Shown: positions 1-64,000 of the stretch, one piece after another
How positions within the stretch are numbered: position 1 is the first letter of the stretch
Layout: each line of letters starts with the position of its first letter
Assembly: GCA_028279705.1 (NCBI GenBank)
Contig: JANQNF010000024.1
Location: 48,257 to 112,256, forward strand
Source of the DNA: an archaeon
GTDB taxonomy: Archaea > Aenigmatarchaeota > Aenigmatarchaeia > QMZP01 > JAFGSV01
Reading direction: 5' to 3'
DNA length: 64,000 nt
The notes under the pieces: model-generated
Database searches by the model: none
Told to the model about the DNA's origin: nothing
Seen by the model: the letters and a program-made list of their open reading frames with translations, nothing else
Translations under genes and position numbers: made by a program

Positions 1-543
1 ATTAAAGTGGAGAAGGAAAGGCTCTACATGATGGAGGGCGGACACGTTTTCCCCATAGTCAGCGAACTTGTAAGCGACCTTAACTTGAACGACCACGAGA
101 TAGAGAATCTCATAGAAAAGAAAAAGAAGATTTACAGTGAAATGACGAAAAACCTCAAGATGAGGCCGGAAGCAATAGAGCTCATAGAGAAACTGAGGAA
201 GCTAAACTACAGGATAGGACTCGCTACCGGAAGCCACAAGCATGTGGTTGACGTGCACGTTTCCCAAGAAGAGTACGGGCTTTTTGATTACGTTCTTACT
301 CTTGAGCAGACGAAAAAACCCAAACCCGATCCGGAGCCTTACATGAAGTGCGCAAAAGGCCTTGACGTAAAGCCTGAAGAAGTCGTCGTGATCGAGAACG
401 CACCGCTTGGAGTCGAATCGGCAAAGAGTGCCGGCATGATATGCATAGCCCTCACAAGCACGGTCTCAAAAGAGGACCTCGAAAGGGCTGATTTTGTAGT
501 AGAATCACTTAATGATGTTGAAGATATCATCAAAAGCCTGTAA
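1..543 (+). CDS. HAD-superfamily hydrolase (beta-phosphoglucomutase-like), 5'-partial; open from window start
   Basis: Frame open from nt 1. HAD motifs II/III/IV are visible (GLATGS..., KPKPDPEPY, VVVIENAPLGVESAKSAG). Motif I (DxDG) is absent, so the N-terminus lies upstream of the window. Confidence 0.6.
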   Translation: MKVEKERLYMMEGGHVFPIVSELVSDLNLNDHEIENLIEKKKKIYSEMTKNLKMRPEAIELIEKLRKLNYRIGLATGSHKHVVDVHVSQEEYGLFDYVLTLEQTKKPKPDPEPYMKCAKGLDVKPEEVVVIENAPLGVESAKSAGMICIALTSTVSKEDLERADFVVESLNDVEDIIKSL

Positions 544-586
544 ATGTCAAGACTATCGGATCATAGAGACCCGGATATGACAATAA

Positions 587-787
587 TCAAAGTTCATACC
601 CGGCATTCTGTTTACCGTTTTGTGATACCGCTTTCTCGCTTTTTGCAGCGAGGCTCATCTTCGCGTATATGTCCATGTCCGCATCGTTAATGAGTTCAAG
701 CGGATTCGGACGTTCAAGTGGGCCATTCGTCCCGTACATCGACAGCGGCCTTAAGTCTTTATTCACACCCTTTACATTCTCAGTCAT
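587..787 (-). CDS. small hypothetical protein (~66 aa)
   Basis: ORF track 587..817. I prefer the internal ATG at 787 because GGAGGTGA sits 5 nt upstream as a Shine-Dalgarno. No recognisable domain. Confidence 0.35.
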   Translation of the reverse strand: MTENVKGVNKDLRPLSMYGTNGPLERPNPLELINDADMDIYAKMSLAAKSEKAVSQNGKQNAGYEL

Positions 788-1014
788 TTCCTCACCTCCA
801 TCATATTTTGAAGGCACCAGACAGGTCCGGGGAGAAAAAACTCTTTCTCAGGGAAATGAAGAAGAATTGATGCACCCCGGGAAACCTATGACTAATTATT
901 CTAGGATAATTAGCCCGGTAATACCCATGTGATGCATAACATATCATTCGTTGCGCACTTTTAAATACTTTTGCCTCATGCTTGCGCTTCAGCGTTGTTA
1001 TTTGCCGTAGAAGT

Positions 1015-1043
1015 GAAAAAGAAAAATAATCCCGAGAGGGAGA
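1015..1043. repeat. Direct repeat copy A (gaaaaag-aaaaataatcccgagagggaga); second copy at 3174-3203
   Basis: 28/29-nt identity with one indel to 3174-3203, in the same orientation. Confidence 0.85.
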
Positions 1044-1142
1044 TTCAGGCCCCATAGTGCAACTCCCACCCTTTATTTTATCTAATATGTGTATAAATAC
1101 ATATAAATCCATAGGTCCCTATGAATATATAGGTATGTTAGC

Positions 1143-1481
1143 ATGACAAGAGCAGAGCTAAAGCACCCGGAACATAAGAAAACAGGTGCGGATAACGAGT
1201 GGAAGATAGAGTTCAGCTGCAAGGTCACCCACTATCCGAGGCTGGATACTGTCATAATGGTAGCCGAGACAATAAAGAAAATCGGACCCTGCACGAAGAC
1301 AGAGCTTTCAAGGAAGCTGAAGAAACCTGTCATGTGGCCGACACTTACCGTTATACTTGACTATTTCGAGACTATGGGCTTTACGATAAAGGACAAGAGA
1401 AACCAGATAGTCTGGATATACAATCCCAAGCTTGTGAAGAAATACATAGGCAGGGAGGACCTTAAATGGGAGCCGAAATAA
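1143..1481 (+). CDS. putative antitoxin / winged-helix DNA-binding protein
   Basis: 112-aa protein with a wHTH-like core. Its end overlaps the start of the RelE/ParE-like gene by 16 nt. Confidence 0.45.
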   Translation: MTRAELKHPEHKKTGADNEWKIEFSCKVTHYPRLDTVIMVAETIKKIGPCTKTELSRKLKKPVMWPTLTVILDYFETMGFTIKDKRNQIVWIYNPKLVKKYIGREDLKWEPK

Positions 1482-1795
1482 TATTTGTCGACCGAAAGCT
1501 CAAGGATGAATATGAATCGATAGGGAACAGCTCTGAATTTGCATGGCTTCACAAGGCATTGACCAGAGCATTCAGAGATATCATGGACAATCCGTCTTGT
1601 GGAATTCCACTCAAGAAGTATCGCGTTCCTAAGAATCTCAAGTCAGTAGACATTGACAACCTCTGGAAATATGACCTTCCGGGAGGTTGGAGGCTTCTAT
1701 ACTCTCTTGCAAAAGACGAGATACGCATCATGTCGCTGATACTTGAATGGTGCGATCATCATACATACGAGAAGAAATACAGTGGAAAGAAGTAA
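1466..1795 (+). CDS. RelE/ParE-superfamily toxin
   Basis: The C-terminal motif NLWKYDLPGGWRLLYSL..DEIRIMSLILEWCDHHTY matches the RelE/ParE signature (YRxxY ... HRxxxY). Confidence 0.65.
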   Translation: MGAEIIFVDRKLKDEYESIGNSSEFAWLHKALTRAFRDIMDNPSCGIPLKKYRVPKNLKSVDIDNLWKYDLPGGWRLLYSLAKDEIRIMSLILEWCDHHTYEKKYSGKK

Positions 1796-1802
1796 ACTTT
1801 TA

Positions 1803-3218
1803 TCAGAATTCTTCAGTTTTTGAGTCTATCTGGTACTTACCCTTAGACGAGTACTGGGTCGAAACCTGGTATGTTATCCTGCTCTGATATTCACTGGTGC
1901 TATCTTCTTCAGAAAGTCCGCTGAAATCATATTTCTTTCTTGTGGCATCTTCCTTTGCCGTTTCTTGCGGTATCTTAACCTCAATGCTGAAAACTTCCTG
2001 TGCCTCAGGATAAGAGGACGGCTGACCTTCAGTTCTGAACTTCCATACAAGGCTTCCGTCTGTGTCAATGCAGTAAAGATGACAATCAAATGAGCTGAAA
2101 TAAACATTGCTATCCCAGATTACTGGTCCAAGGTACACTTTTTCTTGTGTGTCAAACTTCCACAATTCCTTTCCACTCATATTGAGGCAGTAAAATGTGT
2201 AGTTTTCACCTCCACTTAAGAAGACTCTATTCCCTTGAACTGCAGGCATGCCAAGTAGTTCATTCTTCTTGTATTTCCATATAATTTTGCCGTCCATAGT
2301 CAAGGCGTACAGTACACCATCTCTGGACGAACAGTAAAGAGTATCATCATGAATCACGGGTGACATGTAATTTCCATATATTCCCATTCTAAGTTTCCAT
2401 TTTTCCTTTCCCGTTTCTATATCAATTGCGTAAAGGTTGTTATCAAAGGAACCAAAGTAAACAACATCGTCATGGACAAGTGGGCGGTTAAGTAAATGTA
2501 TCTCGCCCCGAGTTTTGAATTTCCATATGAGGTTTCCTGTTTTAGAATCAAGGCAATAGAAAAAATGGTCGTAAGAACCGATGAAAACTTTTCCATTATG
2601 GACTGAAGGAGTTGCAACTATTTCATCGTATGTTTTGAATTTCCACACAAGATTACCCGAATTTGCGTCAACTGCATAAAACATATTATCCTTTCCGCCA
2701 ACGTATACGATGCCATCAGCGATCGCAGGTGTCGCACAAATCTTATCACTCGTCTTGAACTTCCATAAGAGTTCCCCGGTTTCTGTATTGATTGCATAAA
2801 GATTGTGGTCGTACGAACCTATGTAAAGAACTCCGTCGCTTATTGCAGGAGAGGATAGATGGATAACATCACTTGTTCTGAATCTCCATATTTCTTTCCC
2901 ACTTTTTGCATCAACCGCATATATATTGTGGTTAGCGCAACCGAAGTAAACAATTCCTTTATGTATAACTGGTATCTGCATTATGCTTCCACCGGTTTCA
3001 ACGCCCCACTGCCTGTCGAACTTCTTAGACTTCTTTACAGATAGGTCTGCCATTTCTATAGAAAAATCCTGGAATGCAGCATCACTTTCTTCCATATAGT
3101 CTATGGATGACGATAAGATTAAAAAGGTCCATATTTCGTTTATTTTGTACTCATAATCGGTATCAATCGAATCTAAAAAGTAAAAATAATCCCGAGAGGG
3201 AGAGTTCCACTCTTCCAC
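1803..3218 (-). CDS. PQQ-like beta-propeller repeat protein (start uncertain, probably internal Met near 3092)
   Basis: About eight repeats of the (Y/F)AxDxxxGxxxWKF(K/R)T motif typical of PQQ/WD-like propellers. The annotated 5' end overlaps the direct repeat and tRNA-Tyr, so the true start is likely downstream. Confidence 0.6.
   Translation of the reverse strand: MEEWNSPSRDYFYFLDSIDTDYEYKINEIWTFLILSSSIDYMEESDAAFQDFSIEMADLSVKKSKKFDRQWGVETGGSIMQIPVIHKGIVYFGCANHNIYAVDAKSGKEIWRFRTSDVIHLSSPAISDGVLYIGSYDHNLYAINTETGELLWKFKTSDKICATPAIADGIVYVGGKDNMFYAVDANSGNLVWKFKTYDEIVATPSVHNGKVFIGSYDHFFYCLDSKTGNLIWKFKTRGEIHLLNRPLVHDDVVYFGSFDNNLYAIDIETGKEKWKLRMGIYGNYMSPVIHDDTLYCSSRDGVLYALTMDGKIIWKYKKNELLGMPAVQGNRVFLSGGENYTFYCLNMSGKELWKFDTQEKVYLGPVIWDSNVYFSSFDCHLYCIDTDGSLVWKFRTEGQPSSYPEAQEVFSIEVKIPQETAKEDATRKKYDFSGLSEEDSTSEYQSRITYQVSTQYSSKGKYQIDSKTEEF
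3174..3203. repeat. Direct repeat copy B; overlaps the 3' end of tRNA-Tyr (T-stem 3' strand + acceptor 3' strand + 13-nt flank)
   Basis: See copy A. The reverse complement tctccctctcgggattattttt contains the tRNA 3' end. Confidence 0.85.
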
Positions 3219-3361
3219 GGGATTGTGGAATCGTTTTGAACTCCCGACCTATCGGTCTCTTTCGAGCGACTGCGTCCAACAAACACACTCATAAGACCGT
3301 GCATATATCACGGTGTGCCCGTCTACAGCCGATCGCTCTAGCCAGTCTGAGCTACCTCGGG
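3190..3361 (-). tRNA. tRNA-Tyr (anticodon GUA) with a 66-nt anticodon-loop intron and a second ~31-nt insertion at the T-loop/T-stem junction
   Basis: The minus strand reads CCCGAGG-TA-GCTC-AGACTGGCTA-GAGC-G-ATCGG-CTGTAG[66 nt]A-CCGAT-AGGTC-GGGAG-TTCAAAA[31 nt]CTCCC-TCTCGGG-A. All stems pair and there is a C1:G72 pair, which is a Tyr identity element in archaea. The mature length is 75 nt. Confidence 0.6.
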
Positions 3362-3385
3362 ATTGTAATAGAATATGACATGAAA

Positions 3386-3397
3386 GCCTTAAAAAAG
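3386..3397 (-). promoter_or_regulatory. TATA/BRE-like element about 25-35 nt upstream of tRNA-Tyr
   Basis: The minus strand reads CTTTTTTAAGG just upstream of the tRNA 5' end. Confidence 0.3.
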
Positions 3398-3401
3398 GTA
3401 A

Positions 3402-4745
3402 TCATGCTGCAATGTTGAGTTCCTTTGTCTGCACTTTGGATTTGCCGCCCTTGCCCGTTGAGTACCTCATGAAGGCTTTTGGTACTTTAAGGCTGCCCTT
3501 GACCACTGGATTCATCTTGTAGTGTATTATCCTGTGGTCCCCTGGCTCTATTGCGGGAAGCGACCATACGAGTTCGGTCATTTCCTTGTGATGCTTCACT
3601 GCAGGCTTCACTGTCTCGAAATCATCTTTCAGGTTGAAAAGCGGTGAGACCTCGTCCTTTACGATGACATCTGTTATCTTCTTTCCGGCGTTCTTTATCT
3701 CAAGCACGGTCATGTAGCTTCCGTCTTCTCCCATTTCGACCTTTTTCCTGAGAGCAGGAGTATTGATCTTGGTCCTCCCGAAGAACACGAAGACTCCGAG
3801 AAGCACGGCGATTAAAAGGCCTTCAGCTATGAGCGGCCAGTACTGTACCCGGTAGACGATTTGCATTGCTTCTTCAGGGTTGAGTTTTGACACAGTCCAT
3901 TCGCATACACTCTCATCGCAACTTTCTGGTTCCTGTGAAAACGTGACGAAACCGGTCGGCACGTTCGCACTTACCGTGTAGTCCTCCTCTATCACGTTGC
4001 CCTCGTTTGACACGCTTATCACGAATTCCTGGAACAACGGGTTTGTGCTCTCTTCTTCTGTCTTTACCATCCTGTGGACAGGCTCTATCATGAACGATTT
4101 TTCCAAAGATATGTCGGTGCCCTTCACTTCAGCCTTGGCGGTGTATGTGTCTGCGAAAGGTGCAGCACTCAGTGGTATTTCATGTGTCAGGTTGGTCCTG
4201 CCTTCGATGAATAATGTCTTTGTGTAAGTGTACATGGTCTTTTTGGAACTACTCACAAGCGAGAATTCCGCGGTCACCTCTTCCTCAGTGCCTGAATCCA
4301 GCTCAAGCAGCATGTCCACGCTGTCTGCGCTCTTTTTTATTTCACCGTCAAGTTCGCTTACTTCTCCCTCGCCAAGAACAACCAGTTCCACCTTCTCGCT
4401 TAATACCAGCTCGGGTTTGTCATGGGACTGGACCTTTATCTCGTACTCATAAGTTCCCGGTACATCGTTTGGGTAAAACTCGATTTTTACCGTGACCGGG
4501 TCTTCTACCGGGAGGTCTATGTAGGAAGTTCCCATGTTGATCCAGTGACTCGGGGATCCTGTCACAAACAGGTACAGTCCGCCCACTGACTCAGGACTGT
4601 ATGCTGTCACAGTGAATTTTGTCATCTCTCCTGGGTTGACCCTGAGAACTTTTGGGACGACTTCCAGGCTCATGTCCGTCTGGGCAGAAACTAAACCGAT
4701 GCTTACGATGAATGCAATGAGCGTGAATGCCAGTATCTTTTCCAT
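3402..4745 (-). CDS. secreted, membrane-anchored cell-surface protein (hypothetical)
   Basis: N-terminal signal peptide MEKILAFTLIAFIVSIGLVSAQT and a C-proximal TM helix LIAEGLLIAVLLGVFVFF followed by a basic cytoplasmic tail. Confidence 0.55.
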   Translation of the reverse strand: MEKILAFTLIAFIVSIGLVSAQTDMSLEVVPKVLRVNPGEMTKFTVTAYSPESVGGLYLFVTGSPSHWINMGTSYIDLPVEDPVTVKIEFYPNDVPGTYEYEIKVQSHDKPELVLSEKVELVVLGEGEVSELDGEIKKSADSVDMLLELDSGTEEEVTAEFSLVSSSKKTMYTYTKTLFIEGRTNLTHEIPLSAAPFADTYTAKAEVKGTDISLEKSFMIEPVHRMVKTEEESTNPLFQEFVISVSNEGNVIEEDYTVSANVPTGFVTFSQEPESCDESVCEWTVSKLNPEEAMQIVYRVQYWPLIAEGLLIAVLLGVFVFFGRTKINTPALRKKVEMGEDGSYMTVLEIKNAGKKITDVIVKDEVSPLFNLKDDFETVKPAVKHHKEMTELVWSLPAIEPGDHRIIHYKMNPVVKGSLKVPKAFMRYSTGKGGKSKVQTKELNIAA

Positions 4746-4854
4746 GTAAAAGACCTCTTGGTGCTTTCCTTATTGACTCTAAAATTTATAAATATGAACG
4801 TGGCAGAGCTCTAATTTATATTTAACCCGGCAATATACAGATTACCACGCAATC

Positions 4855-4929
4855 GGGACCGTGGTGTAGCTTGGCCTAGCATCGGGGCTTCGGGAGTCCC
4901 AGACCTGAGTTCAAATCTCAGCGGTCCCA
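4855..4929 (+). tRNA. tRNA-Pro (CGG)
   Basis: 75-nt cloverleaf GGGACCG..TTCAAAT..CGGTCCCA with anticodon loop TTCGGGA. Confidence 0.8.
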
Positions 4930-4963
4930 TCGAATGACCCCCAAAACAATTATACGGTAAAAT

Positions 4964-5038
4964 GGGGCCGTAGTGTAGTTTGGCCTATCACTCGAGGCTG
5001 GGGGCCTCGTAACCGGAGTTCAAATCTCCGCGGCCCCA
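4964..5038 (+). tRNA. tRNA-Pro (GGG)
   Basis: 75-nt cloverleaf GGGGCCG..TTCAAAT..CGGCCCCA with anticodon loop CTGGGGG. Confidence 0.8.
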
Positions 5039-5050
5039 TCCTTTTTTTAT
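5039..5050 (+). terminator. oligo-T archaeal terminator after the tRNA-Pro pair
   Basis: A T7 run lies immediately 3' of the tRNA. Confidence 0.4.
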
Positions 5051-5072
5051 ACACGATTGAGCAAATGGAAGT

Positions 5073-5236
5073 ATGGGAAAAAATAAGGCAGACGAGGCAG
5101 GAGGCCTGGTCTTTGTTGGCGGGTTCTTCATCGGTTTTGCCGTCGGTGTACTAATGGGAAGGTATGACGTTGCTGCATTCCTTGCGCTTGGGATAGGATT
5201 CTTAGGTATGGCCGCTGTTCGTCTGAAGTCCAAGTG
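5073..5236 (+). CDS. small hydrophobic protein (54 aa), not in the ORF track
   Basis: ATG..TGA ORF MGKNKADEAGGLVFVGGFFIGFAVGVLMGRYDVAAFLALGIGFLGMAAVRLKSK with two predicted TM segments. Confidence 0.3.
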
Positions 5237-5289
5237 AATGAAAATCCTGCGTCGCTAGGATTTTTATTTAGGCCCTGACAACTATTACT

Positions 5290-6141
5290 ATGCTAGGATG
5301 GCTGCTTCTTGCAATAGGAGTCGTGGGTTTCAGCTGCGCCGGCTGGAAGGACTTAAAGACTACGGAATTTGAGGACTGGCTCCCCTACTCCATCATAATA
5401 GCCGCGCTCGCCGTTAGGGGAGTGTTTTCGCTTGTTTTAGGAGATTTTGCTATAATAACAGATTCCATCCTTTACGGACTCATCTTCCTTGGATTCGGCT
5501 ATCTCCTATACATGCTCAGGCAGTGGGGAGACGGCGACGCCTGGCTCATGGGGGCAATGGGATTTCTTTTTCCAAACGCGACGGGATTTGCGCCATTTTT
5601 CGCAAGCAGCATGCCATTTCCTTTGCTTGTGATATTCAACTTCTTCATGGTCGCGCTTGTGTACATGATAGTCTATTCATTCATACTTGGCATAAGGAAA
5701 CCAAAAGTGGTAGCGACTTTCAGAAAGAACCTGCAGATACGGAAGAAAGCGATTGTATATGTTTTTGCCCTTCTGCTTTCTGTGACAATATTTACTAGCT
5801 TGTACTTGTCGTCAGTTTATCCTGTAACAATCTCTGCGTTCACCGGTCTCTTCACACTACCTTTTGTAGCCGCGGGTATATTGGTTTTCCTTCAGTATGC
5901 GAGAGCCATTGAGAATGACCTTTTCAAGCGAAAGATAAAGATGAGGGATCTAAGAGTAGGTGACGTCCTCATGACGGATAGAGTAAGAGGACTCACCGAA
6001 GAGGAAGTGAACAAGCTGAAGAAGAAGGGCGGCAGCGTGTGGATAAAGGAAGGCGTCAGGTTCGCACCTGTCTTTGTCATAAATCTCTTGGTCACACTTT
6101 TCATCGGGAACCTGATGGCACTTTTCATACCGCTGATATAG
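5290..6141 (+). CDS. A24-family prepilin/preflagellin peptidase (PibD/FlaK-like)
   Basis: Polytopic membrane protein. The GDGDAWLMGAMG motif resembles the catalytic GGGDVKLL box, and there is an upstream Asp in TM1 (LGDFAIITD). Confidence 0.55.
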   Translation: MLGWLLLAIGVVGFSCAGWKDLKTTEFEDWLPYSIIIAALAVRGVFSLVLGDFAIITDSILYGLIFLGFGYLLYMLRQWGDGDAWLMGAMGFLFPNATGFAPFFASSMPFPLLVIFNFFMVALVYMIVYSFILGIRKPKVVATFRKNLQIRKKAIVYVFALLLSVTIFTSLYLSSVYPVTISAFTGLFTLPFVAAGILVFLQYARAIENDLFKRKIKMRDLRVGDVLMTDRVRGLTEEEVNKLKKKGGSVWIKEGVRFAPVFVINLLVTLFIGNLMALFIPLI

Positions 6142-6238
6142 AATCCTGATATCTACCCATTAGTCATTGATGAAAAACGAAGAAAACAAACGATATAAAA
6201 ACAAATAAAAAAATTGCCGATGTGGCGGTAAACGCGAT

Positions 6239-6523
6239 TTATGCGCTCTTTACCCTGTCTACACCGGACTTCTTTACTACAGGCTTTTTCACCTTGGCTG
6301 GAAGCCATGATGGCCTGTTTGCAGGCGCGTCAATGACCTTGACTGAACCCTTGAACTTGTGGATTGTGAAGGTCCCGTCCTTGTTTCGCCTGCCCCTCTC
6401 CCTGAGCTTGATGTCACCGAAGCCCCTGGCTGCGGCTTTCAATGCTGCCTGTCGAGGAGATTTTCCGGTAAATACGTGCTTTGTTCCACCAACTTTCATT
6501 TCGTAGTATTTTTTTGCTGCCAT
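6239..6523 (-). CDS. chromosomal protein MC1 family
   Basis: VFTGKSPRQAALKAAARG...LRERG...HKFKG..KVIDAPANRPSWLPAKVKKPVVKK aligns by eye with Methanosarcina MC1. I chose the internal ATG because AGGAGGT lies 7 nt upstream. Confidence 0.7.
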   Translation of the reverse strand: MAAKKYYEMKVGGTKHVFTGKSPRQAALKAAARGFGDIKLRERGRRNKDGTFTIHKFKGSVKVIDAPANRPSWLPAKVKKPVVKKSGVDRVKSA

Positions 6524-6640
6524 AATTTTACCTCCTGATAGAATTTTCAATGAAATTATGGTTTCCTGACTTATAAATGTTTACGCTAGGTGCTTATTTC
6601 GGATTGAAAAGTAACAAAAAACGGGTGCATGGGCGACATT

Positions 6641-7546
6641 TTATCTTAAAACCGTCATCGTGCGAAGCTTCTTATACCAGTAAACCATTTGCTTTACTTC
6701 TTCCTCGAAATTACCAACCGGCTCGTATCCAAGTTCCCTTTCAGCCTTTCGTATTACGTAATGCCTGTTTATTGTGAGCACGTCAAGATAGTTCTTCATA
6801 CCTGCAGTCCTGGCCATGATACCGACCATGAAAGACGGCAGCTTCCTTGGGTTCTTTCCAAGCGCCCTCATTAAAATCTCTGCAAAAGTGACGAAAGGCA
6901 CGGGGTCCTTTTCGGCTATGTTGTACACACCGCTTCCCTTCTCGACTGCCTTGACAAAGGCCTGGACAGCGCTTGATATGTGGGTTACGTGTGTGAGTTT
7001 TCTGGTCCTTGGTATGGGAAACCCCCTTTCCATTAGGCTTAAGTTCTTCATCCAGTTAGGGCTTCCCTTGCCGTAAATTGGTGCTATCCTCAGTATGGTA
7101 TAAGGTATGCCGGAGTCAATGATGTACTTTTCTGCCATACGCTTGGATTCTCCATACGGTGTCTTTGGCGTCAGCGGATATCCTTCATCAGCTTCCCCCT
7201 TTATTTCACCATAGACCGAAACGCTTGAAGCGAATATGAACTTCTTTGCGGACTTGCAGTGGTCGAGAAGATTCCTCGTACCGATCGCGTTTATCCTGAA
7301 CAGCTCTTCCCTTGGCATGGTGTAAGAAACCAGTCCCGCCAGGTGGATGACAGTGTCAACGTTTCTGAGCGGGCTTATCAGAGTCTGGGGCTTTGTGATG
7401 TCTCCTATTGCTATTTCGGCTTTTTTTGGCACCTTCTCTGCTTCTTTCCTGTTCATGCAGAGTGCTCTTACCTTATGACCCTTTTCAAGCAGGCTCTGAA
7501 CGACATTCCTTCCAACAAAACCGGATGCACCAGTGACGAGAAGCAT
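6641..7546 (-). CDS. NAD-dependent epimerase/dehydratase (SDR family)
   Basis: N-terminal TGASGFVGRNVV Rossmann motif, YGESK catalytic region, about 300 aa. Confidence 0.75.
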   Translation of the reverse strand: MLLVTGASGFVGRNVVQSLLEKGHKVRALCMNRKEAEKVPKKAEIAIGDITKPQTLISPLRNVDTVIHLAGLVSYTMPREELFRINAIGTRNLLDHCKSAKKFIFASSVSVYGEIKGEADEGYPLTPKTPYGESKRMAEKYIIDSGIPYTILRIAPIYGKGSPNWMKNLSLMERGFPIPRTRKLTHVTHISSAVQAFVKAVEKGSGVYNIAEKDPVPFVTFAEILMRALGKNPRKLPSFMVGIMARTAGMKNYLDVLTINRHYVIRKAERELGYEPVGNFEEEVKQMVYWYKKLRTMTVLR

Positions 7547-7597
7547 ATGTTATTATTCCCGGCGGTACATTTAAAAACCTGCTGCCAATCTATAACA

Positions 7598-8416
7598 ATG
7601 GACCGTAAGGTGGGGCGTTACGTCCGCAAGATAATGCCGGCCAAATCTAAAAAGATACGGACGGGTAAAGTCGAGAAGTACATAAATTCCATAACTTCTT
7701 CAGGCAAGGGCGTCTTCATGGGACTCATAGATCCCGAGAAGCATACTCCTGCGAAGGGTGCCAAGCTTGCCAAGATGATGTACGAAGGCGGCGCTGACAT
7801 CATAATGCTCGGGGGCTCCATCGGTGCCCAGGGGCACGCGCTTGACGACATGGCAAGGCGGATCAAGGAAAGTGTTTCGATCCCTCTTCACATCTTCCCA
7901 GGAAACATAGGCAACATAACAAAGCATGCCGATTCCACTTACTTCATGAGCCTTCTCAATTCCAAGAACCCGTACTGGATATCCGGTGCCCAGGCACTTG
8001 GTGCTCCCATGGTGAAGAAATACAGGATAGAGGCCATACCGACAGCGTATCTAGTTTTTGAGCCGGGACAGACAGTTGGCTACGTCGGCGAGGCGAAGCT
8101 TCTTCCAAGGGAAAAGGCTGACGTTCCCGTTGCCTACGCCATGGCTGCTCAGTACATGGGCATGCGTTTTGCCATACTTGAGTCTGGTTCAGGTGCACCT
8201 GAACCTGTGCCACTTGAAATAGTCGGGGCAATAAGGAAAACTACCGATCTCAACATAGTCATAGCAGGCGGTGTGAAGACGCCTGACCACGCGAGGGCGC
8301 TCATAAAGGCGGGGGCAAACTGCATTCACATAGGAACGAAGATAGAAGACGAGAAGAACCCGCTTGAGCAGGCAAAGAAGTTTGCAAGAGCCATACACAT
8401 GAAGAACGGAAAATGA
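7598..8416 (+). CDS. geranylgeranylglyceryl phosphate synthase (GGGPS/PcrB family)
   Basis: TIM-barrel signatures (GGADIIMLGGS, FPGN, IVIAGGVKTPDHARALIKAGANCIHIGT). The ORF-track start at 7259 overlaps the convergent epimerase gene, so I chose the ATG at 7598. Confidence 0.7.
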   Translation: MDRKVGRYVRKIMPAKSKKIRTGKVEKYINSITSSGKGVFMGLIDPEKHTPAKGAKLAKMMYEGGADIIMLGGSIGAQGHALDDMARRIKESVSIPLHIFPGNIGNITKHADSTYFMSLLNSKNPYWISGAQALGAPMVKKYRIEAIPTAYLVFEPGQTVGYVGEAKLLPREKADVPVAYAMAAQYMGMRFAILESGSGAPEPVPLEIVGAIRKTTDLNIVIAGGVKTPDHARALIKAGANCIHIGTKIEDEKNPLEQAKKFARAIHMKNGK

Positions 8417-9390
8417 ACCGTGAGTTGATTCTCATGAAGCTGAAAAACATTGTCAGAAAGGAAAAGGAAACTTCTTTCAGCCTCTTCGGGGGCAAGGGCG
8501 GTGTCGGTAAGACTTCCATGGCTGCGGCCACTGCCGTGTCCATGGCAAAGATGGGCAAGAAGACCCTTGTCATATCCACGGACCCTGCACATTCCCTTTC
8601 GGACTCCCTTGAGACGAAGATAGGCGGCGACGTCAAGAAGATAACAAAGAACCTCTACGCTCTGGAAATAGACCCGCAGAAGGCCATGCAAGAGTACAAA
8701 GGAAAGATACTTCCTAAGATTGAGGGGATGGACGCGCTGAAAGGAATGGGCCTTGGCGATACGTTCGACATGATGGGCATGACGCCAGGAATAGACGAGC
8801 TTGCCTCCATGGACAAGTTCATGCAGTACATGCAGTCAAAGGAATACGACGTCATAGTGTTCGACACTGCGCCTACCGGGCACACCCTGAGGTTCCTTTC
8901 GCTTCCCGAACTGATGGACTCGTGGGTTGGAAAGATGATAATGATAAGGATGAGATTTGCCGGCATGATAGGCGCTTTTAAGAAATTGCTCCCGTTCACA
9001 AAGGACCAGGAAGACAGTGACATAGACCTTGAGCATCTCAACACCATGAAGGCGCGCATAGAGGAGGCACGAAAGATACTCCAGGACCCGAAGAGGACCG
9101 CATACAACATCGTCATGATACCAGAAGAGATGAGCATACTGGAGTCAGAGAGGTCGCTTAAGGTTCTGAACGAATACGGGATACATGTCGGCGGCATGAT
9201 AGTCAACAAGCTGATACCTGAGAACAGCCACTGCTCATTCTGTGCTGAAAAAAGAAAGCAGCAGCAGGAAAGGCTTAAGATGGTCAGGGAGAAATTCGGC
9301 AAGTACAGCATAAAGCAGGTGCTTCTTTCAAAAGAAGAAGTCAAGGGTATCAAGATGCTTGAGAACGTCGGAAAGGAGTTATCTGACTAA
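8413..9390 (+). CDS. ArsA/GET3-family ATPase
   Basis: P-loop GKGGVGKTS and the STDPAHSLSD signature. Its start overlaps the GGGPS stop (ATGA). Confidence 0.75.
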   Translation: MNRELILMKLKNIVRKEKETSFSLFGGKGGVGKTSMAAATAVSMAKMGKKTLVISTDPAHSLSDSLETKIGGDVKKITKNLYALEIDPQKAMQEYKGKILPKIEGMDALKGMGLGDTFDMMGMTPGIDELASMDKFMQYMQSKEYDVIVFDTAPTGHTLRFLSLPELMDSWVGKMIMIRMRFAGMIGAFKKLLPFTKDQEDSDIDLEHLNTMKARIEEARKILQDPKRTAYNIVMIPEEMSILESERSLKVLNEYGIHVGGMIVNKLIPENSHCSFCAEKRKQQQERLKMVREKFGKYSIKQVLLSKEEVKGIKMLENVGKELSD

Positions 9391-10179
9391 TTATAGTTCT
9401 CCCAGCACTTTTCTGAATTCCGGAAATTCGTCCAGATCGGGTATGTCAAAACCTCTTTTACCCTCAACATTTTCCGTCTTTGTGTTTTGTTTCTTCATTG
9501 TAGATGTGACTGATTTGTACTTTCCAAACATTTTCAGTGTTTCTATTGCCTCCTCTTCGTTTCCAGCCTTAAGGTATGCCCTTACGGACCAGTACGCGTT
9601 AAGGGTTGCACTGTTGCATCCCCCTTTCTGTGTATAGAATCCAGCACCGCCGTCCTTCTTCTCTGCAGTTTTCGCAGCTCTTTTGTATAGTTCTCCCAGT
9701 CCTTCCCATGATGTTTCTGTTCCTGATTTATGTAAAATTCTTTCAGTGTTGCTAGCACCTTCCGTAGCAAAAGACCACGAACCATAATAATGACTGAAAT
9801 TTATTTCGTCATTCAACTCTCCTAGCATTCTGAGCCCCTTCTTTTCAAGCGCCTTTTTGTAGACAGGACTTTCCGCCAGATCGGAATACTCTGTCCAATC
9901 TCTGGAGGGATTAGGAACAAACAATTTCGGGTATGCTTCCTTTGCGATTTTCTCCGCTTGCTCTATCATCCCGAAATTGCAGTATCCCTCAAACAACTTT
10001 TTTCCGATCTTCTGTGCGTCGTCGAAGTTTCTTTCTTCAATGTAGCGGCGCATGGACCTTTTCAATGCAGGGTATCTGAAAACCGAGCTTAGTATATACC
10101 TCGCTTTTGTCATCTTAACACCTTTTAGAGTGACTAAAATGTTATGATATAACAATCTTTTGTTTAAATTTTTGGTCAA
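9391..10179 (-). CDS. hypothetical protein (possible alpha/alpha-toroid QW-like motifs)
   Basis: 262-aa ORF with no clear family. Weak QxxGG(C/W) repeats. Confidence 0.4.
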   Translation of the reverse strand: MTKNLNKRLLYHNILVTLKGVKMTKARYILSSVFRYPALKRSMRRYIEERNFDDAQKIGKKLFEGYCNFGMIEQAEKIAKEAYPKLFVPNPSRDWTEYSDLAESPVYKKALEKKGLRMLGELNDEINFSHYYGSWSFATEGASNTERILHKSGTETSWEGLGELYKRAAKTAEKKDGGAGFYTQKGGCNSATLNAYWSVRAYLKAGNEEEAIETLKMFGKYKSVTSTMKKQNTKTENVEGKRGFDIPDLDEFPEFRKVLGEL

Positions 10180-10220
10180 ATGTAAAAAGTATTTAAGTTT
10201 ATTTTTCTATATGACTAATA

Positions 10221-11228
10221 ATGAGTTCAGGAATTGTTAAAATTGATGCAAAAGACAGAAAGCTTCTTTACGAGCTTGACATAGATAGTCGAAGATCTGC
10301 ATCCCAGCTTGCAAAGAAGGTAGGTATATCGAAACAGGGGTGCACTTACAAGATTAACAGTCTCAAAAAGAAGGGTGTCATAGTTTCGTTTCCTACGGTC
10401 ATGGACATAGCACTCATGGGTTACCTCTCCTTCAGGTTATACTTCAAACTCATCGACATATCACCTGAAGATGAAGAAGAATTCAGGAGGTACATGATAA
10501 ACAACAGGGACGTTCCGTGGCTTGTCGGTTGTGAAGGCGCGTGGGATTACATAGCAGTAGTCTTCCCGCCAGATTTTGAAAGCTTTGAGAATTTTTCTGC
10601 TGAACTGAACAACAGGTTCGGCAAGTTCATAGAGAAGAAAGACATAGCACTGGTGACCAGTGCACACCATTTCCGTTGCGGTTACCTTCTTGGTGAAAAG
10701 AAAGATGTTCCACCCATGATATATGCTGGCCAGCCGAAGCGAATAGAAAGGCTTGACGATATCGAAAAGAGCATACTGTCACTGCTATCGAAGAACGCAC
10801 GCATATCACTGAAGGATATCTCCAGGCGCCTTGACATACCCGCCAAGATCGCGAGTTACCGCATACAGAAACTGAAAAGTCTGAATGTCATAGAAGGGTT
10901 CACAGTCACTGTAGATCTCGAAAAAGTCGGTTTTGAGCGCTATAAGGTATTCATACGTACCAAGAACATGACGAGTGAGAAGGAAAAGACATTCATGCAG
11001 TATTCCAGGATGCAGCCTTACATTCTTTACTATAGCAAGTCGATAGGTACGAATGATGTCGAGCTGGAACTCGTTGTCAAGGACAGTATACACCTAAGGA
11101 GCATAATAGCAGACATACGGAACAAGTTTGGCAACCTTATCAAGAGTTATGAAATACTGAAGATATACAGGGAGTACAAGCTGAATTATTATCCGTCTGG
11201 CGTTGTCGGAAAAGGCAGATCTTCGTAA
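10221..11228 (+). CDS. full-length tandem Lrp/AsnC-family transcriptional regulator (two HTH+RAM units)
   Basis: Two HTH_AsnC-like segments (KDRKLLYELDIDSRRSASQLAKKVGIS..., IEKSILSLLSKNARISLKDISRRLDIP...), each followed by a RAM-like domain. Confidence 0.7.
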   Translation: MSSGIVKIDAKDRKLLYELDIDSRRSASQLAKKVGISKQGCTYKINSLKKKGVIVSFPTVMDIALMGYLSFRLYFKLIDISPEDEEEFRRYMINNRDVPWLVGCEGAWDYIAVVFPPDFESFENFSAELNNRFGKFIEKKDIALVTSAHHFRCGYLLGEKKDVPPMIYAGQPKRIERLDDIEKSILSLLSKNARISLKDISRRLDIPAKIASYRIQKLKSLNVIEGFTVTVDLEKVGFERYKVFIRTKNMTSEKEKTFMQYSRMQPYILYYSKSIGTNDVELELVVKDSIHLRSIIADIRNKFGNLIKSYEILKIYREYKLNYYPSGVVGKGRSS

Positions 11229-11241
11229 ACTGCCCCGTTAT

Positions 11242-12399
11242 TCAGTCCCTGAAATACTTCAGCGTGATGAAAGTACCCAGTATGGCCATTGCGAATATCA
11301 CCTGAAAGACCATGTTACCTATGAAGTATGACAATGCTGCGTATATCGACAGGATTGCCAATTCGGAAAAGCAGATGATCATCTGCTTGCACGTTGCGAA
11401 GAGTTCTAGTTTCCTGCTGTTTCTTATCTTCTCGAATACCTGGGAATAGAAGCTGTCCCTGAATGAAGACCACGATATATGGTTGAACGACTGGACGAAG
11501 AATGCTGCAAGGGGGGTTACCATCGCAAACATGTACCCCAGATAGCCGATCCCCTGAAGCACCCCACCGCCTGTTTCTGACTGCTTCCTCCTCTTGTCAG
11601 CGTAGTTTCCATACAGGAGTATGAAAAGGGATTCCACGATGATTGCCGATATGGTGACGTTACCCAGTGTCTCAAAGCCGCCGAAGGTTATGAAGATGAA
11701 AAGCGGCGCGATGAAAAGGCTTGCGATAATCGCCATGGACATGCCAAAGAACGGTAGCAGGTTCTCGCGGAAATCATCTGAGACGAGGTATCCAAAAGGT
11801 TCAGTGAAACGCGTTTTGCTTCCATCCCCTTTAGGCATCCTGATTTTCAGTAGCGGTATGGTCGAGAGGAAGAGTGCAGCTATGGCAAGGACAGCAACCG
11901 GAAGGTAAGAGTAATTGACAAGGAAGAACGTCCCGATGGCAACTGAAACTATACCGGAAACCGATGAAACCACCCTCTCCATTGTGAGCTCCTTACTTCT
12001 GTTGATGTTTTCCACCAGCTGGGCGTGTATTATGTTATTGCAGGGATCGTATATGCCCCTTGCTATACTGTGAAATACGAATGCCGCCAAACCGAACAAG
12101 AGCGACACTTCCGTGAACGCTATTCCTATGAAGAAGAACGACATGAATACGTATGATACGAGTATTGCCTTTGCAAGTCCCATCCTGTCGAAGAGTTCCG
12201 GGCCAAGCGGCGACATAAGTCCCCTCAACCCGAATTCGAGCCCGACGAGGACGAATATGAGGTAGAGCGGCACGCCGATTGAATAAAGGTATGCAGCCGT
12301 GAATATCTTTACAAGCGCCCTTGAGAAACTGTGTCCGCTTCTGTGCAGGTACATCTCCGTGTAATTCCTGTCAGAGAAATACCCCCCACGAATGCTCAT
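11242..12399 (-). CDS. MFS transporter
   Basis: About 12 TM segments and MFS motif A (GPELFDRMGLAKAI). Confidence 0.65.
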   Translation of the reverse strand: MSIRGGYFSDRNYTEMYLHRSGHSFSRALVKIFTAAYLYSIGVPLYLIFVLVGLEFGLRGLMSPLGPELFDRMGLAKAILVSYVFMSFFFIGIAFTEVSLLFGLAAFVFHSIARGIYDPCNNIIHAQLVENINRSKELTMERVVSSVSGIVSVAIGTFFLVNYSYLPVAVLAIAALFLSTIPLLKIRMPKGDGSKTRFTEPFGYLVSDDFRENLLPFFGMSMAIIASLFIAPLFIFITFGGFETLGNVTISAIIVESLFILLYGNYADKRRKQSETGGGVLQGIGYLGYMFAMVTPLAAFFVQSFNHISWSSFRDSFYSQVFEKIRNSRKLELFATCKQMIICFSELAILSIYAALSYFIGNMVFQVIFAMAILGTFITLKYFRD

Positions 12400-12952
12400 T
12401 CCATTCTATTCTCCGCGCTCAAATAAAAATAATTTTAACTCAAGAAACAGTGAAAGTATTTATACTTTCCAATACCAAAATAATTTTACGCACTGTAATC
12501 ATAACGTTTTTTCAAGGATTGCTGGGCGCAAGGAATAGCTCCAGGAGCTTGCTTTCGTCCGGTATATCCCCAGCCGCAGAAAAGAGGATTTTATTTGGAC
12601 GTTAGCCAAAGGACAATACAGTAACCCTATTTTCTGGATTAGCCCCTTGCGACCAAAACATGAAAATCGTAGTGAGAGTTTACGGGTCATCTTCGAGAAA
12701 AGAATCATCCCCAAAATCAGTAGCACTTATTTGACACAATGGTGGTAAAGTGCATTGGGGACCTGCAGACTACAGAGTCATCTGCCATGAGTACCCACTT
12801 AGCCAGGGACTTTAGGTGTGACTGCATAATCTGCACTTATTTCATAATTGCCTGCGAGATTTTATATAAGTTGTGGTACCACTTTTCCTGAACACCTTCA
12901 ATTGCCCCAAAAAATACAAAAAAGATTTTAATCCTTCCGGGAAATCTGTAAG

Positions 12953-14062
12953 ATGGAAAATGTCGCTTGGGTCGATTTTGAAACCATGGAGAGATTCATG
13001 GTAGACGTTCTGAAAGCTGCGGGTGTTCCCGAGGAGAATGCAAAGATCGCTGCGGACGTGATGATAACGGCTGACAAGATGGGCATAGACTCCCATGGCA
13101 TAAACCGGCTGAAGTCCATGTACTATGACAGGATAAGGGCAGGGGCGCTGGATCCCAAGGCCGAGCCAGAAATCGTAAGGGAGGGGCCAACCACCACGGT
13201 CATGGACGCTCACAGCGGCCTCGGCCATTCTGTTTCCAAGAAGGCCATGCAGATTGCAATAGACAAAGCAAAGAAGTACGGCATGGGGATGACAGTTGTC
13301 CGGAACTCCAACCACTACGGAATAGCCGGTTACTATTCCCTCATGGCTGAGAAAGATGGCATGATAGGCATCTGCGGAACCAATGCCAGGCCTAGCGTCG
13401 CGCCCACTTTCGGCGTCGAAAACATGGCCGGGACAAACCCGCTTGCTTTCGCGATGCCAAGTGACGAGGATTTCCCATTCTTTTTTGACGCAGCAACGTC
13501 CATGACTCAGCGCGGAAAAGTGGAGGTCTGTGCAAAAAAAGGCAAGGATCTTGCAGAGGGGCTTGTAATAGGCGATGATGGGAAAAGCATTACCGATCCA
13601 AACAAGGTTCTTGAAGGCTTCACGAATGGTAATGCTGCACTTTGCCCTCTTGGCGGGATACTGGAAGAGACCGGCAGCCATAAAGGATACGGGTTCCTGA
13701 CAGCTATCGAGATACTATCCGCAGCCCTTCAGGGCGGAAGCTTCCTGAAGATGCTTTCCGGCCTTGATGAAAACGGTAAAAAAGTCCCCTGCAAGCTCGG
13801 CCACTTCTTCATTGCAATAGACATTTCCGCATTCACGGACCTTGGGTCTTTCAAGAAGACGACAGGCGACATACTGCGTTCACTCAGAAGCTCAAGGAAG
13901 GCGCCTGGAAAGGAGAGGATATACACGGCCGGTGAAAAGGAGTATCTCGTTCAGATCGAGCGCAAGGACAAGGGCGTCCCTCTAAGCGAGAGCCTCCAGG
14001 AAGAGGTCCTATATCTCAAGAAAGAACTCGGTCTTGACAGTTACCATTTCCCTTTCGGCTAG
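12953..14062 (+). CDS. Ldh_2 family dehydrogenase (malate/L-sulfolactate/ureidoglycolate dehydrogenase-like)
   Basis: Conserved GINRL...SNHYGIAGYY...GTNPLAFAMP blocks. Confidence 0.7.
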   Translation: MENVAWVDFETMERFMVDVLKAAGVPEENAKIAADVMITADKMGIDSHGINRLKSMYYDRIRAGALDPKAEPEIVREGPTTTVMDAHSGLGHSVSKKAMQIAIDKAKKYGMGMTVVRNSNHYGIAGYYSLMAEKDGMIGICGTNARPSVAPTFGVENMAGTNPLAFAMPSDEDFPFFFDAATSMTQRGKVEVCAKKGKDLAEGLVIGDDGKSITDPNKVLEGFTNGNAALCPLGGILEETGSHKGYGFLTAIEILSAALQGGSFLKMLSGLDENGKKVPCKLGHFFIAIDISAFTDLGSFKKTTGDILRSLRSSRKAPGKERIYTAGEKEYLVQIERKDKGVPLSESLQEEVLYLKKELGLDSYHFPFG

Positions 14063-14155
14063 TTTTGCAAGTATTATAAACTTAATGACGAATTTCTATC
14101 ATGATCAGCGATAATGGGTAATTAAACATTTTATTCTGCGAACCAAAGAATAACC

Positions 14156-14845
14156 ATGACCATAAAGGCAGTACTCTTCGACCTTGACAACACACTCGTG
14201 GATTTTCTTCGGATGAAGAAGACAAGCACCGACGCTGCGGTTTCCGCCATGATAGATGCGGGCCTTCCCATGAAAAAGGAGAAGGCGCTCAAGATACTCT
14301 GGGACCTCTACGACGATTATGGCATAGAGTATGGCAACATACTCCAGGAGTTCCTGATAAAGGCGCTTGGCAGGATAGACTGGAAGATGCTCTCCAATGG
14401 TATAATCGCATACAGGCGGGTCAAGGTGAGTTTCCTTCAGCCTTATCCCCATGTCATAACGACCCTTATAAGACTAAAGAAGATGGGATACGAGCTTGCA
14501 GTCGTGAGCGATGCCCCGCGCATGAGGGCATGGCTTCGTCTCGCTTCCATGAAGATTACCGAGTTCTTCGACACTGTCATTACCATGGACGACGTTGGCG
14601 GCAAACTCAAGCCCGATCCTGCGCCTTACAAGCTGGCGCTCAAGAAGATGGGCGTGAAACCGGACGAAGTGGTCTTTGTCGGCGACAACCCTAACAGGGA
14701 CATACTGGGCGCGTCGAAGCTTGGGATAAAGACAGTACTTGCAAAGTATGGTGAATGGTCTAGGCCCGGGAAGGATTCTGTCAAACCGGACTATGAAATA
14801 GATGACATCAAGCAGCTCCCGAAAATACTGGAGAAGATGAAATGA
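14156..14845 (+). CDS. HAD-superfamily hydrolase (phosphatase)
   Basis: Motif I FDLDNTL, motif II SDAP, motif IV GDNPNRD. Confidence 0.75.
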   Translation: MTIKAVLFDLDNTLVDFLRMKKTSTDAAVSAMIDAGLPMKKEKALKILWDLYDDYGIEYGNILQEFLIKALGRIDWKMLSNGIIAYRRVKVSFLQPYPHVITTLIRLKKMGYELAVVSDAPRMRAWLRLASMKITEFFDTVITMDDVGGKLKPDPAPYKLALKKMGVKPDEVVFVGDNPNRDILGASKLGIKTVLAKYGEWSRPGKDSVKPDYEIDDIKQLPKILEKMK

Positions 14846-15210
14846 TAATAGAGACAATACTGCTTTCCCTTGCCATACTCGCACTGGCCTTTACTATCCT
14901 CTACAGGGCCTATTCCGAGCTGAAGCACGATTACATGCAGCTTCTTTCAAGCAAGCAGAGCATGTCCGTCAAATATGGCAAGATGAGCGAACAGTTCATA
15001 CCTCTTCTTCAGATATACCCCTACGACCAGCAGAACTTCCGGTTCCTTGGAAGTCCAGTAGACGGCGTGCAGTTCAACGACGACAGCGTAGTATTCGTCG
15101 AGTTCAAGACGGGCAGTTCGAAGCTTAACAAGAACCAGAAAAGGATAAAGCACCTCGTCCTTGACGGTAGGGTAAAATTCGAGGAAATTCACGTTAAGAA
15201 TCCGGATTAA
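14842..15210 (+). CDS. membrane-anchored PD-(D/E)xK (Hjc-like) nuclease-fold protein
   Basis: N-terminal TM helix, then PVDGVQFNDDSVVFVEFKTG, a D...E.K pattern resembling archaeal Hjc. Start overlaps the previous gene. Confidence 0.4.
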   Translation: MIIETILLSLAILALAFTILYRAYSELKHDYMQLLSSKQSMSVKYGKMSEQFIPLLQIYPYDQQNFRFLGSPVDGVQFNDDSVVFVEFKTGSSKLNKNQKRIKHLVLDGRVKFEEIHVKNPD

Positions 15211-15686
15211 TCGACGGTTATATATTCACTGTCGCCTTTCCTTCCTTCCTTCTTGTCCGCACCTGACATTGCCTGTTTCTGAAATTCCTGGAGTTCAAGC
15301 CCTATCCTGTCCATCGAACCCCTGATGTGATCGATTTCCATCTTGAGCTTCCTTGCAGCGTCCTCGACTTCGGCCTTCTTTGCGTCCACGTTCTTCAGTG
15401 CGTCCTTTAGTCCCTGCTCCTTTACAAGTCCTGCTCCTATCTCCACGAGGAACTTGTCCTTGTTGCTGAGCTTACCATAGCCGTAGCAGCCGGCTCCCAT
15501 TGGAACGAGCATGTCACTCCCTTCCTTTGAGCCGTTGACTTCCTTGAGAGAAGCTTCTGCTGCCTCAAGCTCCACCATGCGGTTTTCAAGCGCGACGGCC
15601 TGCTTTGACAATTCGTCCATCTGTGCCTGAAGTATCTGATACATCAAGGCCTTTTCCTGTGCACCTTTTTGGTCCATTTCCATCAA
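15207..15686 (-). CDS. pfdA: prefoldin alpha subunit
   Basis: Coiled coil, beta-hairpin core (LVPMGAGCYGYGKL...FLVEIGAGL), coiled coil. Confidence 0.7.
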   Translation of the reverse strand: MMEMDQKGAQEKALMYQILQAQMDELSKQAVALENRMVELEAAEASLKEVNGSKEGSDMLVPMGAGCYGYGKLSNKDKFLVEIGAGLVKEQGLKDALKNVDAKKAEVEDAARKLKMEIDHIRGSMDRIGLELQEFQKQAMSGADKKEGRKGDSEYITVD

Positions 15687-15723
15687 ATCACCAGAATAGT
15701 ATGGATTATATGTTAATATACTT

Positions 15724-16065
15724 TTAAAGCATTTTCATGTGACCGGTTATCCCGTCAACTTCTTCGTCCTCGCAAGGACCTATCCCAAGCGCGGTCACTG
15801 TCCCGGGCTTTACTTCAGTCTTCCCGGCATCCTTTATGAGCGCATGCGCAAGCTTTGCTTTCTTTGCAGTCTTTTGTATCTGCAGAAGCTCTTTAAGGTC
15901 CGCAGCCTTTACTATGACCTTCTTGGACCCGCATGCTTCCCACTCTGCCTGCTGCTCCCGTGTGGATTCCTTGAATGCCTCAAGCGATGCGTGTGCCGCC
16001 TGTGCTGCGGTCTTGCCCTTGCTTAGCTTCAGGTCCATCCTTATGACTATTACCTGCTTGTACAT
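15724..16065 (-). CDS. pth2: peptidyl-tRNA hydrolase Pth2
   Basis: KGKTAAQAAHAS... archaeal PTH2 signature, 113 aa. Confidence 0.8.
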   Translation of the reverse strand: MYKQVIVIRMDLKLSKGKTAAQAAHASLEAFKESTREQQAEWEACGSKKVIVKAADLKELLQIQKTAKKAKLAHALIKDAGKTEVKPGTVTALGIGPCEDEEVDGITGHMKML

Positions 16066-16181
16066 AGCAAAACATTTGCCGGTATGACTTAAAAACAGAA
16101 CGATATAGTTGCATCATGCAGGATCAAATTAAATAAAGAAATAGCTAACATGATGAACTTAATCGTATCAAGACTCAAGGC

Positions 16182-16649
16182 TTATGAAACTGTTCCGGTT
16201 ATTGTACCCATTTCCTTGAATCCGGTCAGTCCCGTGTCGAGATTGTCGTAGGTCAGCTCGACATCTGCCGAGTAAGTTGATCCGGCTGTCTGGTCAGTGC
16301 AGTACGCATTGATGGTTATACCCGTACCTACTCCCACAGAACCCGTTCCTGACGTGGCAGTGCAGCTTGTCGCACCAACGCTTACCGCGATTGCTGTTAT
16401 GTTTATCCTTGACGGAAGGTTGTTGGCCAAAACGAGCTGGAACTGATCTGTTGCATTGGTTGCACCAAGCTTCCATGCACCAGGTTCAGGCGCACCGATG
16501 TTTGTGAACCCAGTTGCCCTGGAACCAGTCCAGGTCGCCGGATTGAACACGCCGAGCGAATAAAGCGCCGCTGCCACGATGATCACGATCAGGATGGCCC
16601 AACCGTAAGTCATCAAGTATTCCATTGCTGCTTGTGCTTTCATTTTCAT
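16182..16649 (-). CDS. archaeal type IV pilin-like protein (class III signal peptide, DUF361-like), paralog 1
   Basis: N-terminus MKMKAQAAMEYLMTYGWAILIVIIV (K-A/Q-AAMEYL prepilin motif followed by a hydrophobic helix). Ser/Thr/Gly-rich secreted domain. Confidence 0.7.
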   Translation of the reverse strand: MKMKAQAAMEYLMTYGWAILIVIIVAAALYSLGVFNPATWTGSRATGFTNIGAPEPGAWKLGATNATDQFQLVLANNLPSRINITAIAVSVGATSCTATSGTGSVGVGTGITINAYCTDQTAGSTYSADVELTYDNLDTGLTGFKEMGTITGTVS

Positions 16650-16783
16650 ATTAATCTTATATTATCGTCAGTTCCTTATAAACAGACATGCGGCATGTAC
16701 CCATGCCACGCGGAAAATATTGTTAGAAATAGAAAAATGAATAAATTCAAATGGAATGGCTTGGATCAGGGTTACCTGAGACT

Positions 16784-17251
16784 CTAACTTACGGTTCCGG
16801 TTATTGTACCCATTTCCTTGAATCCGGCAAGACCGGTGTCAAGGTTCTCGTATGTCAGCTCGACATCTGCCGAGTAAGTTGATCCGGCTGTCTGGTCAGT
16901 GCAGTACGCATTGACTGTTATGCTCGAACCAACACCTGCAAGTCCTGTTCCTGCTGTAGCAGTGCAACTTGTTGCACCGACGCTGACTGTAACGGCTGTT
17001 ATGTTTATCCTTGACGGAAGGTTGTTAGCCAATTTCAGCTGGAACTGATCTGTTGCATTGGTTGCTGACAGTTTCCAAGCGCCTGGTGCGGGTGCACCGA
17101 TGTTTGTGAACCCAGTTGCCCTGGAACCAGTCCAAGTTGCCGGGTTAAAGACACCAAGTGCATACAATGCCGCTGCCACGATGATCACGATCAGGATGGC
17201 CCAACCGTAAGTCATCAAGTATTCCATTGCTGCTTGTGCTTTCCTCTTCAT
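16784..17251 (-). CDS. archaeal type IV pilin-like protein, paralog 2
   Basis: About 90% identical to 16182-16649 at both nucleotide and protein level, a tandem duplicate. Confidence 0.7.
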   Translation of the reverse strand: MKRKAQAAMEYLMTYGWAILIVIIVAAALYALGVFNPATWTGSRATGFTNIGAPAPGAWKLSATNATDQFQLKLANNLPSRINITAVTVSVGATSCTATAGTGLAGVGSSITVNAYCTDQTAGSTYSADVELTYENLDTGLAGFKEMGTITGTVS

Positions 17252-17337
17252 AATTTATCAATATATAGTTGATTTAATTCCCTTATATTTGTTAATAAGA
17301 GAAATGCTCCGAAACTTATTGGTATTTACAAAAATGA

Positions 17338-18186
17338 TTAAATCTCCGCTATTTCGGGCCTCTTCTTGAACTTGGCGAACGGCTCGCTTATGAATTCAGG
17401 CACCTTTCCCCTTATCATTACGTTCACGTAAAGGTGGGGTTTTATGCGTATCTTCCTGCTGCAGTTTCCCTTAAGGTAAAGCTCCAGCCATTCTATTGAC
17501 GTGAAGTCGATATCATTTTTGAGCCTGAACGTCACTTCGGTGCCAGACGTCTTCCTGGGCTCGACGTCTAGAATTGACAGTGCTGTTGGGACCGTTATCC
17601 TCTTGCCCCTCCTAAGCTTTATCACAAGGGATGCACTTTCTATTGAGACTGGCGAATAGCTGTCGTTTACAATGTCGTATGCGATCAGGACGTTTCTTAT
17701 CCTGCCCATCTTTTCGACCTTTTCCTTCATGCCGTAGAGATTGAGCACTTTTATCCTGTCGGAAAACAGCCTACATTTACTTATCCTGACAAACTGTATA
17801 GTCGGAACATACTGCCTTACCATCCTCTTTTGGAACTTGAGCTGCGCGTAGATGATCACTATCAGGACAAGCATCAGTATTGGCATGAGAATCGTTATGA
17901 GACTCTCGCCCCTGTACGTCATGACCATGAAGGCAGCAATGGCTATTATGGCACCGAAGAGCAGAGATTCTGTATAGCTTGACACCTTCCGGATTTCGAA
18001 AAGAACGTCCTCGGAGAAATACCTCACGCGCCTTAAGAACTTGTCCCGCTTCTGTCTGGCGCAAAACGACGCATACTTTCTCGTTGGTAAGTCGTGCTTG
18101 GTTGCCAATACCTCGTCGCGCCATTTGGAGATCCTGTGCTTTATCCTGTCCTTGAGCTTGCGCTTTGGCATGAACGGGATAATCAT
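17338..18186 (-). CDS. membrane protein, hypothetical (upstream of the pilin pair, same strand)
   Basis: Basic N-terminus, two TM helices, beta-rich C-terminal domain. Confidence 0.45.
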   Translation of the reverse strand: MIIPFMPKRKLKDRIKHRISKWRDEVLATKHDLPTRKYASFCARQKRDKFLRRVRYFSEDVLFEIRKVSSYTESLLFGAIIAIAAFMVMTYRGESLITILMPILMLVLIVIIYAQLKFQKRMVRQYVPTIQFVRISKCRLFSDRIKVLNLYGMKEKVEKMGRIRNVLIAYDIVNDSYSPVSIESASLVIKLRRGKRITVPTALSILDVEPRKTSGTEVTFRLKNDIDFTSIEWLELYLKGNCSRKIRIKPHLYVNVMIRGKVPEFISEPFAKFKKRPEIAEI

Positions 18187-18214
18187 ATTATAATATTGGA
18201 CTGATGTATTAATT

Positions 18215-19030
18215 ATGCAGACCGTTTATTCCCCCGAATGCCTCAAATATGATATTCCGGGCCATCCCGAATGCTCTGGAAGGGTGAGTGCTATATACCA
18301 AGCTCTCAATGACGACGGTCATACGTTCGTGACTCACGAGCCTGCCACAAAAGAAGACGTACTGCTCGTGCATTCCAAGGAGCATTACGATATGGTGAAT
18401 AAGGCTGATTATGCCGGGATAGAGACGCCTCCGATAGACATTAAGTTCCCGCTGCTTTCTGCCGGTGCGGCGATAAAGGCGTCAGAAGTGCTCGGATTTG
18501 CACTGACAAGACCTCCCGGACACCATGCCAGCCGTGACATGCTTGAGGGATTCTGCTACTTCAACAACGTGGCGATAGCCGTCAGGAAACAGGGAAAAAG
18601 AACGGCGATTCTGGACATAGACGTCCACCATGGAAACGGCACGCAGTCCATATTCCTCGGCGATGAAAGCGTCAGGTACGTTTCACTCCACCAGACGCCT
18701 CTTTATCCGATGACTGGACTTAGGTCCGAGCAGAACTGTCACAACTTTCCGCTCATCCCGGACACAAGTGAAAGAGAATACCTGAAGACGCTTGAGCGCG
18801 CACTTGAACTGGTAGAAAGGTTCAGTCCAGAGCTCCTTGCAGTTTCCATGGGTTTTGATACTTTTGAAGGTGATCCTCTTGCAGGGCAGCACCTAACGGC
18901 GAAGGGTTATGAAAAGATTGCTAAGATGATAAGTGACCTGAGCCTGCCGACTTTCATGACGCTTGAGGGCGGCTACAACGTGGAGAAGATCGGCGAGATG
19001 TGCAGACACTTTCTTGACGGATTTGAATGA
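18215..19030 (+). CDS. histone deacetylase/AcuC/acetylpolyamine amidohydrolase family protein
   Basis: RPPGHHA...FCYFNNVAIA...DIDVHHGNGTQ catalytic motifs. Confidence 0.8.
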   Translation: MQTVYSPECLKYDIPGHPECSGRVSAIYQALNDDGHTFVTHEPATKEDVLLVHSKEHYDMVNKADYAGIETPPIDIKFPLLSAGAAIKASEVLGFALTRPPGHHASRDMLEGFCYFNNVAIAVRKQGKRTAILDIDVHHGNGTQSIFLGDESVRYVSLHQTPLYPMTGLRSEQNCHNFPLIPDTSEREYLKTLERALELVERFSPELLAVSMGFDTFEGDPLAGQHLTAKGYEKIAKMISDLSLPTFMTLEGGYNVEKIGEMCRHFLDGFE

Positions 19031-19089
19031 CTTCAAGCCTGTTGAATATATTTAAAAACTTAAATATCAAATAATATCATGAGATATCA

Positions 19090-19278
19090 ATGGATATCTC
19101 AAAGTATGAAATTGAAATAAAGAGGCACGCTTTCATACGCGCAATGGAACGTGGTATAACGCCGGACATGATAGAAGCGACCATAATGGGAGGGAAAGTC
19201 ATAAGGTTTGGCAAGAACAATGTGAAATTCGTTCGGCATTACAAAGATTGCGATGTCTTTGCGTTGACGAGATTGTAG
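19090..19278 (+). CDS. DUF4258-like small protein (putative toxin)
   Basis: 62 aa. The HAFIRAMERGI...IMGGKVI pattern matches DUF4258 as I remember it. Confidence 0.5.
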   Translation: MDISKYEIEIKRHAFIRAMERGITPDMIEATIMGGKVIRFGKNNVKFVRHYKDCDVFALTRL

Positions 19279-19342
19279 GAAAAAGAATAAAGATAGTGAC
19301 AATAGTCAGGAGACAATGAGCAGAGTTAATCGAGGTGGTAAA

Positions 19343-19648
19343 ATGAAAAAATGTGGTGATTGCAGAGGAAAAATGGAAGAGAAGGAATCCAAGACTCCCG
19401 AGGGAGTGAAATACAAGTATTCCAAATGCAATAAATGCGGTGAGGAAGTTGTCGGCATGCTCCAGCTGCGCGAAGTTTCTGTCAAATACAGGGCACTGAA
19501 ACTTTTTCACGCTAAAATGACGCAGTGGGGGCAGAGCCTTGGCGTGAGGATACCAAAAGAGCTTGTTGAAAGGTATCAGTTCAAGCCCAACGAGGAAGTT
19601 ACGATAATCCCGGAAAAGGAAGGGATAAGAATAATGACATGCAAGTGA
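19343..19648 (+). CDS. Zn-ribbon + SpoVT/AbrB-domain protein (putative antitoxin/regulator)
   Basis: CGDC...CNKC zinc ribbon, then GQSLGVRIPKELVERYQFKPNEEVTIIPEKEGIRI (AbrB/MazE swapped hairpin). GAGGTGGT lies upstream of the internal ATG at 19343. Confidence 0.55.
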   Translation: MKKCGDCRGKMEEKESKTPEGVKYKYSKCNKCGEEVVGMLQLREVSVKYRALKLFHAKMTQWGQSLGVRIPKELVERYQFKPNEEVTIIPEKEGIRIMTCK

Positions 19649-19660
19649 TTTGAGTTAATA

Positions 19661-20710
19661 CTAGCTCTTCTTCATTATGTAGGTGTCGGTGTCCTTCACA
19701 GGGTCGAGGAACTTGCACGATTTGAGTATGCTTCGGACTTCCTTTTCGTCGAATCCGAACTCCTTTGCGACGGCTTTCTCAGATATCACCGTCCGATCCG
19801 AGACGACGTCTCCGATCTTTTTTAGCCTGCCTGTGAAATTCAGCGCTTCCTTCTTTTGGTTGAACCAGTCGGAATAGCCAACCGTCAGCGGATGCCTGAT
19901 GTTGAAGTTTAGGTGGCCGTTCTTTGGCTCTGCCAGGAACAGCGAAAAGCTGCTGTCAGAGAACTTGTTGACAAAATGTGCCATCTCGATTCCAGCACCC
20001 TCGCTGACGAGCACTATTATCTTGTAGCCCTTCATCTTCCTTGCTTCCTTGTGGATGTATGCGTTTAACGCGTTCTCGTCGAATATTCCCCTTGAGTCGT
20101 AAGGAGTCACGAGAATGCTTAACCTTGTCTTTTTGAAGAACCATTTCTTGCTGTACACCTCGATTAGGTAGTCACCCTCATTCTTTTCGGACCTGAACTT
20201 GGCCTTCTTCACAAACTGCGTGGGAGTCCAGTCAATCGGGCCGTTTTGCTCCATCTTCTTTTGAAGCTGCCTTGAGAATTCAGAAGCGTAATACTGCAGC
20301 TTTGAGATCCTGCTCTCCTCGTGGTTATCCAGGACGCCTTTTAAGTCCACCTTAATTTCAGGCCCGTCTTCTTCCCCGAACACTTCCTTTTTGTCAGGGT
20401 CCTCCTCTTTCTCGTCTACGATATTTTTGGTGTGCTTTGTGCAGAACTTGTACTTGTGGACGTCCCAGCAGTCGTGGCATATGAGGTTTTCGCAGCCTTC
20501 CCACATGCATTTTCCAGCCCAGTCGGTCCTTGAACTTATCTTCCTGCCACACCTTGAGCAGAACTGCATGTTCTTATCGGAAAGCATCTCGTCGAGCTTC
20601 TCTTTTGCTTCCCGTTCCCTTTGGGCTATGTCAATTTCAAGGTCCTTTCTTGCAGCTTCCAGTCCCAGTTTCGCATCAGCGTCTTCAGAAACATTTTCCA
20701 TTTCAACCAC
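19661..20710 (-). CDS. Zn-ribbon domain protein, hypothetical (last gene of five-gene operon)
   Basis: CSRCG...C..C.NLICHDC zinc-binding cluster after an acidic coiled-coil N-terminus. Uncharacterised C-terminal alpha/beta domain. Confidence 0.5.
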   Translation of the reverse strand: MVEMENVSEDADAKLGLEAARKDLEIDIAQREREAKEKLDEMLSDKNMQFCSRCGRKISSRTDWAGKCMWEGCENLICHDCWDVHKYKFCTKHTKNIVDEKEEDPDKKEVFGEEDGPEIKVDLKGVLDNHEESRISKLQYYASEFSRQLQKKMEQNGPIDWTPTQFVKKAKFRSEKNEGDYLIEVYSKKWFFKKTRLSILVTPYDSRGIFDENALNAYIHKEARKMKGYKIIVLVSEGAGIEMAHFVNKFSDSSFSLFLAEPKNGHLNFNIRHPLTVGYSDWFNQKKEALNFTGRLKKIGDVVSDRTVISEKAVAKEFGFDEKEVRSILKSCKFLDPVKDTDTYIMKKS

Positions 20711-21206
20711 CGAGTGAGTGTCTTCTCTTCTTGAAAAGCGCCATTAGGTCGAGTATGTACTTTTTGAGCTGATCGCACTTCTTCGGTACGGTTGCACCAC
20801 CCTTGCCCCTGAGAACACTGTCCTGCATGTCCTCAATGAAACCTGCAAGCTTCACAGCGTTTTGCACGAGTGCGGAATCGAACTTTATGAGCCTCATGTA
20901 ATCCTTGTAGTCACCCACTTCGCTCCAGCTCATCTTGAGCCCGAGCTCCAGGAGGAATATGTCAAGCCACTGCATGACCTCGTCAAGGGGTCCTGCACTC
21001 TTCATGTCCTGCTCGCGGTACGCTGCCTCTATCATAGGGAAAAGGAAGTCCCTGGACTTGTTTATCTCATCTGCGACGATCTTTCTGAGTTTCTCGTCTG
21101 TCTTGTCCGTGTGCTTTGGATCCTTGTAGTTGTAGCCTTCTATAAGCTTTTCCATGCTGTTATATTCTTTTTTTACTTGTCCTCTCGCTTTTCCCCATTC
21201 ACTCAT
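20703..21206 (-). CDS. hypothetical alpha-helical protein
   Basis: 167 aa, 8-nt overlap with the downstream gene, no known domain. Confidence 0.45.
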   Translation of the reverse strand: MSEWGKARGQVKKEYNSMEKLIEGYNYKDPKHTDKTDEKLRKIVADEINKSRDFLFPMIEAAYREQDMKSAGPLDEVMQWLDIFLLELGLKMSWSEVGDYKDYMRLIKFDSALVQNAVKLAGFIEDMQDSVLRGKGGATVPKKCDQLKKYILDLMALFKKRRHSLGG

Positions 21207-21207
21207 T

Positions 21208-21726
21208 TTACCACCCTGTAACTATCTTCTCCCTCTCTTTCATGAGGGATGCTATCTCGTCTGTGTATACTTTAATTTTATCCAGATTTTTAATAAAGTA
21301 ATTTTCCCTGCCCTTTTCAAGGAGCGTCCTGTGGAGTGAATGTGCAACCGCTTTCATTTCCCTCACTTTGGTTACGAGCTCCTTGTCCCTCCGTATGAGA
21401 TCTCGTAGATCCTTTTCGACCTTTTTCGTGCAGGCGTCGCACGCTTTCTTGCCTTTCTTGCCGCACGTCCTGCTGACTTCTGCCCTGATTGCAAGCGACC
21501 TCGTCTCGTCCCAGATCGCTTCTGCCGCCATGCTTAACTTGTCGCGCTGCAGTTCAAATCCGACCTGGACCACGTGGAACATGACGTCCTTGACTTTCTT
21601 TATTTCGGAAACGAGGAACTGCTTGACCTTGGCGTCTGTTTCGACAGCGCACTTGACATTGGTGTAGCTGTATTCCGGCACTACGCCTTCCATCATTTCC
21701 ATGATGTCGAAAAAATCATCGGACAT
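21208..21726 (-). CDS. hypothetical alpha-helical protein with CGKKGKKACDAC Cys cluster
   Basis: 172 aa, 1-nt spacing to the next gene. Confidence 0.45.
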   Translation of the reverse strand: MSDDFFDIMEMMEGVVPEYSYTNVKCAVETDAKVKQFLVSEIKKVKDVMFHVVQVGFELQRDKLSMAAEAIWDETRSLAIRAEVSRTCGKKGKKACDACTKKVEKDLRDLIRRDKELVTKVREMKAVAHSLHRTLLEKGRENYFIKNLDKIKVYTDEIASLMKEREKIVTGW

Positions 21727-21730
21727 TCTA

Positions 21731-22879
21731 TCACTTCTTTTTCTTCTCCATCTTCACTTCCAGTTCGGTCTTCTCCTTCTCAGCTTCCTCGACCATCTTC
21801 CTGAGTGTCTCCTTGTCAATCTTTCTTTGCAGGTATTTCTTCTCTGCAGAACCTATCATCTTCTGCAGACCGTCGTACCTTTCCTCAAGAGTGCCGCCGC
21901 TCTCGTCGGGCACTACCTCCTTCAGGGACTCGAGCCCGAGATTTTTCCTCTCGACCTCTTCTGCCATCTTCTGCTTTTCCTTCACGTCCTTTAGCTTCAG
22001 TCCCTCGAGGGCGTCCTTCATGTCCTGCTGGGTTTCCTCTTCCTCTATCTGCATCTCTGCCTCGCGCTTTATGCGCTCCCTCTGCATCTCGTCCAGAGCA
22101 CCTTCCCTTGTCTCGACGGTACCACTTATCTCAGCCATCTCCCTGTCGTGGACTGTCTTTCTGGTGTCCTCCTCCTCGTCGATTCTGGACTTTTCAACGT
22201 CTTCCTTGATTTCCCCGCGCCTTTTGAGATATTCCTTGTAATCTTTAGGGAGTATGAACTCGACCGAAAACGACAGCAGCCTAAGGCCGAACACCTCAAA
22301 CTTCTTCCTCGCCTCGACTTCCACTGCTATTCTTATCTCCTTTTCGACCTTCTTCTCGTCCTGGAGTTCGTCTACGACCTTCTTTTTGACTATCGGTGCC
22401 ATGGATGACACCACTATCTCTTTTCTGAGCTCTGTCCATACGTCCTCCACGCTTAAGATGTTTCTTCGTCCCATCAGAAGCTTCCTTACTTTTTCTGCGT
22501 CAGTGACAGAGAACTTCATCTCTATTGCAGCGTTTATCTCCTTGTCGTCCCCTGTCCAGAGACCTTTGATGTCCTGGTGGATGCTTTTTGGAGACGTGTC
22601 GACAAACACGACGTTCATCTCTGACCCAGAAAACATGCCAGACACTTTGTGCTTTCCTTCCGAAAAGGACCTTACGGGTTCTCCCTCCTTTTCAAGTACA
22701 GCATTTTCGGTCTCGGAGAGCTGTATCTTCTTTCCAAGAAATCCGTCTATCTGTGAGACTGCAACCCTTTGCGAAATCGTCGAATCCGACTTTTCCCACT
22801 TCATGGCCATATGTATCATTTCCCGATGAAATTTATAAGCTTCAGGTTCCCGTTCTCTGCACGACCGAGTCCTTGACAT
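21731..22879 (-). CDS. SPFH/band-7 (flotillin-like) domain protein with long E/K-rich coiled-coil tail (start probably internal, ~22819)
   Basis: N-terminal region with NVVFVDTS...FGLRLLSFSVEFILPKDYKEYLKRR resembling the SPFH core, then about 200 aa of EK-rich coiled coil. Confidence 0.45.
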   Translation of the reverse strand: MSRTRSCREREPEAYKFHREMIHMAMKWEKSDSTISQRVAVSQIDGFLGKKIQLSETENAVLEKEGEPVRSFSEGKHKVSGMFSGSEMNVVFVDTSPKSIHQDIKGLWTGDDKEINAAIEMKFSVTDAEKVRKLLMGRRNILSVEDVWTELRKEIVVSSMAPIVKKKVVDELQDEKKVEKEIRIAVEVEARKKFEVFGLRLLSFSVEFILPKDYKEYLKRRGEIKEDVEKSRIDEEEDTRKTVHDREMAEISGTVETREGALDEMQRERIKREAEMQIEEEETQQDMKDALEGLKLKDVKEKQKMAEEVERKNLGLESLKEVVPDESGGTLEERYDGLQKMIGSAEKKYLQRKIDKETLRKMVEEAEKEKTELEVKMEKKKK

Positions 22880-24566
22880 TTACTACTTTTTTTGTGGCCT
22901 TTCCTTCTTCACCTGAGCCTATCCTCGACCTCTGAACGACAGAATCTATGATGTTTATGACCTTCTTTATTTCAACCTTCTCCACTTCGTGCGCATCGGT
23001 CTCGGATACTATAGTGTGCCTTATTATGTCTGCAATCTTTTCGAGATTTCTGTCTATGTCCTCTTCCTTTTCAGAGTAAAGCTTGAATACGAGGTGTGCA
23101 AGTTCTTCGTCCTTTTTTATGACTGCGGTGAGAAGGTAGTGCTTTCCTTCCAGCTTGAACGAATAAAGTACCATGACTTCCTTTTCGAACTTGTGCTCAG
23201 CTACAAGCGACATGTCCTTGCAGTTTTCCATGATGTGCTTTAGTACAACACCGCCCTTGAGCCCGCGGAACGTGTAGCCCTTCTGGTGATGGAACATCTT
23301 CTTTTCCAGTTCCACGTAAAGCTTCTCGCTTATCGGGTATGCGCTGATGCTATTGTCTATGTGCTTTTTGTTCTCTTCTGCCTTGGTTGCTGCCTCCGAA
23401 ACCTTCTTTGGCTGCGGCTCTGAGGCAAGGACGCTTGCGATGACGGGCTTTATTTCCTCCCCGTATTTCCTCCCCTTCTCATCGTGCATTATTATCCTGC
23501 CTTCGGCTATCTTGTGCCTTCCTGGGATGCCGACCTTCATGCTCCATGCTGCCCCGTACTCCTCTCCTGGCGAAAGCTTGTCGAATTCCTTTGGATTCTG
23601 GTGCGGCACGCTGACTCCTTCGTCGAAGTCCACGTCCACCTTCAGGTCCTGAAGCGGCGTGGACGAAAGGTTCTTGACCAGGATGACAAGCTTGCTCGTC
23701 TTTCCTGCAACCGGGTCAGGGTGCAGGTGCGGCGTTATCTGTATGCTCGGCCGTACGATCACCGACACTGGCCTGATTTCAAAATCCAGCAATTCCCCTT
23801 CGTTGTTGTTCCACGTTATGAAATTGTAGGGTGAACTGAGCTTTCCTATCGTACCTGACGTTTCGTACGAGAAGACGTTGACCTCTCCCGGCTTGAGCTT
23901 CTCTATATCATGCGTAATCTTTGCGTCCCTGTCGCCCACCACCACGTTTGTTATGGTTTCCTTTGTGTGGTTCTCAACTACAATCTCGAATCTTACTTTC
24001 TCACCTTCGCTTACCACTTCCTTGTCTGCGTACTGGTCAACCCTTGGGTGCGATATTGAATGCTTTAGCCTGTTCACTTCACTTTTCAGGTCATCGTCGT
24101 GCTCTATTTCACAGGCCTTGTCATACAGCTTTATTGCCTTGTCCGGCCTTCCCGAATCCTTGCTTGCCTGTGCTGCAGTCTTGTAGCACCACTGCGCGGC
24201 GTAGACGCTTCCTGATTCCTCGAATTTCCTGGCACCCCTCATCGCGTAATCAATAGTATTTTCGTAGTCTCCCTTTCCTTTTGCAGCAAGTGCAGCGGAC
24301 CTGTAGGACCATCCCGCGTTGAACGCGTTTCCTGTCGATTCGCTGTACTCCGCTGACTGGAGCGCATAGTTGATCCCGTCGTCCCATTCCCCGGCCCTTC
24401 TTGCAAGGACAGACAACCTGTGGTACATCCACGCAGCGTTGTCAATGTCGTTTTTTTCCGCACTTTCTTGCGCTTTTTCAAGAAGCTTTGATGCGTGCTT
24501 TTCGTAATCCTTCCTGCTTATGGACGCATCGTCAGAACTTTTTGACAGCATGTTGAAAAGCGACAT
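22842..24566 (-). CDS. TPR-repeat protein with two CARDB/DUF11-like beta-sandwich domains and a C-terminal alpha/beta domain
   Basis: N-terminal TPR-like repeats (AWMYHRLS...AGWSYRSAA...AAQWCYKTAA), beta-sandwich repeats, and a possible roadblock-like C-terminus. Confidence 0.5.
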   Translation of the reverse strand: MSLFNMLSKSSDDASISRKDYEKHASKLLEKAQESAEKNDIDNAAWMYHRLSVLARRAGEWDDGINYALQSAEYSESTGNAFNAGWSYRSAALAAKGKGDYENTIDYAMRGARKFEESGSVYAAQWCYKTAAQASKDSGRPDKAIKLYDKACEIEHDDDLKSEVNRLKHSISHPRVDQYADKEVVSEGEKVRFEIVVENHTKETITNVVVGDRDAKITHDIEKLKPGEVNVFSYETSGTIGKLSSPYNFITWNNNEGELLDFEIRPVSVIVRPSIQITPHLHPDPVAGKTSKLVILVKNLSSTPLQDLKVDVDFDEGVSVPHQNPKEFDKLSPGEEYGAAWSMKVGIPGRHKIAEGRIIMHDEKGRKYGEEIKPVIASVLASEPQPKKVSEAATKAEENKKHIDNSISAYPISEKLYVELEKKMFHHQKGYTFRGLKGGVVLKHIMENCKDMSLVAEHKFEKEVMVLYSFKLEGKHYLLTAVIKKDEELAHLVFKLYSEKEEDIDRNLEKIADIIRHTIVSETDAHEVEKVEIKKVINIIDSVVQRSRIGSGEEGKATKKVVNVKDSVVQRTGT

Positions 24567-24649
24567 AGTTAATAAATGGCAGTAAAAATTATATTAATAC
24601 CGTGCGATGAAGACATGGTTTTTTAAAATTATCACCACTTTCATTATTC

Positions 24650-25642
24650 ATGAGTGGGTACATGGATTTGAGAAGGAGCGCGCTTTCGGGACTTCTCGTC
24701 GGTGAAGACAGTATGCCTGACGGAAACGTTATTGACGTAAAACAATATCCTGATTTCGACAAGAAGATAGGCAACGTCTGGGTAAGGTCAATAGGATATA
24801 AAAGCAGATTTTTCCCAGTTTGCGAAACCGACGAAGACGGTGACACAGAAACGATACACAACGATACAAGCATTCCCGCACTCATTCTTGAAGGAGACAC
24901 CAGCGTGAAAAAGAACGGAAAGGGTGTCATAGCCCTTCATCAGCATGCAAGGGATTATAAACTCGGCAAGAGCGAGGTTGCCGGCCTGAAGAAGGGAAAA
25001 AGCGGGGACATGATGAAATACGGACTTGAGCTGGCGAATAAGGGCTACCATGTAATATGCTTTGATTTCAAGCCCTTTGAGGACAGGCTTGTTACCGATG
25101 AAAAATCTGATGATTACAACGCTGAGAGAATTCTAAAGCAGGAGACTACCGTTGACGGTATAGAACCGATGGGCATCCACGTTCTTGATACGATGAGGGC
25201 TGTTGACGTAATGGGCGATTACTGCGGCATTGAAGATGTTGGCGTGATAGGGCATTCTCTTGGAGGGACTGTCGCTTTATATTCGATGGCATCCGACGAT
25301 AGAATAAAGGCGGGAGTCTCAAACTGCGGCGTTGCGACATTCGATTCCGTCAGGAATGACTACAAAATACATAATTGGGCATGGTCAGTCCACGGCATAA
25401 AGAAGGACTTTGGCGAGTTCCACAAGCTTCTGGAACTGATTTCACCTAGGGCACTCATGATAGCTTCTGGAAAAGGTGACAACATCTTCCCAATAGAAGG
25501 TGCAGAGAATGTCGTCAAGTGGGGAAGTAAGTATTACACAGAATGCCCGGAAAACCTAAAGTTCGAGGCTTTCAATGGCGGGCACACTTTCCCTGAAGAT
25601 GTGCGTAACGGCGCCTACAAGTTCTTTGACGATATGCTTTGA
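24650..25642 (+). CDS. alpha/beta-hydrolase (dienelactone hydrolase / acetyl-xylan-esterase-like)
   Basis: Nucleophile elbow GHSLGG and the architecture of a cap-less alpha/beta hydrolase. Confidence 0.65.
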   Translation: MSGYMDLRRSALSGLLVGEDSMPDGNVIDVKQYPDFDKKIGNVWVRSIGYKSRFFPVCETDEDGDTETIHNDTSIPALILEGDTSVKKNGKGVIALHQHARDYKLGKSEVAGLKKGKSGDMMKYGLELANKGYHVICFDFKPFEDRLVTDEKSDDYNAERILKQETTVDGIEPMGIHVLDTMRAVDVMGDYCGIEDVGVIGHSLGGTVALYSMASDDRIKAGVSNCGVATFDSVRNDYKIHNWAWSVHGIKKDFGEFHKLLELISPRALMIASGKGDNIFPIEGAENVVKWGSKYYTECPENLKFEAFNGGHTFPEDVRNGAYKFFDDML

Positions 25643-25688
25643 ATTTTTAAGCATGTTTTACCAAGAATAGAAAATCTGGGTTTTCATT

Positions 25689-25805
25689 ATGGCAAAGTAC
25701 GAGTGCGTCAAGTGCGGCTGGCAGGGAAAGCCGATGGTGATGGAGCCTGTAACTAAGGTCTGTCCAAAGTGCGGTTCAGTCCAGCTAGAGAAGATAAAGA
25801 AATAG
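25689..25805 (+). CDS. small zinc-ribbon protein (38 aa), not in the ORF track
   Basis: MAKYECVKCGWQGKPMVMEPVTKVCPKCGSVQLEKIKK, two CxxC pairs. Confidence 0.4.
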   Translation: MAKYECVKCGWQGKPMVMEPVTKVCPKCGSVQLEKIKK

Positions 25806-25817
25806 GACCACCCGGTC

Positions 25818-26816
25818 TTATGATACTTTGGGTTCTTCAGGATGCTCTTTGAAGTTTTCATCAGCACGATCCATTTCAGGGAAGTATCTCATTTTTGGTA
25901 TGTCCCTTGATCTACAATACCTTATGTAAAGAATGTCACTTCCCAGGATCTTCTTTATTTCATCCACGATCTCCTTGAACCTGTATTCACTTTCGACTTC
26001 CAGGTCGAATTCTATGTTCGACCCCCCTATTGTCATGTCCTCGTACGTTATGTTTGGATGTGACGATATGAATTCCCTTAAACTCCCTTCATTATCCTTC
26101 TTCTCAAGTTCTATGCCGACTTTATAGTATTTCATTCCGAGCTTTCTCAGGTCAAGGTCGGCCCTGTAGCATAGTATTACACCCATGTCTTCAAGCCTTT
26201 TCATTCGGTAACTCACGTTGGCTGCTGTCATTGAAAGTTTTTCCGCGATTTTCACAAGAGGTTCCCTGGCATTCCCTGAGAGTATTTTCATGAGTTCTAT
26301 GTCGGTACTGTCAATCTTCTCCCTCGCTGATATCCCTATGTGCTTTTTCCAACCGCTTTTTCCGAGATACCCTCTTCCGTGGTAAACTATTTCGTATACG
26401 ACTGCATGATTCTTTTCCATTATGTTTGATTTGAAACGCCTCTCGAAGCGGTCCCATTCTTCCCTGAATTCTGAAAAATCCCTTGTCATGTACATTACGG
26501 TCATGTCCCATACATTCTCCGTTTTCATTATAGCCGATGCGCTCTTGCTGTTCTCCAGGAATTCCTCCATCTTATTCTCCGTCTCACTTGACATGTTCTT
26601 GAAGCGTATGTCTGCCCTGAAGATCAGGTACCCCATTTTTGAGAAGTTGAACAGAGCGTGATAGCCTCTTATCACGCCACGCTTCTCAAGATTCTTTATC
26701 CTGTAATTGACTACTTCCCTGCTGGCGGATACACTATCTGCTATATTTTTCATGGACGACCTGGCGCTCGTGTCGAGCTCAGCTAAAATTTGCAAATCAA
26801 GTTTGTCCATTTTCAT
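25818..26816 (-). CDS. full-length tandem Lrp/AsnC-family transcriptional regulator (paralog of 10221-11228)
   Basis: Two HTH_AsnC plus RAM units (DKLDLQILAELDTSARSSMKNIADSV..., DIELMKILSGNAREPLVKIAEKLSM...). I chose the start at MKMDKL (26816) rather than the extended ORF. Confidence 0.65.
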   Translation of the reverse strand: MKMDKLDLQILAELDTSARSSMKNIADSVSASREVVNYRIKNLEKRGVIRGYHALFNFSKMGYLIFRADIRFKNMSSETENKMEEFLENSKSASAIMKTENVWDMTVMYMTRDFSEFREEWDRFERRFKSNIMEKNHAVVYEIVYHGRGYLGKSGWKKHIGISAREKIDSTDIELMKILSGNAREPLVKIAEKLSMTAANVSYRMKRLEDMGVILCYRADLDLRKLGMKYYKVGIELEKKDNEGSLREFISSHPNITYEDMTIGGSNIEFDLEVESEYRFKEIVDEIKKILGSDILYIRYCRSRDIPKMRYFPEMDRADENFKEHPEEPKVS

Positions 26817-26922
26817 TTTTACAATTTCAATATTCATTTTTAAAATTAATAAAACTTTTTCCGCGGGGTGATCTTTTAAATGTAGTTTTTCGGACCAGTG
26901 TCCCCCGGATGACCAACCGGGT

Positions 26923-28926
26923 TTATTTTTTACTTTTCTTGATTCCATCTTTTTTCGATTTCTCGCCCTTTTCGGTTCCTGCAGCACTGTCGGTTTTTTT
27001 GGCCCCTTCTATGACACTCTTATGTTTTTCCGGCTTACGTTTTTTACTTTCCATGACTATGAGGTATGAAGCCGATACGACCAGAAGCGAAATGACTGCC
27101 ATTGCCACTATCGTGATATTGTCAAATACTTTCTTGTCAACCCCGGGCTTCTCTTCCCCAGTACAAGCATTCTTTTTGGCATCGCAACCATCTTCGCATC
27201 TTTTCAGAAGTGACCATCCGGACCCGTCACCTTCACATTCATACAGTTTGCCGTTCATGCACGACCTGTCTGATGGCGTGCATATTTTTTCAGGGACTTC
27301 AACGTCATCTTCCAGTACTTGCGCGTAAAATTCAGTTTTTACTTCGTCTATTATTGCGGCCACTTTCTGGCCGATGACCTCATAATTTATGGAAAACTCG
27401 TCTTCCGGACCGATTTCCGGATACGTTATCAGCCAGCTTGGGTCATCCTCCACCACGACAACCGTTGCTCCAGGTGCTGACACATTCACAAGACTTGCGT
27501 CAGCCGCAAATGACTTAGGGACCTTTTCGAAGACCATGAAATTCCTCACCTTCTTTTTACCCGAATATTTTATTGTAGTTTTCAGTTCCGTTCTGGTGCC
27601 GCTGAACTCAAGCGTGCGCCTGACTTTGGTGTCCCTGGTCACTGTCTCTGATATGTTTTTCAGCACTGTCTTTTCATCATCGTCCAGGTGATCATCAGAT
27701 AATACCTCGCCGATAGCTTTTGTCAGGTTCATGTTAATGTCTATCTCTGCCCCCGCTTCTATCGTGGGGTTTATGGACGTGTTGTCAGGAACTGTTATGA
27801 CCGTCGTGCCGCCTGTTCCGCCGCCCGATGTGGTACAGGACTGCGTTTCCTCAGAAACCCATGGATACTGGCACATGCTGCCGTCGTTGCATGACCTTGT
27901 TTTTTGCCCCCCTGTGCATGAAGACCAGTCCCCGCATGCCCAACTCGAATTGCATTCAAGTGTGGTGAAATTCAATACCCCTGAAATGTTGCAATTGCCA
28001 GACGCGTCGCATGAAGTTACATTGTAATAATGAGTCGTGTTCTTTGTGAGATACTTCAATGTCAGATTATGAGCCATAGTAAGAGACGCGCTGTTTACAC
28101 TTCCTGAGACTGAATGTGAAAATGGAAAGTGACTAACTGTAGAATCTGACGGCTCATCAGTTTCCCATATAATGTTTGCGGATATGGCACTTACCGCATC
28201 TTCAGTGATGTTTAATAGGGACGGCGGTGTTTCGTCAGGTGTTGTCATATTCACGTTAATATTTCTTACCACAGAATTCCCGTTACTCACAGCATCGCTG
28301 CATTCTATGTACCACGTGCTTGAACCATTTGGAACAGACGTGTTTTGTATTGTAGTGTTCGTTGCATTTGTCACGGATACATTTTCACCTGAAAATGATC
28401 CGTTTATGTAAAGTGCGCATGACATAGTCGCTTTCATGTTGTCAAGTGCAGTGAACTTGAAACCCATTGACTGGTTCGAAGAGTTGTGATTGTCGGGCGG
28501 GTATAGTAGGTTGACAGACGGAGGTTCATTGTCAATGAATAGCGCCCACGTACCAGAAATCATCGAATTCGCGTTTGTGCAGTTCACAAACCAGTTGAAT
28601 ATACCGTCGCTTAACGAGTGGTTTGCATAAACCGTTCCAGTGCTGCCGTTGGCAACCGGACCGGCAGTACCGCTACTCGTGTTGTCAATGAAAAGTACAC
28701 AGGTTGCCGGTGAGTCACCTCCCGTGTAGTTGAACCGGAACTGTATAGTATCATTCGTTCCGTTGGTCCATAAACCATTTCCCGGTGATATGAGATTGAC
28801 AATGTCCACGCCGGCACCGGTAACAGAAATGGCATAAAATATCGTGGACAGAGAGAAGAGTGCAAGCATCCCGCATAATACATGTTCCACTGTTCTCATT
28901 TTTTCACTCAACCATGTTGTGTCCAA
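26923..28926 (-). CDS. large cell-surface glycoprotein with C-terminal TM anchor and Lys-rich tail
   Basis: Signal peptide, more than 40 N-x-S/T sequons, Cys-rich modules, C-terminal TM (IVAMAVISLLVVSASYLIV), KK-rich tail. Confidence 0.6.
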   Translation of the reverse strand: MDTTWLSEKMRTVEHVLCGMLALFSLSTIFYAISVTGAGVDIVNLISPGNGLWTNGTNDTIQFRFNYTGGDSPATCVLFIDNTSSGTAGPVANGSTGTVYANHSLSDGIFNWFVNCTNANSMISGTWALFIDNEPPSVNLLYPPDNHNSSNQSMGFKFTALDNMKATMSCALYINGSFSGENVSVTNATNTTIQNTSVPNGSSTWYIECSDAVSNGNSVVRNINVNMTTPDETPPSLLNITEDAVSAISANIIWETDEPSDSTVSHFPFSHSVSGSVNSASLTMAHNLTLKYLTKNTTHYYNVTSCDASGNCNISGVLNFTTLECNSSWACGDWSSCTGGQKTRSCNDGSMCQYPWVSEETQSCTTSGGGTGGTTVITVPDNTSINPTIEAGAEIDINMNLTKAIGEVLSDDHLDDDEKTVLKNISETVTRDTKVRRTLEFSGTRTELKTTIKYSGKKKVRNFMVFEKVPKSFAADASLVNVSAPGATVVVVEDDPSWLITYPEIGPEDEFSINYEVIGQKVAAIIDEVKTEFYAQVLEDDVEVPEKICTPSDRSCMNGKLYECEGDGSGWSLLKRCEDGCDAKKNACTGEEKPGVDKKVFDNITIVAMAVISLLVVSASYLIVMESKKRKPEKHKSVIEGAKKTDSAAGTEKGEKSKKDGIKKSKK

Positions 28927-29092
28927 ACTATTGATGGAATAATGTGATTCTCAACTTTTAATACTTTATCCAGTCATGGCATATACAACTATTTTACAAT
29001 TATAATAATTTTAATTTAAAAAATTAAAAATATGTAAAAATATTTAAACTCAATTTTACAATAATTACACATCTAAATGAGGAGGTAAATAA
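28927..29092. promoter_or_regulatory. AT-rich divergent promoter region between two surface-protein genes; strong SD (AGGAGGT) before ATG 29093
   Basis: About 165 nt of more than 80% A+T with TATA-like boxes on both strands. Confidence 0.4.
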
Positions 29093-30232
29093 ATGGCGAT
29101 CAAAACACTAGCTATTATGTCAATGGCACTAGTTGTCCTTTCCATCAGCTTTACAGGCGTGCAGGCATACGAATTCAGTGAAGACTGGGAAACCGGGTCG
29201 ATTTCTTCACTCAAGTGGGCGACGTCAGGGACAAACCAGTACAGAACTTACGTGACGACTGGGTACTCACCCCGTGACACATACCACATACGCATGGACG
29301 ACAGCAGGGGCGACGGGACTTACAGCAGGAACGAACTAACCACTAAGGAAGACTTTTCCGGTGCAACGACCATGCAGCTGAGCTTCTACTGGAAGGAGCA
29401 ATATGACGAGAGTCATTACTGCCCGTCTACATGGAACTTCAGCGCGAACGGGGATTGTGTGGCTTTCACATGCGACGGATTCGTCTGGCATAAGATAATA
29501 GACCTTACAGGCGGTACAAGTTCGTACAAGAACGAAGTATACAACATATCCACACATCCAAACTTCTGTGAAGAAGTGGACTCTTCGTTTGCCATAAAGT
29601 TCCAGCATTACGACAACTATCCGCTTGGCAGTGACGGAATCTTCCTTGATGACATATCAGTAACCTATGAAATCGAGAACGATGACTCCTGCGAAGACAG
29701 CGACGGCGGGATTGTTGCAGATGTCTTTGGCTATTTGACCATTTCACTTAACGGCAGCCAATACAACCAGAGCGATTACTGCGACGACGGTTCCACTGTC
29801 ATGGAGTACTACTGCGACGGTAACTATGAAGAGTCCCAGCTGACAAGCTGCGGTACAGACAGTTACGGCGATGCCTACTGCATCGGGGACGATGTGTACA
29901 AAGACTACACTGACAACTACTGTTCGTATGGTGCGTGTGATTACAGTGTGACACCCACACTGCAGGAATCATGCGAATACGGATGCTATGGTGGCTCCTG
30001 TAATGAGCCGCCTGCCGACTACTGCAATGAAACCGATGGTGGAATGTTCCCCTACACGTTTGGTACAGCATTTGGGTTTTTCAGTGGTTATTCCTATAGT
30101 GAACCCGATTTCTGTGTGAATAACGTGACGTTAACGGAATTCTACTGCAGCGGGGACTATCACTATGAAACGAACATAAGTTGCGTGGTAAACGGTACAG
30201 GTTATTGCTACGATGGCAAATGTCAGTTCTGA
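29093..30232 (+). CDS. secreted Cys/Tyr/Asp-rich repeat protein, hypothetical
   Basis: Signal peptide MAIKTLAIMSMALVVLSISFTGVQA, then repeated YCDDG/CxxDxY modules. Confidence 0.55.
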   Translation: MAIKTLAIMSMALVVLSISFTGVQAYEFSEDWETGSISSLKWATSGTNQYRTYVTTGYSPRDTYHIRMDDSRGDGTYSRNELTTKEDFSGATTMQLSFYWKEQYDESHYCPSTWNFSANGDCVAFTCDGFVWHKIIDLTGGTSSYKNEVYNISTHPNFCEEVDSSFAIKFQHYDNYPLGSDGIFLDDISVTYEIENDDSCEDSDGGIVADVFGYLTISLNGSQYNQSDYCDDGSTVMEYYCDGNYEESQLTSCGTDSYGDAYCIGDDVYKDYTDNYCSYGACDYSVTPTLQESCEYGCYGGSCNEPPADYCNETDGGMFPYTFGTAFGFFSGYSYSEPDFCVNNVTLTEFYCSGDYHYETNISCVVNGTGYCYDGKCQF

Positions 30233-30340
30233 ACTCAGTTAACATGCAGCGGTACTGTCTTTTCTCGGCACGCCGTTGCAACTTTTAATTTCTTTTCTAG
30301 ATCTCACCGAATATAGACATGAACTACAATAAAACATTGC

Positions 30341-31195
30341 CTATATCTTTTTTATCTTTCCTGGTGTCGGTTCGTAGCAGACGCCTTCCCCAAGGAGCTC
30401 GTTTATCACGCCTTCGAGGTCTTCCTCTGGCGCTCCCGACTGCTGCATGAGTTCGCTGTACTTTATTCCTTCTTGGCTGCCTTCTATCAGCGTGAGCACT
30501 TTCTTCCTGAGGTTCTCGCCTTCTGCGGGTTCAGGTTTTTCTTCTTCCTGCGGCTTTGGAGGTTCAGGCTTAGCATCGGCTGCCTCAGGCTTTGCTTCAG
30601 CTGCTGGTTCCGGCGCTTTTGCAGGTTCTTCCTTAATCGGTTCCGGTTGCGCTGCCTGCTGGGGTGCTGGAGGCGTTTGCGTCTTCACCGGTTCAGCTGC
30701 TGGTTCCGGCTTTGCTTGGGGTTCTTTGGTTTCCGGTGGAGCCTGTGCAGGCTGAGTAGGCTCTTCCTTTGGCGCTTCCTGCACGTTTCCGGACCTCTTC
30801 TTGATCAGTTCCAGAACCTCGAGCCTGAAAAGCGTTTCCTGGTCTGGAGTTATCTTGGTTATGATCTCCGGTACTATGTATATCTCGCCCTCGTATTCCC
30901 GCACCTTGCCTATGAGATTCACGAGGTCTCCTACCTGGACAGTGTTTAGAAGTTCTATCTCCCTCCACAGCTTGGCCCTGATGGAAGCCGTGGAATCGTC
31001 AAGCGTGATTGAAGAGAAGTTGCCGTCTTCGGAAGTGAACTTACCTACTACGGTTCCCGCTATCCTGGCTCTTGCGATGTTTTCCTTGGCCGGGGTGATA
31101 ACGTAGCTTGGTTCCATTCCTTCCTTTTTCACCCACTCGCCGCTTATCAGGTCAACTGCCCGGACTTTCTTTGCGGTCTGTCTCTGAATTGGCAT
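30341..31195 (-). CDS. OB-fold + winged-helix protein (RPA32-like architecture) with P/E/A/K low-complexity linker
   Basis: N-terminal OB-like block (ARIAGTVVGK...IRAKLWREI...VGDLVNLIGKVREYEGEIYIVPEI), about 90-aa PEAK repeats, C-terminal wH (LIEGSQEGIKYSELMQQSG...LLGEGVCYE). Confidence 0.5.
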   Translation of the reverse strand: MPIQRQTAKKVRAVDLISGEWVKKEGMEPSYVITPAKENIARARIAGTVVGKFTSEDGNFSSITLDDSTASIRAKLWREIELLNTVQVGDLVNLIGKVREYEGEIYIVPEIITKITPDQETLFRLEVLELIKKRSGNVQEAPKEEPTQPAQAPPETKEPQAKPEPAAEPVKTQTPPAPQQAAQPEPIKEEPAKAPEPAAEAKPEAADAKPEPPKPQEEEKPEPAEGENLRKKVLTLIEGSQEGIKYSELMQQSGAPEEDLEGVINELLGEGVCYEPTPGKIKKI

Positions 31196-31232
31196 AACAA
31201 GTTTATGCTCTTCTTATTTATAGCGTTTTCGG

Positions 31233-31583
31233 TCAGGTCCCAAGTAACATCAATTTCTCGTTGATCGCCAGTTTCCTCAGGTGAGGATCCTGCGTATGTA
31301 TGTCAAGGATCTTCTTCCAGTCCCTGTCTGGCGGCAGAGATATGACATCGAGTTTGTAGGGTTCGAGATGCTCCTTGTACATGTCCCATGAAGCATAAGC
31401 CTCTGTCGATGAGTGCGTCTTTTCTTCCCTCTCTTCTTCCTGCGACTCCTCCTCGACATCTCCTTTCATGGAATCTTCGTCGATGTCATCTTCCATGAGC
31501 TTCATAGCGCCATATTTGAAAAATGACGAATTCAGGAACTTTCCTTTCATGATAAATGTTTCGAGTAAGGGATTAAAAATCAT
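31233..31583 (-). CDS. acidic hypothetical protein, translationally coupled to the DRG GTPase (ATGA overlap)
   Basis: 116 aa with a D/E-rich centre and no recognisable domain. Confidence 0.45.
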   Translation of the reverse strand: MIFNPLLETFIMKGKFLNSSFFKYGAMKLMEDDIDEDSMKGDVEEESQEEEREEKTHSSTEAYASWDMYKEHLEPYKLDVISLPPDRDWKKILDIHTQDPHLRKLAINEKLMLLGT

Positions 31584-32644
31584 GCGTGCAGTTCGACAAT
31601 GTCCTTATCCTTTAGCTTGTGGTCCGGGCCGACCTTCTGCTCGTCGAATTTGGCAGAAGGTCCCCATATCCTTGCGTACTTGAGGTATTTTTCCTGACCT
31701 TTCAGAATCTTCTTTGCAACATCCATGATGGTGACTCCCTCGTTCATTATGAGCGGCTCTTCCATGTCCGGCTCCTTGCCGATTCTTTTCATGTATATCC
31801 GTACGAGGTCAAGCTTCTTCCACATGGCTTCCTTGAGGTCGTCTAGATTTTCTTCCTTCTCTGCCGATATCTTGACTATGTTTCTTGTTATCCTGCTGAA
31901 ATCCATTATTTTGTCTATCTTGTTTAGGACTACTAGGGACGGGACATAGACCCTGTTTTTCATCATGGCGTCTATAAGTTGTTCCTCGTCAATGTTTTCG
32001 CGTATCAGAATGTCTGCATTGTGCATCTTGAATTCGGACAAAACCTTCTTCACGGTATCCTTTGTGAGCTTTGGCCTCTTCACCGCTATATTTATGTTGA
32101 GTCCGCCGGTGTCTTTCTTTGAAATCCTTACGTCAGGCTTGCGGGTGTCAAGCCTGAATCCCGCATTGTAGAGCTCCTTTCTCATTGGTTCCAGCTGGTC
32201 TATGTCGTCGAGGACGAAAACTATGAGGTCGGCACTCCTGACAGCAGATAGTACTTGCCTTCCCTTCCCGGCACCTTTCGCCGCATCGGCTATGAGACCC
32301 GGAACGTCGAGCATCTGTATCCTGGCACCGTTGTATTGAAGCATCCCGGGAACGACGTCAAGCGTCGTGAAATCGTAATGCCCTATCTTTGACTCCGCAT
32401 TCGTGAGTCTTGTGAGAAGTGTAGACTTGCCAACAGAAGGATACCCTACCAAAAGGACGGTCGCATCACCGGATTTCTTCACATTGAAGCCTGGTCCGTA
32501 GCTCGTTCCAGACCCCTTGGCGTCCTCTGCTCGTAGTTTCGCAAGCTTTGCCTTGAGTGATCCTATATGGCCCTGAGTGTGCTTGTTGTATTTGGTCTTC
32601 TCAAGTTCTTCCTCGATCTTTTGTATCTCTTCCTCGCGCGTCAT
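31580..32644 (-). CDS. DRG/Obg-family GTPase with C-terminal TGS domain
   Basis: G1 GYPSVGKST, G3 DVPG, and a TGS-like C-terminus. Confidence 0.8.
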   Translation of the reverse strand: MTREEEIQKIEEELEKTKYNKHTQGHIGSLKAKLAKLRAEDAKGSGTSYGPGFNVKKSGDATVLLVGYPSVGKSTLLTRLTNAESKIGHYDFTTLDVVPGMLQYNGARIQMLDVPGLIADAAKGAGKGRQVLSAVRSADLIVFVLDDIDQLEPMRKELYNAGFRLDTRKPDVRISKKDTGGLNINIAVKRPKLTKDTVKKVLSEFKMHNADILIRENIDEEQLIDAMMKNRVYVPSLVVLNKIDKIMDFSRITRNIVKISAEKEENLDDLKEAMWKKLDLVRIYMKRIGKEPDMEEPLIMNEGVTIMDVAKKILKGQEKYLKYARIWGPSAKFDEQKVGPDHKLKDKDIVELHA

Positions 32645-32707
32645 AAAAGAATATTGTCATGAAAGGTTATTATTGCTGAATGCGCAAGAACTGCATGCTG
32701 GTTATCT

Positions 32708-33520
32708 TCACAGCCACGTGCTTTTCAGGTCTTTAAGCTTCCCGGTCGTTTTCATGTTCCTGAGAATCTTGTTGATTTCATCCATGAGTGCAACGTTGTC
32801 GAGATTTGTCGCTATCCCGTAATATTCCTGGGTGAACGGCTCACCGACCATTTTCAAATCATCAGGATTTTCCTTTACGTAACCGGAAGATCCGATAAGG
32901 TCAGTGACCAGCGCATCTATTTCCCCGGCTTTCAGGTCTTCTATTATCTCTTCGTAACCCGGATAGCCTATCACGGATTCCCTGTCCGCGTATTCCAATA
33001 CGGCCTGTTCGCACGTCGTGCCTGCACTCACTCCCACTTTTGTACCGTTTAGGTCTTCGGGACCTTTTATGTCATCGTTTTCCACTCTTACGGTTATTAC
33101 CTGGCCCGCGTCGAAATACGGGACACTGAAAAGCATTTCTTCCTGCCGCTCAGGTGTTATTGTGATCGCAGAGATTATTATGTCGACTTCCCCGCTTTTC
33201 ACAGCGTCGAATAGTTCTCCCCACGGTATTTGCTTGAATTCGGTGGCGACTCCCATCTGGGCCGCAATCTCCCTTGTGACATCAAGGTCGTATCCGACAA
33301 ATTCTCCGGACTCGTCAATATACTCCATCGGCGGGTAATCCGGAATTGCACCAACGACAAGTTTCCCACTCGCCTGTACGTCAATAAGTGATGTGTCGGT
33401 TACCACTTTTTCTTCTTCAACCGTCTGCGTGCATCCTGAAATTACTAAGACTGAGAAAACAAATAATACGAAAATAACGTTTTTCGAAATCATTCTCCCG
33501 ATATAATAATTGGCATCCAT
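32708..33520 (-). CDS. family-3 solute-binding protein (polar amino-acid SBP fold), lipobox-like ISGC
   Basis: GKLVVGAIPDYPPMEYIDESGEFVGYDLDV... SBP_bac_3 pattern. No adjacent permease or ATPase. Confidence 0.65.
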   Translation of the reverse strand: MDANYYIGRMISKNVIFVLFVFSVLVISGCTQTVEEEKVVTDTSLIDVQASGKLVVGAIPDYPPMEYIDESGEFVGYDLDVTREIAAQMGVATEFKQIPWGELFDAVKSGEVDIIISAITITPERQEEMLFSVPYFDAGQVITVRVENDDIKGPEDLNGTKVGVSAGTTCEQAVLEYADRESVIGYPGYEEIIEDLKAGEIDALVTDLIGSSGYVKENPDDLKMVGEPFTQEYYGIATNLDNVALMDEINKILRNMKTTGKLKDLKSTWL

Positions 33521-33563
33521 CCTATTTTATACTTTTCTATTGGTGCCAACGGCTTCAGCTAGG

Positions 33564-33926
33564 TCACCCGTCCGTTACTTCAAGCACCTTTGCTGTCATG
33601 TAGGGGTTTCCATCCACTTTGAACGGGAAGAACTTCATTTTCAATTTTATTAATTTTCCCTGCTTGGTTTTTACGGGAACGGTCTTTATCGTGGGTTCAG
33701 ACAATGTGAATATCTCTGATTCCATTTTCCTTGCATGTTCCTGCGAGTCGGAGTGGACATTCGTTACCTGCCTGTCCAGCAATTCAGACTCTTTATATCC
33801 CATGATCTTGCAGAGCTTTTTGCCTATCCACTGGAAAGTCATGTCATAGCCATCCGATATTGCGTCGGGATCAGGTACCTTTTTCTTGGCAGCCTCGATG
33901 AGCTTTTCAACACTTTCACTTGACAT
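33564..33926 (-). CDS. PAS-domain protein
   Basis: 120 aa with a PAS-like beta-sheet core. Confidence 0.45.
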   Translation of the reverse strand: MSSESVEKLIEAAKKKVPDPDAISDGYDMTFQWIGKKLCKIMGYKESELLDRQVTNVHSDSQEHARKMESEIFTLSEPTIKTVPVKTKQGKLIKLKMKFFPFKVDGNPYMTAKVLEVTDG

Positions 33927-34085
33927 TAAAACTATGTTTCATTTTTCACCTTAAATAATATGATCCCCGCATAGACGCGGGGTTTTTGATACCTTCTCCA
34001 CCGATGCAGTTTTCACATGCTAAGAATGAACATTTCGTCACTTCTTCTGACTAACCTATAAATTGGATGACAGAGAATTATATTC

Positions 34086-35936
34086 ATGGCAACTGAGCTG
34101 AAAAAAGAACTGGGACTGATACACGTCGTGATGCTTTGTACAGGTGCCATAATGGGCACGGGCATCTTCATCATACCAGGCGTTGCGGGCGGCCTCATGG
34201 GTCCTGGGTCAATGATACTCTGGGTCATAATAGGATGCCTTACAATACCGATAAGCCTGTGCTTCATAGAACTTGCGTCGAGCTATAACATCACAGGGGG
34301 CCCGTACGTATATGTCAGGGAAGCCATGGGCGACTTCTGGGGCTTCATAACCGGGTGGACCGCCTGGCTTATGGCGTGCATATACATAGGGACGCACACG
34401 ATAGCCATAAAGTATTACTTGGATTATTTTTACGAACTTACTTTCGTTGAGTCTGCCGTGCTTTATGCCGGCGTCATAGGCATCATAACACTTGTCAATT
34501 ATGCAGGCGTAAAGCAGGGGGGCAGGACACAGCTTTTCCTTACGCTTGGAACGTTTTCCGTGCTTGCGATATTCATAATATTCGGACTTCCCAAGGTCGA
34601 CATGACAAACTTCGACCCGCTGTTTCCGCTTGGACTTTCAGCTCTTGGGATGACCGCCGTATTGATAGTCGAGCCGTTCATAGGCTGGGAGACGACGACT
34701 GTCATCGCAGGTGAGGTCAAGGACACCAAGAGGAACATACCGCTCGGACTGGTGATATCGACCGTTCTCATAATGTCTTTCTACCTGCTCACGGTGTTCG
34801 TGACGCTTGGTGTCATGAACTGGGAGATGCTGGCCGAATCGGTCTCACCCATGGCGGACGTGATGAAGCTTGCCTACGGAAGCTTCATGGGCATGATGAT
34901 GACCGGCGGTGCAATAGTGGTAAGCCTTGCCTGCCTGAATGCGTGGATACTCACGACTGCGAGGCTTCCATACGCCATGGCAAAGGACAAGCTTTTCCTT
35001 GACTCCTTTGGAAACATAAGCAGGAAGTACAATACACCGTCGAGATCGCTTCTGGTCCAGGCTATCATAGCCTTCGTCATAACACTTACGGGTTCATACG
35101 AAGGTGCGGTATTCCTTCTCATGGCAAACGCGCTGATGCTTTATGCGCTCTGCGCATTGTCTGTCATAAAGCTTAAGAAGAGGCCGGTAGACAGGCTCAT
35201 AGACCTTCCCGTCGTCATACCACTCATGGCTTTTGTCATGTGCATAATACTGCTCATACAGATACCGTTCGAGCTCATGCTTTCTGGACTGATGCTCATA
35301 GCGTTTGGTATACCGATCTACATAATGATACGGGTAACTTATGACAAGGAGTTCCTTGAGAAATTCTACAATGCGGTGTCACCGCTTTATGATGTGATCT
35401 CACCGCTTTGGTATGGAAAGGGCAGAAGGGACAAGGTGATAACCAACGCCGATGTGAAACCTGGCAACATAGTTCTTGACTACGGCTGCGCGACAGGTAC
35501 AGACGTTGTGGGACTTTCAAAGCTTGTTGGAAGTGAAGGCAAGATAGTTGCAGTGGACATATCCATAAAGCAGCTTGAAAGGAGTGTTGAACGCGCAAAG
35601 AAAATACCCGGAATGCCGAACGTGGCCTTTGTCAAGGAAGGAAAAGAGCTCATGCCGTTTGAGGCAAACACGTTCGATCGTATAGTTTCCGTCGGCGTGC
35701 TGTCATACCAAGACGATCCGACCGAGCTGCTCAAGGAATTCAGGAAAGTGCTTCGGAAAGGCGGGAAAGTGAGCATACTCGATTTCGGCAGGGCACTTTT
35801 CGTCCCCAAGGCAAAATACCTCAAATCCCACGAGACCATAAAGAAGACATTTAATAGCGCTGGATTCAAAGACATTAATGTGGAAAAAAACAGCAGCATC
35901 TCTGCTGAGTACTACTACATAACTGCAGTGAAGTGA
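34086..35936 (+). CDS. APC-family amino-acid permease fused to a C-terminal class-I SAM-dependent methyltransferase domain
   Basis: 12-TM APC-like N-terminal part, then motif I VLDYGCATG and the post-I/II blocks of a type-11 MTase, in one continuous 616-aa ORF. Confidence 0.6.
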   Translation: MATELKKELGLIHVVMLCTGAIMGTGIFIIPGVAGGLMGPGSMILWVIIGCLTIPISLCFIELASSYNITGGPYVYVREAMGDFWGFITGWTAWLMACIYIGTHTIAIKYYLDYFYELTFVESAVLYAGVIGIITLVNYAGVKQGGRTQLFLTLGTFSVLAIFIIFGLPKVDMTNFDPLFPLGLSALGMTAVLIVEPFIGWETTTVIAGEVKDTKRNIPLGLVISTVLIMSFYLLTVFVTLGVMNWEMLAESVSPMADVMKLAYGSFMGMMMTGGAIVVSLACLNAWILTTARLPYAMAKDKLFLDSFGNISRKYNTPSRSLLVQAIIAFVITLTGSYEGAVFLLMANALMLYALCALSVIKLKKRPVDRLIDLPVVIPLMAFVMCIILLIQIPFELMLSGLMLIAFGIPIYIMIRVTYDKEFLEKFYNAVSPLYDVISPLWYGKGRRDKVITNADVKPGNIVLDYGCATGTDVVGLSKLVGSEGKIVAVDISIKQLERSVERAKKIPGMPNVAFVKEGKELMPFEANTFDRIVSVGVLSYQDDPTELLKEFRKVLRKGGKVSILDFGRALFVPKAKYLKSHETIKKTFNSAGFKDINVEKNSSISAEYYYITAVK

Positions 35937-35937
35937 C

Positions 35938-36432
35938 ATGAAAGTAAAAGACATAATGACAAAGAATCTCATAAAGTTCAAGCCGGGCCAGACGCTGCAC
36001 GATGCCCTTGAGGCATTCACCAACAAGAACATTTCCGGTGCACCGGTCGTCAAGGACGGCAAGCTGCTGGGTCTTATAACCGAGCTTGACGTCATAAAGG
36101 TCATAGACATTTACACACCAAAGGTACATTTCACGTCAATGCCCCATTTCTTTTTGGTCCTTGCAGGGCTTAAGAGCAGGAAGAAGGCAACAGAGCTTAA
36201 GAAGAAGATAGTGGCCGCATCAAAGCTCAAGATCGAAGATTTCATGACGGCAGAACCCGTCACGATAGAGGAAGGCGCCGACATAATGGAGGCTGCGAGA
36301 ATCATAGACACTTACAAGGTGAACAGGATTCCCGTAATGCACGGTGACAAGCTCTGCGGCATAATAACGAGAAACGACATAATCAAGTCCGTTGCAAAGC
36401 TCGAACTGTCGCTTGTGAAGAAAAAGAAATAA
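35938..36432 (+). CDS. CBS-domain pair protein
   Basis: Two CBS motifs (IMTKNLIKF...GAPVV, FMTAEPVTI...RIPVM). Confidence 0.75.
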   Translation: MKVKDIMTKNLIKFKPGQTLHDALEAFTNKNISGAPVVKDGKLLGLITELDVIKVIDIYTPKVHFTSMPHFFLVLAGLKSRKKATELKKKIVAASKLKIEDFMTAEPVTIEEGADIMEAARIIDTYKVNRIPVMHGDKLCGIITRNDIIKSVAKLELSLVKKKK

Positions 36433-36459
36433 TATAATCATAATTTCTCAAATACTCTC

Positions 36460-37923
36460 ATGGATAAGAGTGACATTTTTCAGGACCCTGATCTTGATCA
36501 GGTCTTCATGACTGACGAGAATGTGCTTTCAGACATCATAGAACTCTGTGACCTGAAGAAGAGCGAGACCGTCCTTGAGATAGGTTCTGGTCCCGGTAAC
36601 CTGACAGAAGCTCTCGCAGCGAAGTGCAAGAAGGTCGTGACAATAGAGATCGACGAGCGGAGAAAGGACGAACTGGAAAAGAAGTTCTCGGGAAAGAACG
36701 TCCAGATCGTCTGGGGAAACGCGCTGGAAATTCTTGAGAAGAAGAGCGTGCGCTTTGACAGGATCGTCGCAAACCCACCTTACGCAATAAGCGAGGCGCT
36801 CATAAAGGCACTTTTCAGGCACGATTTTATATCATCCATACTCACGCTTCCTTCGAAGTTCGTCGAGAGGCTTGCTGCGAATCCGGAGGAAGACCGTTAT
36901 TCAAGGCTTTCGCTTTTTTCCCAGGCTTTCTTCAAGATCGAGACTCTTCTTCGCGTGGAAAAGAGCGCGTGGACGCCGAGTCCTGATACATCAAGCTTCG
37001 TTGTCAAGCTGACGCCCAGAAAACCTGCGGATTCAAGAGAGCTCTTACTTAGAGAGATGTCGCTGCAGGACGACAAGAAGCTGAAAAACGCGCTGAGGGA
37101 TGCGATGTCCAAAAGTGACGGCAAGACGAAGCGCAGCGCCATGGAAGTTATCAGAAACGCCGGTGTGCCAAAAAAACTTCTGGACAAGAAGATAAGCGAG
37201 ATTGGGCTCCGGGACATAATGGAAGTTGCTGCCAAATTCGGAGGAAAGAAATACAAGCTTGTTGCCTTCGACCTTGACGGTACGCTGATCGACGAGAAAG
37301 AATGCATATGGAAGATCATACACGACCATGTCGGAACCGACCCGAAGATACGAGAAGATCTCATGGAAAAATTCTTCAGCGGGAAGATAACCTATGCAGA
37401 CTGGGCTTACCACGACATCGAGAGATGGAAGGAAATGGGGGTTACGATGGACACTCTTGCCAAAAAGGTAAAAGAGTTCAGACTGATGCCCGGCGCCATG
37501 GAGACTTTGAAAACGCTGAAGAAGAAAGGATACAAACTCGCATTGATATCCGGAAGCATAGGCATAGTGCTTGACACATTCATACCCGATGCTCACAGGA
37601 TATTCGACCACGTCGTCATAAACAGGCTGACGTTTGAGGACGACGGAAAGATAACCGGAATAGACGTTCCAGAAGACTACAAAGAAAAGGAGAGCAAGGC
37701 CAGGTCACTTGAAAGGATAGCGTCACTTGAGGGTGTTAGTCCTGAGGAGTGTGTCTTCGTCGGGGACTCAGACAACGACTTCGATGTCATGAAAGTCTCC
37801 GGACTTTCGATAGGATTCATGCCGACCAAAAAGATATCATCGGTCAGCGATGTCATCATAAAAAAGAAAGACGTACGCGAGATAATGAAATACCTGAATG
37901 ATGGTCAACACAATCCCTTGTAA
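36460..37923 (+). CDS. KsgA/Dim1-type rRNA adenine dimethyltransferase fused to a SerB-like HAD phosphatase domain
   Basis: N-terminal VLEIGSGPGNLT and IVANPPY (KsgA). C-terminal FDLDGTL...GDSDNDFDVMKVSGL (HAD motifs I and IV). A single 487-aa ORF. Confidence 0.6.
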   Translation: MDKSDIFQDPDLDQVFMTDENVLSDIIELCDLKKSETVLEIGSGPGNLTEALAAKCKKVVTIEIDERRKDELEKKFSGKNVQIVWGNALEILEKKSVRFDRIVANPPYAISEALIKALFRHDFISSILTLPSKFVERLAANPEEDRYSRLSLFSQAFFKIETLLRVEKSAWTPSPDTSSFVVKLTPRKPADSRELLLREMSLQDDKKLKNALRDAMSKSDGKTKRSAMEVIRNAGVPKKLLDKKISEIGLRDIMEVAAKFGGKKYKLVAFDLDGTLIDEKECIWKIIHDHVGTDPKIREDLMEKFFSGKITYADWAYHDIERWKEMGVTMDTLAKKVKEFRLMPGAMETLKTLKKKGYKLALISGSIGIVLDTFIPDAHRIFDHVVINRLTFEDDGKITGIDVPEDYKEKESKARSLERIASLEGVSPEECVFVGDSDNDFDVMKVSGLSIGFMPTKKISSVSDVIIKKKDVREIMKYLNDGQHNPL

Positions 37924-38216
37924 CCGCCGGGTGTACTTAGTCCCTTGTAGCCACCGGGTGTACTTATTTCTGCTACCTGTATGTATTTTTCATTTTCCCC
38001 CACAGCAATCCTAACTTTTTCGCTTATGTCAATCACACTTTCAAACGAATCCAGTTCGCCAAATTTGCAGCTTGAGAATCTTATTTTCATACTGCCATTT
38101 TTCTCCCACAGTACTTTTTCGCTCTCGGCATAGGCTCCGCATAAACTTAGTATTTTGCCCACCGGAATCTCCCCTCCATTCGGGACTGAATTCAATGTGC
38201 AGTATACGAAAGCCAT
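37905..38216 (-). CDS. gamma-glutamyl cyclotransferase/AIG2-like protein with C-terminal STPGGYKGL x2 repeat
   Basis: N-terminus AFVYCTLNS resembles the GGCT VFVYGTL motif. 19-nt convergent overlap with the previous gene. Confidence 0.4.
   Translation of the reverse strand: MAFVYCTLNSVPNGGEIPVGKILSLCGAYAESEKVLWEKNGSMKIRFSSCKFGELDSFESVIDISEKVRIAVGENEKYIQVAEISTPGGYKGLSTPGGYKGLC
37914..37967. repeat. 27-nt tandem repeat (2 units, 3 mismatches)
   Basis: tcccttgtaaccgccgggtgtacttag and tcccttgtagccaccgggtgtacttat. Confidence 0.8.
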
Positions 38217-38249
38217 GTTATTAAACGAGCAGAAAATAATAAAAAACCA

Positions 38250-39404
38250 TCAAGACGATGCGAATCTCATGATCCTTTCAAGACCCTTTCTTATGGTCTC
38301 TTCGGAACAGGCATAAGACATCCTGATGTGTCCGTCACAGCCGAAAGCCACGCCCGGCACCACGGCTACTTTTTCCTTATCGAGGAGTTTTTTGGAAAAT
38401 TCCATCGAATTCTTGCTGACGCCTGAAATGCCTGGGAAAACGTAAAACGAGCCTCCCGGCACCTGGCAGCTTATTCCGGGAATTTCATTTAGGCCTTTTA
38501 CCATAATGTCCCTTCTCTTCCTGAATTCTGACACCATCATCTTCACAGCGTCCTGGCTGCCCTGCAGGGCTTCCATGTACGCAACCTGTGCAATCGACGT
38601 CGGATTGGATGTCGTGTGGGACTGCAGCTTTACCATGGCCTTTATGACATCTCTTGGACCTGCTGCCCATCCTATCCTCCAGCCCGTCATGGCATACGTT
38701 TTGGCAGCACCGTTTGCTATTATCACCCGTTCTTTCATCCCACCAAGCGACGCGATAGAAAACGGCTTTTCTTCGTATGATAGGTGCTCGTATATCTCGT
38801 CCGATATGACATAGATACCATTCTTGGTCGCAATGTCTGCGATCTTCATGAGCTCTTCCTTTTCGTATACAGCGCCCGTGGGATTGTTCGGGGAATTGAT
38901 CACTATGGCCCTCGTCTTTGATGTCACGCACTCTTCAATCGACGATGCTTTCAGCTTGAACCCTTCTTCTTTACTGGTTTCGACTATCACGGGTTTTCCT
39001 CCGGCAAGTTTGACCTGCTCAGGGTACGAGACCCAGTATGGGCTTGGGATTATTATCTCATCGCCGGTATTGCATAAAGCCATCATTACATTGTGGAGTA
39101 CATGCTTTCCCCCGCAGCTGACTATGATTTCCCCGGGTCCGTAATCAAGGCCGTTTTCCCTTTTCAGCTTCTCTGACACTGCTTTTCTCAGCTCGGGCGT
39201 ACCGGCCGGTGCCGTGTACTTTGTAAAGCCTGAATTGATCGCACCTATTGCAGCCTTCTTTATGTTATCAGGAGTGTCGAAATCCGGTTCCCCTGCGGTG
39301 AAATTCACAACGTCAGCGCCGGCCAGTTTCAGCTCCTTTGCCTTGGTGTTGAGTGAAAGCGTCGGCGATTCTGAAATGTCCATTATTCTCGATGATACTG
39401 ACAT
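38250..39404 (-). CDS. class I/II PLP-dependent aminotransferase (aspartate aminotransferase-like)
   Basis: Fold-type I aminotransferase blocks (SPNNPTG, the K-containing SKTYAMTGWRIGW region), 384 aa. Confidence 0.8.
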   Translation of the reverse strand: MSVSSRIMDISESPTLSLNTKAKELKLAGADVVNFTAGEPDFDTPDNIKKAAIGAINSGFTKYTAPAGTPELRKAVSEKLKRENGLDYGPGEIIVSCGGKHVLHNVMMALCNTGDEIIIPSPYWVSYPEQVKLAGGKPVIVETSKEEGFKLKASSIEECVTSKTRAIVINSPNNPTGAVYEKEELMKIADIATKNGIYVISDEIYEHLSYEEKPFSIASLGGMKERVIIANGAAKTYAMTGWRIGWAAGPRDVIKAMVKLQSHTTSNPTSIAQVAYMEALQGSQDAVKMMVSEFRKRRDIMVKGLNEIPGISCQVPGGSFYVFPGISGVSKNSMEFSKKLLDKEKVAVVPGVAFGCDGHIRMSYACSEETIRKGLERIMRFASS

Positions 39405-39435
39405 GACCTAGATATAGAACGATTTCTTAAATTGG

Positions 39436-40221
39436 TTACTTCTTCTTCGACTTTTCCTTCTTGGAAACTCCGTCCTTTACGGCCTTGGCTTCCTTGCTGT
39501 CTGATTTGATCTTCTTGCCGCAACTCCAGCAGAACTTGTCACCAACCTTGTTTGGAGCGTTACATTTTGGACATATGACAATCTTTGCCACCCTCTGGTT
39601 TTCCACCATCTCTATCGTTCCCGGATCCAGCTTTATGTGGGTACCTCCCTCGTCCTCGTTTGGAGTCTTCCTCCTCAGCTTGTTTCCGCACGTGAAGCAG
39701 AAGAAATTACGCTCTTCATTAGCTGCCCCGCATTTTGGGCACACGAACTCTATGATGTCAGCTTCTGTTGGAACGATCCTGCCGCCCTTTATGTCATCCA
39801 TCTCGATCTGCAAAATGTCTTCCTGGGTCAGCGCTATTTCATCGGGTGCAGGCGCCTTCCTGAATGACTGAAACAGTCCCGAGAATCTGGATCCCGTCCC
39901 CGGCTCTGTGGGATGTTGCGGTATATCCCCCTCCGGGGGTAACTCCTCAGGCTGCCATTCAGCTTCCTCTTCGTCATGCCCTGTAACTTCAGGTTCAGCC
40001 GGCTGCGGTCCAGGTTCACTCTCCGCAGCTCCATTGAAGTCGAGCTGGCCAGTCATCCGCATCTTCCTTCCGTGTGCAGCGCCGATTGCAGCTATTGCAA
40101 GCCCTACTAGCATTACCACAAAGCTTGCGGGACCGGGACTTGAAATGAGCGTGAATATGCCGATAAAGATTATTATGAGACCGGTAGCATATAACCAGAC
40201 GACCTGCATGTATTTGTTCAT
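39436..40221 (-). CDS. membrane protein with two C-terminal zinc ribbons
   Basis: Two N-terminal TM helices, acidic linker, CPKCGAANEERNFFCFTCG and CPKCNAPNKVGDKFCWSCG. Confidence 0.5.
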   Translation of the reverse strand: MNKYMQVVWLYATGLIIIFIGIFTLISSPGPASFVVMLVGLAIAAIGAAHGRKMRMTGQLDFNGAAESEPGPQPAEPEVTGHDEEEAEWQPEELPPEGDIPQHPTEPGTGSRFSGLFQSFRKAPAPDEIALTQEDILQIEMDDIKGGRIVPTEADIIEFVCPKCGAANEERNFFCFTCGNKLRRKTPNEDEGGTHIKLDPGTIEMVENQRVAKIVICPKCNAPNKVGDKFCWSCGKKIKSDSKEAKAVKDGVSKKEKSKKK

Positions 40222-40319
40222 TATAAGTTATTGTTCAATGCTAATAAAATAATTAATTCGCTTTTTGTCTAATCCGAACGGCCACTATTTTTATAGGTTG
40301 TTTTTCAATATCTGTACTC

Positions 40320-40634
40320 ATGAAGGAACTTGACCACATAAGAAAGGTCGAAAATGAGATTTCTGTCAAGGTGGAAAGGGCACGCAATGAGTCTGAAAAA
40401 AAGCTTGCGAAAATGAGACGTGACCGAAGCATGCTAATCGAGGAAAAGGTAAACGTCGTAAGAACTGAACTGGAAAAGGAGAAAGAAAAGTGCAGGCATG
40501 ATTCTGAAAAGGAGGCTTCCCTCATGCTTGACGGTGCGGAAAGGGAAGTTTCTGAAATAGAGAAAGCTGCCAAGAAGAACTTCGATTCCGCAGTAAAAAC
40601 GGTCTTGGGGTTTTTGTCTTATGACAAATCTTGA
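40320..40634 (+). CDS. atpH: A-type ATP synthase subunit H (probable)
   Basis: Small charged coiled-coil protein at the head of the ATPase operon. Confidence 0.5.
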   Translation: MKELDHIRKVENEISVKVERARNESEKKLAKMRRDRSMLIEEKVNVVRTELEKEKEKCRHDSEKEASLMLDGAEREVSEIEKAAKKNFDSAVKTVLGFLSYDKS

Positions 40635-41607
40635 ATATTCAAATGCCAGGATAAAGGGCTTGAAGAGCTTTCTCATAAGCGAAAATGACATGAAGATAGC
40701 CCTTGAGATGAAATCCGTCCGTGATTTTTCCTCATGGCTTGAGAGCTCCTCTTACAAGTCATCGGTTGACGGGAAAAGTCTTCTGGACATAGAAAACGGA
40801 CTTTTCCTGGACCTTCTTAAAACTTCTGAAAAAATACTAAGGATAGTTCCCGAGAACACAGTATCGTTCTTTTCTGCAAGGCTTTCTTATTTTGAAATAG
40901 AAAGCCTGAAGCTTCTTTTCAATTTGAAGTCCAGCGGAATCAGTAACGAGAACCGTACGGCCTTTCTTACTGGAAAACTGAAAAAACTTGCAAATGCCCT
41001 TTCTTCTGCTGACAGTGCTGAAGAAATATCTGAAATCCTGAAAAAGACTAAGTACGGCGATGTGATTTCCGGCTGCCTTGAGCGGAAAGAAGACGTCTGT
41101 TCAGGCCTTGACCGGTACTATTTTGAGAGGCTCTGGGAAGAGGTTGGAAAGCTTCCGAGGGGATACAGGCCACTTGTCAGGGAGATTATCGGAACGGAGA
41201 TAGACTGTGCAAACATAATGCTTGCCCTCAGGGCAAAAGCCAGAGGTGAGGATAAGTGCCCGGTGATACCGATATTTCACAACCTCAAGAACAATTTTGG
41301 CACTTCCTGCGACAGCGCAGACGGCGTCAGGGGAGTCATCTCACTCATTTCGGAAAGTGCCTATGTTAGAATCCTTGATGATGCGATCCGTTCCTATTCC
41401 GACGGCAAGTCACTTTTCATGTTTGAACAATTGCTCAGAAGGCGCGTTGCAAATGCCTACAAGAAAGCAGCATCCGATACCCTTTCTATTGGTGTTCCTC
41501 TCGCCTATGTCAAGATGAAGGAAAACGAGATAACGAATCTCAGGTCAGTTTCCATGGGCCTTTCAAGCGGCATGTCAAAGCCTGAGATAGAGGAGATGAT
41601 ACTGTGA
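40621..41607 (+). CDS. atpC: A-type ATP synthase subunit C (V-type d)
   Basis: N-terminal YSNARIKGLKSFL motif and length of about 330 aa, inside the operon. Confidence 0.6.
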   Translation: MTNLEYSNARIKGLKSFLISENDMKIALEMKSVRDFSSWLESSSYKSSVDGKSLLDIENGLFLDLLKTSEKILRIVPENTVSFFSARLSYFEIESLKLLFNLKSSGISNENRTAFLTGKLKKLANALSSADSAEEISEILKKTKYGDVISGCLERKEDVCSGLDRYYFERLWEEVGKLPRGYRPLVREIIGTEIDCANIMLALRAKARGEDKCPVIPIFHNLKNNFGTSCDSADGVRGVISLISESAYVRILDDAIRSYSDGKSLFMFEQLLRRRVANAYKKAASDTLSIGVPLAYVKMKENEITNLRSVSMGLSSGMSKPEIEEMIL

Positions 41608-43607
41608 CGTGGTATCCAGACGATATGATGCGGGTAGACATACTCGTTCCTGACACGAGGAAGGAAAAGGTGGTCAGGGACCTTGAGGATAGCGGCCTCA
41701 TGGAACTCATAGAAGCAGACGCTCCTGGTGTAGAAAAGAGCGGTATATCGGACAGCTATCCGCGCGTATCAGAATTCATAAACATGATCGAAGACACGCT
41801 TGAAGCGTTTCCCGCTCCGGTGAAAAAGGACAACATAGGTTCTAAGGAGAAGGTTTCCGTACGAGACGACGGTACTGAAAGACTCCTCTTGGATGCGGAG
41901 AAGATGAGACCTATTTTGGAAAATGTCAGGTCGATCAGGGACGAACTGAAGTCGTGTTCTGACAGGAAAGAAAAACTTTCCGCTATCGGCAAGATAGTAT
42001 CGCTTCTTGGATCGCTTGATGTTGACCCGTCGAGTGTTTCCGGCCACGACCTTGTGTCAGTCTTTCTTGGAAACATTCCTGCAAAGGACGTCTTGAAGGT
42101 AAAGGAAGAACTCTCAAATAAATCCAGGAAAAGTTTTGTGAAGGCCGGGAAAGCATCCGGCGGAAGTTCCCTTCTAGTCGCGGTAGTTTCAAACGAACAT
42201 GCTGATGATTCAACAAGGATTCTCAACACAAGCGGCTTTGAGCCGCTGAAGCTTCCAGAGGAAATATCAGGGATGAGCCTGGCTGAAGCGAAATCCTTTG
42301 TTGAAGGTGAAACGGAAAAAGCTACAAAACTTGAAGACAAGCTGAAAAATGAACTACTGAAACTTTCCGAGAAAAGGCACGACCTTCTAGTTCTTCTTGA
42401 ACTGTTGAAGATTGAAAAAAATCTCGACGAGTCTGGTATGAAATTCGGGAAGACGAATCTCACAGGGCTTATCAGCGGCTGGGTTCCTGAAGCGAAGCTG
42501 AAGTCACTCGAGAGTACGGTAAAGCGCTCTTCAAATAATGCGTGCGAGGTTTCAAGCAGGAAGCCGGGGAAGGGCGAGATACCACCAAGCCTCATGCACA
42601 ATCCCGGACCTGCAAGCGGGTTTGAGATGATAACAAAGAATTACGGGCTTCCGGCCTACGACGAGCTTGACCCGACAAAGATAATAACGTTCACTTTCCC
42701 TTTCATTTTCGGCATGATGTTTGGAGATGTCGGGCATGGCATAATGCTCTTTATCGCAGGACTTTTCATGGTAAAGAAGTTCGATGCCGGCATAAGGGAC
42801 TTTGGAAAGACCATTGTCATATGCGGGATTGCGGCGACGTTTTTTGGGTTCCTTTATGGTAGCATGTTCGGCCTCACGATTGAGAATACTTCGTGGATGT
42901 TCCATCCGCTCTGGATGGAGCCACTTGCCCATGGCGGTGCGAACATAACATATTTCATAAAGTTTTCGATAATGCTTGCACTCGTCGTTCTCAGCCTTGG
43001 CTGCATACTGAACATAGTAAACAAGGCAAGACATTCGCTAATCCATGCATTCTTCCATCCGTGGGGAGTTCTTGGGTTGTGGGTGCTCCTTGCGGGCGCA
43101 AACCTGTTTTTCAGGCACGGAATGGATTTCATACCACTCATAATAACAGGGGTACTGGGAAACGCCGAAGCGATGAGTACAATATTTACCGATTTCATGC
43201 TCCTTCTGATCCCCGTCGCCCTCGTTCCCGTCGGGGAGATATTTGTTGACAAAAAGCCCGTTCCTGTCGGACTTTACGCAGCAATGGAGGTCCTGCAATG
43301 TTTCCTCGTAAACACGATATCATACGTGAGGGTCGTTATAATCGCTGTCGTCCATGGCGCGCTTCTTCTCATGGTAATGAAAGTGATGGAAGTTGTGACA
43401 TCTGGCATGAGCGGGCCTGTCGGTTCCGTTGTGTCAGTACTGATATTCATAATCGGAAATGTCGGCGTCTTCGGCATGGAAGCAATGATATCTATGGTGC
43501 AGACCGTAAGACTCCATTATTACGAGCTTTTCTCCAAGTTCTACAGCGCTTCTGGCAGGCGGTTCTCTCCTTTCAAAACAGAACGAAATTACACGGTCAG
43601 AAAGTGA
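41604..43607 (+). CDS. atpI: A-type ATP synthase subunit I (membrane a-subunit)
   Basis: Soluble coiled-coil N-terminal half, polytopic C-terminal half, 667 aa. Confidence 0.75.
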   Translation: MTWYPDDMMRVDILVPDTRKEKVVRDLEDSGLMELIEADAPGVEKSGISDSYPRVSEFINMIEDTLEAFPAPVKKDNIGSKEKVSVRDDGTERLLLDAEKMRPILENVRSIRDELKSCSDRKEKLSAIGKIVSLLGSLDVDPSSVSGHDLVSVFLGNIPAKDVLKVKEELSNKSRKSFVKAGKASGGSSLLVAVVSNEHADDSTRILNTSGFEPLKLPEEISGMSLAEAKSFVEGETEKATKLEDKLKNELLKLSEKRHDLLVLLELLKIEKNLDESGMKFGKTNLTGLISGWVPEAKLKSLESTVKRSSNNACEVSSRKPGKGEIPPSLMHNPGPASGFEMITKNYGLPAYDELDPTKIITFTFPFIFGMMFGDVGHGIMLFIAGLFMVKKFDAGIRDFGKTIVICGIAATFFGFLYGSMFGLTIENTSWMFHPLWMEPLAHGGANITYFIKFSIMLALVVLSLGCILNIVNKARHSLIHAFFHPWGVLGLWVLLAGANLFFRHGMDFIPLIITGVLGNAEAMSTIFTDFMLLLIPVALVPVGEIFVDKKPVPVGLYAAMEVLQCFLVNTISYVRVVIIAVVHGALLLMVMKVMEVVTSGMSGPVGSVVSVLIFIIGNVGVFGMEAMISMVQTVRLHYYELFSKFYSASGRRFSPFKTERNYTVRK

Positions 43608-43675
43608 GATATGGGACAAACATGTGGGACCTATTTAATATTTAAAGGTAAGGAACCATATGAACGTTATATAGT

Positions 43676-43999
43676 GTGATAATAATGAGAGGGAAATTGT
43701 TAACAATTGTGAGCGCATTCATTGTCGTGCTTGCCCTTTCTTCTGGTGCGAACGCACAGAAAGAAGCACACGCAGCTACTGCGTCTGACAGCGGGATTAT
43801 TGCAATCTCTGCTGCAATCGCAATAGGAATGTGCGCTCTTGGCGCCGGATACGGTATTGCAAAGGCAGGTTCTGCCGCAATGGGCGCCATAGCAGAGAAA
43901 CCTGAGTCTGCAACATGGGGACTCATAATCGTTGCTCTGGCAGAAGGTGTTGCGCTATACGGCCTTATAATAGCATTCCTTCTGGTGACCAAGCTGTAA
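43676..43999 (+). CDS. atpK: A-type ATP synthase proteolipid subunit K (c)
   Basis: Glycine-rich helical hairpin and a conserved acidic residue in helix 2 (ALAEGVALYGLI). Confidence 0.75.
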   Translation: MIIMRGKLLTIVSAFIVVLALSSGANAQKEAHAATASDSGIIAISAAIAIGMCALGAGYGIAKAGSAAMGAIAEKPESATWGLIIVALAEGVALYGLIIAFLLVTKL

Positions 44000-44047
44000 A
44001 ACCTATTTTTAGCTTTTCTTGTCTTCATCAGATGCCTTAAGATAGTT

Positions 44048-44587
44048 ATGGGGATTGGCGAAATAATACGGGAATTGAAGGAAACCGGAAACAAGCAGGC
44101 AGAACAAGTCAGATCTGAGGAAAAGGCAGAGACCGACAAGCTGAAAAAGGAAATCGAGCGCGACGCATCTTCTGAAATTGTAAAAGTCAAAGAAAAATAC
44201 CGAAGGGAAATCGACCTTGAGAAGAAAAGGATACATGCAAAAGCCACTCTGCAGATAAAGGAACAGGTTGAGCAGAAGAGAAGCGAGGTCATAGACAGGG
44301 TATTTCTCGAAGCAGAAAAGAGGGTCCTTTCCATGAACGAAACCGGAAAGAAAAAGATACTGGAGTCGCTTTCAAGGGACGGAAAGGCTGGAGTTTCAAA
44401 CCCGACGGTTTTTGTTGACATGAAGTATGCAAAGCTTCTCAAGGGCGCAAAGGCAAAGGGCATAGGTGACTTTGGCGTGATTGTCGAAAGCGGACATGTG
44501 ACTGTTGACAATACGCTTTCTGCAAAGCTTTCCGAATTCAAGTCGGGTTCAAGACATAAGGTTGCTGAGGTGCTATGGCAAAACTAG
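44048..44587 (+). CDS. atpE: A-type ATP synthase subunit E
   Basis: About 180-aa charged coiled coil plus C-terminal globular domain, placed between K and F. Confidence 0.65.
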   Translation: MGIGEIIRELKETGNKQAEQVRSEEKAETDKLKKEIERDASSEIVKVKEKYRREIDLEKKRIHAKATLQIKEQVEQKRSEVIDRVFLEAEKRVLSMNETGKKKILESLSRDGKAGVSNPTVFVDMKYAKLLKGAKAKGIGDFGVIVESGHVTVDNTLSAKLSEFKSGSRHKVAEVLWQN

Positions 44588-44859
44588 CTGTGATCGGGGA
44601 CGACATGACCGTACTCGGGATGAGACTTGCAGGCGTTGAAAGCAGCATTGCCACTGCTGAAAATATCCAGAGCGTGTATGACAAGGTAGCGGAAAGTGCG
44701 GACATGATAGCAGTGACTCATGGTCTTTTCGAATCGCTGAAAAAAAAGGACGAGAAAAAGATAACCGTAAGCATCCCTGACATGACGGGAGGTGGCGGTG
44801 ACATGATAAAGGAAATGGTAAAAAGGGTTGTTGGATTCGAGGTGAAGTCAAATGGGTAA
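44575..44859 (+). CDS. atpF: A-type ATP synthase subunit F
   Basis: MAKLAVIGD...GMRLAGV flavodoxin-like F-subunit signature. Confidence 0.7.
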
Positions 44860-47800
44860 GATAATACGTGTTACTGGTTCGGCAATTGAAGCCGAAGGCA
44901 TGCGCGGAAGCAGCATGTATGAGATGGTAAAGGTAGGAAATGAAGGCCTTCTTGGCGAGATAATAAGGCTTGAAGGTGACACGGCTTTCATACAGGTATA
45001 CGAAGAGACTACGGGTCTTACTCCGGGAGGTCCTGTAGAATGCACGGGAAAGCCGCTTTCAGTGGAACTCGGTCCAGGTGTTCTTAAGTCCATTTACGAT
45101 GGCATACAAAGACCGCTTGAGTCGATAAAGTCGGAGTGCGGCGAATACATACTGAGGGGAATATTCGTCCCATCCCTTGACAGGAAGGCGAAATGGAAGT
45201 TCACGCCTGTCGTCAAGAAGGGCGATTCCGTCAGGGCAGGAAGCGTCGTTGCCACGGTTCCCGAAACAGATGTCGTAACCCACAAGGTGATGGTACCATA
45301 CGGTGTCGAGGGAACGGTAGAAAGCGTTGAAAAAGGGGAGTTTACCGTCGATGACGTCGTCTACAAGATAAAGACAAAGGACGGTGTGAAGAAGTTTACG
45401 ATGGTCCAGACCTGGCCCATCAGAAAGCCAAGGCCTGTCACAGAAAAGCTTGCACCAGAAATCCCGCTTCTTACAGGGCAGCGGGTGTTTGATATGTTCT
45501 TCCCGCTTGCAAAAGGCGGCGCTGCCGCGATCCCTGGAGGCTTTGGGACAGGAAAATGTGTCAGTGGTGACACTCCTGTTGTCATGGGTGATGGAAGTAT
45601 AAAGAAGATGTGCGACGTGTTTGAAGAGAACAAGAGAAAGGGACTTTCGACGCGCGAAGGCGTTGAGGAGTATACACATCTGTCAAAACCCCTGAATGTC
45701 TTTTCGTGCAACAGCGGCCACGTGAAGAAGAAAAAGGCAACACTTGTCTACAAGGGAAAGACCAATTCTATGTGCAGAGTTAAGACGAGAATGGGACGGG
45801 TTGCCGAGGTGACACCGGTCCATAAACTATTCAAGATCAATCCGGATCTTTCCATAACAGGTACCGAAGCTGGAAAGCTTAAGAAGGGGGACTTCCTGAT
45901 ATCACCGAGGAGGATGAAGATCAAAGCAGAAATCCAGAAGATCAATGTCTTTGATCACTTTGATCATGAGAGGGTGTGTGATAAGGAAATAATTGACGAA
46001 ATCCCGGGTATTATCGACGGTTTTAGCTGTACAAGAAAGGAGCTTTCAGGAAGACTCGGGACCTCCTGCAGCACCATCAGTGGATACTACTCCAAGAGCA
46101 ACAGGCCGACTGTCGATTTCGTGAGGAAGCTTTACTCTCTTTCAAAGAAGAAAGTCAAAGTTTCAACAATAAAAAGCCAGAGATATGGAAAGAAGATTTC
46201 AGTACCTGACACGTTTTCTACGGAACTTGCAGAATTCATGGGACTTGTGATTGGCGATGGTTCCCTCAAGCCTGGGGGAATAGAGTTCTACAACAATGAC
46301 GAAAAGATGCTTGACAGGTTCGATGAGCTTGGTATGAAGCTTTTTGGCCTTACTTCCATAAGAAAGGTTGCAAACACAGTAAAGTGTTCGCACATGGGAA
46401 GTGTCGCCCTTGTCAGGTTCATGAACAGTCTTGGTATACCAAGGGTCAAGAAGTCCAGGACGTGCACTGTTCCAAAGATCCTAATGAAATCCAGTGACAG
46501 GCATGTTGCGGCCTTTTGTGGAGCCTACTTTTCATGCGATGGTCACGTCTCAAAGAGAGGATACGATCTTGAGATTGCAACCGCCAGCAGCGAATTCCAG
46601 ATAGGGTTCTCGTATCTTCTTCTGAGGCTAGGAATACTCCACAAGCTTTCCGAAAGGACGGGAGTAAATGGAAGGCCCCAGTACAGGATATTCGTTACAG
46701 GAAAGGACCAGATCGGCATTTTCTATGAAAAAAGTAATAATAATAGCGTCAAGTTCGAAAGAATCAGGGATTATCTTGAAAATGGCAGGTGTGCTTACAA
46801 TTCAACTGACGTGGTCCCTATAGGCAGCGATCTGGTTGAGGAGGTGTACGATTCTCTTGGCAGGCCCCATAACCGACTGAACTCCTACGGTGTCCACATA
46901 GACAACTATCTCGGCAACAAGGAAATGATGGGAAGGGGCGTGTTTTGCAAGTTTGCAAAAGCCAGCGGAAGAGAATCACTGATGAAGTTTGCAGACTGTA
47001 TGAGCGACATATACTGCGACAAGATCGTGGATGTGCAGACTATTGATAGTCCAAGGGACGTCTTTGATATAACTGTCCCGGATTTCCACAATTTCGTTGG
47101 AGGCTTCGGACCGATGTTTTTGCACAACACAGTATCACAGCAGAGCCTTGCGAAGTGGTCTGATGCAAACATCATAATCTATGTCGGATGCGGTGAGCGC
47201 GGAAACGAGATGACAGAGGTTCTTGACGAGTTCCCGCACCTGAAGGATCCTAAATCCGGACTTCCTCTCATGGAGAGGACGTGCATGATCGCGAATACGT
47301 CAAACATGCCTGTCGCTGCAAGGGAGGCGTCCATTTACACGGGAATAACGCTTGCAGAATACTACAGGGACATGGGATACGACGTTGCAATGATGGCGGA
47401 TTCGACATCCAGATGGGCAGAAGCCCTGAGGGAGATGTCAAGCAAGCTCGAAGAAATACCTGGTGAAGAAGGGTATCCTGCATACCTTGCGTCAAGGCTT
47501 GCAGACTTCTATGAGAGGGCAGGACGGGTAAAGGCGCTAAGCAGCGAGACCGGGAGCATCAGCATCATCGGTGCAGTGTCCCCTCCGGGCGGCGACTTCT
47601 CAGAGCCTGTCACGCAAAACACCCTGAAGATCACAAGGGTCTTCTGGGCGCTTGACACGACGCTTGCGGACAGGAGGCACTTCCCGTCCGTAAACTGGCT
47701 CACTTCGTATTCGCTTTACAGCGGAAAGCTTGACGCGTGGTTTTCCAAAAACGTTTCTCCTGAATGGGCAGCGCTTCGAAACAAGGCAATGGTAATACTC

Positions 47801-48151
47801 CAGAAGGAATCTGAGCTGAGGGAAATAGTCCAGCTTGTCGGCCCGGACGCACTTCCGCTTTCAGAAAGAGTGGTACTTGAGGTTGCAAGAATGGTCAGGG
47901 AGGACTTTTTGCAGCAGAACGCCTTCCACGAAGTGGATTCGTACTGCCCGCCAGAAAAGCAGTTCCGTATGCTTGAAATGATAATGGCATTCCACTCCTT
48001 TGCAGACGGCATGATAGCTTCCGGAAAGTCCATAGAAGATGTCCTGAATACGGACATCGCATCCGAGATGGGCAGGATGAAGTACATGAATGAGAATGAA
48101 TTCTCAAAGATGCACGAGTCGTCCATGAAGAAAATGAAGGCAGGTGTTTGA
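44852..48151 (+). CDS. atpA: A-type ATP synthase catalytic subunit A, interrupted by a 524-aa intein in the P-loop
   Basis: The extein GGFGTGK|TVSQQ reconstitutes the Walker A motif. The C-terminal half matches A-subunit blocks ([16 protein letters not shown]). Confidence 0.85.
45557..47128 (+). mobile_element. Full-size intein with LAGLIDADG homing-endonuclease domain, in the atpA P-loop
   Basis: Starts at Cys1 (CVSGDTPVV). Two LAGLIDADG motifs ([27 protein letters not shown]). Ends ...FLHN followed by Thr+1. In frame with the exteins. Confidence 0.8.
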
Positions 48152-49530
48152 TTATGGCAGTAAAAGAGTACAAGTCCGTTGAGAGGGTCTTTGGACCGCT
48201 CATAATCGTTGACAAGGTATCAGGTGTCAGCTACAACGAGATGGTCGAGATAAAGACTGCGACCGGCGAAAAGAGGTTCGGCCAGGTGCTTGACGCGATG
48301 AAAGACAAGGCGGTCGTCCAGCTTTTCGAAGGGACTTCAAACCTTGACACAAGGGACACGAGCGTAAAGTTTCGTGGCGAGAGCATGAGGCTTGACGTTG
48401 GCGTTGGAATGCTTGGACGCGTATTCAGCGGTGCTGGAAGGCCGATAGACAACCTCGGCGACCTTGTCCCAGAAGACCGCCTGGACGTAAACGGATTTCC
48501 AATAAATCCCGCTTCGAGGGAGTTTCCAAAAGAATTCATCCAGACAGGCGTTTCTGCAATAGATGGCATGAACACGCTTGTCAGGGGACAAAAGCTTCCC
48601 ATATTTTCTGCTGCAGGCCTTCCGCACAACCAGCTTGCTGCACAGATTGCAAGGCAGGCGACCGTCCTCAAGGGCAAGAGCAATTTCGCAGTGGTCTTTG
48701 CTGCTATCGGCATAACTGCAGAGGAGGCAAGGTTTTTCAGGGAGAGCTTTGAAGAAAGCGGTTCCATGGAAAGGATCGTAACGTTCTTAAACCTTGCAGA
48801 CGACCCGACGATCGAGAGGATAATAACCCCAAGAGCAGCCCTTACGACAGCGGAGTTTCTCGCGTTCAAGCACGGCATGCACGTCCTTGTAATAATGACT
48901 GACATGACAAACTACTGCGAGGCCCTAAGAGAGGTGTCTGCTGCAAGAGAAGAGATTCCCGGAAGGAGGGGATATCCCGGTTACATGTACACCGATCTTT
49001 CAATGAATTACGAGAGGGCTGGGAGGATAAAGGGAAAGAAGGGGAGCATCACGCAGCTTCCGATCCTTACGATGCCCTCAGACGACATAACCCATCCCGT
49101 TCCAGACCTTACAGGATACATCACCGAAGGGCAGATCGTGCTTTCAAGGGAACTGCACAGGAAAGGTGTATTCCCTCCAATAGACGTTCTTCCGTCCCTT
49201 TCAAGGCTCATGCAGCAGGGAATAGGTGCCGACAGGACAAGAGGCGATCATTCAGGAGTTTCAAACCAACTCTACTCAAGCTATGCCGAAGGAAGGGACC
49301 TAAGAGACCTTGTCGCAGTCGTTGGCGAGGAGGCCCTCGGGGAGCGTGAGAAGAGCTTCATAGAGTTCTCTGACAGGTTCGAGGGAGAGTTCACAAACCA
49401 GGGGCCGAAGGAAAACAGGACAATAGACGACACGCTTTCAGTTGCCTGGGACATAATGGCTTCCCTTTCGAAAAAAGACCTCAAGAGGATAGACCCCGAG
49501 TTCGTCGAGAAGTTTCTCAAGAAGGACTAG
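48148..49530 (+). CDS. atpB: A-type ATP synthase subunit B
   Basis: Non-catalytic B-subunit blocks ([26 protein letters not shown]). Confidence 0.85.
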
Positions 49531-49533
49531 ATT

Positions 49534-50154
49534 ATGCCAAAATTAATAGAAGGCGTTCATCCGACAAGGATGAACATGCTGAAGCTGAAGAAGAGGATAA
49601 CGCTTGCAACGAGGGGTCACCAGCTCCTAAGCGAGAAACTCGACACGCTTATGTCTGAATTCTTTGAAGTCCTTGAAAAAGCAAGGGGGATTCGGGAAGA
49701 ACTTGCCGTCTCTCTTGAAGCCGGCAGGAAGAACCTTGCAATGGCTGCCGCACTCTCGCCTTTTGGGGAGGTTGAAGCGGCAGCGTCCTCTGCGGGCCCA
49801 ATAAGCGGCGTAGAACTTGAGATGAGGAACCTGATGGGTGTTCGGATACCAAAGCTGAAAGTCCCCGAAAACGAGCGGAAAATGGACTACAGCTTCGGGC
49901 TTTCCTCGTCAAAGCTCGATGATGCGGCAGTAAACTTCTCCGATGCACTGAAAAAACTCCTTGTTTTGATAGAAAGCGAGGAGTCTCTTCGAAGGATCGG
50001 TGAAGAGGTTGCAAAGATAAAAAGAAGGACAAATGCCCTTGAGTACATACTCATCCCAAACCTCAAGCATACCAATGCCTACATACGCTTCATGCTCGAG
50101 GAACTCGAGCGTGAAAACTTTTTTAGGCTCAAAATCATAAAAAGAAAAAGATAG
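49534..50154 (+). CDS. atpD: A-type ATP synthase subunit D
   Basis: About 200-aa coiled-coil central-stalk protein directly after atpB. Confidence 0.7.
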   Translation: MPKLIEGVHPTRMNMLKLKKRITLATRGHQLLSEKLDTLMSEFFEVLEKARGIREELAVSLEAGRKNLAMAAALSPFGEVEAAASSAGPISGVELEMRNLMGVRIPKLKVPENERKMDYSFGLSSSKLDDAAVNFSDALKKLLVLIESEESLRRIGEEVAKIKRRTNALEYILIPNLKHTNAYIRFMLEELERENFFRLKIIKRKR

Positions 50155-50165
50155 GTCGTGAATGC

Positions 50166-50459
50166 ATGATTGCAAGCCGCTGGATAATTGAAAAGATCAT
50201 AAGATTCCTAAAAGACGAGAAGCGGAAGGAAAAAAGAAAGGAAATGGACACGCTTTTTGGCAGGTATTCAGACGACTCGGACCTGCAAAAAATAAAAAAA
50301 GACATAGATTCCTACTTCAAGAAGCCAACGGAAAAGTCGCTAAACGCGATCATGAAAAAGCTTGAGAATCTCGTCCGCACAAGAAAGATAGAGTCTTCAG
50401 GCGGTACGAGGCTTTGGTTTGGCGACAGAAGGAGAGGTCCTGGGAAAAAGATGAGGTAG
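50166..50459 (+). CDS. small basic hypothetical protein
   Basis: 97-aa Lys/Arg-rich ORF. Weak support. Confidence 0.25.
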   Translation: MIASRWIIEKIIRFLKDEKRKEKRKEMDTLFGRYSDDSDLQKIKKDIDSYFKKPTEKSLNAIMKKLENLVRTRKIESSGGTRLWFGDRRRGPGKKMR

Positions 50460-50463
50460 GACT

Positions 50464-50853
50464 TTACTTCTTAGCTTCGAGAAGCACGGCGTTTGCAATT
50501 CCCTGCTGACCGGGCCTTGACGTAATCCTTGCAAGTCCGGCTTCAGTCTCAACGACAGCACCCTTTGTTACAATGTTTCTTCTTATGAAGTGAGGGTTTG
50601 CTTTGTTCTCCTTTACGGAGATGAGTTTGGACCTGCTGATTTTTCCGGTCTTTGGGTCTGCCACGTTTATCATCTCTACAGAAGAAAGCTTGAGCTTGAC
50701 GGAGCCGCCTTCGGCTCTCTTCTTTGCGACCTGCCTTTTTCCTATCTTGGTTTCTATCGGCAGGTTACCCCTGTCGTTTCGCCTCTTCTTCCTCACCCTC
50801 TGAAGTCTTCCCCCAGTGGGCTTCCTTTTTGATCTCAGATGCCAGAGTACCAT
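50464..50853 (-). CDS. rps8e: 30S ribosomal protein S8e
   Basis: N-terminus GRSKRKPTGGR and C-terminus TSRPGQQGIANAVLLE match S8e. Confidence 0.8.
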   Translation of the reverse strand: MVLWHLRSKRKPTGGRLQRVRKKRRNDRGNLPIETKIGKRQVAKKRAEGGSVKLKLSSVEMINVADPKTGKISRSKLISVKENKANPHFIRRNIVTKGAVVETEAGLARITSRPGQQGIANAVLLEAKK

Positions 50854-50959
50854 GAAATCACTTATCTAATATAGAACGATATCTTTATATATATTTTATG
50901 GAAAATAATATAGACCAAGCGACACCGACCTCGCTTGATTTTAAAGGAAAGGTGATTAA

Positions 50960-51178
50960 ATGCAAAGACCACTGGATGTCCTTGGAAGTTCACAGGACAA
51001 GAAGGTAATCATACAGCTGAAGTCAGCTTCAAAGATCACAGGTACGCTGAGAGCATTCGATTCTCACATAAACCTGTGGCTTGACGACGCCAGCTTGGAC
51101 GAAAAGGAAAGCACAACGAAGCTTGGCAAGGTTCTTGTCAGGGGCGACAACATCGTGCTTATTTCCCCGGAAAAGTAA
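50960..51178 (+). CDS. Sm-like archaeal protein (SmAP/LSm)
   Basis: Sm1/Sm2 pattern (VIIQLKSASKITGTLRAFDSHINLWL...LVRGDNIVLI). Confidence 0.8.
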   Translation: MQRPLDVLGSSQDKKVIIQLKSASKITGTLRAFDSHINLWLDDASLDEKESTTKLGKVLVRGDNIVLISPEK

Positions 51179-51193
51179 AGGGAGCCGTGAATT

Positions 51194-51382
51194 ATGGTAA
51201 AAGGAACACCGTCTTTTGGTAAGAGGAACAAGAGGAGTCACATAGCTTGCAGGCGATGCGGAAAAAAGAGCTACCACGTCAAGCACAACGAATGCGCTGC
51301 CTGCGGATACGGTAAAAGCAGCAAGCTCAAGAAGTTCTCGTGGCAGTGGAAGACCCTCATAAGCAAGCGAAGGACGAAGTGA
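51194..51382 (+). CDS. rpl37e: 50S ribosomal protein L37e
   Basis: C4 zinc ribbon CRRCG...CAACGY typical of L37e. Sm and L37e adjacent to each other is a conserved archaeal arrangement. Confidence 0.85.
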
Positions 51383-51432
51383 GAAACTCCCAGAAATTTT
51401 ATTAATGTTACCCTGTCATTATATTCATCGAT

Positions 51433-51529
51433 GGGCCTGTAGCTCAGTCTGGTTAGAGCACCCGGCTCTTAGGGGTCACTTGACCACGGAGAAACCGGGG
51501 CGTCGCGGGTTCGAATCCCTCCAGGCCCA
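51433..51529 (+). tRNA. tRNA-Lys (CUU) with 22-nt intron at the canonical 37/38 position
   Basis: GGGCCTG-TA-GCTC-AGTCTGGTTA-GAGC-A-CCCGG-CTCTTA[22 nt]A-CCGGG-GCGTC-GCGGG-TTCGAAT-CCCTC-CAGGCCC-A. Confidence 0.7.
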
Positions 51530-51595
51530 TTTCATTTTCTAAAGTTTTCCCACAGAAGACCGAAGGGTTTTTATTACTTTCTTTCAAGAATCAAT

Positions 51596-52693
51596 ATGTC
51601 AAAAAATCCTTTCATTTTAGCAGTCCCAGATTATTCAAATATGGATTCCATAGGGAGGGGGAAATATCTTGGTGACATGATTCACCAAAAGCTAGAGAGA
51701 TACGCGTCTTTTGATAAAGTTTACATACAGGCAGAACCATTTGCTGACGGATCAGAAAAAGTGGAGACACAAGAAAACGTCAGAAGAAGTGAGATATATT
51801 TGGTAAGCCCTATGCACACCAATGGTTCTCAACACGTGATGATCAATTCTGAAATGTTAACTGAATTGAAAAGATCGAGGTCTTCTGCGATAACACTATT
51901 AGAAACTTACAATCCCTATTTCAGTCAGGATAAGAGGAAAACCAGGGAGCCGGTGACCGCAAGAGACGTCTTGGACACTTATGAAGAAAAAGGATCAGAC
52001 TATATATTGACATTTGATCCACACTCGGAAACACTTGTCATGGCTTCAAGTCATAATTGCCCGTTAGAGGCCCTTCCACTATCTGGTAATTTAGCTGTTG
52101 CTTTCAGAAAATTATACGAATTGGATAACTGTGTCGTCGCGAGTCCAGATGTTGGCGGTTATCCCAGAGCCGAGCTCTTTGCAAACCTTCTAGGACTCCC
52201 ATTGATAGGTGTGAGAAAAGTGAGGTATGGTAAGGACAAGACGAAAGCCCTGGAGATAATAGGTGACATAAAGCAGCATGTCGAAGGCAAGGATATAATA
52301 TTCAGAGATGATGTACTGAGGACTGCTGGAAGTCTTGAAACTGCAGCGCAGCTTGTGAAAAAATACGGTGCTAAATCAGTACGTGCATGTTTAACACATT
52401 TCGACCCATCGGGTGAGGCGTACAAAAGATTGTATGATAATGACATAGGCATTTTAGTCACCAATACAGTACCGCCCATCAAAAAACCAGCCGTTAAAGC
52501 TCACAAAAATTTTGCCGAACAAAACATCAAAGTTCTGGACATTTCCGATACAGCGGCACAGATTATTGCAAAAGAATCGTCCGGAGGGTCACTGCGCGGA
52601 TTCTTTGACGAAAGCTTCAATCAAATAGGTAACGGTATGGATCCCGAAAATATAGAAATCAAATTCATACAAGAAGAATTGGCAGCTCAATAA
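51596..52693 (+). CDS. prs: ribose-phosphate pyrophosphokinase (PRPP synthetase)-like protein; noticeably lower GC than its neighbours
   Basis: FDPHSE block and PRPP-binding loop IIFRDDVLRTAGSL...THFDPSGEA. A/T-rich codon usage (tta, aga, aaa) unlike the flanking genes. Confidence 0.55.
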   Translation: MSKNPFILAVPDYSNMDSIGRGKYLGDMIHQKLERYASFDKVYIQAEPFADGSEKVETQENVRRSEIYLVSPMHTNGSQHVMINSEMLTELKRSRSSAITLLETYNPYFSQDKRKTREPVTARDVLDTYEEKGSDYILTFDPHSETLVMASSHNCPLEALPLSGNLAVAFRKLYELDNCVVASPDVGGYPRAELFANLLGLPLIGVRKVRYGKDKTKALEIIGDIKQHVEGKDIIFRDDVLRTAGSLETAAQLVKKYGAKSVRACLTHFDPSGEAYKRLYDNDIGILVTNTVPPIKKPAVKAHKNFAEQNIKVLDISDTAAQIIAKESSGGSLRGFFDESFNQIGNGMDPENIEIKFIQEELAAQ

Positions 52694-52725
52694 AACAAAT
52701 AAATCAACGTTCTCCAATTATAACC

Positions 52726-54582
52726 ATGAAACTAGACTACTCCAAGCTCGGTCTGAAATGCGGCATAGAGATACACCAACAGCTTGATACTGTCAACAAG
52801 CTGTTCTGCCAATGCCCTGCGCGCTTTTCCGAAAAAGACCACTGCTGTGAGGTCACTAGGAAGCTTGGCGCTGTTGCGGGCGAGTCTGGAAAGATAGATG
52901 CTGCGGCCATGCACGAGATGATGAGGGACCGGACGTTTCTTTACAGGGTTTACGGCGACGAGAACTGCCTTGTGGAAACCGACAGTGAGCCTCCTCATGC
53001 ACTCAACATGGAGGCGCTTGTGACTTCTCTTAAGGTTTCTCTTATGCTCAACTGCGAGATACCAGACGAGGTTCACGTCATGAGAAAGACCGTGATAGAC
53101 GGCTCAAATACCGGGGGATTCCAGCGGACCATGATATCCGGCCTGAACGGCAAGCTGAAAGTTGGATGCTGCGAGGTGGGCATAACAAACGTCTGCATTG
53201 AGGAGGATTCTGCGCAGATAATCGAGAAGGGCAGCGATGCCGTGGTCTATGGTCTCGACAGGCTCGGGATACCTCTAATAGAGATAGGGACGACCCCTGA
53301 CATACACACGCCAGAAGACGTCAGGGCAGTTGCCGAGAAGATAGGAATGCTTCTTCGGTCCACAGGAAACGTCAAGAGGGGACTTGGCAGCATCAGGCAG
53401 GATGTCAACGTCTCCATATCAGATGGTGCAAGAATCGAGATAAAGGGAGCTCAGGAACTGAAGCTCATACCGGAACTCGTCGAAAACGAGGTCCAGAGGC
53501 AGGTAAGCATCCTAGAGATAGGAAAGGAGTTGAAGAAGAAGGGCTTTTCCAAGGTCCATTCCGGTGTAAAGGACGTGACGCAGGTTTTTGCAAAGACCGA
53601 GAGCAAGATAATGAAGGGAAAGAATGTATTCGCGATAATAGTTCCGGGTTTTGCCGGAATGCTTGCACGAAATGTTACCAAGACCCGGACACTTGGAAAT
53701 GAGATAGCAGGCTACGTGAAAGTGAGGGCTGGTATAAAGGGTATAATCCATTCCGATGAGAACCTGCAAAAGTACAAGCTTGACCGCGAGTTTTCGGACA
53801 TAGGAAAGAAGTTCGGTGCAAAGGTTGGGGACACGATCATAATAATGGCTTCAGGAAATGAGCTTGCGGAGAAGACCGCGGCAGCGTTTGAAGAGAGGAT
53901 AAACCAGTTCATGGACGGAGTACCGACTGAGGTGAGGAAGGCCCTGGACAATGGCGATACGGCCTACATGAGGCCAATGGCAGGAGCTGCGAGGATGTAC
54001 CCTGAAACCGACGTGTCCCCGATTCCCATTACCGGGGAGATGATGGACGAGTTAGGCAAAAACCTCCCTGAGACGTGGGAGAAGAGGATAAAGAGGATAA
54101 CAAAGTCCTATGGCATATCAGAAGAGCTTTCAAAGCAGCTGGTGCAGTCGGGAGATGACGAGCTGTTTGAGAAGCTTTCCAAAAAGTCCGACCCGAAGCT
54201 TGTGTCAAGCGTGCTGCTTTCGACCATGAAGGAGATCAGCAGGGAAGGCCTTGACGTTTCCGCAGTCACGGAGAAGCACCTTGTCGACGTCTTTGACATG
54301 GTGTCGAAAAAGCAGGTTGCAAAAGAGGCGGTCCCTGAGATACTGCGCTGTGTTGCAAAAAGTATGGGTAAGAGCGTCAGCGAAGTTGCAGGGACAGTCA
54401 AGACGGTCGATACTACCGAGCTTGAAAGAATCATATCAGGGATAATCGAGGGGAAGAAGGACCTTTTAGGCCATCCCAGAAGGGAACAGGTTCTCATGGG
54501 GCTTGTGATGAAGGAAGTCAGGGGATCTGTTGACGGAAAGACGGTCATGGACACGCTTGTCAAGGTCCTTAAGAAATACTGA
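52726..54582 (+). CDS. gatE: Glu-tRNA(Gln) amidotransferase subunit E
   Basis: N-terminus DYSKLGLKCGIEIHQQL...LFCQC and overall length of about 620 aa. Confidence 0.8.
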   Translation: MKLDYSKLGLKCGIEIHQQLDTVNKLFCQCPARFSEKDHCCEVTRKLGAVAGESGKIDAAAMHEMMRDRTFLYRVYGDENCLVETDSEPPHALNMEALVTSLKVSLMLNCEIPDEVHVMRKTVIDGSNTGGFQRTMISGLNGKLKVGCCEVGITNVCIEEDSAQIIEKGSDAVVYGLDRLGIPLIEIGTTPDIHTPEDVRAVAEKIGMLLRSTGNVKRGLGSIRQDVNVSISDGARIEIKGAQELKLIPELVENEVQRQVSILEIGKELKKKGFSKVHSGVKDVTQVFAKTESKIMKGKNVFAIIVPGFAGMLARNVTKTRTLGNEIAGYVKVRAGIKGIIHSDENLQKYKLDREFSDIGKKFGAKVGDTIIIMASGNELAEKTAAAFEERINQFMDGVPTEVRKALDNGDTAYMRPMAGAARMYPETDVSPIPITGEMMDELGKNLPETWEKRIKRITKSYGISEELSKQLVQSGDDELFEKLSKKSDPKLVSSVLLSTMKEISREGLDVSAVTEKHLVDVFDMVSKKQVAKEAVPEILRCVAKSMGKSVSEVAGTVKTVDTTELERIISGIIEGKKDLLGHPRREQVLMGLVMKEVRGSVDGKTVMDTLVKVLKKY

Positions 54583-54586
54583 TACT

Positions 54587-55027
54587 ATGGTACGCATCGC
54601 AATATGCGGGGCAGGAAACAGGAACCGCGGCGACGAGGGAATAGGTTCAGAGTCGCTTAAGGACATACAGAACGAATTATCAGGGGACAATTTCCTTTTC
54701 ATAGACTGCGGCAGGTCCCCGCAGGATTTCACGAAAGACGTCCTTGATTTCAAGCCTGACAAGGTCGTGGTAATCGCAGCTCTTGACATGCACAGGGGTT
54801 CTGGGATCGTGGAGAGTCTGAGTGCCGATGAAGCCAGGGATATGCTACATGAAGACGGCCAGGTCGACCTTGAGATGTTCCTTGGATATCTGCAGAATGC
54901 ACTTGAGGGAGAAGTTGTGTTCATAGGCTTCCAGCCATGGTCGAGGAAGGATGGGCACGGTCTCAGTGCCGAGGCCAGGAACGCTCTTGTTATAATCCGC
55001 GGAGCCGTCATGGAAATCGTCGGATGA
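54587..55027 (+). CDS. hydrogenase-maturation-protease (HycI/FrhD, peptidase A31)-like protein
   Basis: ICGAGNRNRGDEGIG resembles the GxGNxxxxDDGxG motif, and FIDCG resembles the IDAG block. Confidence 0.5.
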   Translation: MVRIAICGAGNRNRGDEGIGSESLKDIQNELSGDNFLFIDCGRSPQDFTKDVLDFKPDKVVVIAALDMHRGSGIVESLSADEARDMLHEDGQVDLEMFLGYLQNALEGEVVFIGFQPWSRKDGHGLSAEARNALVIIRGAVMEIVG

Positions 55028-55087
55028 ATCCGTACACAGGAAGGCTTATAAAGCTCTCTGTCAAGAAATAATCGTAACGATTCTGTG

Positions 55088-55258
55088 ATGATCATGACTT
55101 TGGACAAAATAGAGGAGATAAAGTGCAACTGCACTATCTGCGGATCAAGGTTCAGGGTAAAGATCGACAGGCTTGGAAACGTCAATCCGTTTGCCAAGTA
55201 CTGCGCGTTCTGCAGGTCGCTTCTTGAAGAGGTCGAAGAGTTCGAATACAAGAAGTAG
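55088..55258 (+). CDS. small zinc-ribbon protein (56 aa), not in the ORF track
   Basis: MIMTLDKIEEIKCNCTICGSRF...AKYCAFCRSLL, two CxxC pairs. Confidence 0.35.
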   Translation: MIMTLDKIEEIKCNCTICGSRFRVKIDRLGNVNPFAKYCAFCRSLLEEVEEFEYKK

Positions 55259-55344
55259 GTCGCTTACATGCACACATCCGGTGCCCGGTGCTTTCAGCAT
55301 TACTGCTTGGCTCAGTTTAAAAAGTTTAGGGTTATCCACTAATC

Positions 55345-56355
55345 ATGAACTTTGCAAAGAAAATGCTTATTGCCGGAGCAGCGGCTTCATCGCTCTCAAA
55401 TTATTCGCATTCGCAGCAGGAACCAGATTATTCAGGATATTCCGAGTATTATGACAGGACGTATCCTTTGCACAATGCCATACCCCCGGAAGGCTTTCTT
55501 AAAACCGACATGGCATTTACGATTGGTAATGATAATCGCGGCAATCTCCAGACAGACACGGATTTCGAGTTATGCCTTTTCCCAAAAAAGCTCCCTGTCT
55601 GGTGCTACGTAGACCCACTTGAGACCAACGTCATATATTCTAATCGCATCGGTCTCGGATTAAGGTTCAAAGCTGGTAAAAATCTTTACCTGATGCCATC
55701 CATGGACTTTCTTCCAACGGTCTGGACAAGCGAGGAGGAGATGAGAAAAAATGACTATAATTATGAGGGGGGCGACTTTCTCTATAATGACGGTTTTCTG
55801 GGCGCAACCGTTCATGGAACTCTTCTTACAGACGGTAAGCTTTCCTTTGACTTCAGTCCCAGCATCAGGCGGTACCTTGAAACCAAGACAACGGAACTCT
55901 GCTGCCCTGTCACTGCCTGGCTTGAACTGCCGACGGCAAAGAATGGCAATTACGAGAGCGCTCATTTGGGTATAAGCAGGGATATGGGTACCAACGCTTT
56001 AAGTGACCTCTATATCAGACTCAGTCTCGTCACAAAACATGGCGAGGAGTACAGAAACAACTTTTTCCGAGGCGAAAAATGCAGTTTCGAGATAGGTCTT
56101 GGGAGGAAAATCTACGCAGCACCGAATACAGAAACGAGGAAAAGTAATCACAGCCTGATGGCACGCCTTAGAATTGATATAGACGGTTCTGATGAGAAGA
56201 ATAGGAAACGTTTGAAAGGATATGGACAGGGAAATTATCTTGGCGATTGCCAGCCATTGCATCTGCCCGATGAAGAATACAGGGAAAAGCCCCGCAAACA
56301 ACCTAGGCAGGGAAAGATCTTCAGCAGGAAGACTGTGAAGTCTACCGGAAGGTGA
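55345..56355 (+). CDS. secreted beta-rich hypothetical protein
   Basis: N-terminal signal-like segment MNFAKKMLIAGAAASSLS, alternating hydrophobic beta-strand-like pattern, basic C-terminus. Confidence 0.45.
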   Translation: MNFAKKMLIAGAAASSLSNYSHSQQEPDYSGYSEYYDRTYPLHNAIPPEGFLKTDMAFTIGNDNRGNLQTDTDFELCLFPKKLPVWCYVDPLETNVIYSNRIGLGLRFKAGKNLYLMPSMDFLPTVWTSEEEMRKNDYNYEGGDFLYNDGFLGATVHGTLLTDGKLSFDFSPSIRRYLETKTTELCCPVTAWLELPTAKNGNYESAHLGISRDMGTNALSDLYIRLSLVTKHGEEYRNNFFRGEKCSFEIGLGRKIYAAPNTETRKSNHSLMARLRIDIDGSDEKNRKRLKGYGQGNYLGDCQPLHLPDEEYREKPRKQPRQGKIFSRKTVKSTGR

Positions 56356-56414
56356 TCACTGCCAAAACAATTTAAAGGTTTAACCCGATTATATAGAGAT
56401 TAAAAGGTGAAAAA

Positions 56415-56609
56415 ATGATCATACCCGTAAGATGCATAACTTGTGGCAAGCCTGTTGGCCAGTTCTGGGAAGAGTTCAAGACCAGGACTGCAAAGGGCGA
56501 GGACACAAAGAAGGTCCTGGACTCGCTTGGAATAGAGAGGTACTGCTGCAGGTCACTTTTCCTGACACACGTTGACCTGACCGACAAGGTCGGAAGGTTC
56601 CAGAAGTGA
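56415..56609 (+). CDS. rpoN: DNA-directed RNA polymerase subunit N (Rpb10 homolog)
   Basis: MIIPVRCITCGK...RYCCR is the canonical RpoN zinc bundle. Confidence 0.9.
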   Translation: MIIPVRCITCGKPVGQFWEEFKTRTAKGEDTKKVLDSLGIERYCCRSLFLTHVDLTDKVGRFQK

Positions 56610-56614
56610 TTCCT

Positions 56615-56950
56615 TCAAAGTCTCCAGTAGACTGTGAATATCCTTATTATGGCCTGTGCCGTGCAGCCTATCGATACTATAAGGTTGAGCACGAAAAGGA
56701 CAGTCAGTGACCATGTCCATTCCACGCCGAAGACCGATACTATCCATGGAAGTACGTTGAACCATGCAAGCCATGCGTACAATATGACCCCTATTACTGG
56801 TATGAAGCCGAGCAGCAGCGTTATCCCAAGCAGTATCTGCGTCACTATTGCTATTGGTATGCCGATGAAACTGTAAGTGAGAAAGCAAAACAGTATGCCG
56901 AGAACCAGCGCAATCGCGTTGGAATACATGTAAAGCTTTTTCTTTACCAT
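56615..56950 (-). CDS. small polytopic membrane protein, hypothetical
   Basis: Three or four TM helices. I chose the start at MVKKKLYMYS to avoid overlap with the TBP gene. Confidence 0.4.
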   Translation of the reverse strand: MVKKKLYMYSNAIALVLGILFCFLTYSFIGIPIAIVTQILLGITLLLGFIPVIGVILYAWLAWFNVLPWIVSVFGVEWTWSLTVLFVLNLIVSIGCTAQAIIRIFTVYWRL

Positions 56951-56987
56951 AATTACTATTATTCTATAGGACCCTAAAAAATAAAAG

Positions 56988-57551
56988 TTGGTGATTATGA
57001 GCGTTTTGCCCGTGCATATCGAGGATGTGACCATTACAACAGACCTGAGCGTTAGGATACCCCTTGATAACATCGCATCCAACGAAGATGACGCAGATTA
57101 TGATACAGAGAATTCCGATGGTATCGTCTACCGGGTAAAGGAACCGAAAGCAACTGCGCTGATATTTTCTGCAGGAAAGATCGTCTGCACGGGCACAAAA
57201 AGCATCCGTGACGCCGAGGAGGCCATGAGAAACGTCATAAAGAAGCTGAAGGAGCTGGGCATAGAGCACGCGTTTGAAACCGAACCTGACATGGTCATAG
57301 AAAAGATAGTAGCGGCGTTTCGCCTCAAGGATACCGTGGATCTGGATCAGCTGTCGCAGAAGCTCAAGGATGCCGAATACGATACGCAGAAACTCCCCGG
57401 AATAGTATACAGGAACGACGGCATCGATTTCATCATACTCGAGAAAAAGATAATATGCAGCGGTGGCCGCAGCATAAAGGAGATCCAGAAGGCAATGAAG
57501 GACCTGAAAAAGACCATCGAGAAAGCGGGCAGCAAGGTAGATTTCGTATGA
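56988..57551 (+). CDS. tbp: TATA-box-binding protein
   Basis: Two direct TBP repeats (IVYRVKEPKATALIFSAGKIVCTG..., IVYRNDGIDFIILEKKIICSG...) and an acidic tail. Confidence 0.9.
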   Translation: MVIMSVLPVHIEDVTITTDLSVRIPLDNIASNEDDADYDTENSDGIVYRVKEPKATALIFSAGKIVCTGTKSIRDAEEAMRNVIKKLKELGIEHAFETEPDMVIEKIVAAFRLKDTVDLDQLSQKLKDAEYDTQKLPGIVYRNDGIDFIILEKKIICSGGRSIKEIQKAMKDLKKTIEKAGSKVDFV

Positions 57552-58180
57552 TTTCTGTCGCAGAGATGCGCGAAGCCGAGAAGCGGGCAATCGGTGCAGG
57601 TATGACCGAGGCCGAGCTCATGGAGAACGCGGGAATGGGCGCTGCAGTGATCGTGGATTCTGAGATAAAACTTGAGGGCAAGGCTGTTTTTGTTTTCTGC
57701 GGTACGGGAAACAATGCCGGCGATGGCCTCGTTTTCGCAGGAGATGCACTTGAAATGGGCGCAAATGTCACCATATTCTTCGTAAAGGGTACTGATGAGC
57801 TAAAGCCTCTTCCAAGAATGCATTACGAAAGGCTTTTGGGGCTGCGTGAAAATGGAAAGCCTGTCGGGTTTGAGGAAAACGTGCAAAATCCCGTGAAAGC
57901 AGACGTGCTGGTCGACGCCATGCTCGGAACCGGGCTCAGGGGCAGCGCTGACGATACTTATTCGGATAACATACGTTTGTTCAATTCGTCAGACGGGTTC
58001 AAGGTTTCACTGGACTGCCCTTCCGGGCTCGACGCCGATACAGGTCAAGTGATGGGGATTTCCGTGAAACCGGACATGACCGTGACATTCCACGATGTCA
58101 AGAGTGGTATGGACGAAAACAACTCTGGCCGCGTGGAAGTAGTTGAAATAGGCATACCTGTAAACAAAAACGAGCACTAG
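57548..58180 (+). CDS. YjeF-N domain protein (NAD(P)H-hydrate epimerase)
   Basis: FVFCGTGNNAGDGLV signature. Its ATG overlaps the tbp stop. Confidence 0.7.
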   Translation: MISVAEMREAEKRAIGAGMTEAELMENAGMGAAVIVDSEIKLEGKAVFVFCGTGNNAGDGLVFAGDALEMGANVTIFFVKGTDELKPLPRMHYERLLGLRENGKPVGFEENVQNPVKADVLVDAMLGTGLRGSADDTYSDNIRLFNSSDGFKVSLDCPSGLDADTGQVMGISVKPDMTVTFHDVKSGMDENNSGRVEVVEIGIPVNKNEH

Positions 58181-58285
58181 GTCACTCTTAACAGGAAAAA
58201 TGAAAATGATTTTTGTTGCAATGTTTATACTTTTGTTTTTAAGTAGAAAAAACCAAATAGAATTGTATATTGTCTGGTGTGAAAA

Positions 58286-59470
58286 ATGAAGATATGCTAC
58301 TTCTACCTGCACAGGATGGCCGGCAGAGGCTCCGGGAGGTACATGCAGTCGCTTCTCAGCTATTTCAAGCCCAGAAAACACGAAATAACCGTTGTCGAGG
58401 GCATGCGCTCAAAGCTCAAGGTCCTAAAGGGCCTTGATGTAAAGTACGTTCATTTCCCCTTCCAGATACCGGTTTACCAGGGAAGGGCCGATGTGAAGAA
58501 GAACGTAAAGATATCCACCATTCCTGACTCCCAGATATTCAGCCTGTCACGCAGGTTTGCCGAGTGGGGAGTGAAGATAAACGAGAGGAGGGGGCTTGAC
58601 GTGATTCACGTCAATCACGTAGGCGTTCTTCCGTTTGCGGCAAACATGGCAAAGCAGATAAACGGCGTCCCATACGTCGTGACAGCGCACGGGACTGGCA
58701 TGCTCTCATCACTTGAAAGCAAGAGGAATTTCGATATGGCCAAGACAGGTCTTGACGGGTCTGAAAAGATCATGGCAAACAGCAAGTTCACAAAGAAGCA
58801 GCTGGTAGACGATTTTGGCGTACAGAAGAACAAGATAAAGGTAATCTACCCCGGAGTAAACACCGACGTCTTCAAGGCAGCCTCATCCAGGGTGAGAAGC
58901 GCCATAAAGAGAAAGTATGGGTGCAAGAACAAGAGAGTGATCTTCTCTTCAGGTTTCTTCACAGAAGAAAAAGGATTCCAGTACCTGCTTGAGGCTGCAA
59001 GCGTGTACGAAAAAGAGGACCCGAACATAGTAACGCTGATCACAGGGCAGGGCTCTTACCAAAAGGAGATGTTAAGACTGATAAAAAAGTACAAGCTCAA
59101 GAACACGAAGATACTTGGATGGGTGATGAGAAAGGACCTGATAAAGCTTTACGGCGCTGCAGATATTTTTGTCACTCCCTCTATATGGAACGAGCCTTTC
59201 GGCCTCGTCTCTGTCGAGGCCCTTGCTTCAAGTACACCTGTCATCGCAACCAAGATGGGTGGCATTCCTGAGATAGTAACAAAGGACGTCGGTGAGGTCA
59301 TAGAATCCAAATCGGCGAGAGCCATATCGGACACGGTCTTAAACAGGATAAACGATGAGGCTTGGCTCAAGAAGAGGGGAAAGAAAGGAAGGCAGATGGT
59401 CATAGACCACTTCTCGGTCAAATCGTGCGGAAGGGAGACCGAAAAGGTTTACAAAAAGGCAATCAAGTGA
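58286..59470 (+). CDS. glycosyltransferase family 4 (GT-B)
   Basis: C-terminal EPFGLVSVEALASSTPVIATKMGGIPE motif (EX7E region). Confidence 0.75.
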   Translation: MKICYFYLHRMAGRGSGRYMQSLLSYFKPRKHEITVVEGMRSKLKVLKGLDVKYVHFPFQIPVYQGRADVKKNVKISTIPDSQIFSLSRRFAEWGVKINERRGLDVIHVNHVGVLPFAANMAKQINGVPYVVTAHGTGMLSSLESKRNFDMAKTGLDGSEKIMANSKFTKKQLVDDFGVQKNKIKVIYPGVNTDVFKAASSRVRSAIKRKYGCKNKRVIFSSGFFTEEKGFQYLLEAASVYEKEDPNIVTLITGQGSYQKEMLRLIKKYKLKNTKILGWVMRKDLIKLYGAADIFVTPSIWNEPFGLVSVEALASSTPVIATKMGGIPEIVTKDVGEVIESKSARAISDTVLNRINDEAWLKKRGKKGRQMVIDHFSVKSCGRETEKVYKKAIK

Positions 59471-59493
59471 TCTAGCCTTTCATGAGTTTCTGA

Positions 59494-60708
59494 CTATTTT
59501 ATTATCCTGTCAGATCCAGTCTTTTTCCATTCAACTTTTCTGCCAAAAATGTAGCTGTAGAAACCCATGAAAGCGGCAATCATGTTCACGAAACCTATGA
59601 ATGGGTCCAGGAACATGATAAGGAAGAATGATCGATCTTTGTGCTTTAAAACAAAATAAACGATCAGCGTGAACACGAAGACTCTCAGCAACATCACTGC
59701 GTACCATATCACAATGAGATTTCCCAGATAACCGACGAGTGTAGGTGTAGTGCTCACCAAGACACTCAAGACAGCGTCAGTTGCGAGAGTTACGAAAAGC
59801 AGCGTGTAAAGCAGCAAATCGCCTAGATACATGAATTCGACGTACGGAATTATGAAGAGGCCGAACCTGCCGTATTTCCTCCTTCCAAATGTGCCATCGT
59901 AACCTTTCAGAGCGATCTCTGCCGTTCCCTTGGCACCTCTTGGGTTCCTGACGAAAACCTCCCTCATATATCTCAGTACCCCTACTTTACCTTCCACGTT
60001 CTGACTGAATACTACCTTGAGACCTTTCTTACGTAGATGGAGCGCCATGTAAAGATCATCCGCTATCAGCTCATCATTCTCAGGTATGTCAGCCAGATCC
60101 TTCTTCCGCATGGCACATGGTGATGCGGAGAAATAAACGGACGAATCTATGCGCGTGAACAGCCGATGTCTCACGAACGTTTTCAGTAATCTGAGAGCGT
60201 CCCATCTGCTGAAAATGCCTTTTTTGTAGTTCACCGGGGTCCTTTTTCCAAATACTGCGCCAACTCTCTCATCGACCAGGTATTTCACGCTTTCCCTGAC
60301 GCATGATGGCGAGACCACAACGTCAGAATCAGAAATCAGTATGACAGGATTTTTGGCCTTCTTGATCGCGAAGAGCACGGCACCGAGTTTGCTCTTGGTA
60401 TTTCCTGAAATATACTTGATTATATTGTGCTTTTTCGAGTACTTTTTTATTATCTCCGGAGTGCTGTCCGTGGAGTTGTCGGAGCATATTATCTCTATCT
60501 TATCTTTCGGATAGTCCACTTTCAGCCATGCCTCTATCACATCAGCTATCATCTTCTCCTCGTTTCTGCTTGGTATTATGACTGAAACCTTTGGAACATA
60601 GTTCTTATCTTCTTTGTACTTGGGACGCATGACCGACCCGAAAAATGAGATAAAGGAATTTATCAATACTATGAGAACAATCAGCAAGAATATGGGCCAG
60701 CTTAACAT
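59494..60708 (-). CDS. membrane glycosyltransferase family 2 (GT-A) with N- and C-terminal TM helices
   Basis: VSVIIPSRNEE, DxD-like SDSD, C-terminal multi-TM region. Resembles processive GT2 synthases. Confidence 0.7.
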   Translation of the reverse strand: MLSWPIFLLIVLIVLINSFISFFGSVMRPKYKEDKNYVPKVSVIIPSRNEEKMIADVIEAWLKVDYPKDKIEIICSDNSTDSTPEIIKKYSKKHNIIKYISGNTKSKLGAVLFAIKKAKNPVILISDSDVVVSPSCVRESVKYLVDERVGAVFGKRTPVNYKKGIFSRWDALRLLKTFVRHRLFTRIDSSVYFSASPCAMRKKDLADIPENDELIADDLYMALHLRKKGLKVVFSQNVEGKVGVLRYMREVFVRNPRGAKGTAEIALKGYDGTFGRRKYGRFGLFIIPYVEFMYLGDLLLYTLLFVTLATDAVLSVLVSTTPTLVGYLGNLIVIWYAVMLLRVFVFTLIVYFVLKHKDRSFFLIMFLDPFIGFVNMIAAFMGFYSYIFGRKVEWKKTGSDRIIK

Positions 60709-60711
60709 CCA

Positions 60712-61896
60712 CTAACCTCTGCCCTTTAGTAAATCCTTGTAGACTTTCAGCACTTTCGGCACTTGTGCACTGATAGAGAACTTCTCATATACGACTTTTC
60801 GGTTGTTCTTTCCCATCCTTTTTGCTGTTTCATTGTCAGAGAGTATCTTGTGCATGGCATCCGCGAGCTGCCTCACATTCTTCATCTCGACGAGGAATCC
60901 GTTGTACCCGTTTTTCACTATTTCCGGAACTCCGCCTCCTTTGGTCCCTATCACAGGCTTTCCACAAGCACCAGCTTCTATGAACTGGAGGCCGAATGGC
61001 TCGCCTATTGCCGACGGATTGATGACAAGATCGCAGGAGGAATAAAGTGATGGAAGTTCCGAATCCGGAAGCACGCCGGGGAAGAATAATATATTCTTTT
61101 CAATTCCAAGAGACTTTGCCTCGCTGGTGATCTGTTTCTGCAGCTTCATCACGTCTTTTTTAAGAAGTTTTTCGTATCCTGGAAGCAGAATCTTGAAATC
61201 CTTGAACTTCTTCATCGTAATAGACGCAGCTTTCAGTAAGATGAATATCCCTCTTTTAGTGGCCTGGCCCTTGTTGAAAAGCGGTATCGGGGAGAATATA
61301 AGCTTTTCATCATCCCTTATCCCGAATTTTTTCCTGTATATAGGTTCAATGGGCTTGTAAACGTCCGTGTCGACAGTGTTGTACACCATGGTCGTTTTCC
61401 CCTTTTCTGCACCGTTTTTGATCGAGAATCTTGCCATATCGTTTGTAATAGGGAAAAAGTGGTCCCAGCCGATATCTATAAGAGAGGGGTCACCGTAACT
61501 GTGCAGAGACATGATTACAGGCACTCCCAGTGTTTTTCCAACCCTGTATAATGAAAGAGACTGCTGGTATGAATCCTTTCCTTTGAACTCCAGGGAAGGC
61601 AGGACTTTGTGTAAGTTGTGTGCGTGAATTATGTCTATCTTTTTTCGTGTTATGAAATCACTTATCGCCTTGTATGTCGCATCAGCGTCGTAACCCACGA
61701 CCAGCTCTTTCATTCTGAAAACTTTTGCACCCTTTATGGTCTCCTCATCGGGAAGATTTTTTTCCTGTCTCGTGATCACGTATACTTCTACATTCCTTTT
61801 CAGAAGATATTTTATCATGTTTTCCATGACAGTTGCAGTACCTGTAATCCTGGGCTTGTAATACCACGTTGGCATACATACCCTTATTTTACCCAT
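60712..61896 (-). CDS. glycosyltransferase family 4
   Basis: GEPFGLQFIEAGACGKPVIGTKGGGVPE motif. Confidence 0.75.
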   Translation of the reverse strand: MGKIRVCMPTWYYKPRITGTATVMENMIKYLLKRNVEVYVITRQEKNLPDEETIKGAKVFRMKELVVGYDADATYKAISDFITRKKIDIIHAHNLHKVLPSLEFKGKDSYQQSLSLYRVGKTLGVPVIMSLHSYGDPSLIDIGWDHFFPITNDMARFSIKNGAEKGKTTMVYNTVDTDVYKPIEPIYRKKFGIRDDEKLIFSPIPLFNKGQATKRGIFILLKAASITMKKFKDFKILLPGYEKLLKKDVMKLQKQITSEAKSLGIEKNILFFPGVLPDSELPSLYSSCDLVINPSAIGEPFGLQFIEAGACGKPVIGTKGGGVPEIVKNGYNGFLVEMKNVRQLADAMHKILSDNETAKRMGKNNRKVVYEKFSISAQVPKVLKVYKDLLKGRG

Positions 61897-61956
61897 ACAT
61901 TATTTATGGCGCATTTTCAATAAAAATGATTGTGTAACGCGTAAATACGTGATGAT

Positions 61957-63057
61957 ATGAACGTTTCAATGCTGGCTTATGAGCTTTTCCCTTTCAACCT
62001 AGGTGGTTTAGGCATCCATATTAAATACATCGCGGATAGTCTTTCCAGACTCTGTGATCTTGAAGTTGTCATGCCATTCGACATGAATGCGAGCGGGATA
62101 AAAGTAGTTCCGGTTCCGGTAAATGGTGCAAAAAGCCTGGTGAAGGTCAAATATGACCCCGAAATGGTGAGGCACTATAACAAGGTTCTGGTGAAGAGAT
62201 TTGAAGGGAATAACACTGATGTAGTCCATTCGCATGACTGGGTGACGGCTGACGGCGGGAGGAGAGTGAAAGAGGAATTCGGCATCCCGTTCGTTTTGAC
62301 ACTCCATTCGACGATGCTCGGTAAAAAGAAGTACCTTGGAACCTTCAAGGAGAGCAGGTACGGTCTCGAAAAATCACTTTATTCTGCTGACAGGATAATC
62401 GCCGTCAGTGGCAAAATCAAAGAAGAACTTGTTGACCTGTATTCTGTTGACCCGAAAATCATAAGAGTGGTATACAATGGCATAGATTCGGGCGGTTTCT
62501 CAACAGGAGACGAAAATAAATACATATTTTTCATAGGACGGATATCCCCGATGAAAGGAATAGAATACCTTCTCGAATCGTTCGCGGGCATAATCGACGA
62601 CTACAGAGATTACAAACTCGTCATATGCGGAGAGGGAGACGTTGATTATGTGGATGAAATTAAAGAGCGCTGCAGGAAGCTGAAAATCGACAGGAAAGTG
62701 CAGTTTATAGGAAGAGTGGACCAGAAGAAGCTGAATAAGCTGTATTCAGAGAGCACTATCGTATGCCTTCCATCAATATACGAACCCTTCGGCCTCACTG
62801 TACTTGAAGGCGCAGCAAGCGGCAAGCCTGTCATAACGACTTCCATGAGCGGCGCATCCGAGATAATAGATAACTGGAAGAATGCTGTTGTAGTGAAACC
62901 GAAAGATTCTGCCGAATTGTCAATGGCGATGAAAAAACTCCTCGACAACGCCGAGCTAAGAAATAATATATCCAAAAACGCACTGAAACTCGCGAAACAG
63001 TATTCGTGGGACAAGGCAGCCAAGGAAACGCTGAATGTTTACAAAGAAATCGCCTAG
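61957..63057 (+). CDS. glycosyltransferase family 4
   Basis: YEPFGLTVLEGAASGKPVITTSMSGASE motif. Confidence 0.75.
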   Translation: MNVSMLAYELFPFNLGGLGIHIKYIADSLSRLCDLEVVMPFDMNASGIKVVPVPVNGAKSLVKVKYDPEMVRHYNKVLVKRFEGNNTDVVHSHDWVTADGGRRVKEEFGIPFVLTLHSTMLGKKKYLGTFKESRYGLEKSLYSADRIIAVSGKIKEELVDLYSVDPKIIRVVYNGIDSGGFSTGDENKYIFFIGRISPMKGIEYLLESFAGIIDDYRDYKLVICGEGDVDYVDEIKERCRKLKIDRKVQFIGRVDQKKLNKLYSESTIVCLPSIYEPFGLTVLEGAASGKPVITTSMSGASEIIDNWKNAVVVKPKDSAELSMAMKKLLDNAELRNNISKNALKLAKQYSWDKAAKETLNVYKEIA

Positions 63058-64000
63058 AACTTCTCGTACAGCGACGATAGCCGATCGGAGACGTTTTCCC
63101 ACGAGAAATACTTCACTGCACGTTCTCTTCCCCTCTTTTTAAGACTTTCGTATTTCTTCCTGTTCTCCAGCAAACTGATCACCTTATCTGCGATGTCGGT
63201 AGGATTTTTGGGCTTTATGAGAATACCGGAATCTCCAATAACCTCTGGTATTCCCCCGACCTTTGTCGCAATGACGGGTGTTCCGCACGCCATGGATTCC
63301 ACGAGTGTCATTCCGAAGGCTTCGTAGACCGCCGGGTGTACAAGCACTGTCGCTTCCTGGAAGTATCTTATCAGTTCACCCTCATTCTGCGCGTCGAGGA
63401 ATCTGACACCATCAAAGCTTTCTTTTTTTACCTGTTGCACATATTCGCTCTTCTCGTTCCTCTTGCCCACTATCTGAAGTTCCGCATCAGGTATTTGTTT
63501 TTTTATTTCCTTGAATGCGCGCACGAGATATATCACACCCTTTCTCGATATAAGATTTCCCACGAACAGGAGTCTTGTTCCCGGGGATTTTTTTCTTGGT
63601 ACATAACGTTTGACATCGACACCATTGTACAGGAGTTTAAGCTTACTTTTTTCCACGCCCTTTTTCAGGTAGTATTTTAAAAGATCCTCAGATACTGCAA
63701 CTACAATATCTGCACGTTCAACCCCTTTGAAGAATTCCGGGAATAAAGGGAAGCTTTTTGTCAGGCCTTCCACACGGTTATGAAGATGCATTATGACAGG
63801 CTTTTTAGGTTCCGTGTACGCAAGATATTCTGGTCTCTGGTGAAAATGAAAAATATCCGTATCGTGGCGTTCAATTTCTTTTTTCAGAAAATGTGCATAA
63901 GACCATGAGGTTATGTGTTTTTTATTGAGGTACCATCGTACCGGTGACACCTTCAGATATTTCTTGATATAATGCTCCTCGATCTTCGACAGCTTCTTGG
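63054..64000 (-). CDS. glycosyltransferase family 4, N-terminus beyond window end
   Basis: YEAFGMTLVESMACGTPVIATKVGGIPE motif. The ORF remains open to the window edge. Confidence 0.65.
   Translation of the reverse strand, partial: KKLSKIEEHYIKKYLKVSPVRWYLNKKHITSWSYAHFLKKEIERHDTDIFHFHQRPEYLAYTEPKKPVIMHLHNRVEGLTKSFPLFPEFFKGVERADIVVAVSEDLLKYYLKKGVEKSKLKLLYNGVDVKRYVPRKKSPGTRLLFVGNLISRKGVIYLVRAFKEIKKQIPDAELQIVGKRNEKSEYVQQVKKESFDGVRFLDAQNEGELIRYFQEATVLVHPAVYEAFGMTLVESMACGTPVIATKVGGIPEVIGDSGILIKPKNPTDIADKVISLLENRKKYESLKKRGRERAVKYFSWENVSDRLSSLYEKF

Follow-up and report, generated by a model that had tools for sequence, protein, structure and literature searches.

A likely decayed or non-autonomous integrated element at the 3′ end of tRNA-Tyr in an Aenigmatarchaeota archaeon

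Known elements at tRNA genes and the window locus

Streptococcal cis-mobilisable elements (CIMEs) and decayed genomic islets on the side of tRNA genes, which have been described in bacteria, are bounded by att sites, lack recombination genes and keep accessory or addiction genes. In SSV-type integration, the tRNA 3′ end is duplicated at the borders of the element, and the N- and C-terminal halves of the integrase overlap the repeats. [quoted passage not shown] In 'Caldiarchaeum subterraneum', a 1.8-kb insertion at tRNA-Thr(GGU) encodes a putative recombinase, and an intron has been argued to stem from the element (Sugahara et al. 2012, PLoS One; PMC3293823).

The window, the whole 64-kb stretch of DNA that was analysed, comes from an archaeon of the Aenigmatarchaeota (DPANN). 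Between two copies of the tRNA-Tyr 3′ end it holds a 2,130-bp segment (1044–3173) that is missing at the same position in relatives. This segment is likely DNA gained by recombination at the tRNA-Tyr 3′ end, as a decayed or non-autonomous tRNA-integrating element. It shares all the pNOB8-type traits listed above, but the insert measures only 2.1 kb and has no integrase beside the tRNA or elsewhere within it. Because a T-loop intron interrupts the usual 40–50 nt of tRNA homology, identity here is limited to 28 nt. As in the Caldiarchaeum case, an insert of ~2 kb is enclosed by a multi-intron tRNA on one side and, on the other, a fragment of that tRNA in direct repeat; that case was also found through filled versus unfilled loci and was read as the trace of a tRNA-integrating element (PMC3293823). 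There, however, a 5′ fragment lies upstream of the tRNA, whereas here a 3′ exon lies downstream, no recombinase is present and the T-loop intron is native. By their described features, CIMEs and decayed islets are also similar to the window segment, which is bounded by att-like repeats, has no integrase and carries addiction genes; those are bacterial, while this one is archaeal.

The tRNA-Tyr gene and its partial copy

The tRNA-Tyr(GTA) gene occupies 3190–3361 on the reverse strand and contains two introns, because of which neither ARAGORN nor Rfam calls it on the raw sequence. Once the 31-nt T-loop intron is removed, ARAGORN calls a tRNA-Tyr(gta) with a 66-nt anticodon-loop intron, and a 75-nt tRNA-Tyr(gta) if that intron is taken out as well. 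The spliced ARAGORN models place exon 1 at 3361–3323, intron 1 (66 nt, position 37/38, anticodon loop) at 3322–3257, exon 2 at 3256–3235, intron 2 (31 nt, T-loop, about 59/60) at 3234–3204 and the last exon, exon 3 (14 nt), at 3203–3190, all on the reverse strand and with intron borders accurate to ~1 nt. The exons and intron 1 are conserved in 12 relatives, the exons being nearly identical across species. The anticodon-loop intron is nearly invariant, whereas the T-loop intron is hypervariable, ranging from absent to ~98 nt. The T-loop intron of the window is homologous to those of two relatives without the insert, L003 and L008, and is therefore native to the gene, with the crossover 3′ of it. 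These homologous introns rule out that the element brought the intron with it, the course proposed for Caldiarchaeum. In the public annotation, the gene for the PQQ protein of the insert starts within tRNA-Tyr. In a low-threshold Rfam scan of 900–3450, the sole match was to sR28, within the PQQ gene; at 17.8 bits it stays below the threshold of 39, and we take it as chance.

An exact 22-mer, AAAAATAATCCCGAGAGGGAGA, is present at 1022–1043 and 3182–3203. Scanning the 64-kb window yielded these two sites where 0 are expected by chance, and only these two even with 3 mismatches allowed; no other long direct repeat of this kind lies in non-coding sequence of the window. Taken to 28 nt, the copies agree at 93% (1016–1043 and 3176–3203), and on direct reading the copies are 29 and 30 nt long (1015–1043 and 3174–3203), with one indel (t at 3181) and a first-base mismatch. 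An earlier note on this DNA had described such a same-orientation repeat, with the second copy as the reverse complement of the tRNA-Tyr 3′ end, and both descriptions hold. The match covers exon 3 (3190–3203: T60, the T-stem 3′ strand CTCCC, the acceptor 3′ strand TCTCGGG and the discriminator A) and ~15 nt of trailer, and the end of the repeat coincides exactly with the T-loop intron/exon border. The note had also named a widespread genomic motif as the finding that would speak against its reading; the 22-mer is unique in the window, and exact scans of metagenome and viral collections gave 0 matches. The A-rich half of the repeat is of low complexity. A 17-mer composed of the T-loop end and exon 3 has four matches in viral contigs, all in coding sequence and with no tRNA context, which we regard as chance.

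The two copies differ in their trailers. The tRNA-proximal, attL-like copy (3174–3203) consists of exon 3 and a trailer that departs from the native type beyond ~15 nt, marking the start of the element side. The distal, attR-like copy (1015–1043) consists of a pseudo exon 3 (1030–1043) and a T-rich trailer of native type, which ends ..TCAC as it does in L003 and L004. On direct reading, the arm of the element that adjoins the distal copy further shows a tRNA-like stretch at 1061–1074 on the reverse strand, AAAGGGTGGGAGTT, which matches the variable-loop/T-stem 5′ strand of the tRNA, ATAGGTCGGGAGTT, at 11 of 14 positions and is separated from the distal repeat by 20 unrelated nt. In a post hoc test, the probability of finding GGGAGTT within 40 nt by chance is ~0.002. 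The stretch suggests that the attachment site of the element carried a longer tRNA-Tyr-like segment, interrupted at the T-loop, and a T-stem-like sequence at this place is in line with an attachment site modelled on a tRNA.

Empty sites, composition and gene content

Unoccupied sites, which the earlier note had proposed to look for in related genomes, are present in related Aenigmatarchaeota species (L003, L004/L094, L010, L011 and L101). All are from other species (GGGP synthase 75–86% identical), and the comparison is thus between species and not strains. At these sites the tRNA-Tyr 3′ end leads directly into conserved intergenic sequence, small ORFs and a HAD gene, as is found after the distal repeat in the window. 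A second copy of tRNA exon 3 is present in 0 of 12 relatives and only in the window. The spacing from tRNA-Tyr to the HAD gene is 12 to ~1,170 nt in relatives, without the insert genes, compared to 2,647 nt in the window. This interval is a general hot spot, with content that differs in almost every relative.

Column identity in a forced multiple alignment is uninformative on the homology of the flank, so an nhmmer profile built from the post-tRNA sequences of six relatives was used instead. Its sole match in the window is 968–780 (E 5.3e-8), the next best having an E of 0.11. This native downstream flank of the tRNA (B′ arm, 780–968, reverse strand) runs into the start of the small ORF 587–817, and in relatives the conserved intergenic flank starts ~36 nt past the tRNA-Tyr 3′ end. 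Since tRNA-Tyr of the relatives directly precedes the sequence found here past the distal repeat, and the profile matches only 780–968, the segment 1044–3173 is an insertion. The resulting order of tRNA, insert, partial 3′ copy and native flank is the orientation expected of 3′-end integration. Both junctions are also present in an independent Logan assembly of SRR20820740, which matches the window without a difference over 11,481 nt.

The insert also deviates in composition, a property that the earlier note had marked for checking. Its GC content is 40.7%, compared to a window mean of 46.8% (sd 2.0), and is the lowest of any equal-sized stretch; only 0.08% of equal-sized window stretches have GC as low. 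The tetranucleotide distance lies at the 94th percentile. The compositional outlier of the insert is the PQQ gene, with a GC3 of 0.40 against 0.55–0.59 in neighbouring genes, whereas the antitoxin gene has a host-like GC3 of 0.60. Because of this difference, a mosaic is suggested rather than a single uniform import.

The gene content agrees with that proposed from the first reading, a RelE/ParE-like module and a PQQ propeller gene with no integrase, and the toxin gene proves to have an upstream winged-helix partner. This partner, orf112 (1143–1481, forward strand), overlaps the toxin gene orf109 (1466–1795, forward strand) by 16 nt. Although orf112 has no Pfam match, its AF2 model folds as H-H-H-beta-beta and resembles the winged helices of MarR, IclR and DtxR, with a probability of 0.95–1.0 and a weak E of 0.01–0.1. 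Homologues of orf112 are paired with a toxin gene in every context examined, and from the model and this pairing it is presumed to be a winged-helix, DNA-binding antitoxin/autorepressor. Similarly, orf109 itself has no Pfam match. Within its family, 16 of 29 members match ParE_toxin and 10 of 29 match YoeB_toxin (best E 2.3e-6), and the top Foldseek matches of its AF2 model (pLDDT 77) are YoeB, RelK, HigB2 and ParE2 (probability 1.0, TM 0.6–0.77), which places it in the RelE/YoeB/ParE superfamily. The two presumably form an active toxin–antitoxin pair. Upstream, the stretch at 1091–1142 (forward strand) reads as the probable promoter/operator of the operon. It contains TATA-like runs, GTATAAATAC and ATATAAATCC, at 1091–1110, an inverted repeat, CATAGG-TC-CCTATG, at 1110–1123 and a further TATAGG at 1128–1133; a homologous AT-rich motif, ATATGTATGTATAAACATATA, lies upstream of the related pair in L104. 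Like type II RelE/YoeB/ParE systems, the locus has a small RelE-fold toxin, an overlapping, co-oriented upstream DNA-binding partner and a promoter palindrome. It differs from them in that the partner is a 112-aa winged-helix protein and not of the YefM/Phd, RelB or ParD type.

This toxin–antitoxin family is mobile: its chromosomal contexts number at least five and are unrelated to each other, and outside the window the pair behaves as an independent cassette of two genes. All its members found in our searches are from DPANN archaea. A remnant of a PQQ gene adjoins the pair in L104 as well. In the metagenome contigs L105/L106 the same family (64–66% identical) lies inside a 3.9-kb segment that, like the window insert, is small and bordered by direct repeats. 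That element differs in carrying a 209-aa tyrosine integrase (PF00589, E 5.5e-28) together with winged-helix and DUF4234 genes, in its 53-nt repeats, which are not derived from tRNA-Tyr, and in having no PQQ gene. The 53-nt repeat of L105 matched no tRNA, no other known RNA and no Rfam family. The antitoxin profile found no relatives in viral contigs, and neither the two small insert proteins nor the insert DNA had a match in phage or plasmid collections.

The third gene (1803–3095, reverse strand) encodes a PQQ-like beta-propeller protein of 430 aa from MEESD... (PF13570, 2e-71; PF13360, 1.9e-53), its start being chosen by alignment with the homologue in L030. Its family is present in Aenigmatarchaeota in multiple copies and is very large, with more than 2,000 members. 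Its nearest homologues (58% and 53% identical) are in ordinary chromosomal contexts and not beside tRNA-Tyr or toxin–antitoxin genes. In L030/L095 a homologue (46% identical) stands at the same place and in the same orientation after tRNA-Tyr, with no repeat, and the gene might therefore be an older resident of the site. The upstream regions of the PQQ genes of the window and L030 align with a score no better than shuffles, and an element end shared by the two was rejected.

These three ORFs leave no spare coding space in the insert for an integrase remnant, and no integrase, integrase fragment or excisionase was found in it. None of 20 further window ORFs of 260–400 aa is an integrase. The integrase of L105 has no tblastn match in the window and no relatives in viral contigs. 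The window shares the duplicated tRNA 3′ end with SSV-type integration, but the ORFs that cross the repeats, ORF 801–1112 and the 5′ extension of the PQQ ORF (1803–3218), have no Pfam integrase match; the latter, read through the repeat, continues into the PQQ propeller. These results speak against an SSV-type provirus, and the suggestion in the earlier note that a split SSV-type integrase had been lost finds no support, there being also no room for a remnant. A transposon or casposon has no support either, as the insert ends have no terminal inverted repeats (best shared word 8 nt), Pfam shows no transposase or Cas1 in the insert, and known target duplications are shorter than the 28 nt duplicated here. 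The insert resembles no known phage or plasmid, and exact-pattern scans of public collections found no circular or attP form.

Origin of the insert and its implications

Compared with the features of tRNA-integrating elements, the locus shows a tRNA repeat at both ends with an intact tRNA, unoccupied sites in relatives and deviant composition; what it lacks is the integrase gene inside the element, usually beside the tRNA. The earlier reading of a decayed or non-autonomous element with an attL/attR signature is supported by the empty sites, the unique tRNA repeat, the low GC and the gene content. In the proposed course of integration, a circular element would have borne an attachment site resembling the 3′ part of tRNA-Tyr. 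Crossover with the chromosome would have occurred inside the 22–28 nt made up of the last tRNA exon (T60–A73) and the T-rich trailer. The tRNA would then be regenerated intact on one side, with 3174–3203 followed by element DNA, and a duplicate of the 3′ exon and trailer would be left on the far side, with 1015–1043 followed by the original downstream flank. The predicted empty attB junction is ...GTGGAAGAGTGGAAC-TCTCCCTCTCGGGATTATTTTTCTTTTTCACTTCTACGG and the predicted circular attP junction is ...CACTATGGGGCCTGAA-TCTCCCTCTCGGGATTATTTTTACTTTTTAGATTCGATTG. This geometry fits a tyrosine recombinase in a pNOB8-type arrangement, with the attachment site outside the integrase gene. An integrase presumably did the joining, and the whole 2.1 kb presumably arrived as one unit. 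Because no integrase remains, the insert is a remnant left by deletion or else a non-autonomous element reliant on an integrase in trans. The toxin–antitoxin pair would favour retention of the insert, with the PQQ gene as cargo.

The alternative that survives best, though we consider it unlikely, is that no integrase took part. Circular or linear DNA of a related archaeon with a tRNA-Tyr 3′ fragment would have entered at the conserved end of the tRNA by homologous (Campbell-type) or illegitimate recombination and left 28 nt duplicated. The lack of an integrase in the insert and in those parts of the window that were scanned is consistent with this, as are the near-identity of tRNA exons across species, which offers a homology anchor, and the hot-spot character of the tRNA-Tyr–HAD interval, where L030 has its PQQ gene without repeats. 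However, the hypervariable T-loop intron cuts the homology, so that only 22–28 nt of identity are available, a length that is usual for the core sites of integrases and small for homologous recombination. Nor would a double crossover with foreign DNA duplicate the tRNA end, and the same toxin–antitoxin family rides an integrase-bearing, repeat-flanked element in L105/L106.

Stepwise assembly appears less likely again. The PQQ gene would have been resident first, the toxin–antitoxin cassette and the extra tRNA 3′ fragment would have come later, and the repeat would not mark the ends of one element. The PQQ homologue at the same position and orientation in L030/L095 points in this direction, together with the behaviour of the toxin–antitoxin pair as an independent cassette elsewhere and the difference in GC3 between its genes and the PQQ gene. 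Yet entry at the tRNA 3′ end would have landed the cassette between the tRNA and a resident PQQ gene, whereas the pair here is distal to it. At the protein level, the PQQ genes of the window and L030 share only 46% identity while flanking genes are 64–84% identical, which fits different paralogues better than orthologues. The upstream regions of the two PQQ genes are dissimilar, and the closest relative, L003, has no PQQ gene after its tRNA-Tyr.

It is very improbable that the distal copy is a functional part of a disrupted tRNA system, namely a separately transcribed 3′ piece for trans-splicing, as in split tRNAs. An AT-rich, TATA-like sequence does lie upstream of it in the tRNA sense, and the T-stem-like GGGAGTT precedes the fragment, but the divergent promoter of the toxin–antitoxin operon is the simpler explanation of the AT-rich sequence. 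A complete, conserved tRNA-Tyr gene lies 2.1 kb away, so a second 3′ piece is not needed, and no relative has such a fragment. The pseudo T-loop could not be spliced to a 7-nt TTCRANN loop, because G stands where C56 is required. Chance, or a motif common in the genome, as the explanation of the repeat has, despite the A-rich half, a negligible probability: it is already refuted by the uniqueness counts, and the repeat fits the tRNA end exactly.

As a likely tRNA-integrating element, decayed or non-autonomous, the insert is otherwise ordinary and of an already known kind, a genomic islet of small size that carries an addiction module. A bolder version of this reading, which we hold to be improbable, is that it is a live member of a class of integrase-less DPANN mini-elements, composed of a toxin–antitoxin pair and a gene of the expanding PQQ-propeller family and moved in trans through no more than the last exon and trailer of tRNA-Tyr, with the variability of the T-loop intron reflecting selection to break the attachment site. 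If true, it would be a live example of the idea that introns protect tRNA genes from integration.

The titles and abstract openings of the literature yielded no description of tRNA-targeted integrated elements in Aenigmatarchaeota, and the locus is a clean, well-delimited case of tRNA-targeted integration in this little-studied DPANN lineage. Both tRNA finders missed tRNA-Tyr here, and multi-intron tRNA genes thus hide integration sites from standard annotation. The T-loop intron at the border of the repeat, strongly variable among relatives, makes this a specific site at which a limiting or shaping effect of tRNA introns on integration by mobile elements can be tested.

The interrupted tRNA-Tyr gene and its duplicated 3′ end

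The minus strand at 3190–3361 encodes a tRNA-Tyr(GTA) with two interruptions, a 66-nt intron at the canonical 37/38 position of the anticodon loop (3257–3322, minus strand) and a 31-nt intron in the T-loop (3204–3234, minus strand). ARAGORN and Rfam reported no tRNA at 3190–3361 on the unspliced sequence. After excision of the T-loop intron, ARAGORN returned a tRNA-Tyr(gta) with a 66-nt intron, and after excision of both introns a 75-nt tRNA-Tyr(gta). Elsewhere in the window, ARAGORN called a tRNA with an impossible four-base anticodon at 51432–51530 (Rfam tRNA score 52.9 bits), probably a further intron-containing tRNA that was mis-parsed.

A 29-nt direct repeat, described in the earlier note at 1015–1043 and 3174–3203, was recovered at these coordinates and is the single long non-coding direct repeat of its type in the window. 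AAAAATAATCCCGAGAGGGAGA occurs exactly twice in the 64 kb, at 1022–1043 and 3182–3203, and this 22-nt identity lengthens in register to 28 nt at 93% identity; by direct reading the copies measure 29 and 30 nt, with one indel. The earlier note had allowed that the repeat might be a widespread motif, and a search of the window at up to three mismatches gave no third copy, chance expectation being none. As claimed, the tRNA-side copy (3174–3203) is the tRNA 3′ end, comprising exon 3 (T60, CTCCC, TCTCGGG and discriminator A; 3190–3203) and about 15 nt of trailer, so the repeat starts exactly at the border between T-loop intron and exon. ORF 801–1112, which we judged spurious, and the 5′ extension of the PQQ gene read the repeat in one common frame (SPSRDYF).

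The locus in related species

The neighbouring GGGP synthase, used as query, retrieved 73 loci, the nearest of them in Aenigmatarchaeota (DPANN) MAGs at 75–86% protein identity. The genome collection and metagenomes scanned with a 21-nt tRNA word together supplied 12 relatives that have this tRNA-Tyr in the same neighbourhood. Read in the sense of the tRNA, the tRNA-Tyr is followed in them by a T-rich trailer, a conserved intergenic stretch, small ORFs and the gene of a HAD hydrolase. The Logan assembly of SRR20820740 contains the window's own contig, identical over 11.5 kb that include both junctions.

A profile of what follows the tRNA in six relatives, the tRNA being left out, matches the window solely at 968–780 (minus strand; E 5.3e-8, runner-up E 0.11), just past the distal repeat copy. 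The trailer past that copy (TTATTTTTCTTTTTCAC) is of the native type found in loci L003 and L004, and the one past the tRNA-side copy diverges from it beyond about 15 nt. None of the 12 relatives has a second copy of exon 3. Together, the profile match, the trailer type and the single exon 3 of the relatives show that 1044–3173 is an insertion relative to related species, bounded by a duplicated tRNA 3′ end. The anticipated empty site, with tRNA-Tyr directly before native flank, was thus found by between-species comparison; all empty sites come from other species, which weakens the case for an integration remnant.

Gene turnover has a hot spot in the interval from tRNA end to HAD gene (window 543–3190). 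The interval measures 12 nt with no content in L101, 558 nt with a small ORF in L003, 834 nt with small ORFs in L004/L094, 1,125 and 1,174 nt with an acetyltransferase-like gene in L011 and L009, 2,799 nt with a PQQ gene and others in L030/L095, and 2,647 nt with the insert in the window. Over L003, L004, L009, L011, L030, L097 and L101, at lengths from 12 nt to 2.8 kb, its contents are small ORFs, an acetyltransferase-like gene, a PQQ gene or a retropepsin-like ORF. The roughly 190 nt downstream of the tRNA at 780–968 (minus strand) are conserved between species, with a TTTAAAAG box, a conserved TATGCATC, then GGAGGTGA and an ATG at the end, and could form a long leader or small RNA ahead of the small ORF 587–817.

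Genes carried by the insert

Both gene assignments made earlier for the insert were borne out. The PQQ-type beta-propeller gene (1803–3095, minus strand, 430 aa) is Pfam-supported. Its public call, 471 aa from a GTG at 3218, starts inside the tRNA-Tyr gene; set beside its homologues, the protein more probably starts at 3095. The protein's closest match is 58% identical, and the family, greatly expanded in Aenigmatarchaeota, where one contig often holds several members, exceeds 2,000 proteins at E ≤ 1e-60. Up to four or five copies lie on one 10-kb contig (among L030 and the contigs of homologues P0112–P0202), and members take the place of unrelated genes at syntenic positions, for example after an ArsA-like gene in L030 (PQQ genes at 4308–5606 and 11786–13135). 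At 16189–17090 of the window, two adjoining ORFs of 155 aa each are 84% identical over a stretch of 300 nt, implying a recent tandem gene duplication.

The addiction module consists of orf112 (1143–1481), the presumed antitoxin, overlapping by 16 nt with orf109 (1466–1795), a toxin of RelE/YoeB/ParE fold by family and model. Neither protein alone matched Pfam; among 29 relatives of orf109, 16 match ParE_toxin and 10 YoeB_toxin. Its AlphaFold model (pLDDT 77) aligned with YoeB, RelK, HigB2 and ParE2 structures at probability 1.0 and TM 0.6–0.77. On weak E-values, orf112 is predicted to be a winged helix with a C-terminal helix. A putative promoter/operator read from the sequence upstream of orf112 has TATA-like runs and the palindrome CATAGG-TC-CCTATG (1110–1123).

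In our searches, homologues of the pair occurred in DPANN archaea only and always together, in mutually unrelated chromosomal contexts in different relatives: next to a Fic gene, between a response regulator and a tRNA synthetase, between hycI and a bPH_2 gene, and downstream of an HTH gene. In metagenome contigs L105 (1634–5575) and L106, 53-nt direct repeats (87% identical) enclose a 3.9-kb segment with a pair 64–66% identical to the window's. The segment further encodes a tyrosine recombinase that is very small, at 209 aa (PF00589, E 5.5e-28), along with a winged-helix protein, a membrane protein of the DUF4234 type and two unknown ORFs. The 53-nt repeat of L105 matched neither a tRNA nor any Rfam family; inside the segment, the 22-nt motif GAACCTAAAGTGAG(A/G)GTTCAGC is found repeatedly. 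Contig L104 carries a pair 85%/70% identical to the window's, and the gene after it is a PQQ gene with an internal deletion. The module therefore travels on integrase-bearing elements, and it adjoins a PQQ gene in L104 as well as in the window. In L104, a 35-nt sequence (AAAAATAACGTAAT..GGCTTTAAAC.GGGTTC) present three times (1062–1096, 1825–1859, 2414–2448) delimits the pair and the deleted PQQ gene as consecutive units, a layout resembling a cassette array.

The composition check proposed earlier showed the insert to be the lowest-GC region of the window (40.7% vs 46.8 ± 2.0% in equal-sized stretches). This is driven by the PQQ gene, whose GC3 of 0.40 deviates from the 0.55–0.59 of neighbouring genes; at 0.60 the antitoxin gene resembles the host, and the toxin gene is intermediate (0.48).

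Probable integration at the tRNA and the behaviour of its introns

Starting from the tRNA, the locus runs through core, element arm, element, second element arm and second core to the native flank. This is the geometry of integration at the 3′ end of a tRNA gene, and we regard 1044–3173 as a likely remnant of such an event, in keeping with the attL/attR signature first proposed. The element arm by the distal copy holds AAAGGGTGGGAGTT, which agrees at 11 of 14 positions with the tRNA variable-loop/T-stem strand (chance ~0.002 in a post hoc test); 20 unrelated nt lie between it and the repeat. This likeness and spacing suggest an element attachment site that was patterned on a longer part of the tRNA-Tyr 3′ end and had another insert in the T-loop.

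The insert contains no integrase, as had been noted, and no space for a remnant of one; it also lacks terminal inverted repeats. An integrase is likewise absent from 20 further window ORFs that were scanned, public collections yielded neither an attP nor an attB variant, and searches against known phages, plasmids and viral contigs gave no similarity; together with the missing integrase of the insert, these results weaken the case. Recombination without an integrase is a conceivable but improbable origin. The repeat geometry, the native intron and the tRNA-like arm lead us to favour site-specific integration by a tyrosine recombinase. We give still less credence to a stepwise history in which the PQQ gene occupied the site before the rest. 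L030/L095 do carry a PQQ homologue at the same position without repeats, which also counts against a remnant and leaves room for such a history. Three observations speak against a resident orthologue: the homologue is only 46% identical, far under the 64–84% of flanking genes; L003, the closest relative, lacks a PQQ gene at this place; and, seen from the tRNA, the toxin–antitoxin pair comes after the PQQ gene. The earlier idea of a split and lost SSV-type integrase is not supported: it needs integrase halves over the repeats, and ORF 801–1112 and the PQQ 5′ extension are not integrase-like.

Under tyrosine-recombinase integration, the attachment site would lie outside the integrase gene, as in the pNOB8-type arrangement (PMC3293823), and the integrase would have been lost afterwards or, if the element was non-autonomous, supplied in trans. 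The closest published analogue is a 1.8-kb insert of 'Caldiarchaeum subterraneum' that separates a tRNA-Thr gene with two introns from a fragment of tRNA-Thr; it includes a recombinase gene, and the authors make the case that an intron came with the element (PMC3293823), whereas the window insert has no recombinase and the T-loop intron of its tRNA-Tyr neighbour is native. Bacteria are known to carry att-flanked segments that lack an integrase (CIMEs). Taken as a whole, the analysis confirms the repeat and supports the earlier interpretation, the SSV-type variant excepted.

Introns were compared over the window and L003, L004, L007–L011, L030, L094, L097 and L101. The window T-loop intron has homologues in L003 and L008, loci counted as insert-free, and is native on that ground, which places the crossover 3′ of it, within the 22–28 identical nt. 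In the stored record of L008 (complete MAG chromosome CP070804), an N run at ~5800–5815 exactly covers the tRNA-Tyr 3′ end and downstream sequence and makes site occupancy there unreadable.

The wider interest lies in the contrasting behaviour of the two introns in one tRNA. The 66-nt anticodon-loop intron, which folds as a long hairpin, is almost invariant over 12 species whose proteins are just 47–86% identical, and might itself serve some function. L004, L009 and L094 have no T-loop intron; elsewhere this intron varies from ~31 to ~98 nt in at least three sequence families. It trims the usual tRNA-type attachment site to 28 nt, and integration appears to have happened nonetheless.

Follow-up and report, generated by a model that had tools for sequence, protein, structure and literature searches.

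A tRNA-Tyr(GUA) gene of an Aenigmatarchaeota archaeon with a conserved canonical intron and a probable second intron in the T loop

Organization and detection of the tRNA-Tyr gene

The whole stretch of DNA that was analysed, referred to below as the window, is 64,000 nucleotides long and carries on its minus strand, at 3190..3361, a complete tRNA-Tyr(GUA) gene. This gene was recognized by ARAGORN after in-silico splicing and has orthologues in 21 Aenigmatarchaeota loci. Its precursor is 172 nt and its mature form 75 nt long, and the CCA end is not encoded. In the direction of the gene (all features on the minus strand), exon 1 with the tRNA positions 1-37 (3323..3361; 39 nt, because the D loop is long) is followed by an intron of 66 nt at the canonical site 37/38 (3257..3322), by exon 2 with the positions 38-59 (3235..3256; ACCGATAGGTCGGGAGTTCAAA), by an intron of 31 nt in the T loop at 59/60 (3204..3234; ACGATTCCACAATCCCGTGGAAGAGTGGAAC) and by exon 3 with the positions 60-73 (3190..3203; TCTCCCTCTCGGGA). 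By reading of the flanking sequence, the TATA-like box TTTTTTAA at 3389..3396 (-), which lies at -35..-28 from C1, is a putative archaeal promoter, and the T-rich trailer TTATTTTTACTTTTT at 3175..3189 (-) a putative terminator.

The native sequence of 3190-3361 was matched neither by ARAGORN nor by Rfam (gathering threshold as well as E<=10), and the intron and relaxed-score options of ARAGORN gave nothing or spurious calls on it. In the whole window ARAGORN reported only two tRNA-Pro and one other tRNA, and the same three were reported by Rfam. When the 31-nt segment was deleted in the register chosen in the initial annotation of this DNA, the intron mode of ARAGORN called a tRNA-Tyr(gta) of 75 nt with a 66-nt intron at the canonical site, a C1-G72 pair, A73 and a variable loop of 5 nt. 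Deletion of both segments gave the identical 75-nt tRNA-Tyr. The combination of C1-G72 and A73 is consistent with archaeal Tyr identity. ARAGORN thus agrees with the initial annotation on a tRNA-Tyr(GUA) with a 66-nt intron at 37/38, once the T-loop insert has been removed. The cloverleaf had been described there as a perfect one of 75 nt; its length and its C1-G72 pair were confirmed, whereas strictly speaking it is not perfect because the acceptor stem contains one wobble, G7.U66. We conclude that 3190-3361 is probably the tRNA-Tyr gene of the organism.

Predicted splice junction of the T-loop intron

Bulge-helix-bulge (BHB) motifs were scored according to the published geometry of two 3-nt bulges with a helix of 4 bp between them and a cut two nucleotides into each bulge; at the canonical site the anticodon bases 34-35 lie within the central helix (PMC4090602). 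The canonical intron of the tRNA-Lys(CUU) gene of the window served as positive control for the BHB scanner and gave 4/4 central pairs. From the sequence alone the boundaries of the 31-nt segment of the tRNA-Tyr gene are ambiguous, as several registers of removal are possible. The BHB geometry sets the intron one base upstream of the position chosen in the initial annotation, i.e. at 59/60. At this junction a strict hBHBh' motif with 4/4 central pairs is formed, in which the central helix consists of UUCA(54-57)/UGGA and the bulges of AA|A and AC|U. The T stem GGGAG/CUCCC (5 bp) serves as outer helix, and the inner helix is composed of a C-G pair, two G/A mismatches and the 6-bp hairpin stem UUCCAC/GUGGAA. 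Excision at 59/60 leaves the T loop UUCAAAU, which is the T loop of the intron-less orthologues. When the insert was shuffled, 54 of 20000 sequences (0.27%) gave a strict BHB that restored the 7-nt T loop. A second, non-canonical intron in the T loop had been proposed in the initial annotation, with the formation of a BHB at the second junction as its test; the strict motif at 59/60 and the restoration of the cloverleaf on excision bear this proposal out.

The exact position that had been assigned to this intron did not hold. Removal of the segment at 60/61 (or 61/62) would create the T loop UUCAAAA, and removal at 60/61 does give a 75-nt cloverleaf that is acceptable to ARAGORN. However, only 1/4 of the central pairs can be formed at 60/61 and 0/4 at 61/62, neither of which constitutes a BHB, and all intron-less orthologues have UUCAAAU rather than UUCAAAA. 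A second intron at either of these junctions is therefore regarded as extremely improbable.

Two other possibilities were considered and rejected. The alternative junction 57/58 was weaker, with 3/4 pairs and without an inner helix. The T-loop intron was also inspected as a possible K-turn; it is not one, since a C-G pair separates the two G/A mismatches from the bulge.

T-loop introns in the orthologous genes

When a degenerate 5'-exon pattern was run against one genome of each species, 13 loci were obtained, which belong to six MAGs of Candidatus Aenigmatarchaeota, six entries named 'uncultured archaeon' and one Hadarchaeales outgroup. Nine further loci were obtained from a metagenome scan with the exon-2 region. 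The conserved gene order is DUF11 protein, tRNA-Tyr, HAD hydrolase, two tRNA-Pro, A24 peptidase, MC1, GGGP synthase and ArsA, and the syntenic loci are about 70% identical to the window at the DNA level. The shared synteny of the DUF11 protein, tRNA-Tyr and the HAD hydrolase indicates that the loci are orthologous. This implies that the window is derived from the Aenigmatarchaeota (DPANN) and not from a euryarchaeon. The euryarchaeal-like context that had been assumed at the outset is accordingly abandoned, as the syntenic loci with about 70% identity are MAGs of Candidatus Aenigmatarchaeota (DPANN).

A T-loop intron of 31-138 nt is present at 58/59 or 59/60 in 13 of the 22 syntenic Aenigmatarchaeota loci; no T-loop intron is present in 9/22, where the T arm reads uninterruptedly GGGAGTTCAAATCTCCC, and the T arm of the window gene is identical to it after removal of the intron. 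The intron is located at 59/60 in the window and in the loci L006, L010 and L013 (31, 33, 33 and 75 nt, respectively), and at 58/59 in L003 (identical to L018), L011, L012, L014, L017, L019, L021 and L023 (54-138 nt). All four central pairs are formed in 12 of the 13 genes with an intron and three of the four in L013, and BHB excision yields exactly TTCAAAT in 13/13. Variation in the central helix is compatible with pairing: UGGA or UGAA is found opposite UUCA, and GGGC, GGAC or GAAC opposite GUUC (G.U to A-U). The intron sequences are unrelated between the loci, and so are their inner helices. In the complete chromosome CP070804.1 (L010) the sole match to the 5'-exon pattern also bears a T-loop intron, of 33 nt, which speaks for genes of this kind being the working copy. 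The comparative pattern is that expected of real BHB introns and not of damage.

Folding of the T arm of the window gene by RNAfold gave a register-shifted helix of -20.8 kcal/mol versus -15.8 kcal/mol for the BHB fold. In isolation, the BHB is therefore not the most stable fold of the T arm. A lowest-energy fold that differs from the BHB could mean that the gene is transcribed and that its insert is not excised by EndA, being kept as an expansion or processed by another route, which would result in a non-standard tRNA product. However, the unrelated inserts of 31-138 nt all keep the BHB geometry at the sole site that restores UUCAAAU, and such a conserved placement is hard to account for without BHB-dependent excision. 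We therefore consider the retention of the insert very unlikely and favour its removal as an intron.

Across these loci, the T-loop introns of this single orthologous gene, at 58/59 as well as at 59/60, are best described as a fast-turnover set.

The motifs GCCCGCTTTT...AAAATGGAA of the L013 intron, which is at 59/60, recur in the introns that L017 and L021 have at 58/59. This is apparently one intron family at sites that are one base apart, and the pattern is suggestive of an intron that slides along the run A57-A59.

Conservation of the canonical intron

At 37/38 the BHB has its bulges in place, a 5-bp inner helix and, as outer helix, the 5-bp anticodon stem. Its central helix CUGU/AAAG has 3/4 pairs because G34 faces a purine. 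G34 is opposite A (G in some relatives) at every locus, so that the purine-purine mismatch is conserved. The 66-nt intron is 86-100% identical among the orthologues L002-L023, which equals the conservation of the exons; the neighbouring proteins are about 50-70% identical. The consensus fold of the intron consists of the BHB inner helix and two hairpins, in which RNAalifold detected one-sided substitutions only and zero double compensations. The conservation of the 66-nt intron suggests a role for the intron RNA or for the precursor, and this near-invariant segment may itself act as a functional RNA.

The intron of Haloferax tRNA-Trp is an example of an intron-borne box C/D guide RNA. The criteria for such RNAs are a C box RUGAUGA, a D box CUGA and guide complementarity. 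By eye, the CUGA D box is absent from both introns of the window gene, and Rfam returned no hit of any kind in the region 3000-3600 at E<=10; over the gene, neither a tRNA nor a snoRNA was matched at the gathering threshold or at E<=10. A segment GUGAU in the canonical intron falls inside hairpin 1, partly in the stem. A box C/D guide RNA was therefore rejected for either intron on account of the missing D box and the missing Rfam match.

The direct repeat and the gene cassettes at the tRNA 3' end

An att-like direct repeat is located at 3176-3203 and 1016-1043, with an exact core of 22 nt, TCTCCCTCTCGGGATTATTTTT. The proximal copy of the core (3182..3203, -) is made up of exon 3 and 8 nt of the trailer, and the distal copy (1022..1043, -) is an att-like remnant. 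The downstream flank of the distal repeat (TTTTTCAC...) resembles the native trailer of L005 and L016. Directly 5' of the distal repeat lies the conserved arm motif GGTGGGAGTTGCACTATGGGGCCTGAA (1044..1070, -), which is found in front of the distal copies of L007, L020 and L022 as well. The arm preceding each distal copy is a conserved stretch of about 30 nt, GGYGGGATYTGCACTWAGRCAYCGGTGT (GGYGGGATYTGCAC...), and in L007, L020 and L022 a second copy of the arm is present about 100 nt past the core. The distal repeat was also considered as a trans-spliced or alternative 3' half of the tRNA; this was rejected, as no BHB-compatible pairing could be found upstream of it by hand.

The two copies of the repeat are 2.16 kb apart and enclose a PQQ-type beta-propeller gene and two small ORFs, for which no Pfam match was obtained. 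The PQQ-like gene (1803..3095, -; 430 aa; assigned by Pfam) has homologues in L003/L018 and in L015/L022, which align from residue 1 of the 430-aa form (ATG at 3095). The public gene call is a protein of 471 aa with a GTG start at 1803-3218 (-), corresponding to 11528-12943 of L001, and it enters exon 3 and the T-loop intron. This call is over-extended because the tRNA is unannotated.

A repeat that begins at U60 is found as well in L007, L020 and L022, relatives without a T-loop intron. A copy of the 3' exon and trailer of the tRNA delimits each cassette, and at most two cassettes stand in tandem. The cassette of the window (1016-3203) contains the PQQ propeller, and that of L007 (4618-5850) a pair of 1.2 kb encoding, by reading of the translation, a nucleotidyltransferase-like protein and an apparent HEPN-domain protein. 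Two cassettes each are present in L020 (538-2900; one with a methyltransferase, the other with a nucleotidyltransferase) and in L022 (845-6521; one with a PQQ gene). An integrase was looked for in the cassettes and in the scanned ORFs of the window, without success. The cassettes resemble a tandem accretion of integrase-less elements at the att site of a tRNA gene.

It had been noticed at the outset that the second intron is immediately next to the att-like repeat, and indeed U60, the first base of the repeat core, directly follows the last base of the insert. For this reason the 31-nt insert could be thought of as a scar of integration, left when the 2.16-kb segment between the repeat copies came in, and the locus as a pseudo-tRNA with a broken T arm. 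However, a strict BHB is formed by the insert, and excision there would restore the consensus T loop. Moreover, T-loop introns occur in loci that are free of a duplicated tRNA end (L006, L012, L014, L017, L021 and L023), and U60 repeats in the intron-less L007, L020 and L022. The PQQ gene adjoins tRNA-Tyr whatever the state of the intron, i.e. in lineages with the 59/60 intron, with the 58/59 intron and without intron. Taken together, this indicates that the U60 boundary is a property of the insertion system that acts at tRNA-Tyr, and consequently that the T-loop intron is not its scar. By these comparisons the scar explanation, which the initial annotation had left as an alternative, is already largely refuted, and we regard it as highly improbable. 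The nearby direct repeat is best read as the reflection of a separate insertion of gene cassettes at the 3' end of the tRNA gene.

Proposed expression and splicing

Transcription would probably start downstream of the TTTTTTAA box, which is situated about 30 nt upstream of the gene, and would end in the T-run trailer. The precursor is predicted to contain two BHB motifs, one at 37/38 with the structured intron of 66 nt and one at 59/60 with the hairpin intron of 31 nt. EndA would cut both of them two nucleotides into each 3-nt bulge, after which an RtcB-type ligase would join the three exons. The predicted spliced junctions are CGGCUGUAG|ACCGAUAGG and GGGAGUUCAAA|UCUCCCUCUCGGGA, and the expected product is a 75-nt tRNA with the T loop UUCAAAU, to which the CCA would be added after splicing because it is not encoded. 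Since every archaeal type of EndA can in principle cleave a strict hBHBh', the model does not call for a special enzyme. The ORFs of the window that were scanned, as far as about 58 kb, include no gene for EndA or RtcB. What was observed comprises the gene itself, the geometry of the two BHBs, the cloverleaf restored on excision and the pattern among the relatives; on this basis the locus is, with high confidence, read as a spliced and functional two-intron tRNA-Tyr gene of an Aenigmatarchaeota (DPANN) archaeon.

Relation to known disrupted tRNA genes

Non-canonical BHB introns, including those at 59/60, and tRNA genes with multiple introns have been described in Crenarchaeota (Thermoproteales), Nanoarchaeota and ARMAN (PMC4090602; underlying studies by Marck & Grosjean, 2003 and Sugahara, 2007/2008, as reviewed there). 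The window gene resembles them in having, besides the canonical intron at 37/38, a further BHB intron at one of the non-canonical sites on the published list, and in the two 3-nt bulges around a 4-bp helix that mark the splice sites. It differs in its host, an aenigmatarchaeote of the DPANN, and in its T-loop BHB, which is a strict hBHBh' and not a relaxed one. No description of tRNA introns in Aenigmatarchaeota was found in the searchable literature. Within the same superphylum, a marked increase of non-canonical and multiple introns in DPANN was reported by Kaneta et al. (2018; PMC5829648), who also suspected that further disrupted tRNA genes had gone undetected. The DPANN lineages in that study have an alpha4-type EndA with an L3 loop, and Aenigmarchaeota genomes were not in the set (PMC5829648). 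The two-intron tRNA-Tyr is thus a fresh example of an already known class of genes that escape the standard tRNA finders. As ARAGORN and Rfam are blind to it, the annotations of MAGs of this lineage will appear to lack tRNA-Tyr.

Slightly beyond the routine are the rapid turnover of the T-loop intron at two adjacent sites, as it appears from the orthologues, and the almost invariant canonical intron of 66 nt. Turnover or transposition of tRNA introns in Thermoproteales was described by Fujishima (2010, as cited in PMC4090602). There, as here, close genomes differ in the presence, length and sequence of introns, and such differences between closely related genomes suggest recent gain and loss. 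The present case is distinguished from the Thermoproteales in that it concerns one orthologous gene with the adjacent sites 58/59 and 59/60 and with a near-invariant canonical intron alongside. The series of loci with no, short or long T-loop introns makes up a compact data set on the gain, sliding and loss of BHB introns, and could be used to test a link between intron turnover and the integration of mobile elements at tRNA genes.

According to the Randau-Soll idea, introns disrupt the attB of elements that integrate at tRNA genes (PMC4090602, section 14). The T-loop intron sites 58/59 and 59/60 are positioned directly 5' of the duplicated block, which runs from U60 to the trailer. The locus corresponds to known att sites in tRNA genes in that a direct repeat of the 3' part of the tRNA flanks the inserted DNA and in that the intron is immediately 5' of the repeated block; it is unlike them in the absence of an integrase from the cassettes and the window ORFs scanned. 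Splitting of the attB half-site by the T-loop introns, and hence protection against integration, could be the reason for their gain and retention, a reading that we put forward as an unlikely one. The window has the intron and a cassette together and so does not demonstrate protection. Evidence of cassettes was seen in 2/11 intron-bearing loci versus 4-5 of 7-8 intron-less loci (p ~0.1 by a rough hand estimate), an association between the intron and the absence of cassettes that is suggestive only, as the loci are few and phylogenetically non-independent. If protection were the true reading, the clade, in which introns and cassette arrays alike are present in some lineages and missing from others at a single orthologous site, would offer a natural test set. 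A looser parallel to the cassettes is provided by archaeal integrons (PMC9668308).

Other features of the window

By hand, the tRNA-Lys(CUU) gene was delineated at 51432-51530 (+), with a canonical intron of 22 nt in a strict BHB. It was miscalled by ARAGORN as '???(ttag)' or Ser(aga), and its T stem has one C.U mismatch. The catalytic subunit A of an A-type ATPase is encoded at 44852-48151 (+) and contains an intein with a LAGLIDADG homing-endonuclease domain (Pfam Intein_splicing and LAGLIDADG_3). A direct repeat of 300 nt with 84% identity is found at 16189-16488 and 16791-17090. It spans two adjacent ORFs of 155 aa, 16182-16649 and 16784-17251 (-), of which the former has no Pfam match; from its arrangement, this pair looks like a tandem gene duplication.

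What the first reader, a model, noticed from the sequence alone, without database searches (positions are those of the whole stretch)
19661..24566. Tightly overlapping five-gene operon of uncharacterised proteins (TPR/beta-sandwich, flotillin-like SPFH, two small helical proteins, Zn-ribbon protein): candidate undescribed system
Five minus-strand genes are packed with overlaps or gaps of 38, 4, 1 and 8 nt, implying a single transcript and translational coupling. The first has TPR repeats plus two CARDB/DUF11-like beta-sandwiches and a possible roadblock-like C-terminus. The second has an SPFH/band-7-like core followed by about 200 aa of E/K-rich coiled coil, a flotillin-like architecture. Next come two small alpha-helical proteins, one with a CxxxxxxCxxC cluster. 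The last is a Zn-ribbon protein with an unknown alpha/beta C-terminal domain. None maps to a housekeeping function, and the cluster lies next to a TA-like pair. This combination resembles membrane-microdomain-associated stress or defence modules, but I cannot match it to a named system.
Basis: inference. Interest (0 to 1): 0.6.

Follow-up and report, generated by a model that had tools for sequence, protein, structure and literature searches.

The report
Archaeal SPFH scaffold operon, novel partners
Five tightly packed genes in a tiny-genome (DPANN, Aenigmatarchaeota) archaeon form a conserved module built around a soluble SPFH/band-7 scaffold protein and two previously undescribed partner protein families; it looks like a vertically inherited cellular machine of unknown role, not a defence island.

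Summary
The five minus-strand genes are real. They are colinear in all 22 related Aenigmatarchaeota loci, each as far as its contig reaches. With the conserved ATG starts the junctions are +31 (or +22), +4, +1 and +1 nt, with Shine-Dalgarno motifs inside the upstream genes' last codons. The 38- and 8-nt overlaps are longest-ORF artefacts.

- **B** is a divergent, anchor-less SPFH/Band-7 protein with an E/K-rich C-terminal half.
- **C and D** are paralogues of a new four-helix-bundle family (model pLDDT 95.7). They are not PspA/ESCRT-III-like.
- **E** has a long helix, an eight-ligand cross-brace (RING/PHD-like) zinc module, an acidic linker, an α/β domain with no close solved relative, and a winged helix.
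- **A** (TPR, two Ig-like sandwiches, unknown domain, twin DSVVQR tail) is missing from the one divergent lineage whose contigs reach upstream of B.

Divergent lineages (28–36% identity) keep B, one or two C/D genes, and E, in different surroundings, so that trio is the functional core. The adjacent toxin-antitoxin pair is an insertion unique to this genome. There were no matches in PADLOC, viral contigs, phages or plasmids. The most likely reading is a dedicated SPFH scaffold complex with lineage-specific adaptors. Its biological role is unresolved.

The parts
22842..24566 (-). Gene A, 574 aa, soluble accessory protein. It has N-terminal TPR/SNAP-like repeats (~20-170), two Ig-like DUF11/CARDB-type beta-sandwiches (~176-260 and ~284-370), an unassigned domain (~400-525), and a nearly invariant C-terminal tail with two (I/K)DSVVQR(S/T) motifs.
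   Evidence: Pfam hits are sub-threshold but consistent: TPR_12 in 6/7 members, DUF11 4/7, NPCBM_assoc 4/7, SNAP 2/7. The PDB profile search gives TPR and gamma-SNAP only weakly. The tail is conserved, and the twin motif occurs only in A within the window and loci L001-L012. There is no TM segment. A is present in the window's clade but absent upstream of B in L029-L031.
24567..24600 (-). Conserved AT-rich TATA-like box (aatataat) about 20-29 nt upstream of the A start codon. Probable archaeal promoter giving a leaderless or short-leader transcript.
   Evidence: Aligned upstream sequences of 9 loci. The promoter role is an inference.
22811..22841 (-). A-B spacer (31 nt) with a conserved TTTTTA(T/A)A element about 26 nt before the B ATG, and a conserved ATGATAAAC just before it. 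Possible internal promoter for B-E.
   Evidence: The promoter role is an inference.
21731..22810 (-). Gene B, 359 aa. Divergent soluble SPFH/Band-7 domain (~30-210) followed by ~150 aa of conserved E/K-rich, probably coiled-coil sequence.
   Evidence: 8/23 family members hit PF01145 (best E 3.2e-11) and 5/23 hit Band_7_1. The L029 orthologue scores 43.1 bits against a cut-off of 23.6. Window B itself gets no Pfam hit at E<=0.1, and the PDB profile search finds no SPFH protein. No TM segment: max 19-residue hydropathy 1.07; E+K fraction 31%. The family has only 25 clusters among 5.8 billion sequences.
21208..21726 (-). Gene C, 172 aa, paralogue of D. It has a longer loop between helices 3 and 4 that carries a clade-conserved CxxC.
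   Evidence: C vs D: 22% identity over the full length, E 2e-8. Alignments. The CxxC occurs only in C orthologues of this clade.
20703..21206 (-). Gene D, 167 aa, founding member of a new helical-bundle family. It has an N-terminal helix plus an up-down four-helix bundle (helices 30-64, 68-88, 100-132, 137-162). Family-wide invariant residues are Y25, D110 and R161, with D37 in 55/58.
19661..20701 (-). Gene E, 346 aa. N-terminal long helix (4-40), eight-ligand binuclear zinc module (45-92), disordered acidic linker (93-126), alpha/beta domain (128-~290) with a D-W-T-P motif, and a C-terminal winged helix (~290-346).
20702..20713 (-). D-E junction. The last codons of D (Leu-Gly-Gly-stop) read CTC GG(A/T) GGN TGA, an embedded Shine-Dalgarno site (GGAGG in most orthologues, GGTGG here) 6-9 nt before the E ATG. 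The C-D junction has a similar GGTGG/GGTGA site.
17338..18186 (-). Candidate associated gene (not established). A 282-aa, very basic (net +29) protein with a strongly hydrophobic (TM-like) segment near residue 96 and an unassigned C-terminal domain. It lies downstream of the module in the window's clade, and a 28%-identical homologue lies within 3 kb of the core in a divergent lineage.
   Evidence: No Pfam assignment. The link to the module is an inference.

Best explanation
This is a lineage-specific archaeal SPFH-scaffold module. The evolutionary and functional core has three components. B is a soluble SPFH/Band-7 protein with a long C-terminal coiled-coil-like region. C and D are one or two copies of a new four-helix-bundle protein. 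E combines a helix, a RING/PHD-like binuclear zinc module, an acidic linker, an alpha/beta domain and a winged helix. In the window's Aenigmatarchaeota clade the bundle gene is duplicated (C and D), and a TPR/Ig-like protein (A) has been added upstream.

Proposed mechanism (inferred). B oligomerises through its C-terminal helices into a ring or cage, as solved SPFH assemblies do. C/D dock on it through the conserved polar patch at one end of the bundle (Y25, D37, D110, R161). E docks through its N-terminal helix and zinc module, and offers protein-binding surfaces (winged helix, non-catalytic alpha/beta domain) for a client. A adds further peptide-binding surfaces. None of the five has a membrane anchor, so any membrane attachment must come from a partner; the nearby basic protein with a hydrophobic segment is a candidate.

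Shown: gene reality, co-conservation, translational-coupling signals, SPFH membership by family-level profile hits, the D fold, the E domain layout, and the absence of mobility or defence signatures. Inferred: physical complex formation, oligomeric cage, membrane association and biological role.
For: A-B-C-D-E colinearity with conserved 1-4-nt junctions in 22 loci of the clade, each as far as its contig reaches. Shine-Dalgarno motifs are embedded in the upstream genes' last codons. The core persists in divergent lineages. L017 has B 33%, C 41%, D 36% and the N-terminus of E 50%. L015 has B, a single D-like gene and E. L029-L031 have Band_7 (336 aa), a D-like gene (165 aa) and an E-like gene (356 aa; 34% over the full length) in a different neighbourhood (histone, aIF5B) and without A. 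L032 has a D-like then an E-like gene. The P0087 contig has Band_7 then a D-like gene. B and E families have the same narrow distribution, 25 clusters each. SPFH membership. No TM segments. Vertical inheritance: fixed syntenic position and presence in a 742-kb chromosome. No PADLOC, viral, phage or plasmid relatives. Precedent for a cytosolic SPFH protein working with operon-encoded zinc-ribbon and helical partners: SamI/YdjI (PMC8581546; bioRxiv 10.64898/2026.02.06.704340; PMC11237479).
Against: Within the window's clade the whole neighbourhood is syntenic on both sides, so colinearity there is weak evidence. The case for linkage rests on a few short divergent contigs. Distant ~200-aa members of the C/D family occur without B or E (L013, L034), so the bundle protein is not obligatorily tied to SPFH. 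No enzymatic activity or client can be named.
Confidence: 0.5

Rival explanations
1. A functional analogue of the bacterial SamGHI/YdjGHI-PspA envelope-stress system. B recruits C/D, acting as ESCRT-III/PspA-like membrane-remodelling polymers, and E plays the part of the zinc-ribbon recruiter. This would supply a membrane-repair or division activity in DPANN archaea, which are reported to lack ESCRT-III.
Against: D is a compact closed bundle whose best matches are designed helical repeats, IncA and NLR CC domains; CHMP3 aligns over only 81 residues. hhalign of the 58-sequence family against E. coli PspA gives 0.3% probability. No Snf7 or PspA Pfam family appears in the listed results for 22 members. 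Charge polarity is the reverse of ESCRT-III. No Vps4-like ATPase, TPM-domain protein or TM protein lies within A-E.
Confidence: 0.12
2. An anti-phage defence or stress-abortive module, with E's endonuclease-like domain as the effector.
Against: No significant PADLOC hit for any protein; the only hits are weak AbiEii matches to C at E 6e-5 and 2.5e-3. The TA pair is missing from the 17 orthologous loci that reach past E. The module has a fixed syntenic position and is kept in a 0.74-Mb genome. There are no relatives in viral contigs, phages or plasmids. E has no conserved D...(D/E)xK catalytic motif, and Foldseek finds no significant nuclease match.
Confidence: 0.08
3. A soluble, vault-like SPFH cage. 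B would form a closed shell in the cytoplasm, with E (winged helix plus alpha/beta domain, possibly nucleic-acid binding) and C/D as cargo or cap components.
For: B has no membrane anchor. Compact MVP-like SPFH proteins are reported across archaea, including DPANN (PMC13607799). MVP is the one known soluble SPFH-containing cage (established knowledge).
Against: The Band_7 profile match begins near residue 30 of the B orthologue, which leaves little room for an N-terminal MVP repeat. There is no sequence similarity to MVP in the PDB profile search. No model of B was obtained.
Confidence: 0.08
4. A ubiquitin-like or peptide-tagging system. D, ending in Leu-Gly-Gly, would be a modifier and E a RING-type ligase.
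For: All D orthologues in the clade end in LGG-stop. E has RING/PHD-like ligand spacing and weak Prok-RING_4 hits.
Against: The GG end is absent from D-like proteins of the other lineages, e.g. ...GVLA in L029. The GG codons are a GGAGG Shine-Dalgarno site for E. D is a 167-aa helical bundle, not a beta-grasp. No E1, E2 or JAB genes lie in the cluster.
Confidence: 0.02
5. No functional unit: the five genes are neighbours only through inherited synteny in a narrow clade.
For: The flanking regions are also syntenic across these genomes.
Against: B, C/D and E stay adjacent, with overlapping or 1-4-nt junctions, at ~30% identity and in different surroundings. Shine-Dalgarno sites are embedded at the junctions. 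The B and E families have identical narrow distributions.
Confidence: 0.05

Closest known systems
Bacillus subtilis pspA-ydjGHI (samGHI) system: cytosolic SPFH protein SamI/YdjI with its zinc-ribbon and membrane partners and PspA
   Same: An SPFH protein without its own membrane anchor is encoded in one operon with a zinc-binding protein and a small helical protein. The SPFH protein is thought to act as an assembly scaffold (PMC8581546; PMC11237479; bioRxiv 10.64898/2026.02.06.704340).
   Different: There is no PspA/ESCRT-III homologue here and no TPM-domain or TM protein within A-E. E has a cross-brace eight-ligand module, an alpha/beta domain and a winged helix, rather than YdjG's two zinc ribbons, NTF2-like domain and TM segment. 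The module is archaeal and restricted to DPANN-type lineages.
Classical membrane SPFH assemblies with dedicated partners (stomatin-NfeD, HflK/C-FtsH, flotillin, erlin-RNF170)
   Same: An SPFH domain followed by a helical oligomerisation region, encoded or acting with dedicated partner proteins. Erlin-RNF170 pairs an SPFH scaffold with a RING protein (established knowledge).
   Different: B lacks a TM segment or hydrophobic hairpin. No NfeD or protease gene was detected among the neighbours scanned. The partner families C/D and E have no described relatives.
Compact archaeal MVP-like SPFH proteins (PMC13607799)
   Same: Soluble archaeal proteins of ~320-400 aa that contain an SPFH domain with a variable C-terminal region, reported also in DPANN.
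   Different: An N-terminal MVP repeat in B was not demonstrated. The Band_7 match starts near residue 30. No structure of B is available and membership was not tested.
ESCRT-III/PspA/Vipp1 superfamily
   Different: C/D have a closed four-helix bundle topology, no profile similarity, reversed charge polarity and no AAA+ partner.

Membership tests
SPFH/Band-7 superfamily (protein B) | SPFH domain detectable with a curated profile | tested here: met
   8/23 family members hit PF01145 (best E 3.2e-11) and 5/23 hit PF13421. The L029 orthologue scores 43.1 bits against a cut-off of 23.6. Window B itself is below detection, so membership rests on orthologues that are 48-69% identical.
SPFH/Band-7 superfamily (protein B) | C-terminal helical/coiled-coil oligomerisation region | tested here: inconclusive
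   The C-terminal ~150 aa are conserved and E/K-rich (E+K 31% over the whole protein). No structure model or coiled-coil prediction was run.
Membrane-anchored SPFH proteins (stomatin, HflK/C, prohibitin, flotillin) | N-terminal TM segment or hydrophobic hairpin | tested here: not met
   Maximum 19-residue Kyte-Doolittle mean is 1.07 for B and at most 1.12 for all five proteins.
Stomatin-NfeD operon | Adjacent NfeD-family gene | tested here: not met
   No NfeD Pfam hit in A-E, in the flanking genes, or in the 282-aa protein with a hydrophobic segment.
SamGHI/YdjGHI-PspA system | PspA (PspA_IM30) gene in the operon | tested here: not met
   hhalign of the C/D family against E. coli PspA gives 0.3% probability. 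No PspA or Snf7 Pfam family appears in the listed results.
SamGHI/YdjGHI-PspA system | Membrane partners: YdjG (two zinc ribbons, NTF2-like domain, TM) and YdjH (TPM domain, TM) | tested here: not met
   No TM segments in A-E, no TPM or NTF2-like Pfam hits, and E's fold is different.
ESCRT-III/PspA superfamily (C, D) | Long alpha1-alpha2 hairpin core with a basic N-terminal and acidic C-terminal half, plus profile similarity | tested here: not met
RING/PHD-type binuclear treble-clef zinc finger (E residues 45-92) | Eight conserved Cys/His ligands in cross-brace spacing | tested here: met
   C48, C51, C65, C70, C75, C78, C87 and H90 are invariant in 24 sequences and retained in the 34%-identical L029 orthologue. 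Predicted secondary structure places pairs 3 and 4 at helix N-termini.
RING/PHD-type binuclear treble-clef zinc finger (E residues 45-92) | Significant profile or structural match to a RING/PHD family | tested here: inconclusive
   Prok-RING_4 is hit by 7/11 members, but the best E is 0.11. Model pLDDT is only 60-70 in this region. Metal geometry is not testable.
PD-(D/E)xK restriction-endonuclease-like nucleases (E residues 128-290) | alpha-beta-beta-beta-alpha-beta core fold | tested here: inconclusive
PD-(D/E)xK restriction-endonuclease-like nucleases (E residues 128-290) | Conserved catalytic D...(D/E)xK residues | tested here: not met
   The acidic residues of strands 2-3 vary (E to T, S or Y). 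Only K185, D157, D208 and E258 are conserved in the clade, and E258-P259 is lost in L029.
Known or candidate anti-phage defence systems (PADLOC-DB) | Profile match of any component | tested here: not met
   Only weak AbiEii matches to C at E 6e-5 and 2.5e-3, and nothing for B, D or E.
Ubiquitin-like modifiers (D with C-terminal Gly-Gly) | Beta-grasp fold and a family-wide C-terminal GG | tested here: not met
   D is a helical bundle. GG is confined to one clade and coincides with a Shine-Dalgarno site.
Archaeal MVP-like (vault) proteins | N-terminal MVP repeat preceding the SPFH shoulder | not tested
Type II toxin-antitoxin pair as part of the module | Co-conservation with the cluster | tested here: not met
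   The DUF4258-like and Zn-ribbon/MazE-like genes (19090-19648) are absent from the 17 orthologous loci that reach past E.

The most novel reading that the evidence does not exclude
DPANN archaea of this group, which are reported to lack ESCRT-III, use a soluble SPFH cage with its own adaptor set as a previously unknown membrane-organising or compartment-forming machine. The adaptors would be the new four-helix-bundle family plus a RING/PHD-like, winged-helix protein. Possible roles include division, membrane repair or the host-contact site. The pairing of an SPFH scaffold with a RING-like protein would be an archaeal counterpart of eukaryotic SPFH-RING pairings, or of a minimal vault.
Probability: 0.15. 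Interest if true: 0.8.

Novelty: new variant of a known kind. Interest (0 to 1): 0.55.

Why it matters
SPFH proteins are universal, yet what they organise is known in only a few cases (FtsH, NfeD, PspA, channels, RNF170). This module offers a compact, genetically defined set of dedicated partners for a soluble SPFH protein in organisms with minimal genomes. Retention of about 4.9 kb in such genomes argues for an important role. It also defines two protein families with no described relatives. One is a confidently modelled four-helix bundle with 72 representative clusters and an invariant Y/D/D/R patch. The other is a multidomain protein carrying a RING/PHD-like binuclear zinc module, which is unusual in archaea. 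If the complex acts on membranes, it bears on how DPANN cells manage membrane remodelling without ESCRT-III. If not, it may be a new soluble SPFH assembly.

Tried and rejected
- **Concatenated C+D+E homologue search.** The candidate cap filled with E/K-rich word matches and nothing scored, so one of the three searches was wasted.
- **Structure prediction with locus-derived C/D sequences.** This was solved by using representatives.
- **Pattern scan with partial E fragments.** It failed for lack of conserved stretches. The rerun with A5 found only the same clade.
- **afdb50 fold search.** The library was unavailable.
- **Sequence and profile searches of B, C/D and E against the PDB.** Nothing significant.
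- **Foldseek of E against the PDB.** Nothing significant.
- **A versus E profile comparison.** Unrelated.
- **Ubiquitin-like 'GG tail' idea for D.** Rejected after the junction analysis and the wider alignment.
- **Zinc-hook idea for C's CxxC.** Kept only as a clade-specific speculation, because the motif is absent from other lineages.
- **Rhomboid association of the distant C/D-like branch.** It rests on two related genomes whose rhomboids are 63% identical, so it counts as one observation.
- **Bacterial sigma-70 promoter and terminator scan.** Not informative for an archaeon.


Full report
**Observation.** The region holds five co-directional minus-strand ORFs: A 22842-24566, B 21731-22879, C 21208-21726, D 20703-21206 and E 19661-20710. 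The + strand over 20-24 kb has strongly negative GC and AT skew, as expected for purine-rich coding on the minus strand. An identical public contig (Logan SRR20820740) carries the same five called genes, with B as 359 aa and E as 346 aa. With the start codons conserved across orthologues, the junctions are +31, +4, +1 and +1 nt (+22 instead of +31 if a second conserved ATG is used for B), and that spacing holds across genomes.

**Source organism and co-conservation.** B has only 25 homologue clusters among 5.8 billion sequences, all at least 48% identical, and every named one is Aenigmatarchaeota (DPANN). E shows the same picture, with 25 clusters. Eleven genome loci and eleven metagenome loci from this clade carry A-B-C-D-E in the same order wherever the contig is long enough. 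The apparent loss of A and part of B in the 742-kb chromosome CP070804 is caused by scaffold gaps. However, the flanks are also syntenic among these genomes, so colinearity within the clade is weak evidence for function.

The MazE-like and DUF4258-like pair next to E (19090-19648), and a ~5.7-kb block upstream of A (24650-30232), are absent from the relatives that reach those positions. They are insertions specific to this genome.

**The core is B, C/D and E.** An exhaustive profile search seeded with C+D found 72 representative clusters. Contexts of the intermediate members (28-36% identical to D) show that the module survives outside the clade:
- L017 has B (33%), C (41%), D (36%) and the start of E (50%).
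- L015 has B, a single D-like gene and E.
- L029-L031 have Band_7 (336 aa), a D-like gene (165 aa) and a full-length E-like gene (356 aa, 34%). The neighbourhood is different (histone, PHP, aIF5B), and there is no A upstream.
- L032 has a D-like then an E-like gene.
- Another contig has Band_7 then a D-like gene.

So A is a clade-specific accessory and the C/D duplication is not universal. A more distant ~200-aa branch of the C/D family (motifs DIFSDEIK and FKEREVICNIK) occurs without B or E. Both long contexts place it near a rhomboid gene, but these come from related genomes.

**Coupling signals.** D's last codons read CTC GG(A/T) GGN TGA in all orthologues. This is a Shine-Dalgarno site (GGAGG in most orthologues) 6-9 nt before E's ATG, and the C-D junction carries a similar GGTGG/GGTGA. 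This explains the invariant Leu-Gly-Gly end of D within the clade; the D-like proteins of other lineages do not end that way. Conserved TATA-like boxes lie about 25 nt upstream of A and, within the A-B spacer, about 26 nt upstream of B. B-E may therefore also be transcribed on their own (inference).

**Protein A.** A gives consistent but sub-threshold matches to TPR/SNAP-like repeats and to two DUF11/CARDB-type beta-sandwiches. It has an unassigned domain at ~400-525 and a nearly invariant tail with two (I/K)DSVVQR(S/T) motifs. Within the window and loci L001-L012, that motif pair occurs only in A.

**Protein B.** B is a divergent SPFH protein. The window copy escapes Pfam, but 8 of 23 relatives hit Band_7 (best E 3e-11) and 5 hit Band_7_1. 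The L029 orthologue passes the curated cut-off. No PDB SPFH protein is reachable by sequence profile.

The PspA/ESCRT-III idea fails on several counts. hhalign against E. coli PspA gives 0.3% probability. No Snf7 or PspA Pfam family appears in the listed results. The charge polarity is the reverse of ESCRT-III.

The family-wide invariant residues are Y25, D110 and R161, with D37 in 55 of 58 sequences. From the helix topology they fall at one end of the bundle, which suggests a conserved interaction site (inference).

None of the five proteins has a TM-like segment.

**What it is not.** There are no significant PADLOC matches and no relatives in viral contigs, phages or plasmids. The genomic position is fixed, and the module is kept in a 0.74-Mb genome. 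These points argue against a mobile defence island and for a vertically inherited cellular function.

**Most likely mechanism (confidence ~0.5).** B forms an SPFH ring or cage through its C-terminal helices. C/D and E are dedicated adaptors that dock on it and present protein-binding surfaces, and A extends this in one clade. Any membrane attachment needs a partner. A very basic 282-aa protein with a strongly hydrophobic segment (17338-18186) lies downstream throughout the clade. A 28%-identical homologue lies within 3 kb of the core in L029 and L030, which makes it a candidate anchor.

The closest described logic is the B. subtilis SamGHI/YdjGHI-PspA system, in which a cytosolic SPFH protein works with operon-encoded zinc-ribbon and membrane partners and recruits PspA (PMC8581546; PMC11237479; bioRxiv 10.64898/2026.02.06.704340). 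The partner proteins here are unrelated to those. A vault-like soluble cage (lead from PMC13607799) and a functional substitute for the ESCRT-III missing from DPANN (PMC7619361) remain open, lower-probability readings.

**Verdict.** This is a new variant of the SPFH-plus-partners theme. It has two undescribed partner families and is restricted to Aenigmatarchaeota-type archaea. Interest is moderate to high, and the mechanism is unresolved.

Noticed in passing
window 19090-19648 (+): A DUF4258-like small ORF (62 aa; E 7e-4, below threshold) is followed by a 110-aa Zn-ribbon + AbrB/MazE-type antitoxin-like protein (PF04014, E 3.9e-8). The pair is convergent with gene E. It is absent from the 17 orthologous loci that reach past E, so it is a TA-like insertion specific to this genome.
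   Followed up: partly
window 24650-30232: A block of about 5.7 kb lies between gene A and the next syntenic gene (30341-31195). It holds an alpha/beta hydrolase, a double AsnC/Lrp-type HTH protein, a 667-aa Cys- and N-x-S/T-rich probable surface protein and a 379-aa ORF. None has a counterpart in the related loci, where the homologue of the 30341-31195 gene is the nearest detected syntenic neighbour of A. It is probably a strain-specific insertion.
   Followed up: partly
window 17338-18186 (-); L029 4274-5287; L030 4392-5069: A very basic (net +29) 282-aa protein with a strongly hydrophobic segment near residue 96, an unassigned C-terminal domain and no Pfam match. It is syntenic downstream of the module in the clade, and a 28%-identical homologue lies within 3 kb of the B-D-E core in a divergent lineage. 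It is a possible membrane partner.
   Followed up: partly
window 18215-19030 (+): A histone-deacetylase/acetoin-utilisation-type protein (PF00850, E 6e-61) is a conserved neighbour of E, convergently oriented, throughout the clade. It is not next to the core in L029-L031.
   Followed up: partly
window 16182-16649 and 16784-17251 (-): Two adjacent ORFs both match one and the same region of each related locus, so this looks like a tandem duplication in this genome. The 16784-17251 product has an archaeal type-IV-pilin-like N-terminus.
   Followed up: no
window 51432-51530 (+): A 97-99-nt tRNA (Rfam tRNA, 52.9 bits) that ARAGORN reports with an odd four-base anticodon. It probably contains an intron. 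Two tRNA-Pro genes lie at 4855-5041.
   Followed up: no
L013 2033-2644 and L034 8001-8606: The distant ~200-aa branch of the C/D helical-bundle family (motifs DIFSDEIK and FKEREVICNIK) occurs without SPFH or E-like genes. In both long contexts it lies just upstream of a rhomboid protease gene. The two rhomboids are 63% identical, so this counts as one lineage.
   Followed up: partly
window 21813-22829 (+), 23347-24256 (+): Long antisense ORFs (up to 191 aa, rich in Ser/Leu/Phe) lie opposite the E/K-rich coding regions of A and B. They are shadow ORFs whose apparent conservation mirrors the sense-strand genes.
   Followed up: no

Follow-up and report, generated by a model that had tools for sequence, protein, structure and literature searches.

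Carriers of the APC superfamily, such as BasC, GkApcT, AdiC, ApcT and the human LAT1, xCT and y+LAT1 proteins, share a 12-TM LeuT/APC fold with a G-[ST]-G-I-F motif in TM1 and an F-x-G-W-E motif in TM6; the G-x-G stretch of TM1 and the TM6 motif form the substrate site, including the unwound part of TM1, known from APC structures. BasC-type and SLC7 carriers have no enzyme domain. In the APC-Usp, APC-PTS_EIIA_2 and SLC12 proteins a cytosolic alpha/beta domain follows TM12 of the APC fold, and these appended domains are non-catalytic regulators. Transporters paired with a methyltransferase (MTase) that acts on or uses the transported compound are known at the operon level in E. coli, where TehA/TehB (tellurite) and MmuP/MmuM (S-methylmethionine permease and homocysteine methyltransferase) are encoded by separate genes without a CBS partner. 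MmuP is an APC-family permease, but MmuM is a Zn-dependent TIM-barrel enzyme and not a class-I MTase, and TehA is not an APC protein. Finally, a CBS pair accompanies the transporters OpuA, MgtE, ClC and CNNM/CorC, and those of OpuA, MgtE and ClC are regulators of transport.

We analyzed a 64,000-nucleotide window of archaeal DNA (positions 48,257 to 112,256 of contig JANQNF010000024.1) in which a gene on the + strand, 34086..35936, stands next to a CBS gene. It is one unbroken reading frame of 616 codons from an ATG start to a TGA stop at 35934-35936, and it encodes an APC-fold permease followed by a class-I SAM-dependent MTase, as the original prediction had it. The components all come from familiar families; neither the operon-level pairs nor the APC carriers with regulatory domains link a class-I MTase covalently to an APC carrier, and neither has the CBS partner. 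The original prediction also called such fusions uncommon, and our full-text literature search found no description of an APC-MTase fusion; no characterised ortholog was found either. Public annotations name the protein "amino acid permease", "APA family antiporter" or "hypothetical protein" and ignore its MTase half. The N-terminus MATELKKELGL agrees with that of homologues, so the start of the gene is correctly placed. About 20–27 nt 5' of the ATG a TATA-like box, cctATAAATt (34057..34066, + strand; read by eye), is a putative archaeal promoter that could give a leaderless or short-leader transcript; no riboswitch or other RNA element was found 5' of the gene at Rfam gathering thresholds. 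The AF2 model of the whole protein has a pLDDT of 86.1 and a pTM of 0.79, and conservation is the same in both halves (0.45 for either one among 61 fused sequences, the alignment of which is the source of all motif counts given below).

The permease domain occupies aa 1–419 (34086..35342, + strand), as delimited by Pfam, phmmer, Foldseek and the helix boundaries of the model. Pfam AA_permease_2 (PF13520) matches aa 9–393 with an E value of 1.4e-46 (159.7 bits against a gathering score of 27) and AA_permease (PF00324) scores 141.8 bits against 24.6. Matches in the PDB by phmmer have E values of 1e-17 to 4e-30, with xCT, BasC and GkApcT at 1e-26 to 4e-30. Foldseek gives target-normalised TM-scores of 0.76–0.85 for BasC (0.83), LAT1, Asc-1, y+LAT1, GkApcT, AdiC and ApcT, and superposition of the AF2 model on BasC, LAT1, AdiC and ApcT spans about 420–450 columns. 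As modeled, this half is a 12-TM LeuT-type fold of the APC superfamily. Both substrate-site motifs are present: in TM1, G24-T25-G26-I-F (G24 in 48/61 fused sequences, T or S at 25 in 51/61, G26 in 43/61, F28 in 48/61), and in TM6, F198-I-G200-W201-E202 (F198 in 48/61, G200 in 52/61, W201 in 43/61 and E202 in 50/61). Their retention argues for a working carrier whose cargo would be alpha-amino-acid-like. The position of BasC Lys154 is taken by Thr156, which is mostly conserved, and lysine is never seen there in the fused family, so that the fused proteins may couple transport to ions or protons in another way than ApcT/BasC-type carriers do. The protein reaches none of the NCBIfam transporter subfamily or equivalog cut-offs; the best score is to TIGR00909 (2A0306 amino acid transporter; 243 versus 556.8 bits), and the BcaP equivalog (161 versus 690 bits) and TIGR00905 (APA; 147.6 versus 409 bits) are likewise under cut-off.

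TM12 (helix 408–419) is separated by one residue from two lid or linker helices, 421–443 and 447–454 in the DSSP assignment of the model (aa 421–454; 35346..35447, + strand), a region also defined by conservation and by the Pfam Ubie_methyltran match. It carries the motif YDKxFxExFY..S.LYD..SPLWYGKG, whose SPLWYGKG end is specific to the clade of the window protein. A disordered linker is not predicted, and the tether of the MTase to TM12 appears rigid in the model; the linker has the lowest pLDDT in the model (68–78), so the orientation of the two domains is only moderately certain. The lid leads into a seven-stranded Rossmann-like core in the predicted structure (aa 455–616; 35448..35933, + strand). 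Pfam class-I MTase models match at about aa 427–577 with E values of 1e-19 to 8e-15, all above gathering scores (Methyltransf_31, 68.1 versus 27 bits; Methyltransf_25, 60.6 versus 27; Methyltransf_11, 55.7 versus 21.2), and Ubie_methyltran (PF01209) matches aa 427–570, lid included, with 68.1 versus 20.1 bits. Motif I, the VLDYGCATG that first drew attention to this domain, lies at about aa 462–470 (L464-D-Y-G467-C468-A-T-G471), and further SAM-contact residues are D491-I-S493 in beta2, E518 at the end of beta3 and D531 in beta4, with Y541 after beta4. Among the 61 fused proteins G467 is conserved in 95%, G471 in 96%, D491 in 86%, S493 in 93% and D531 in 88%; position 518 is D or E in 46/61, and position 541, after beta4, is Tyr or His in 46/61. 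Profile, predicted structure and motifs thus agree on a SAM-binding fold, and we take the C-terminal half to be a complete class-I SAM methyltransferase of the UbiE/COQ5 type with its binding motifs intact. The beta2 acidic residue is replaced in about 4–6 of the 61 members, so catalysis may not be universal in the family.

The MTase half falls, by predicted structure, in the small-molecule UbiE/COQ5/PMT/TmtA class. It is 14–28% identical to Coq5, TmtA, phosphoethanolamine N-MTases, PmtA, RebM and ArsM, and its structural neighbours include Coq5, UbiG, PmtA (a phosphatidylethanolamine N-MTase) and cyclopropane-fatty-acid-synthase-like proteins; unlike UbiE/COQ5-type enzymes, it is covalently tethered to a transporter. 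The suggestion that it is UbiE/ArsM-like holds for the type of enzyme, as Pfam and structure indicate, and fails for orthology. The UbiE/MenG equivalogs (NCBIfam PRK00216.x, TIGR01934, TIGR02752) score 52–59 bits against cut-offs of 158–420, which rules out a UbiE/MenG ortholog. ArsM (NF008823) scores 68.5 bits against 263; ArsM requires several As(III)-binding cysteines, and the sole invariant cysteine of the MTase half is C468, inside motif I, so an ArsM ortholog with its multi-cysteine As(III) site is likewise ruled out. One clade-B member (a Woesearchaeota-type branch of the family) has a weak TehB Pfam match (1.5e-5) and the window protein has none. Assignment to UbiE/MenG, ArsM, PMT or TehB was rejected in every case, the matches being either under curated cut-offs or generic to the fold, and the nearest stand-alone MTases are unnamed or called "UbiE" by automatic annotation. 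Four clade-B proteins carry a C-terminal extension of about 200 aa, with a weak DUF3108 match in one; it gave no CBS match and so is not a fused CBS pair.

Two assemblies independent of each other, one with an NCBI contig of 348 kb and one with a Logan contig of 96.6 kb, encode the same 616-aa protein without a difference. When 5.8 billion proteins were searched through a word index, about 30 full-length homologues with both domains emerged, from 100% down to 28–30% identity, whose named sources are Candidatus Aenigmatarchaeota. We also ran an exhaustive HMMER search with a profile of TM12, linker and MTase against 1.84 billion representatives of 50%-identity clusters, which gave 24 matches at E<=1e-30. 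In about 70 of the best 150 matches an APC domain is followed by the full linker/MTase profile (residues ~400–640), 53 of them being close to full length; the shorter top matches represent fragments of genes or variants with a single TM or a Zn ribbon, none of them a soluble half. The named sources across this spread are Aenigmarchaeota, Woesearchaeota and "archaeon", and all are DPANN archaea. A peptide-pattern scan of genome contigs with generic MTase patterns yielded at least three true family loci. The original prediction had asked whether a frameshift might have joined two adjacent genes, and a chimeric contig would give the same appearance. No split permease and MTase gene pair was found among the homologues searched; the closest APC-only relative (P0029) does have a 231-aa gene overlapping its stop, and this was rejected as a split form because it encodes a polytopic membrane protein without relation to the MTase (hhalign probability 0.2%). 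With the identical protein in two assemblies, and the fused build recurring with its junction motif on dozens of unrelated contigs, an artefact of sequencing or assembly has a negligible chance of being correct and we regard it as ruled out. The permease-MTase fusion is a conserved DPANN gene and not a one-off.

One base past the fusion gene stop (junction TGAcATG) begins a gene for a 164-aa CBS-pair protein (35938..36432, + strand), in which PF00571 matches in two stretches, the two CBS repeats, with 107.3 versus 24 bits (E 4.8e-31); the partner genes at two other loci (L005 and L007) likewise pass the Pfam cut-off with both repeats. Immediately 3' of the family gene, with gaps of 1–9 nt, a homologous CBS gene is also present at L002, L005, L006, L007, L088, L096 and L097, giving adjacency at 8 of the 9 loci examined in the broad clade of the window protein (window included; the exception is L094). 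Several of the CBS-flanked members are only 31–39% identical to the window protein. The fusion and the CBS gene thus form a two-gene module. No CBS gene lies beside clade-B fusion genes (0 of the 3 loci examined). Among solved structures the CBS protein comes closest to MJ1225, CBSX1/2 and MJ0100, all adenosyl-ligand-binding proteins, of which MJ1225 and MJ0100 are archaeal stand-alone CBS sensors; both of its repeats keep the G-h-h-[TA]-x-x-[DN] ribose-site motif. No neighbour other than the CBS gene is conserved at the family loci examined. The PAS-like, SBP_bac_3, DRG GTPase, aminotransferase and KsgA-HAD genes of the window are not beside divergent members, whose neighbours vary (purine biosynthesis, BacA, DEAD helicase, ribosomal proteins, tRNA synthetases).

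One locus (L088, a single 1.8-kb contig, ERZ23498358 scaffold_246293) encodes what appears to be a permease-less form of the module. In its 279-aa protein a CxxC...CxxC zinc ribbon precedes a single TM, homologous to TM12, the linker and the MTase, and the protein is 62.6% identical to aa 379–616 of the window protein. It is followed, as in the window, by the CBS gene (67% identity) and then KsgA (49%); the gene on its 5' side is no permease and reads by eye, in translation, like the end of a FolD-type enzyme. Single-TM relatives also exist (P0151); among the transporter-less relatives, P0121 and P0151 keep a single TM, and P0127 is perhaps a fragment. If these variants are real, a membrane-tethered MTase with a CBS pair is selected for even where there is no permease. 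The CBS pair accompanies a transporter in this module as it does in OpuA, MgtE, ClC and CNNM/CorC, but here it is a separate, closely coupled gene that tracks the MTase, being kept in the permease-less variant, and not the permease.

We tentatively favour a model, which we hold at somewhat under even odds, in which the module is a transport metabolon, that is, a membrane-tethered, active MTase acting on the cargo of its permease under control by an adenosyl ligand of the CBS protein. The permease would be a functional secondary transporter of the amino-acid/amine type (APC, SLC7-like) whose last TM helix leads through one residue into the lid helices and so would hold the MTase at the cytoplasmic face of the membrane. 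The MTase, catalytically competent, SAM-dependent and of the small-molecule type, would methylate a compound passing through the permease, either on arrival (trapping or converting it) or in the cytoplasm before export. The co-translated CBS-pair protein might bind an adenosyl ligand of the AMP/ATP or SAM/SAH class and tune the module to the energy or methyl-donor status of the cell. In this scheme we infer that the MTase is active, that its acceptor is the permease cargo and that the CBS protein regulates the MTase. Points in its favour are the conservation of the acceptor-side lid and post-beta4 Tyr/His, the predicted membership in a small-molecule MTase class, the rigid-looking TM12 tether and the existence of the permease-less variant. 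Against it stand the fact that no metabolic gene other than that for the CBS protein is conserved beside the module, the lack of CBS adjacency in clade B, the single short contig behind the permease-less variant, the members with a replaced beta2 acidic residue and the moderate confidence in the inter-domain orientation. By analogy, the Usp and PTS-EIIA-like C-terminal domains of sister APC clades also favour a regulatory reading over the metabolon. In addition, organisms of this kind are reported to lack amino-acid biosynthesis (PMC8407114), and they would squander imported proteinogenic amino acids by methylating them.

The regulatory reading is close to this model and nearly as likely, which makes it a real possibility, albeit one that we would not bet on. 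Here the MTase fold would bind SAM or SAH as a sensor and, with the CBS protein, gate the permease by methyl-donor or energy status, for example by throttling methionine or amino-acid uptake; in a variant the cargo would itself be SAM or a SAM precursor, which the domain would receive or sense. The same APC branch has members with a C-terminal Usp (PF00582) or PTS_EIIA_2 (PF00359) domain at this position, and the full-length model also picked up SLC12 transporters, APC-fold proteins whose C-terminus forms a large domain in the cytosol. By its conserved motifs the domain of the fusion is a complete SAM-methyltransferase, in contrast to those appended regulators. MTase-fold SAM sensors exist (SAMTOR), and APC-family carriers of SAM are reportedly found in fungi. 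A conserved CBS-pair partner also fits a sensor, since CBS pairs are well established as regulators of transporters that respond to adenosyl ligands and the nearest solved relatives of this one are of that kind, as do the retention of the MTase domain in the few members without the beta2 acidic residue and the lack of any conserved metabolic partner gene. On the other hand, the lid is kept in full, as is the post-beta4 Tyr/His, and an acceptor pocket is needed by an enzyme only; the permease-less Zn-ribbon/TM12/MTase/CBS variant would be a regulator without a target, and clade B does without the CBS partner. The sequence itself reads alike for a sensor and an enzyme. Coupled uptake and methylation, or else a regulatory domain, were the two functions suggested in the original prediction, which did not note the CBS gene, and they are still the leading hypotheses.

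Two further readings are improbable. The likelier of them departs furthest from described systems: a DPANN-confined group translocator, in which the attached SAM-dependent MTase would modify the cargo as it crosses the membrane on a secondary-carrier scaffold ("vectorial methylation") under CBS control, or else a SAM importer or exchanger whose attached SAM-binding domain would receive the cargo, through which genome-reduced symbionts might draw on the methyl-donor pool of a host. We know of no counterpart to either among described transporter classes. A little less probable still is a membrane-anchored MTase whose target is itself resident in the membrane (a lipid head group, a prenylated compound or a membrane protein), so that the permease would serve mainly to anchor the enzyme or to lie beside it, and the methyl group would go to something other than the permease cargo. 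The Ubie_methyltran match that takes in the N-terminal lid, the membrane-embedded substrates of the structural neighbours Coq5, UbiG, PmtA and cyclopropane-fatty-acid-synthase-like proteins, and the single-TM anchor kept by the transporter-less relatives P0121 and P0151 would all suit such an enzyme. A 12-TM permease with conserved substrate-site motifs would, however, be an implausibly expensive anchor, and the UbiE/MenG equivalogs score far under their cut-offs. Moreover, Aenigmarchaeota reportedly have neither an electron-transport chain nor membrane-lipid biosynthesis (PMC8407114), which makes a quinone or lipid pathway unlikely.

Whichever of these readings applies, the module is found in DPANN archaea, organisms with minimal genomes that presumably obtain their amino acids from hosts. 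One survey reported a single type of amino-acid transporter, uncharacterised, in Aenigmarchaeota (PMC8407114), so that a permease conserved in both Aenigmarchaeota and Woesearchaeota, wired to a SAM-binding domain and often to a CBS sensor, likely sits at the interface between host nutrients and the methyl and energy metabolism of the symbiont. If the MTase acts on the cargo, as in the transport metabolon that we favour, the fusion would be a rare case in which transport and methylation are coupled; if the MTase domain senses SAM, the fusion would represent a transporter in prokaryotes under the gating control of a SAM sensor with an MTase fold. In either event the database annotations "amino acid permease" and "APA family antiporter" would be corrected, and the two-gene module offers a defined, clonable target for the study of how uncultured symbionts acquire and process metabolites.

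The fused gene (window positions 34086 to 35936, plus strand), which encodes a 616-amino-acid APC permease joined to a class-I methyltransferase, and its CBS-pair partner gene (35938 to 36432, plus strand) are immediately followed on the 3' side by what is, judging from its profile matches, a second unusual fusion, a 487-amino-acid ORF at 36460 to 37923 on the plus strand. Its N-terminal part is a KsgA/RsmA 16S rRNA adenine dimethyltransferase (PF00398, amino acids 11–219, E 4.5e-41), and its C-terminal part (about amino acids 265–480) is a HAD-IB phosphoserine-phosphatase-like hydrolase (TIGR00338, 1e-32, below cut-off). The downstream CBS and KsgA synteny is retained on contig L088 (ENA ERZ23498358 scaffold_246293), where the CBS gene is followed by a KsgA gene and the contig stops before the region in which the HAD part would show. 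The methyltransferase gene on this contig (176 to 1015) is a permease-less variant, in which a zinc ribbon and a single transmembrane helix, homologous to the last permease helix (TM12), precede a linker and the methyltransferase; it is 62.6% identical to amino acids 379–616 of the window protein. Upstream of it the translation reads as the apparent end of a FolD-type gene. Two explanations can be given for the variant: a genuine domain swap or a short contig that is chimeric.

In all of the partner CBS proteins the two CBS repeats are separated by a conserved insert of about 40 residues (about amino acids 57–95 of the window's CBS protein) with the pattern …D-x-x-x-P-[KQR]-[VI]-[HR]-[FY]…F-x-x-I-L-x-x-x-K…. 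Part of the insert is a short hydrophobic stretch, and the insert may serve for docking to the membrane or to the methyltransferase. Four fused proteins of the Woesearchaeota-type clade B (P0163, P0172, P0211 and P0214; 827–858 amino acids) carry about 200 additional residues behind the methyltransferase; a CBS pair is ruled out there, as a Pfam search of these extensions gave nothing but a weak DUF3108 match in P0172 (gene at 5001 to 7562 of locus L090).

On the upstream side, the divergent intergenic region between a PAS-like gene (minus strand) and the fusion gene contains, at 33963 to 33987 on the plus strand, a perfectly paired, G+C-rich hairpin and, after it, a T-run (CCCCGCatagaCGCGGGGTTTTT-like); it lies upstream of the putative TATA box and matched no Rfam family. 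The gene at 32708 to 33520 (minus strand) encodes a 270-amino-acid solute-binding protein of family 3 (SBP_bac_3, E 5e-39) with a hydrophobic segment at the N-terminus and a cysteine (…VISGCTQ). It has no adjoining gene for an ABC permease or ATPase, and its position beside the fusion gene is not conserved in other loci. Farther away, an RPA-like protein (30341 to 31195, minus strand), which has an OB fold and a long low-complexity linker rich in Pro, Glu, Ala and Lys, neighbours a 379-amino-acid Cys-rich protein (29093 to 30232, plus strand) with repeated C-x-D/Y-C modules; the N-terminal hydrophobic stretch of the latter looks like a signal sequence, and no Pfam family is listed for it in the annotation precomputed for the source contig. 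Two adjacent tRNA-Pro genes (CGG and GGG) are present at 4855 to 5041. A further tRNA model match at 51432 to 51530 (plus strand) is 97–99 nt long against a 71-position model, and ARAGORN could assign it no anticodon ("ttag"), which points to an intron-containing archaeal tRNA.

The membrane half of the fused family is very divergent in one subgroup (P0219, P0225, P0244, P0265, P0190 and P0218; about 610–640 amino acids, methyltransferase at the usual position), with AA_permease_2 matches from E 5e-8 to none. Na+/H+ or Na+/Ca2+ exchanger genes adjoin the fused permease at three loci (L006, 5475 to 6818; L094, 2659 to 3600; L096, 1759 to 3968), and another adjoins the closest APC-only relative, P0029 (L085, 3163 to 4920). 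In addition, where BasC-type carriers have a lysine in TM5, the fused family has Thr156. Taken together, the adjoining exchanger genes and the missing lysine hint at Na+-linked transport.
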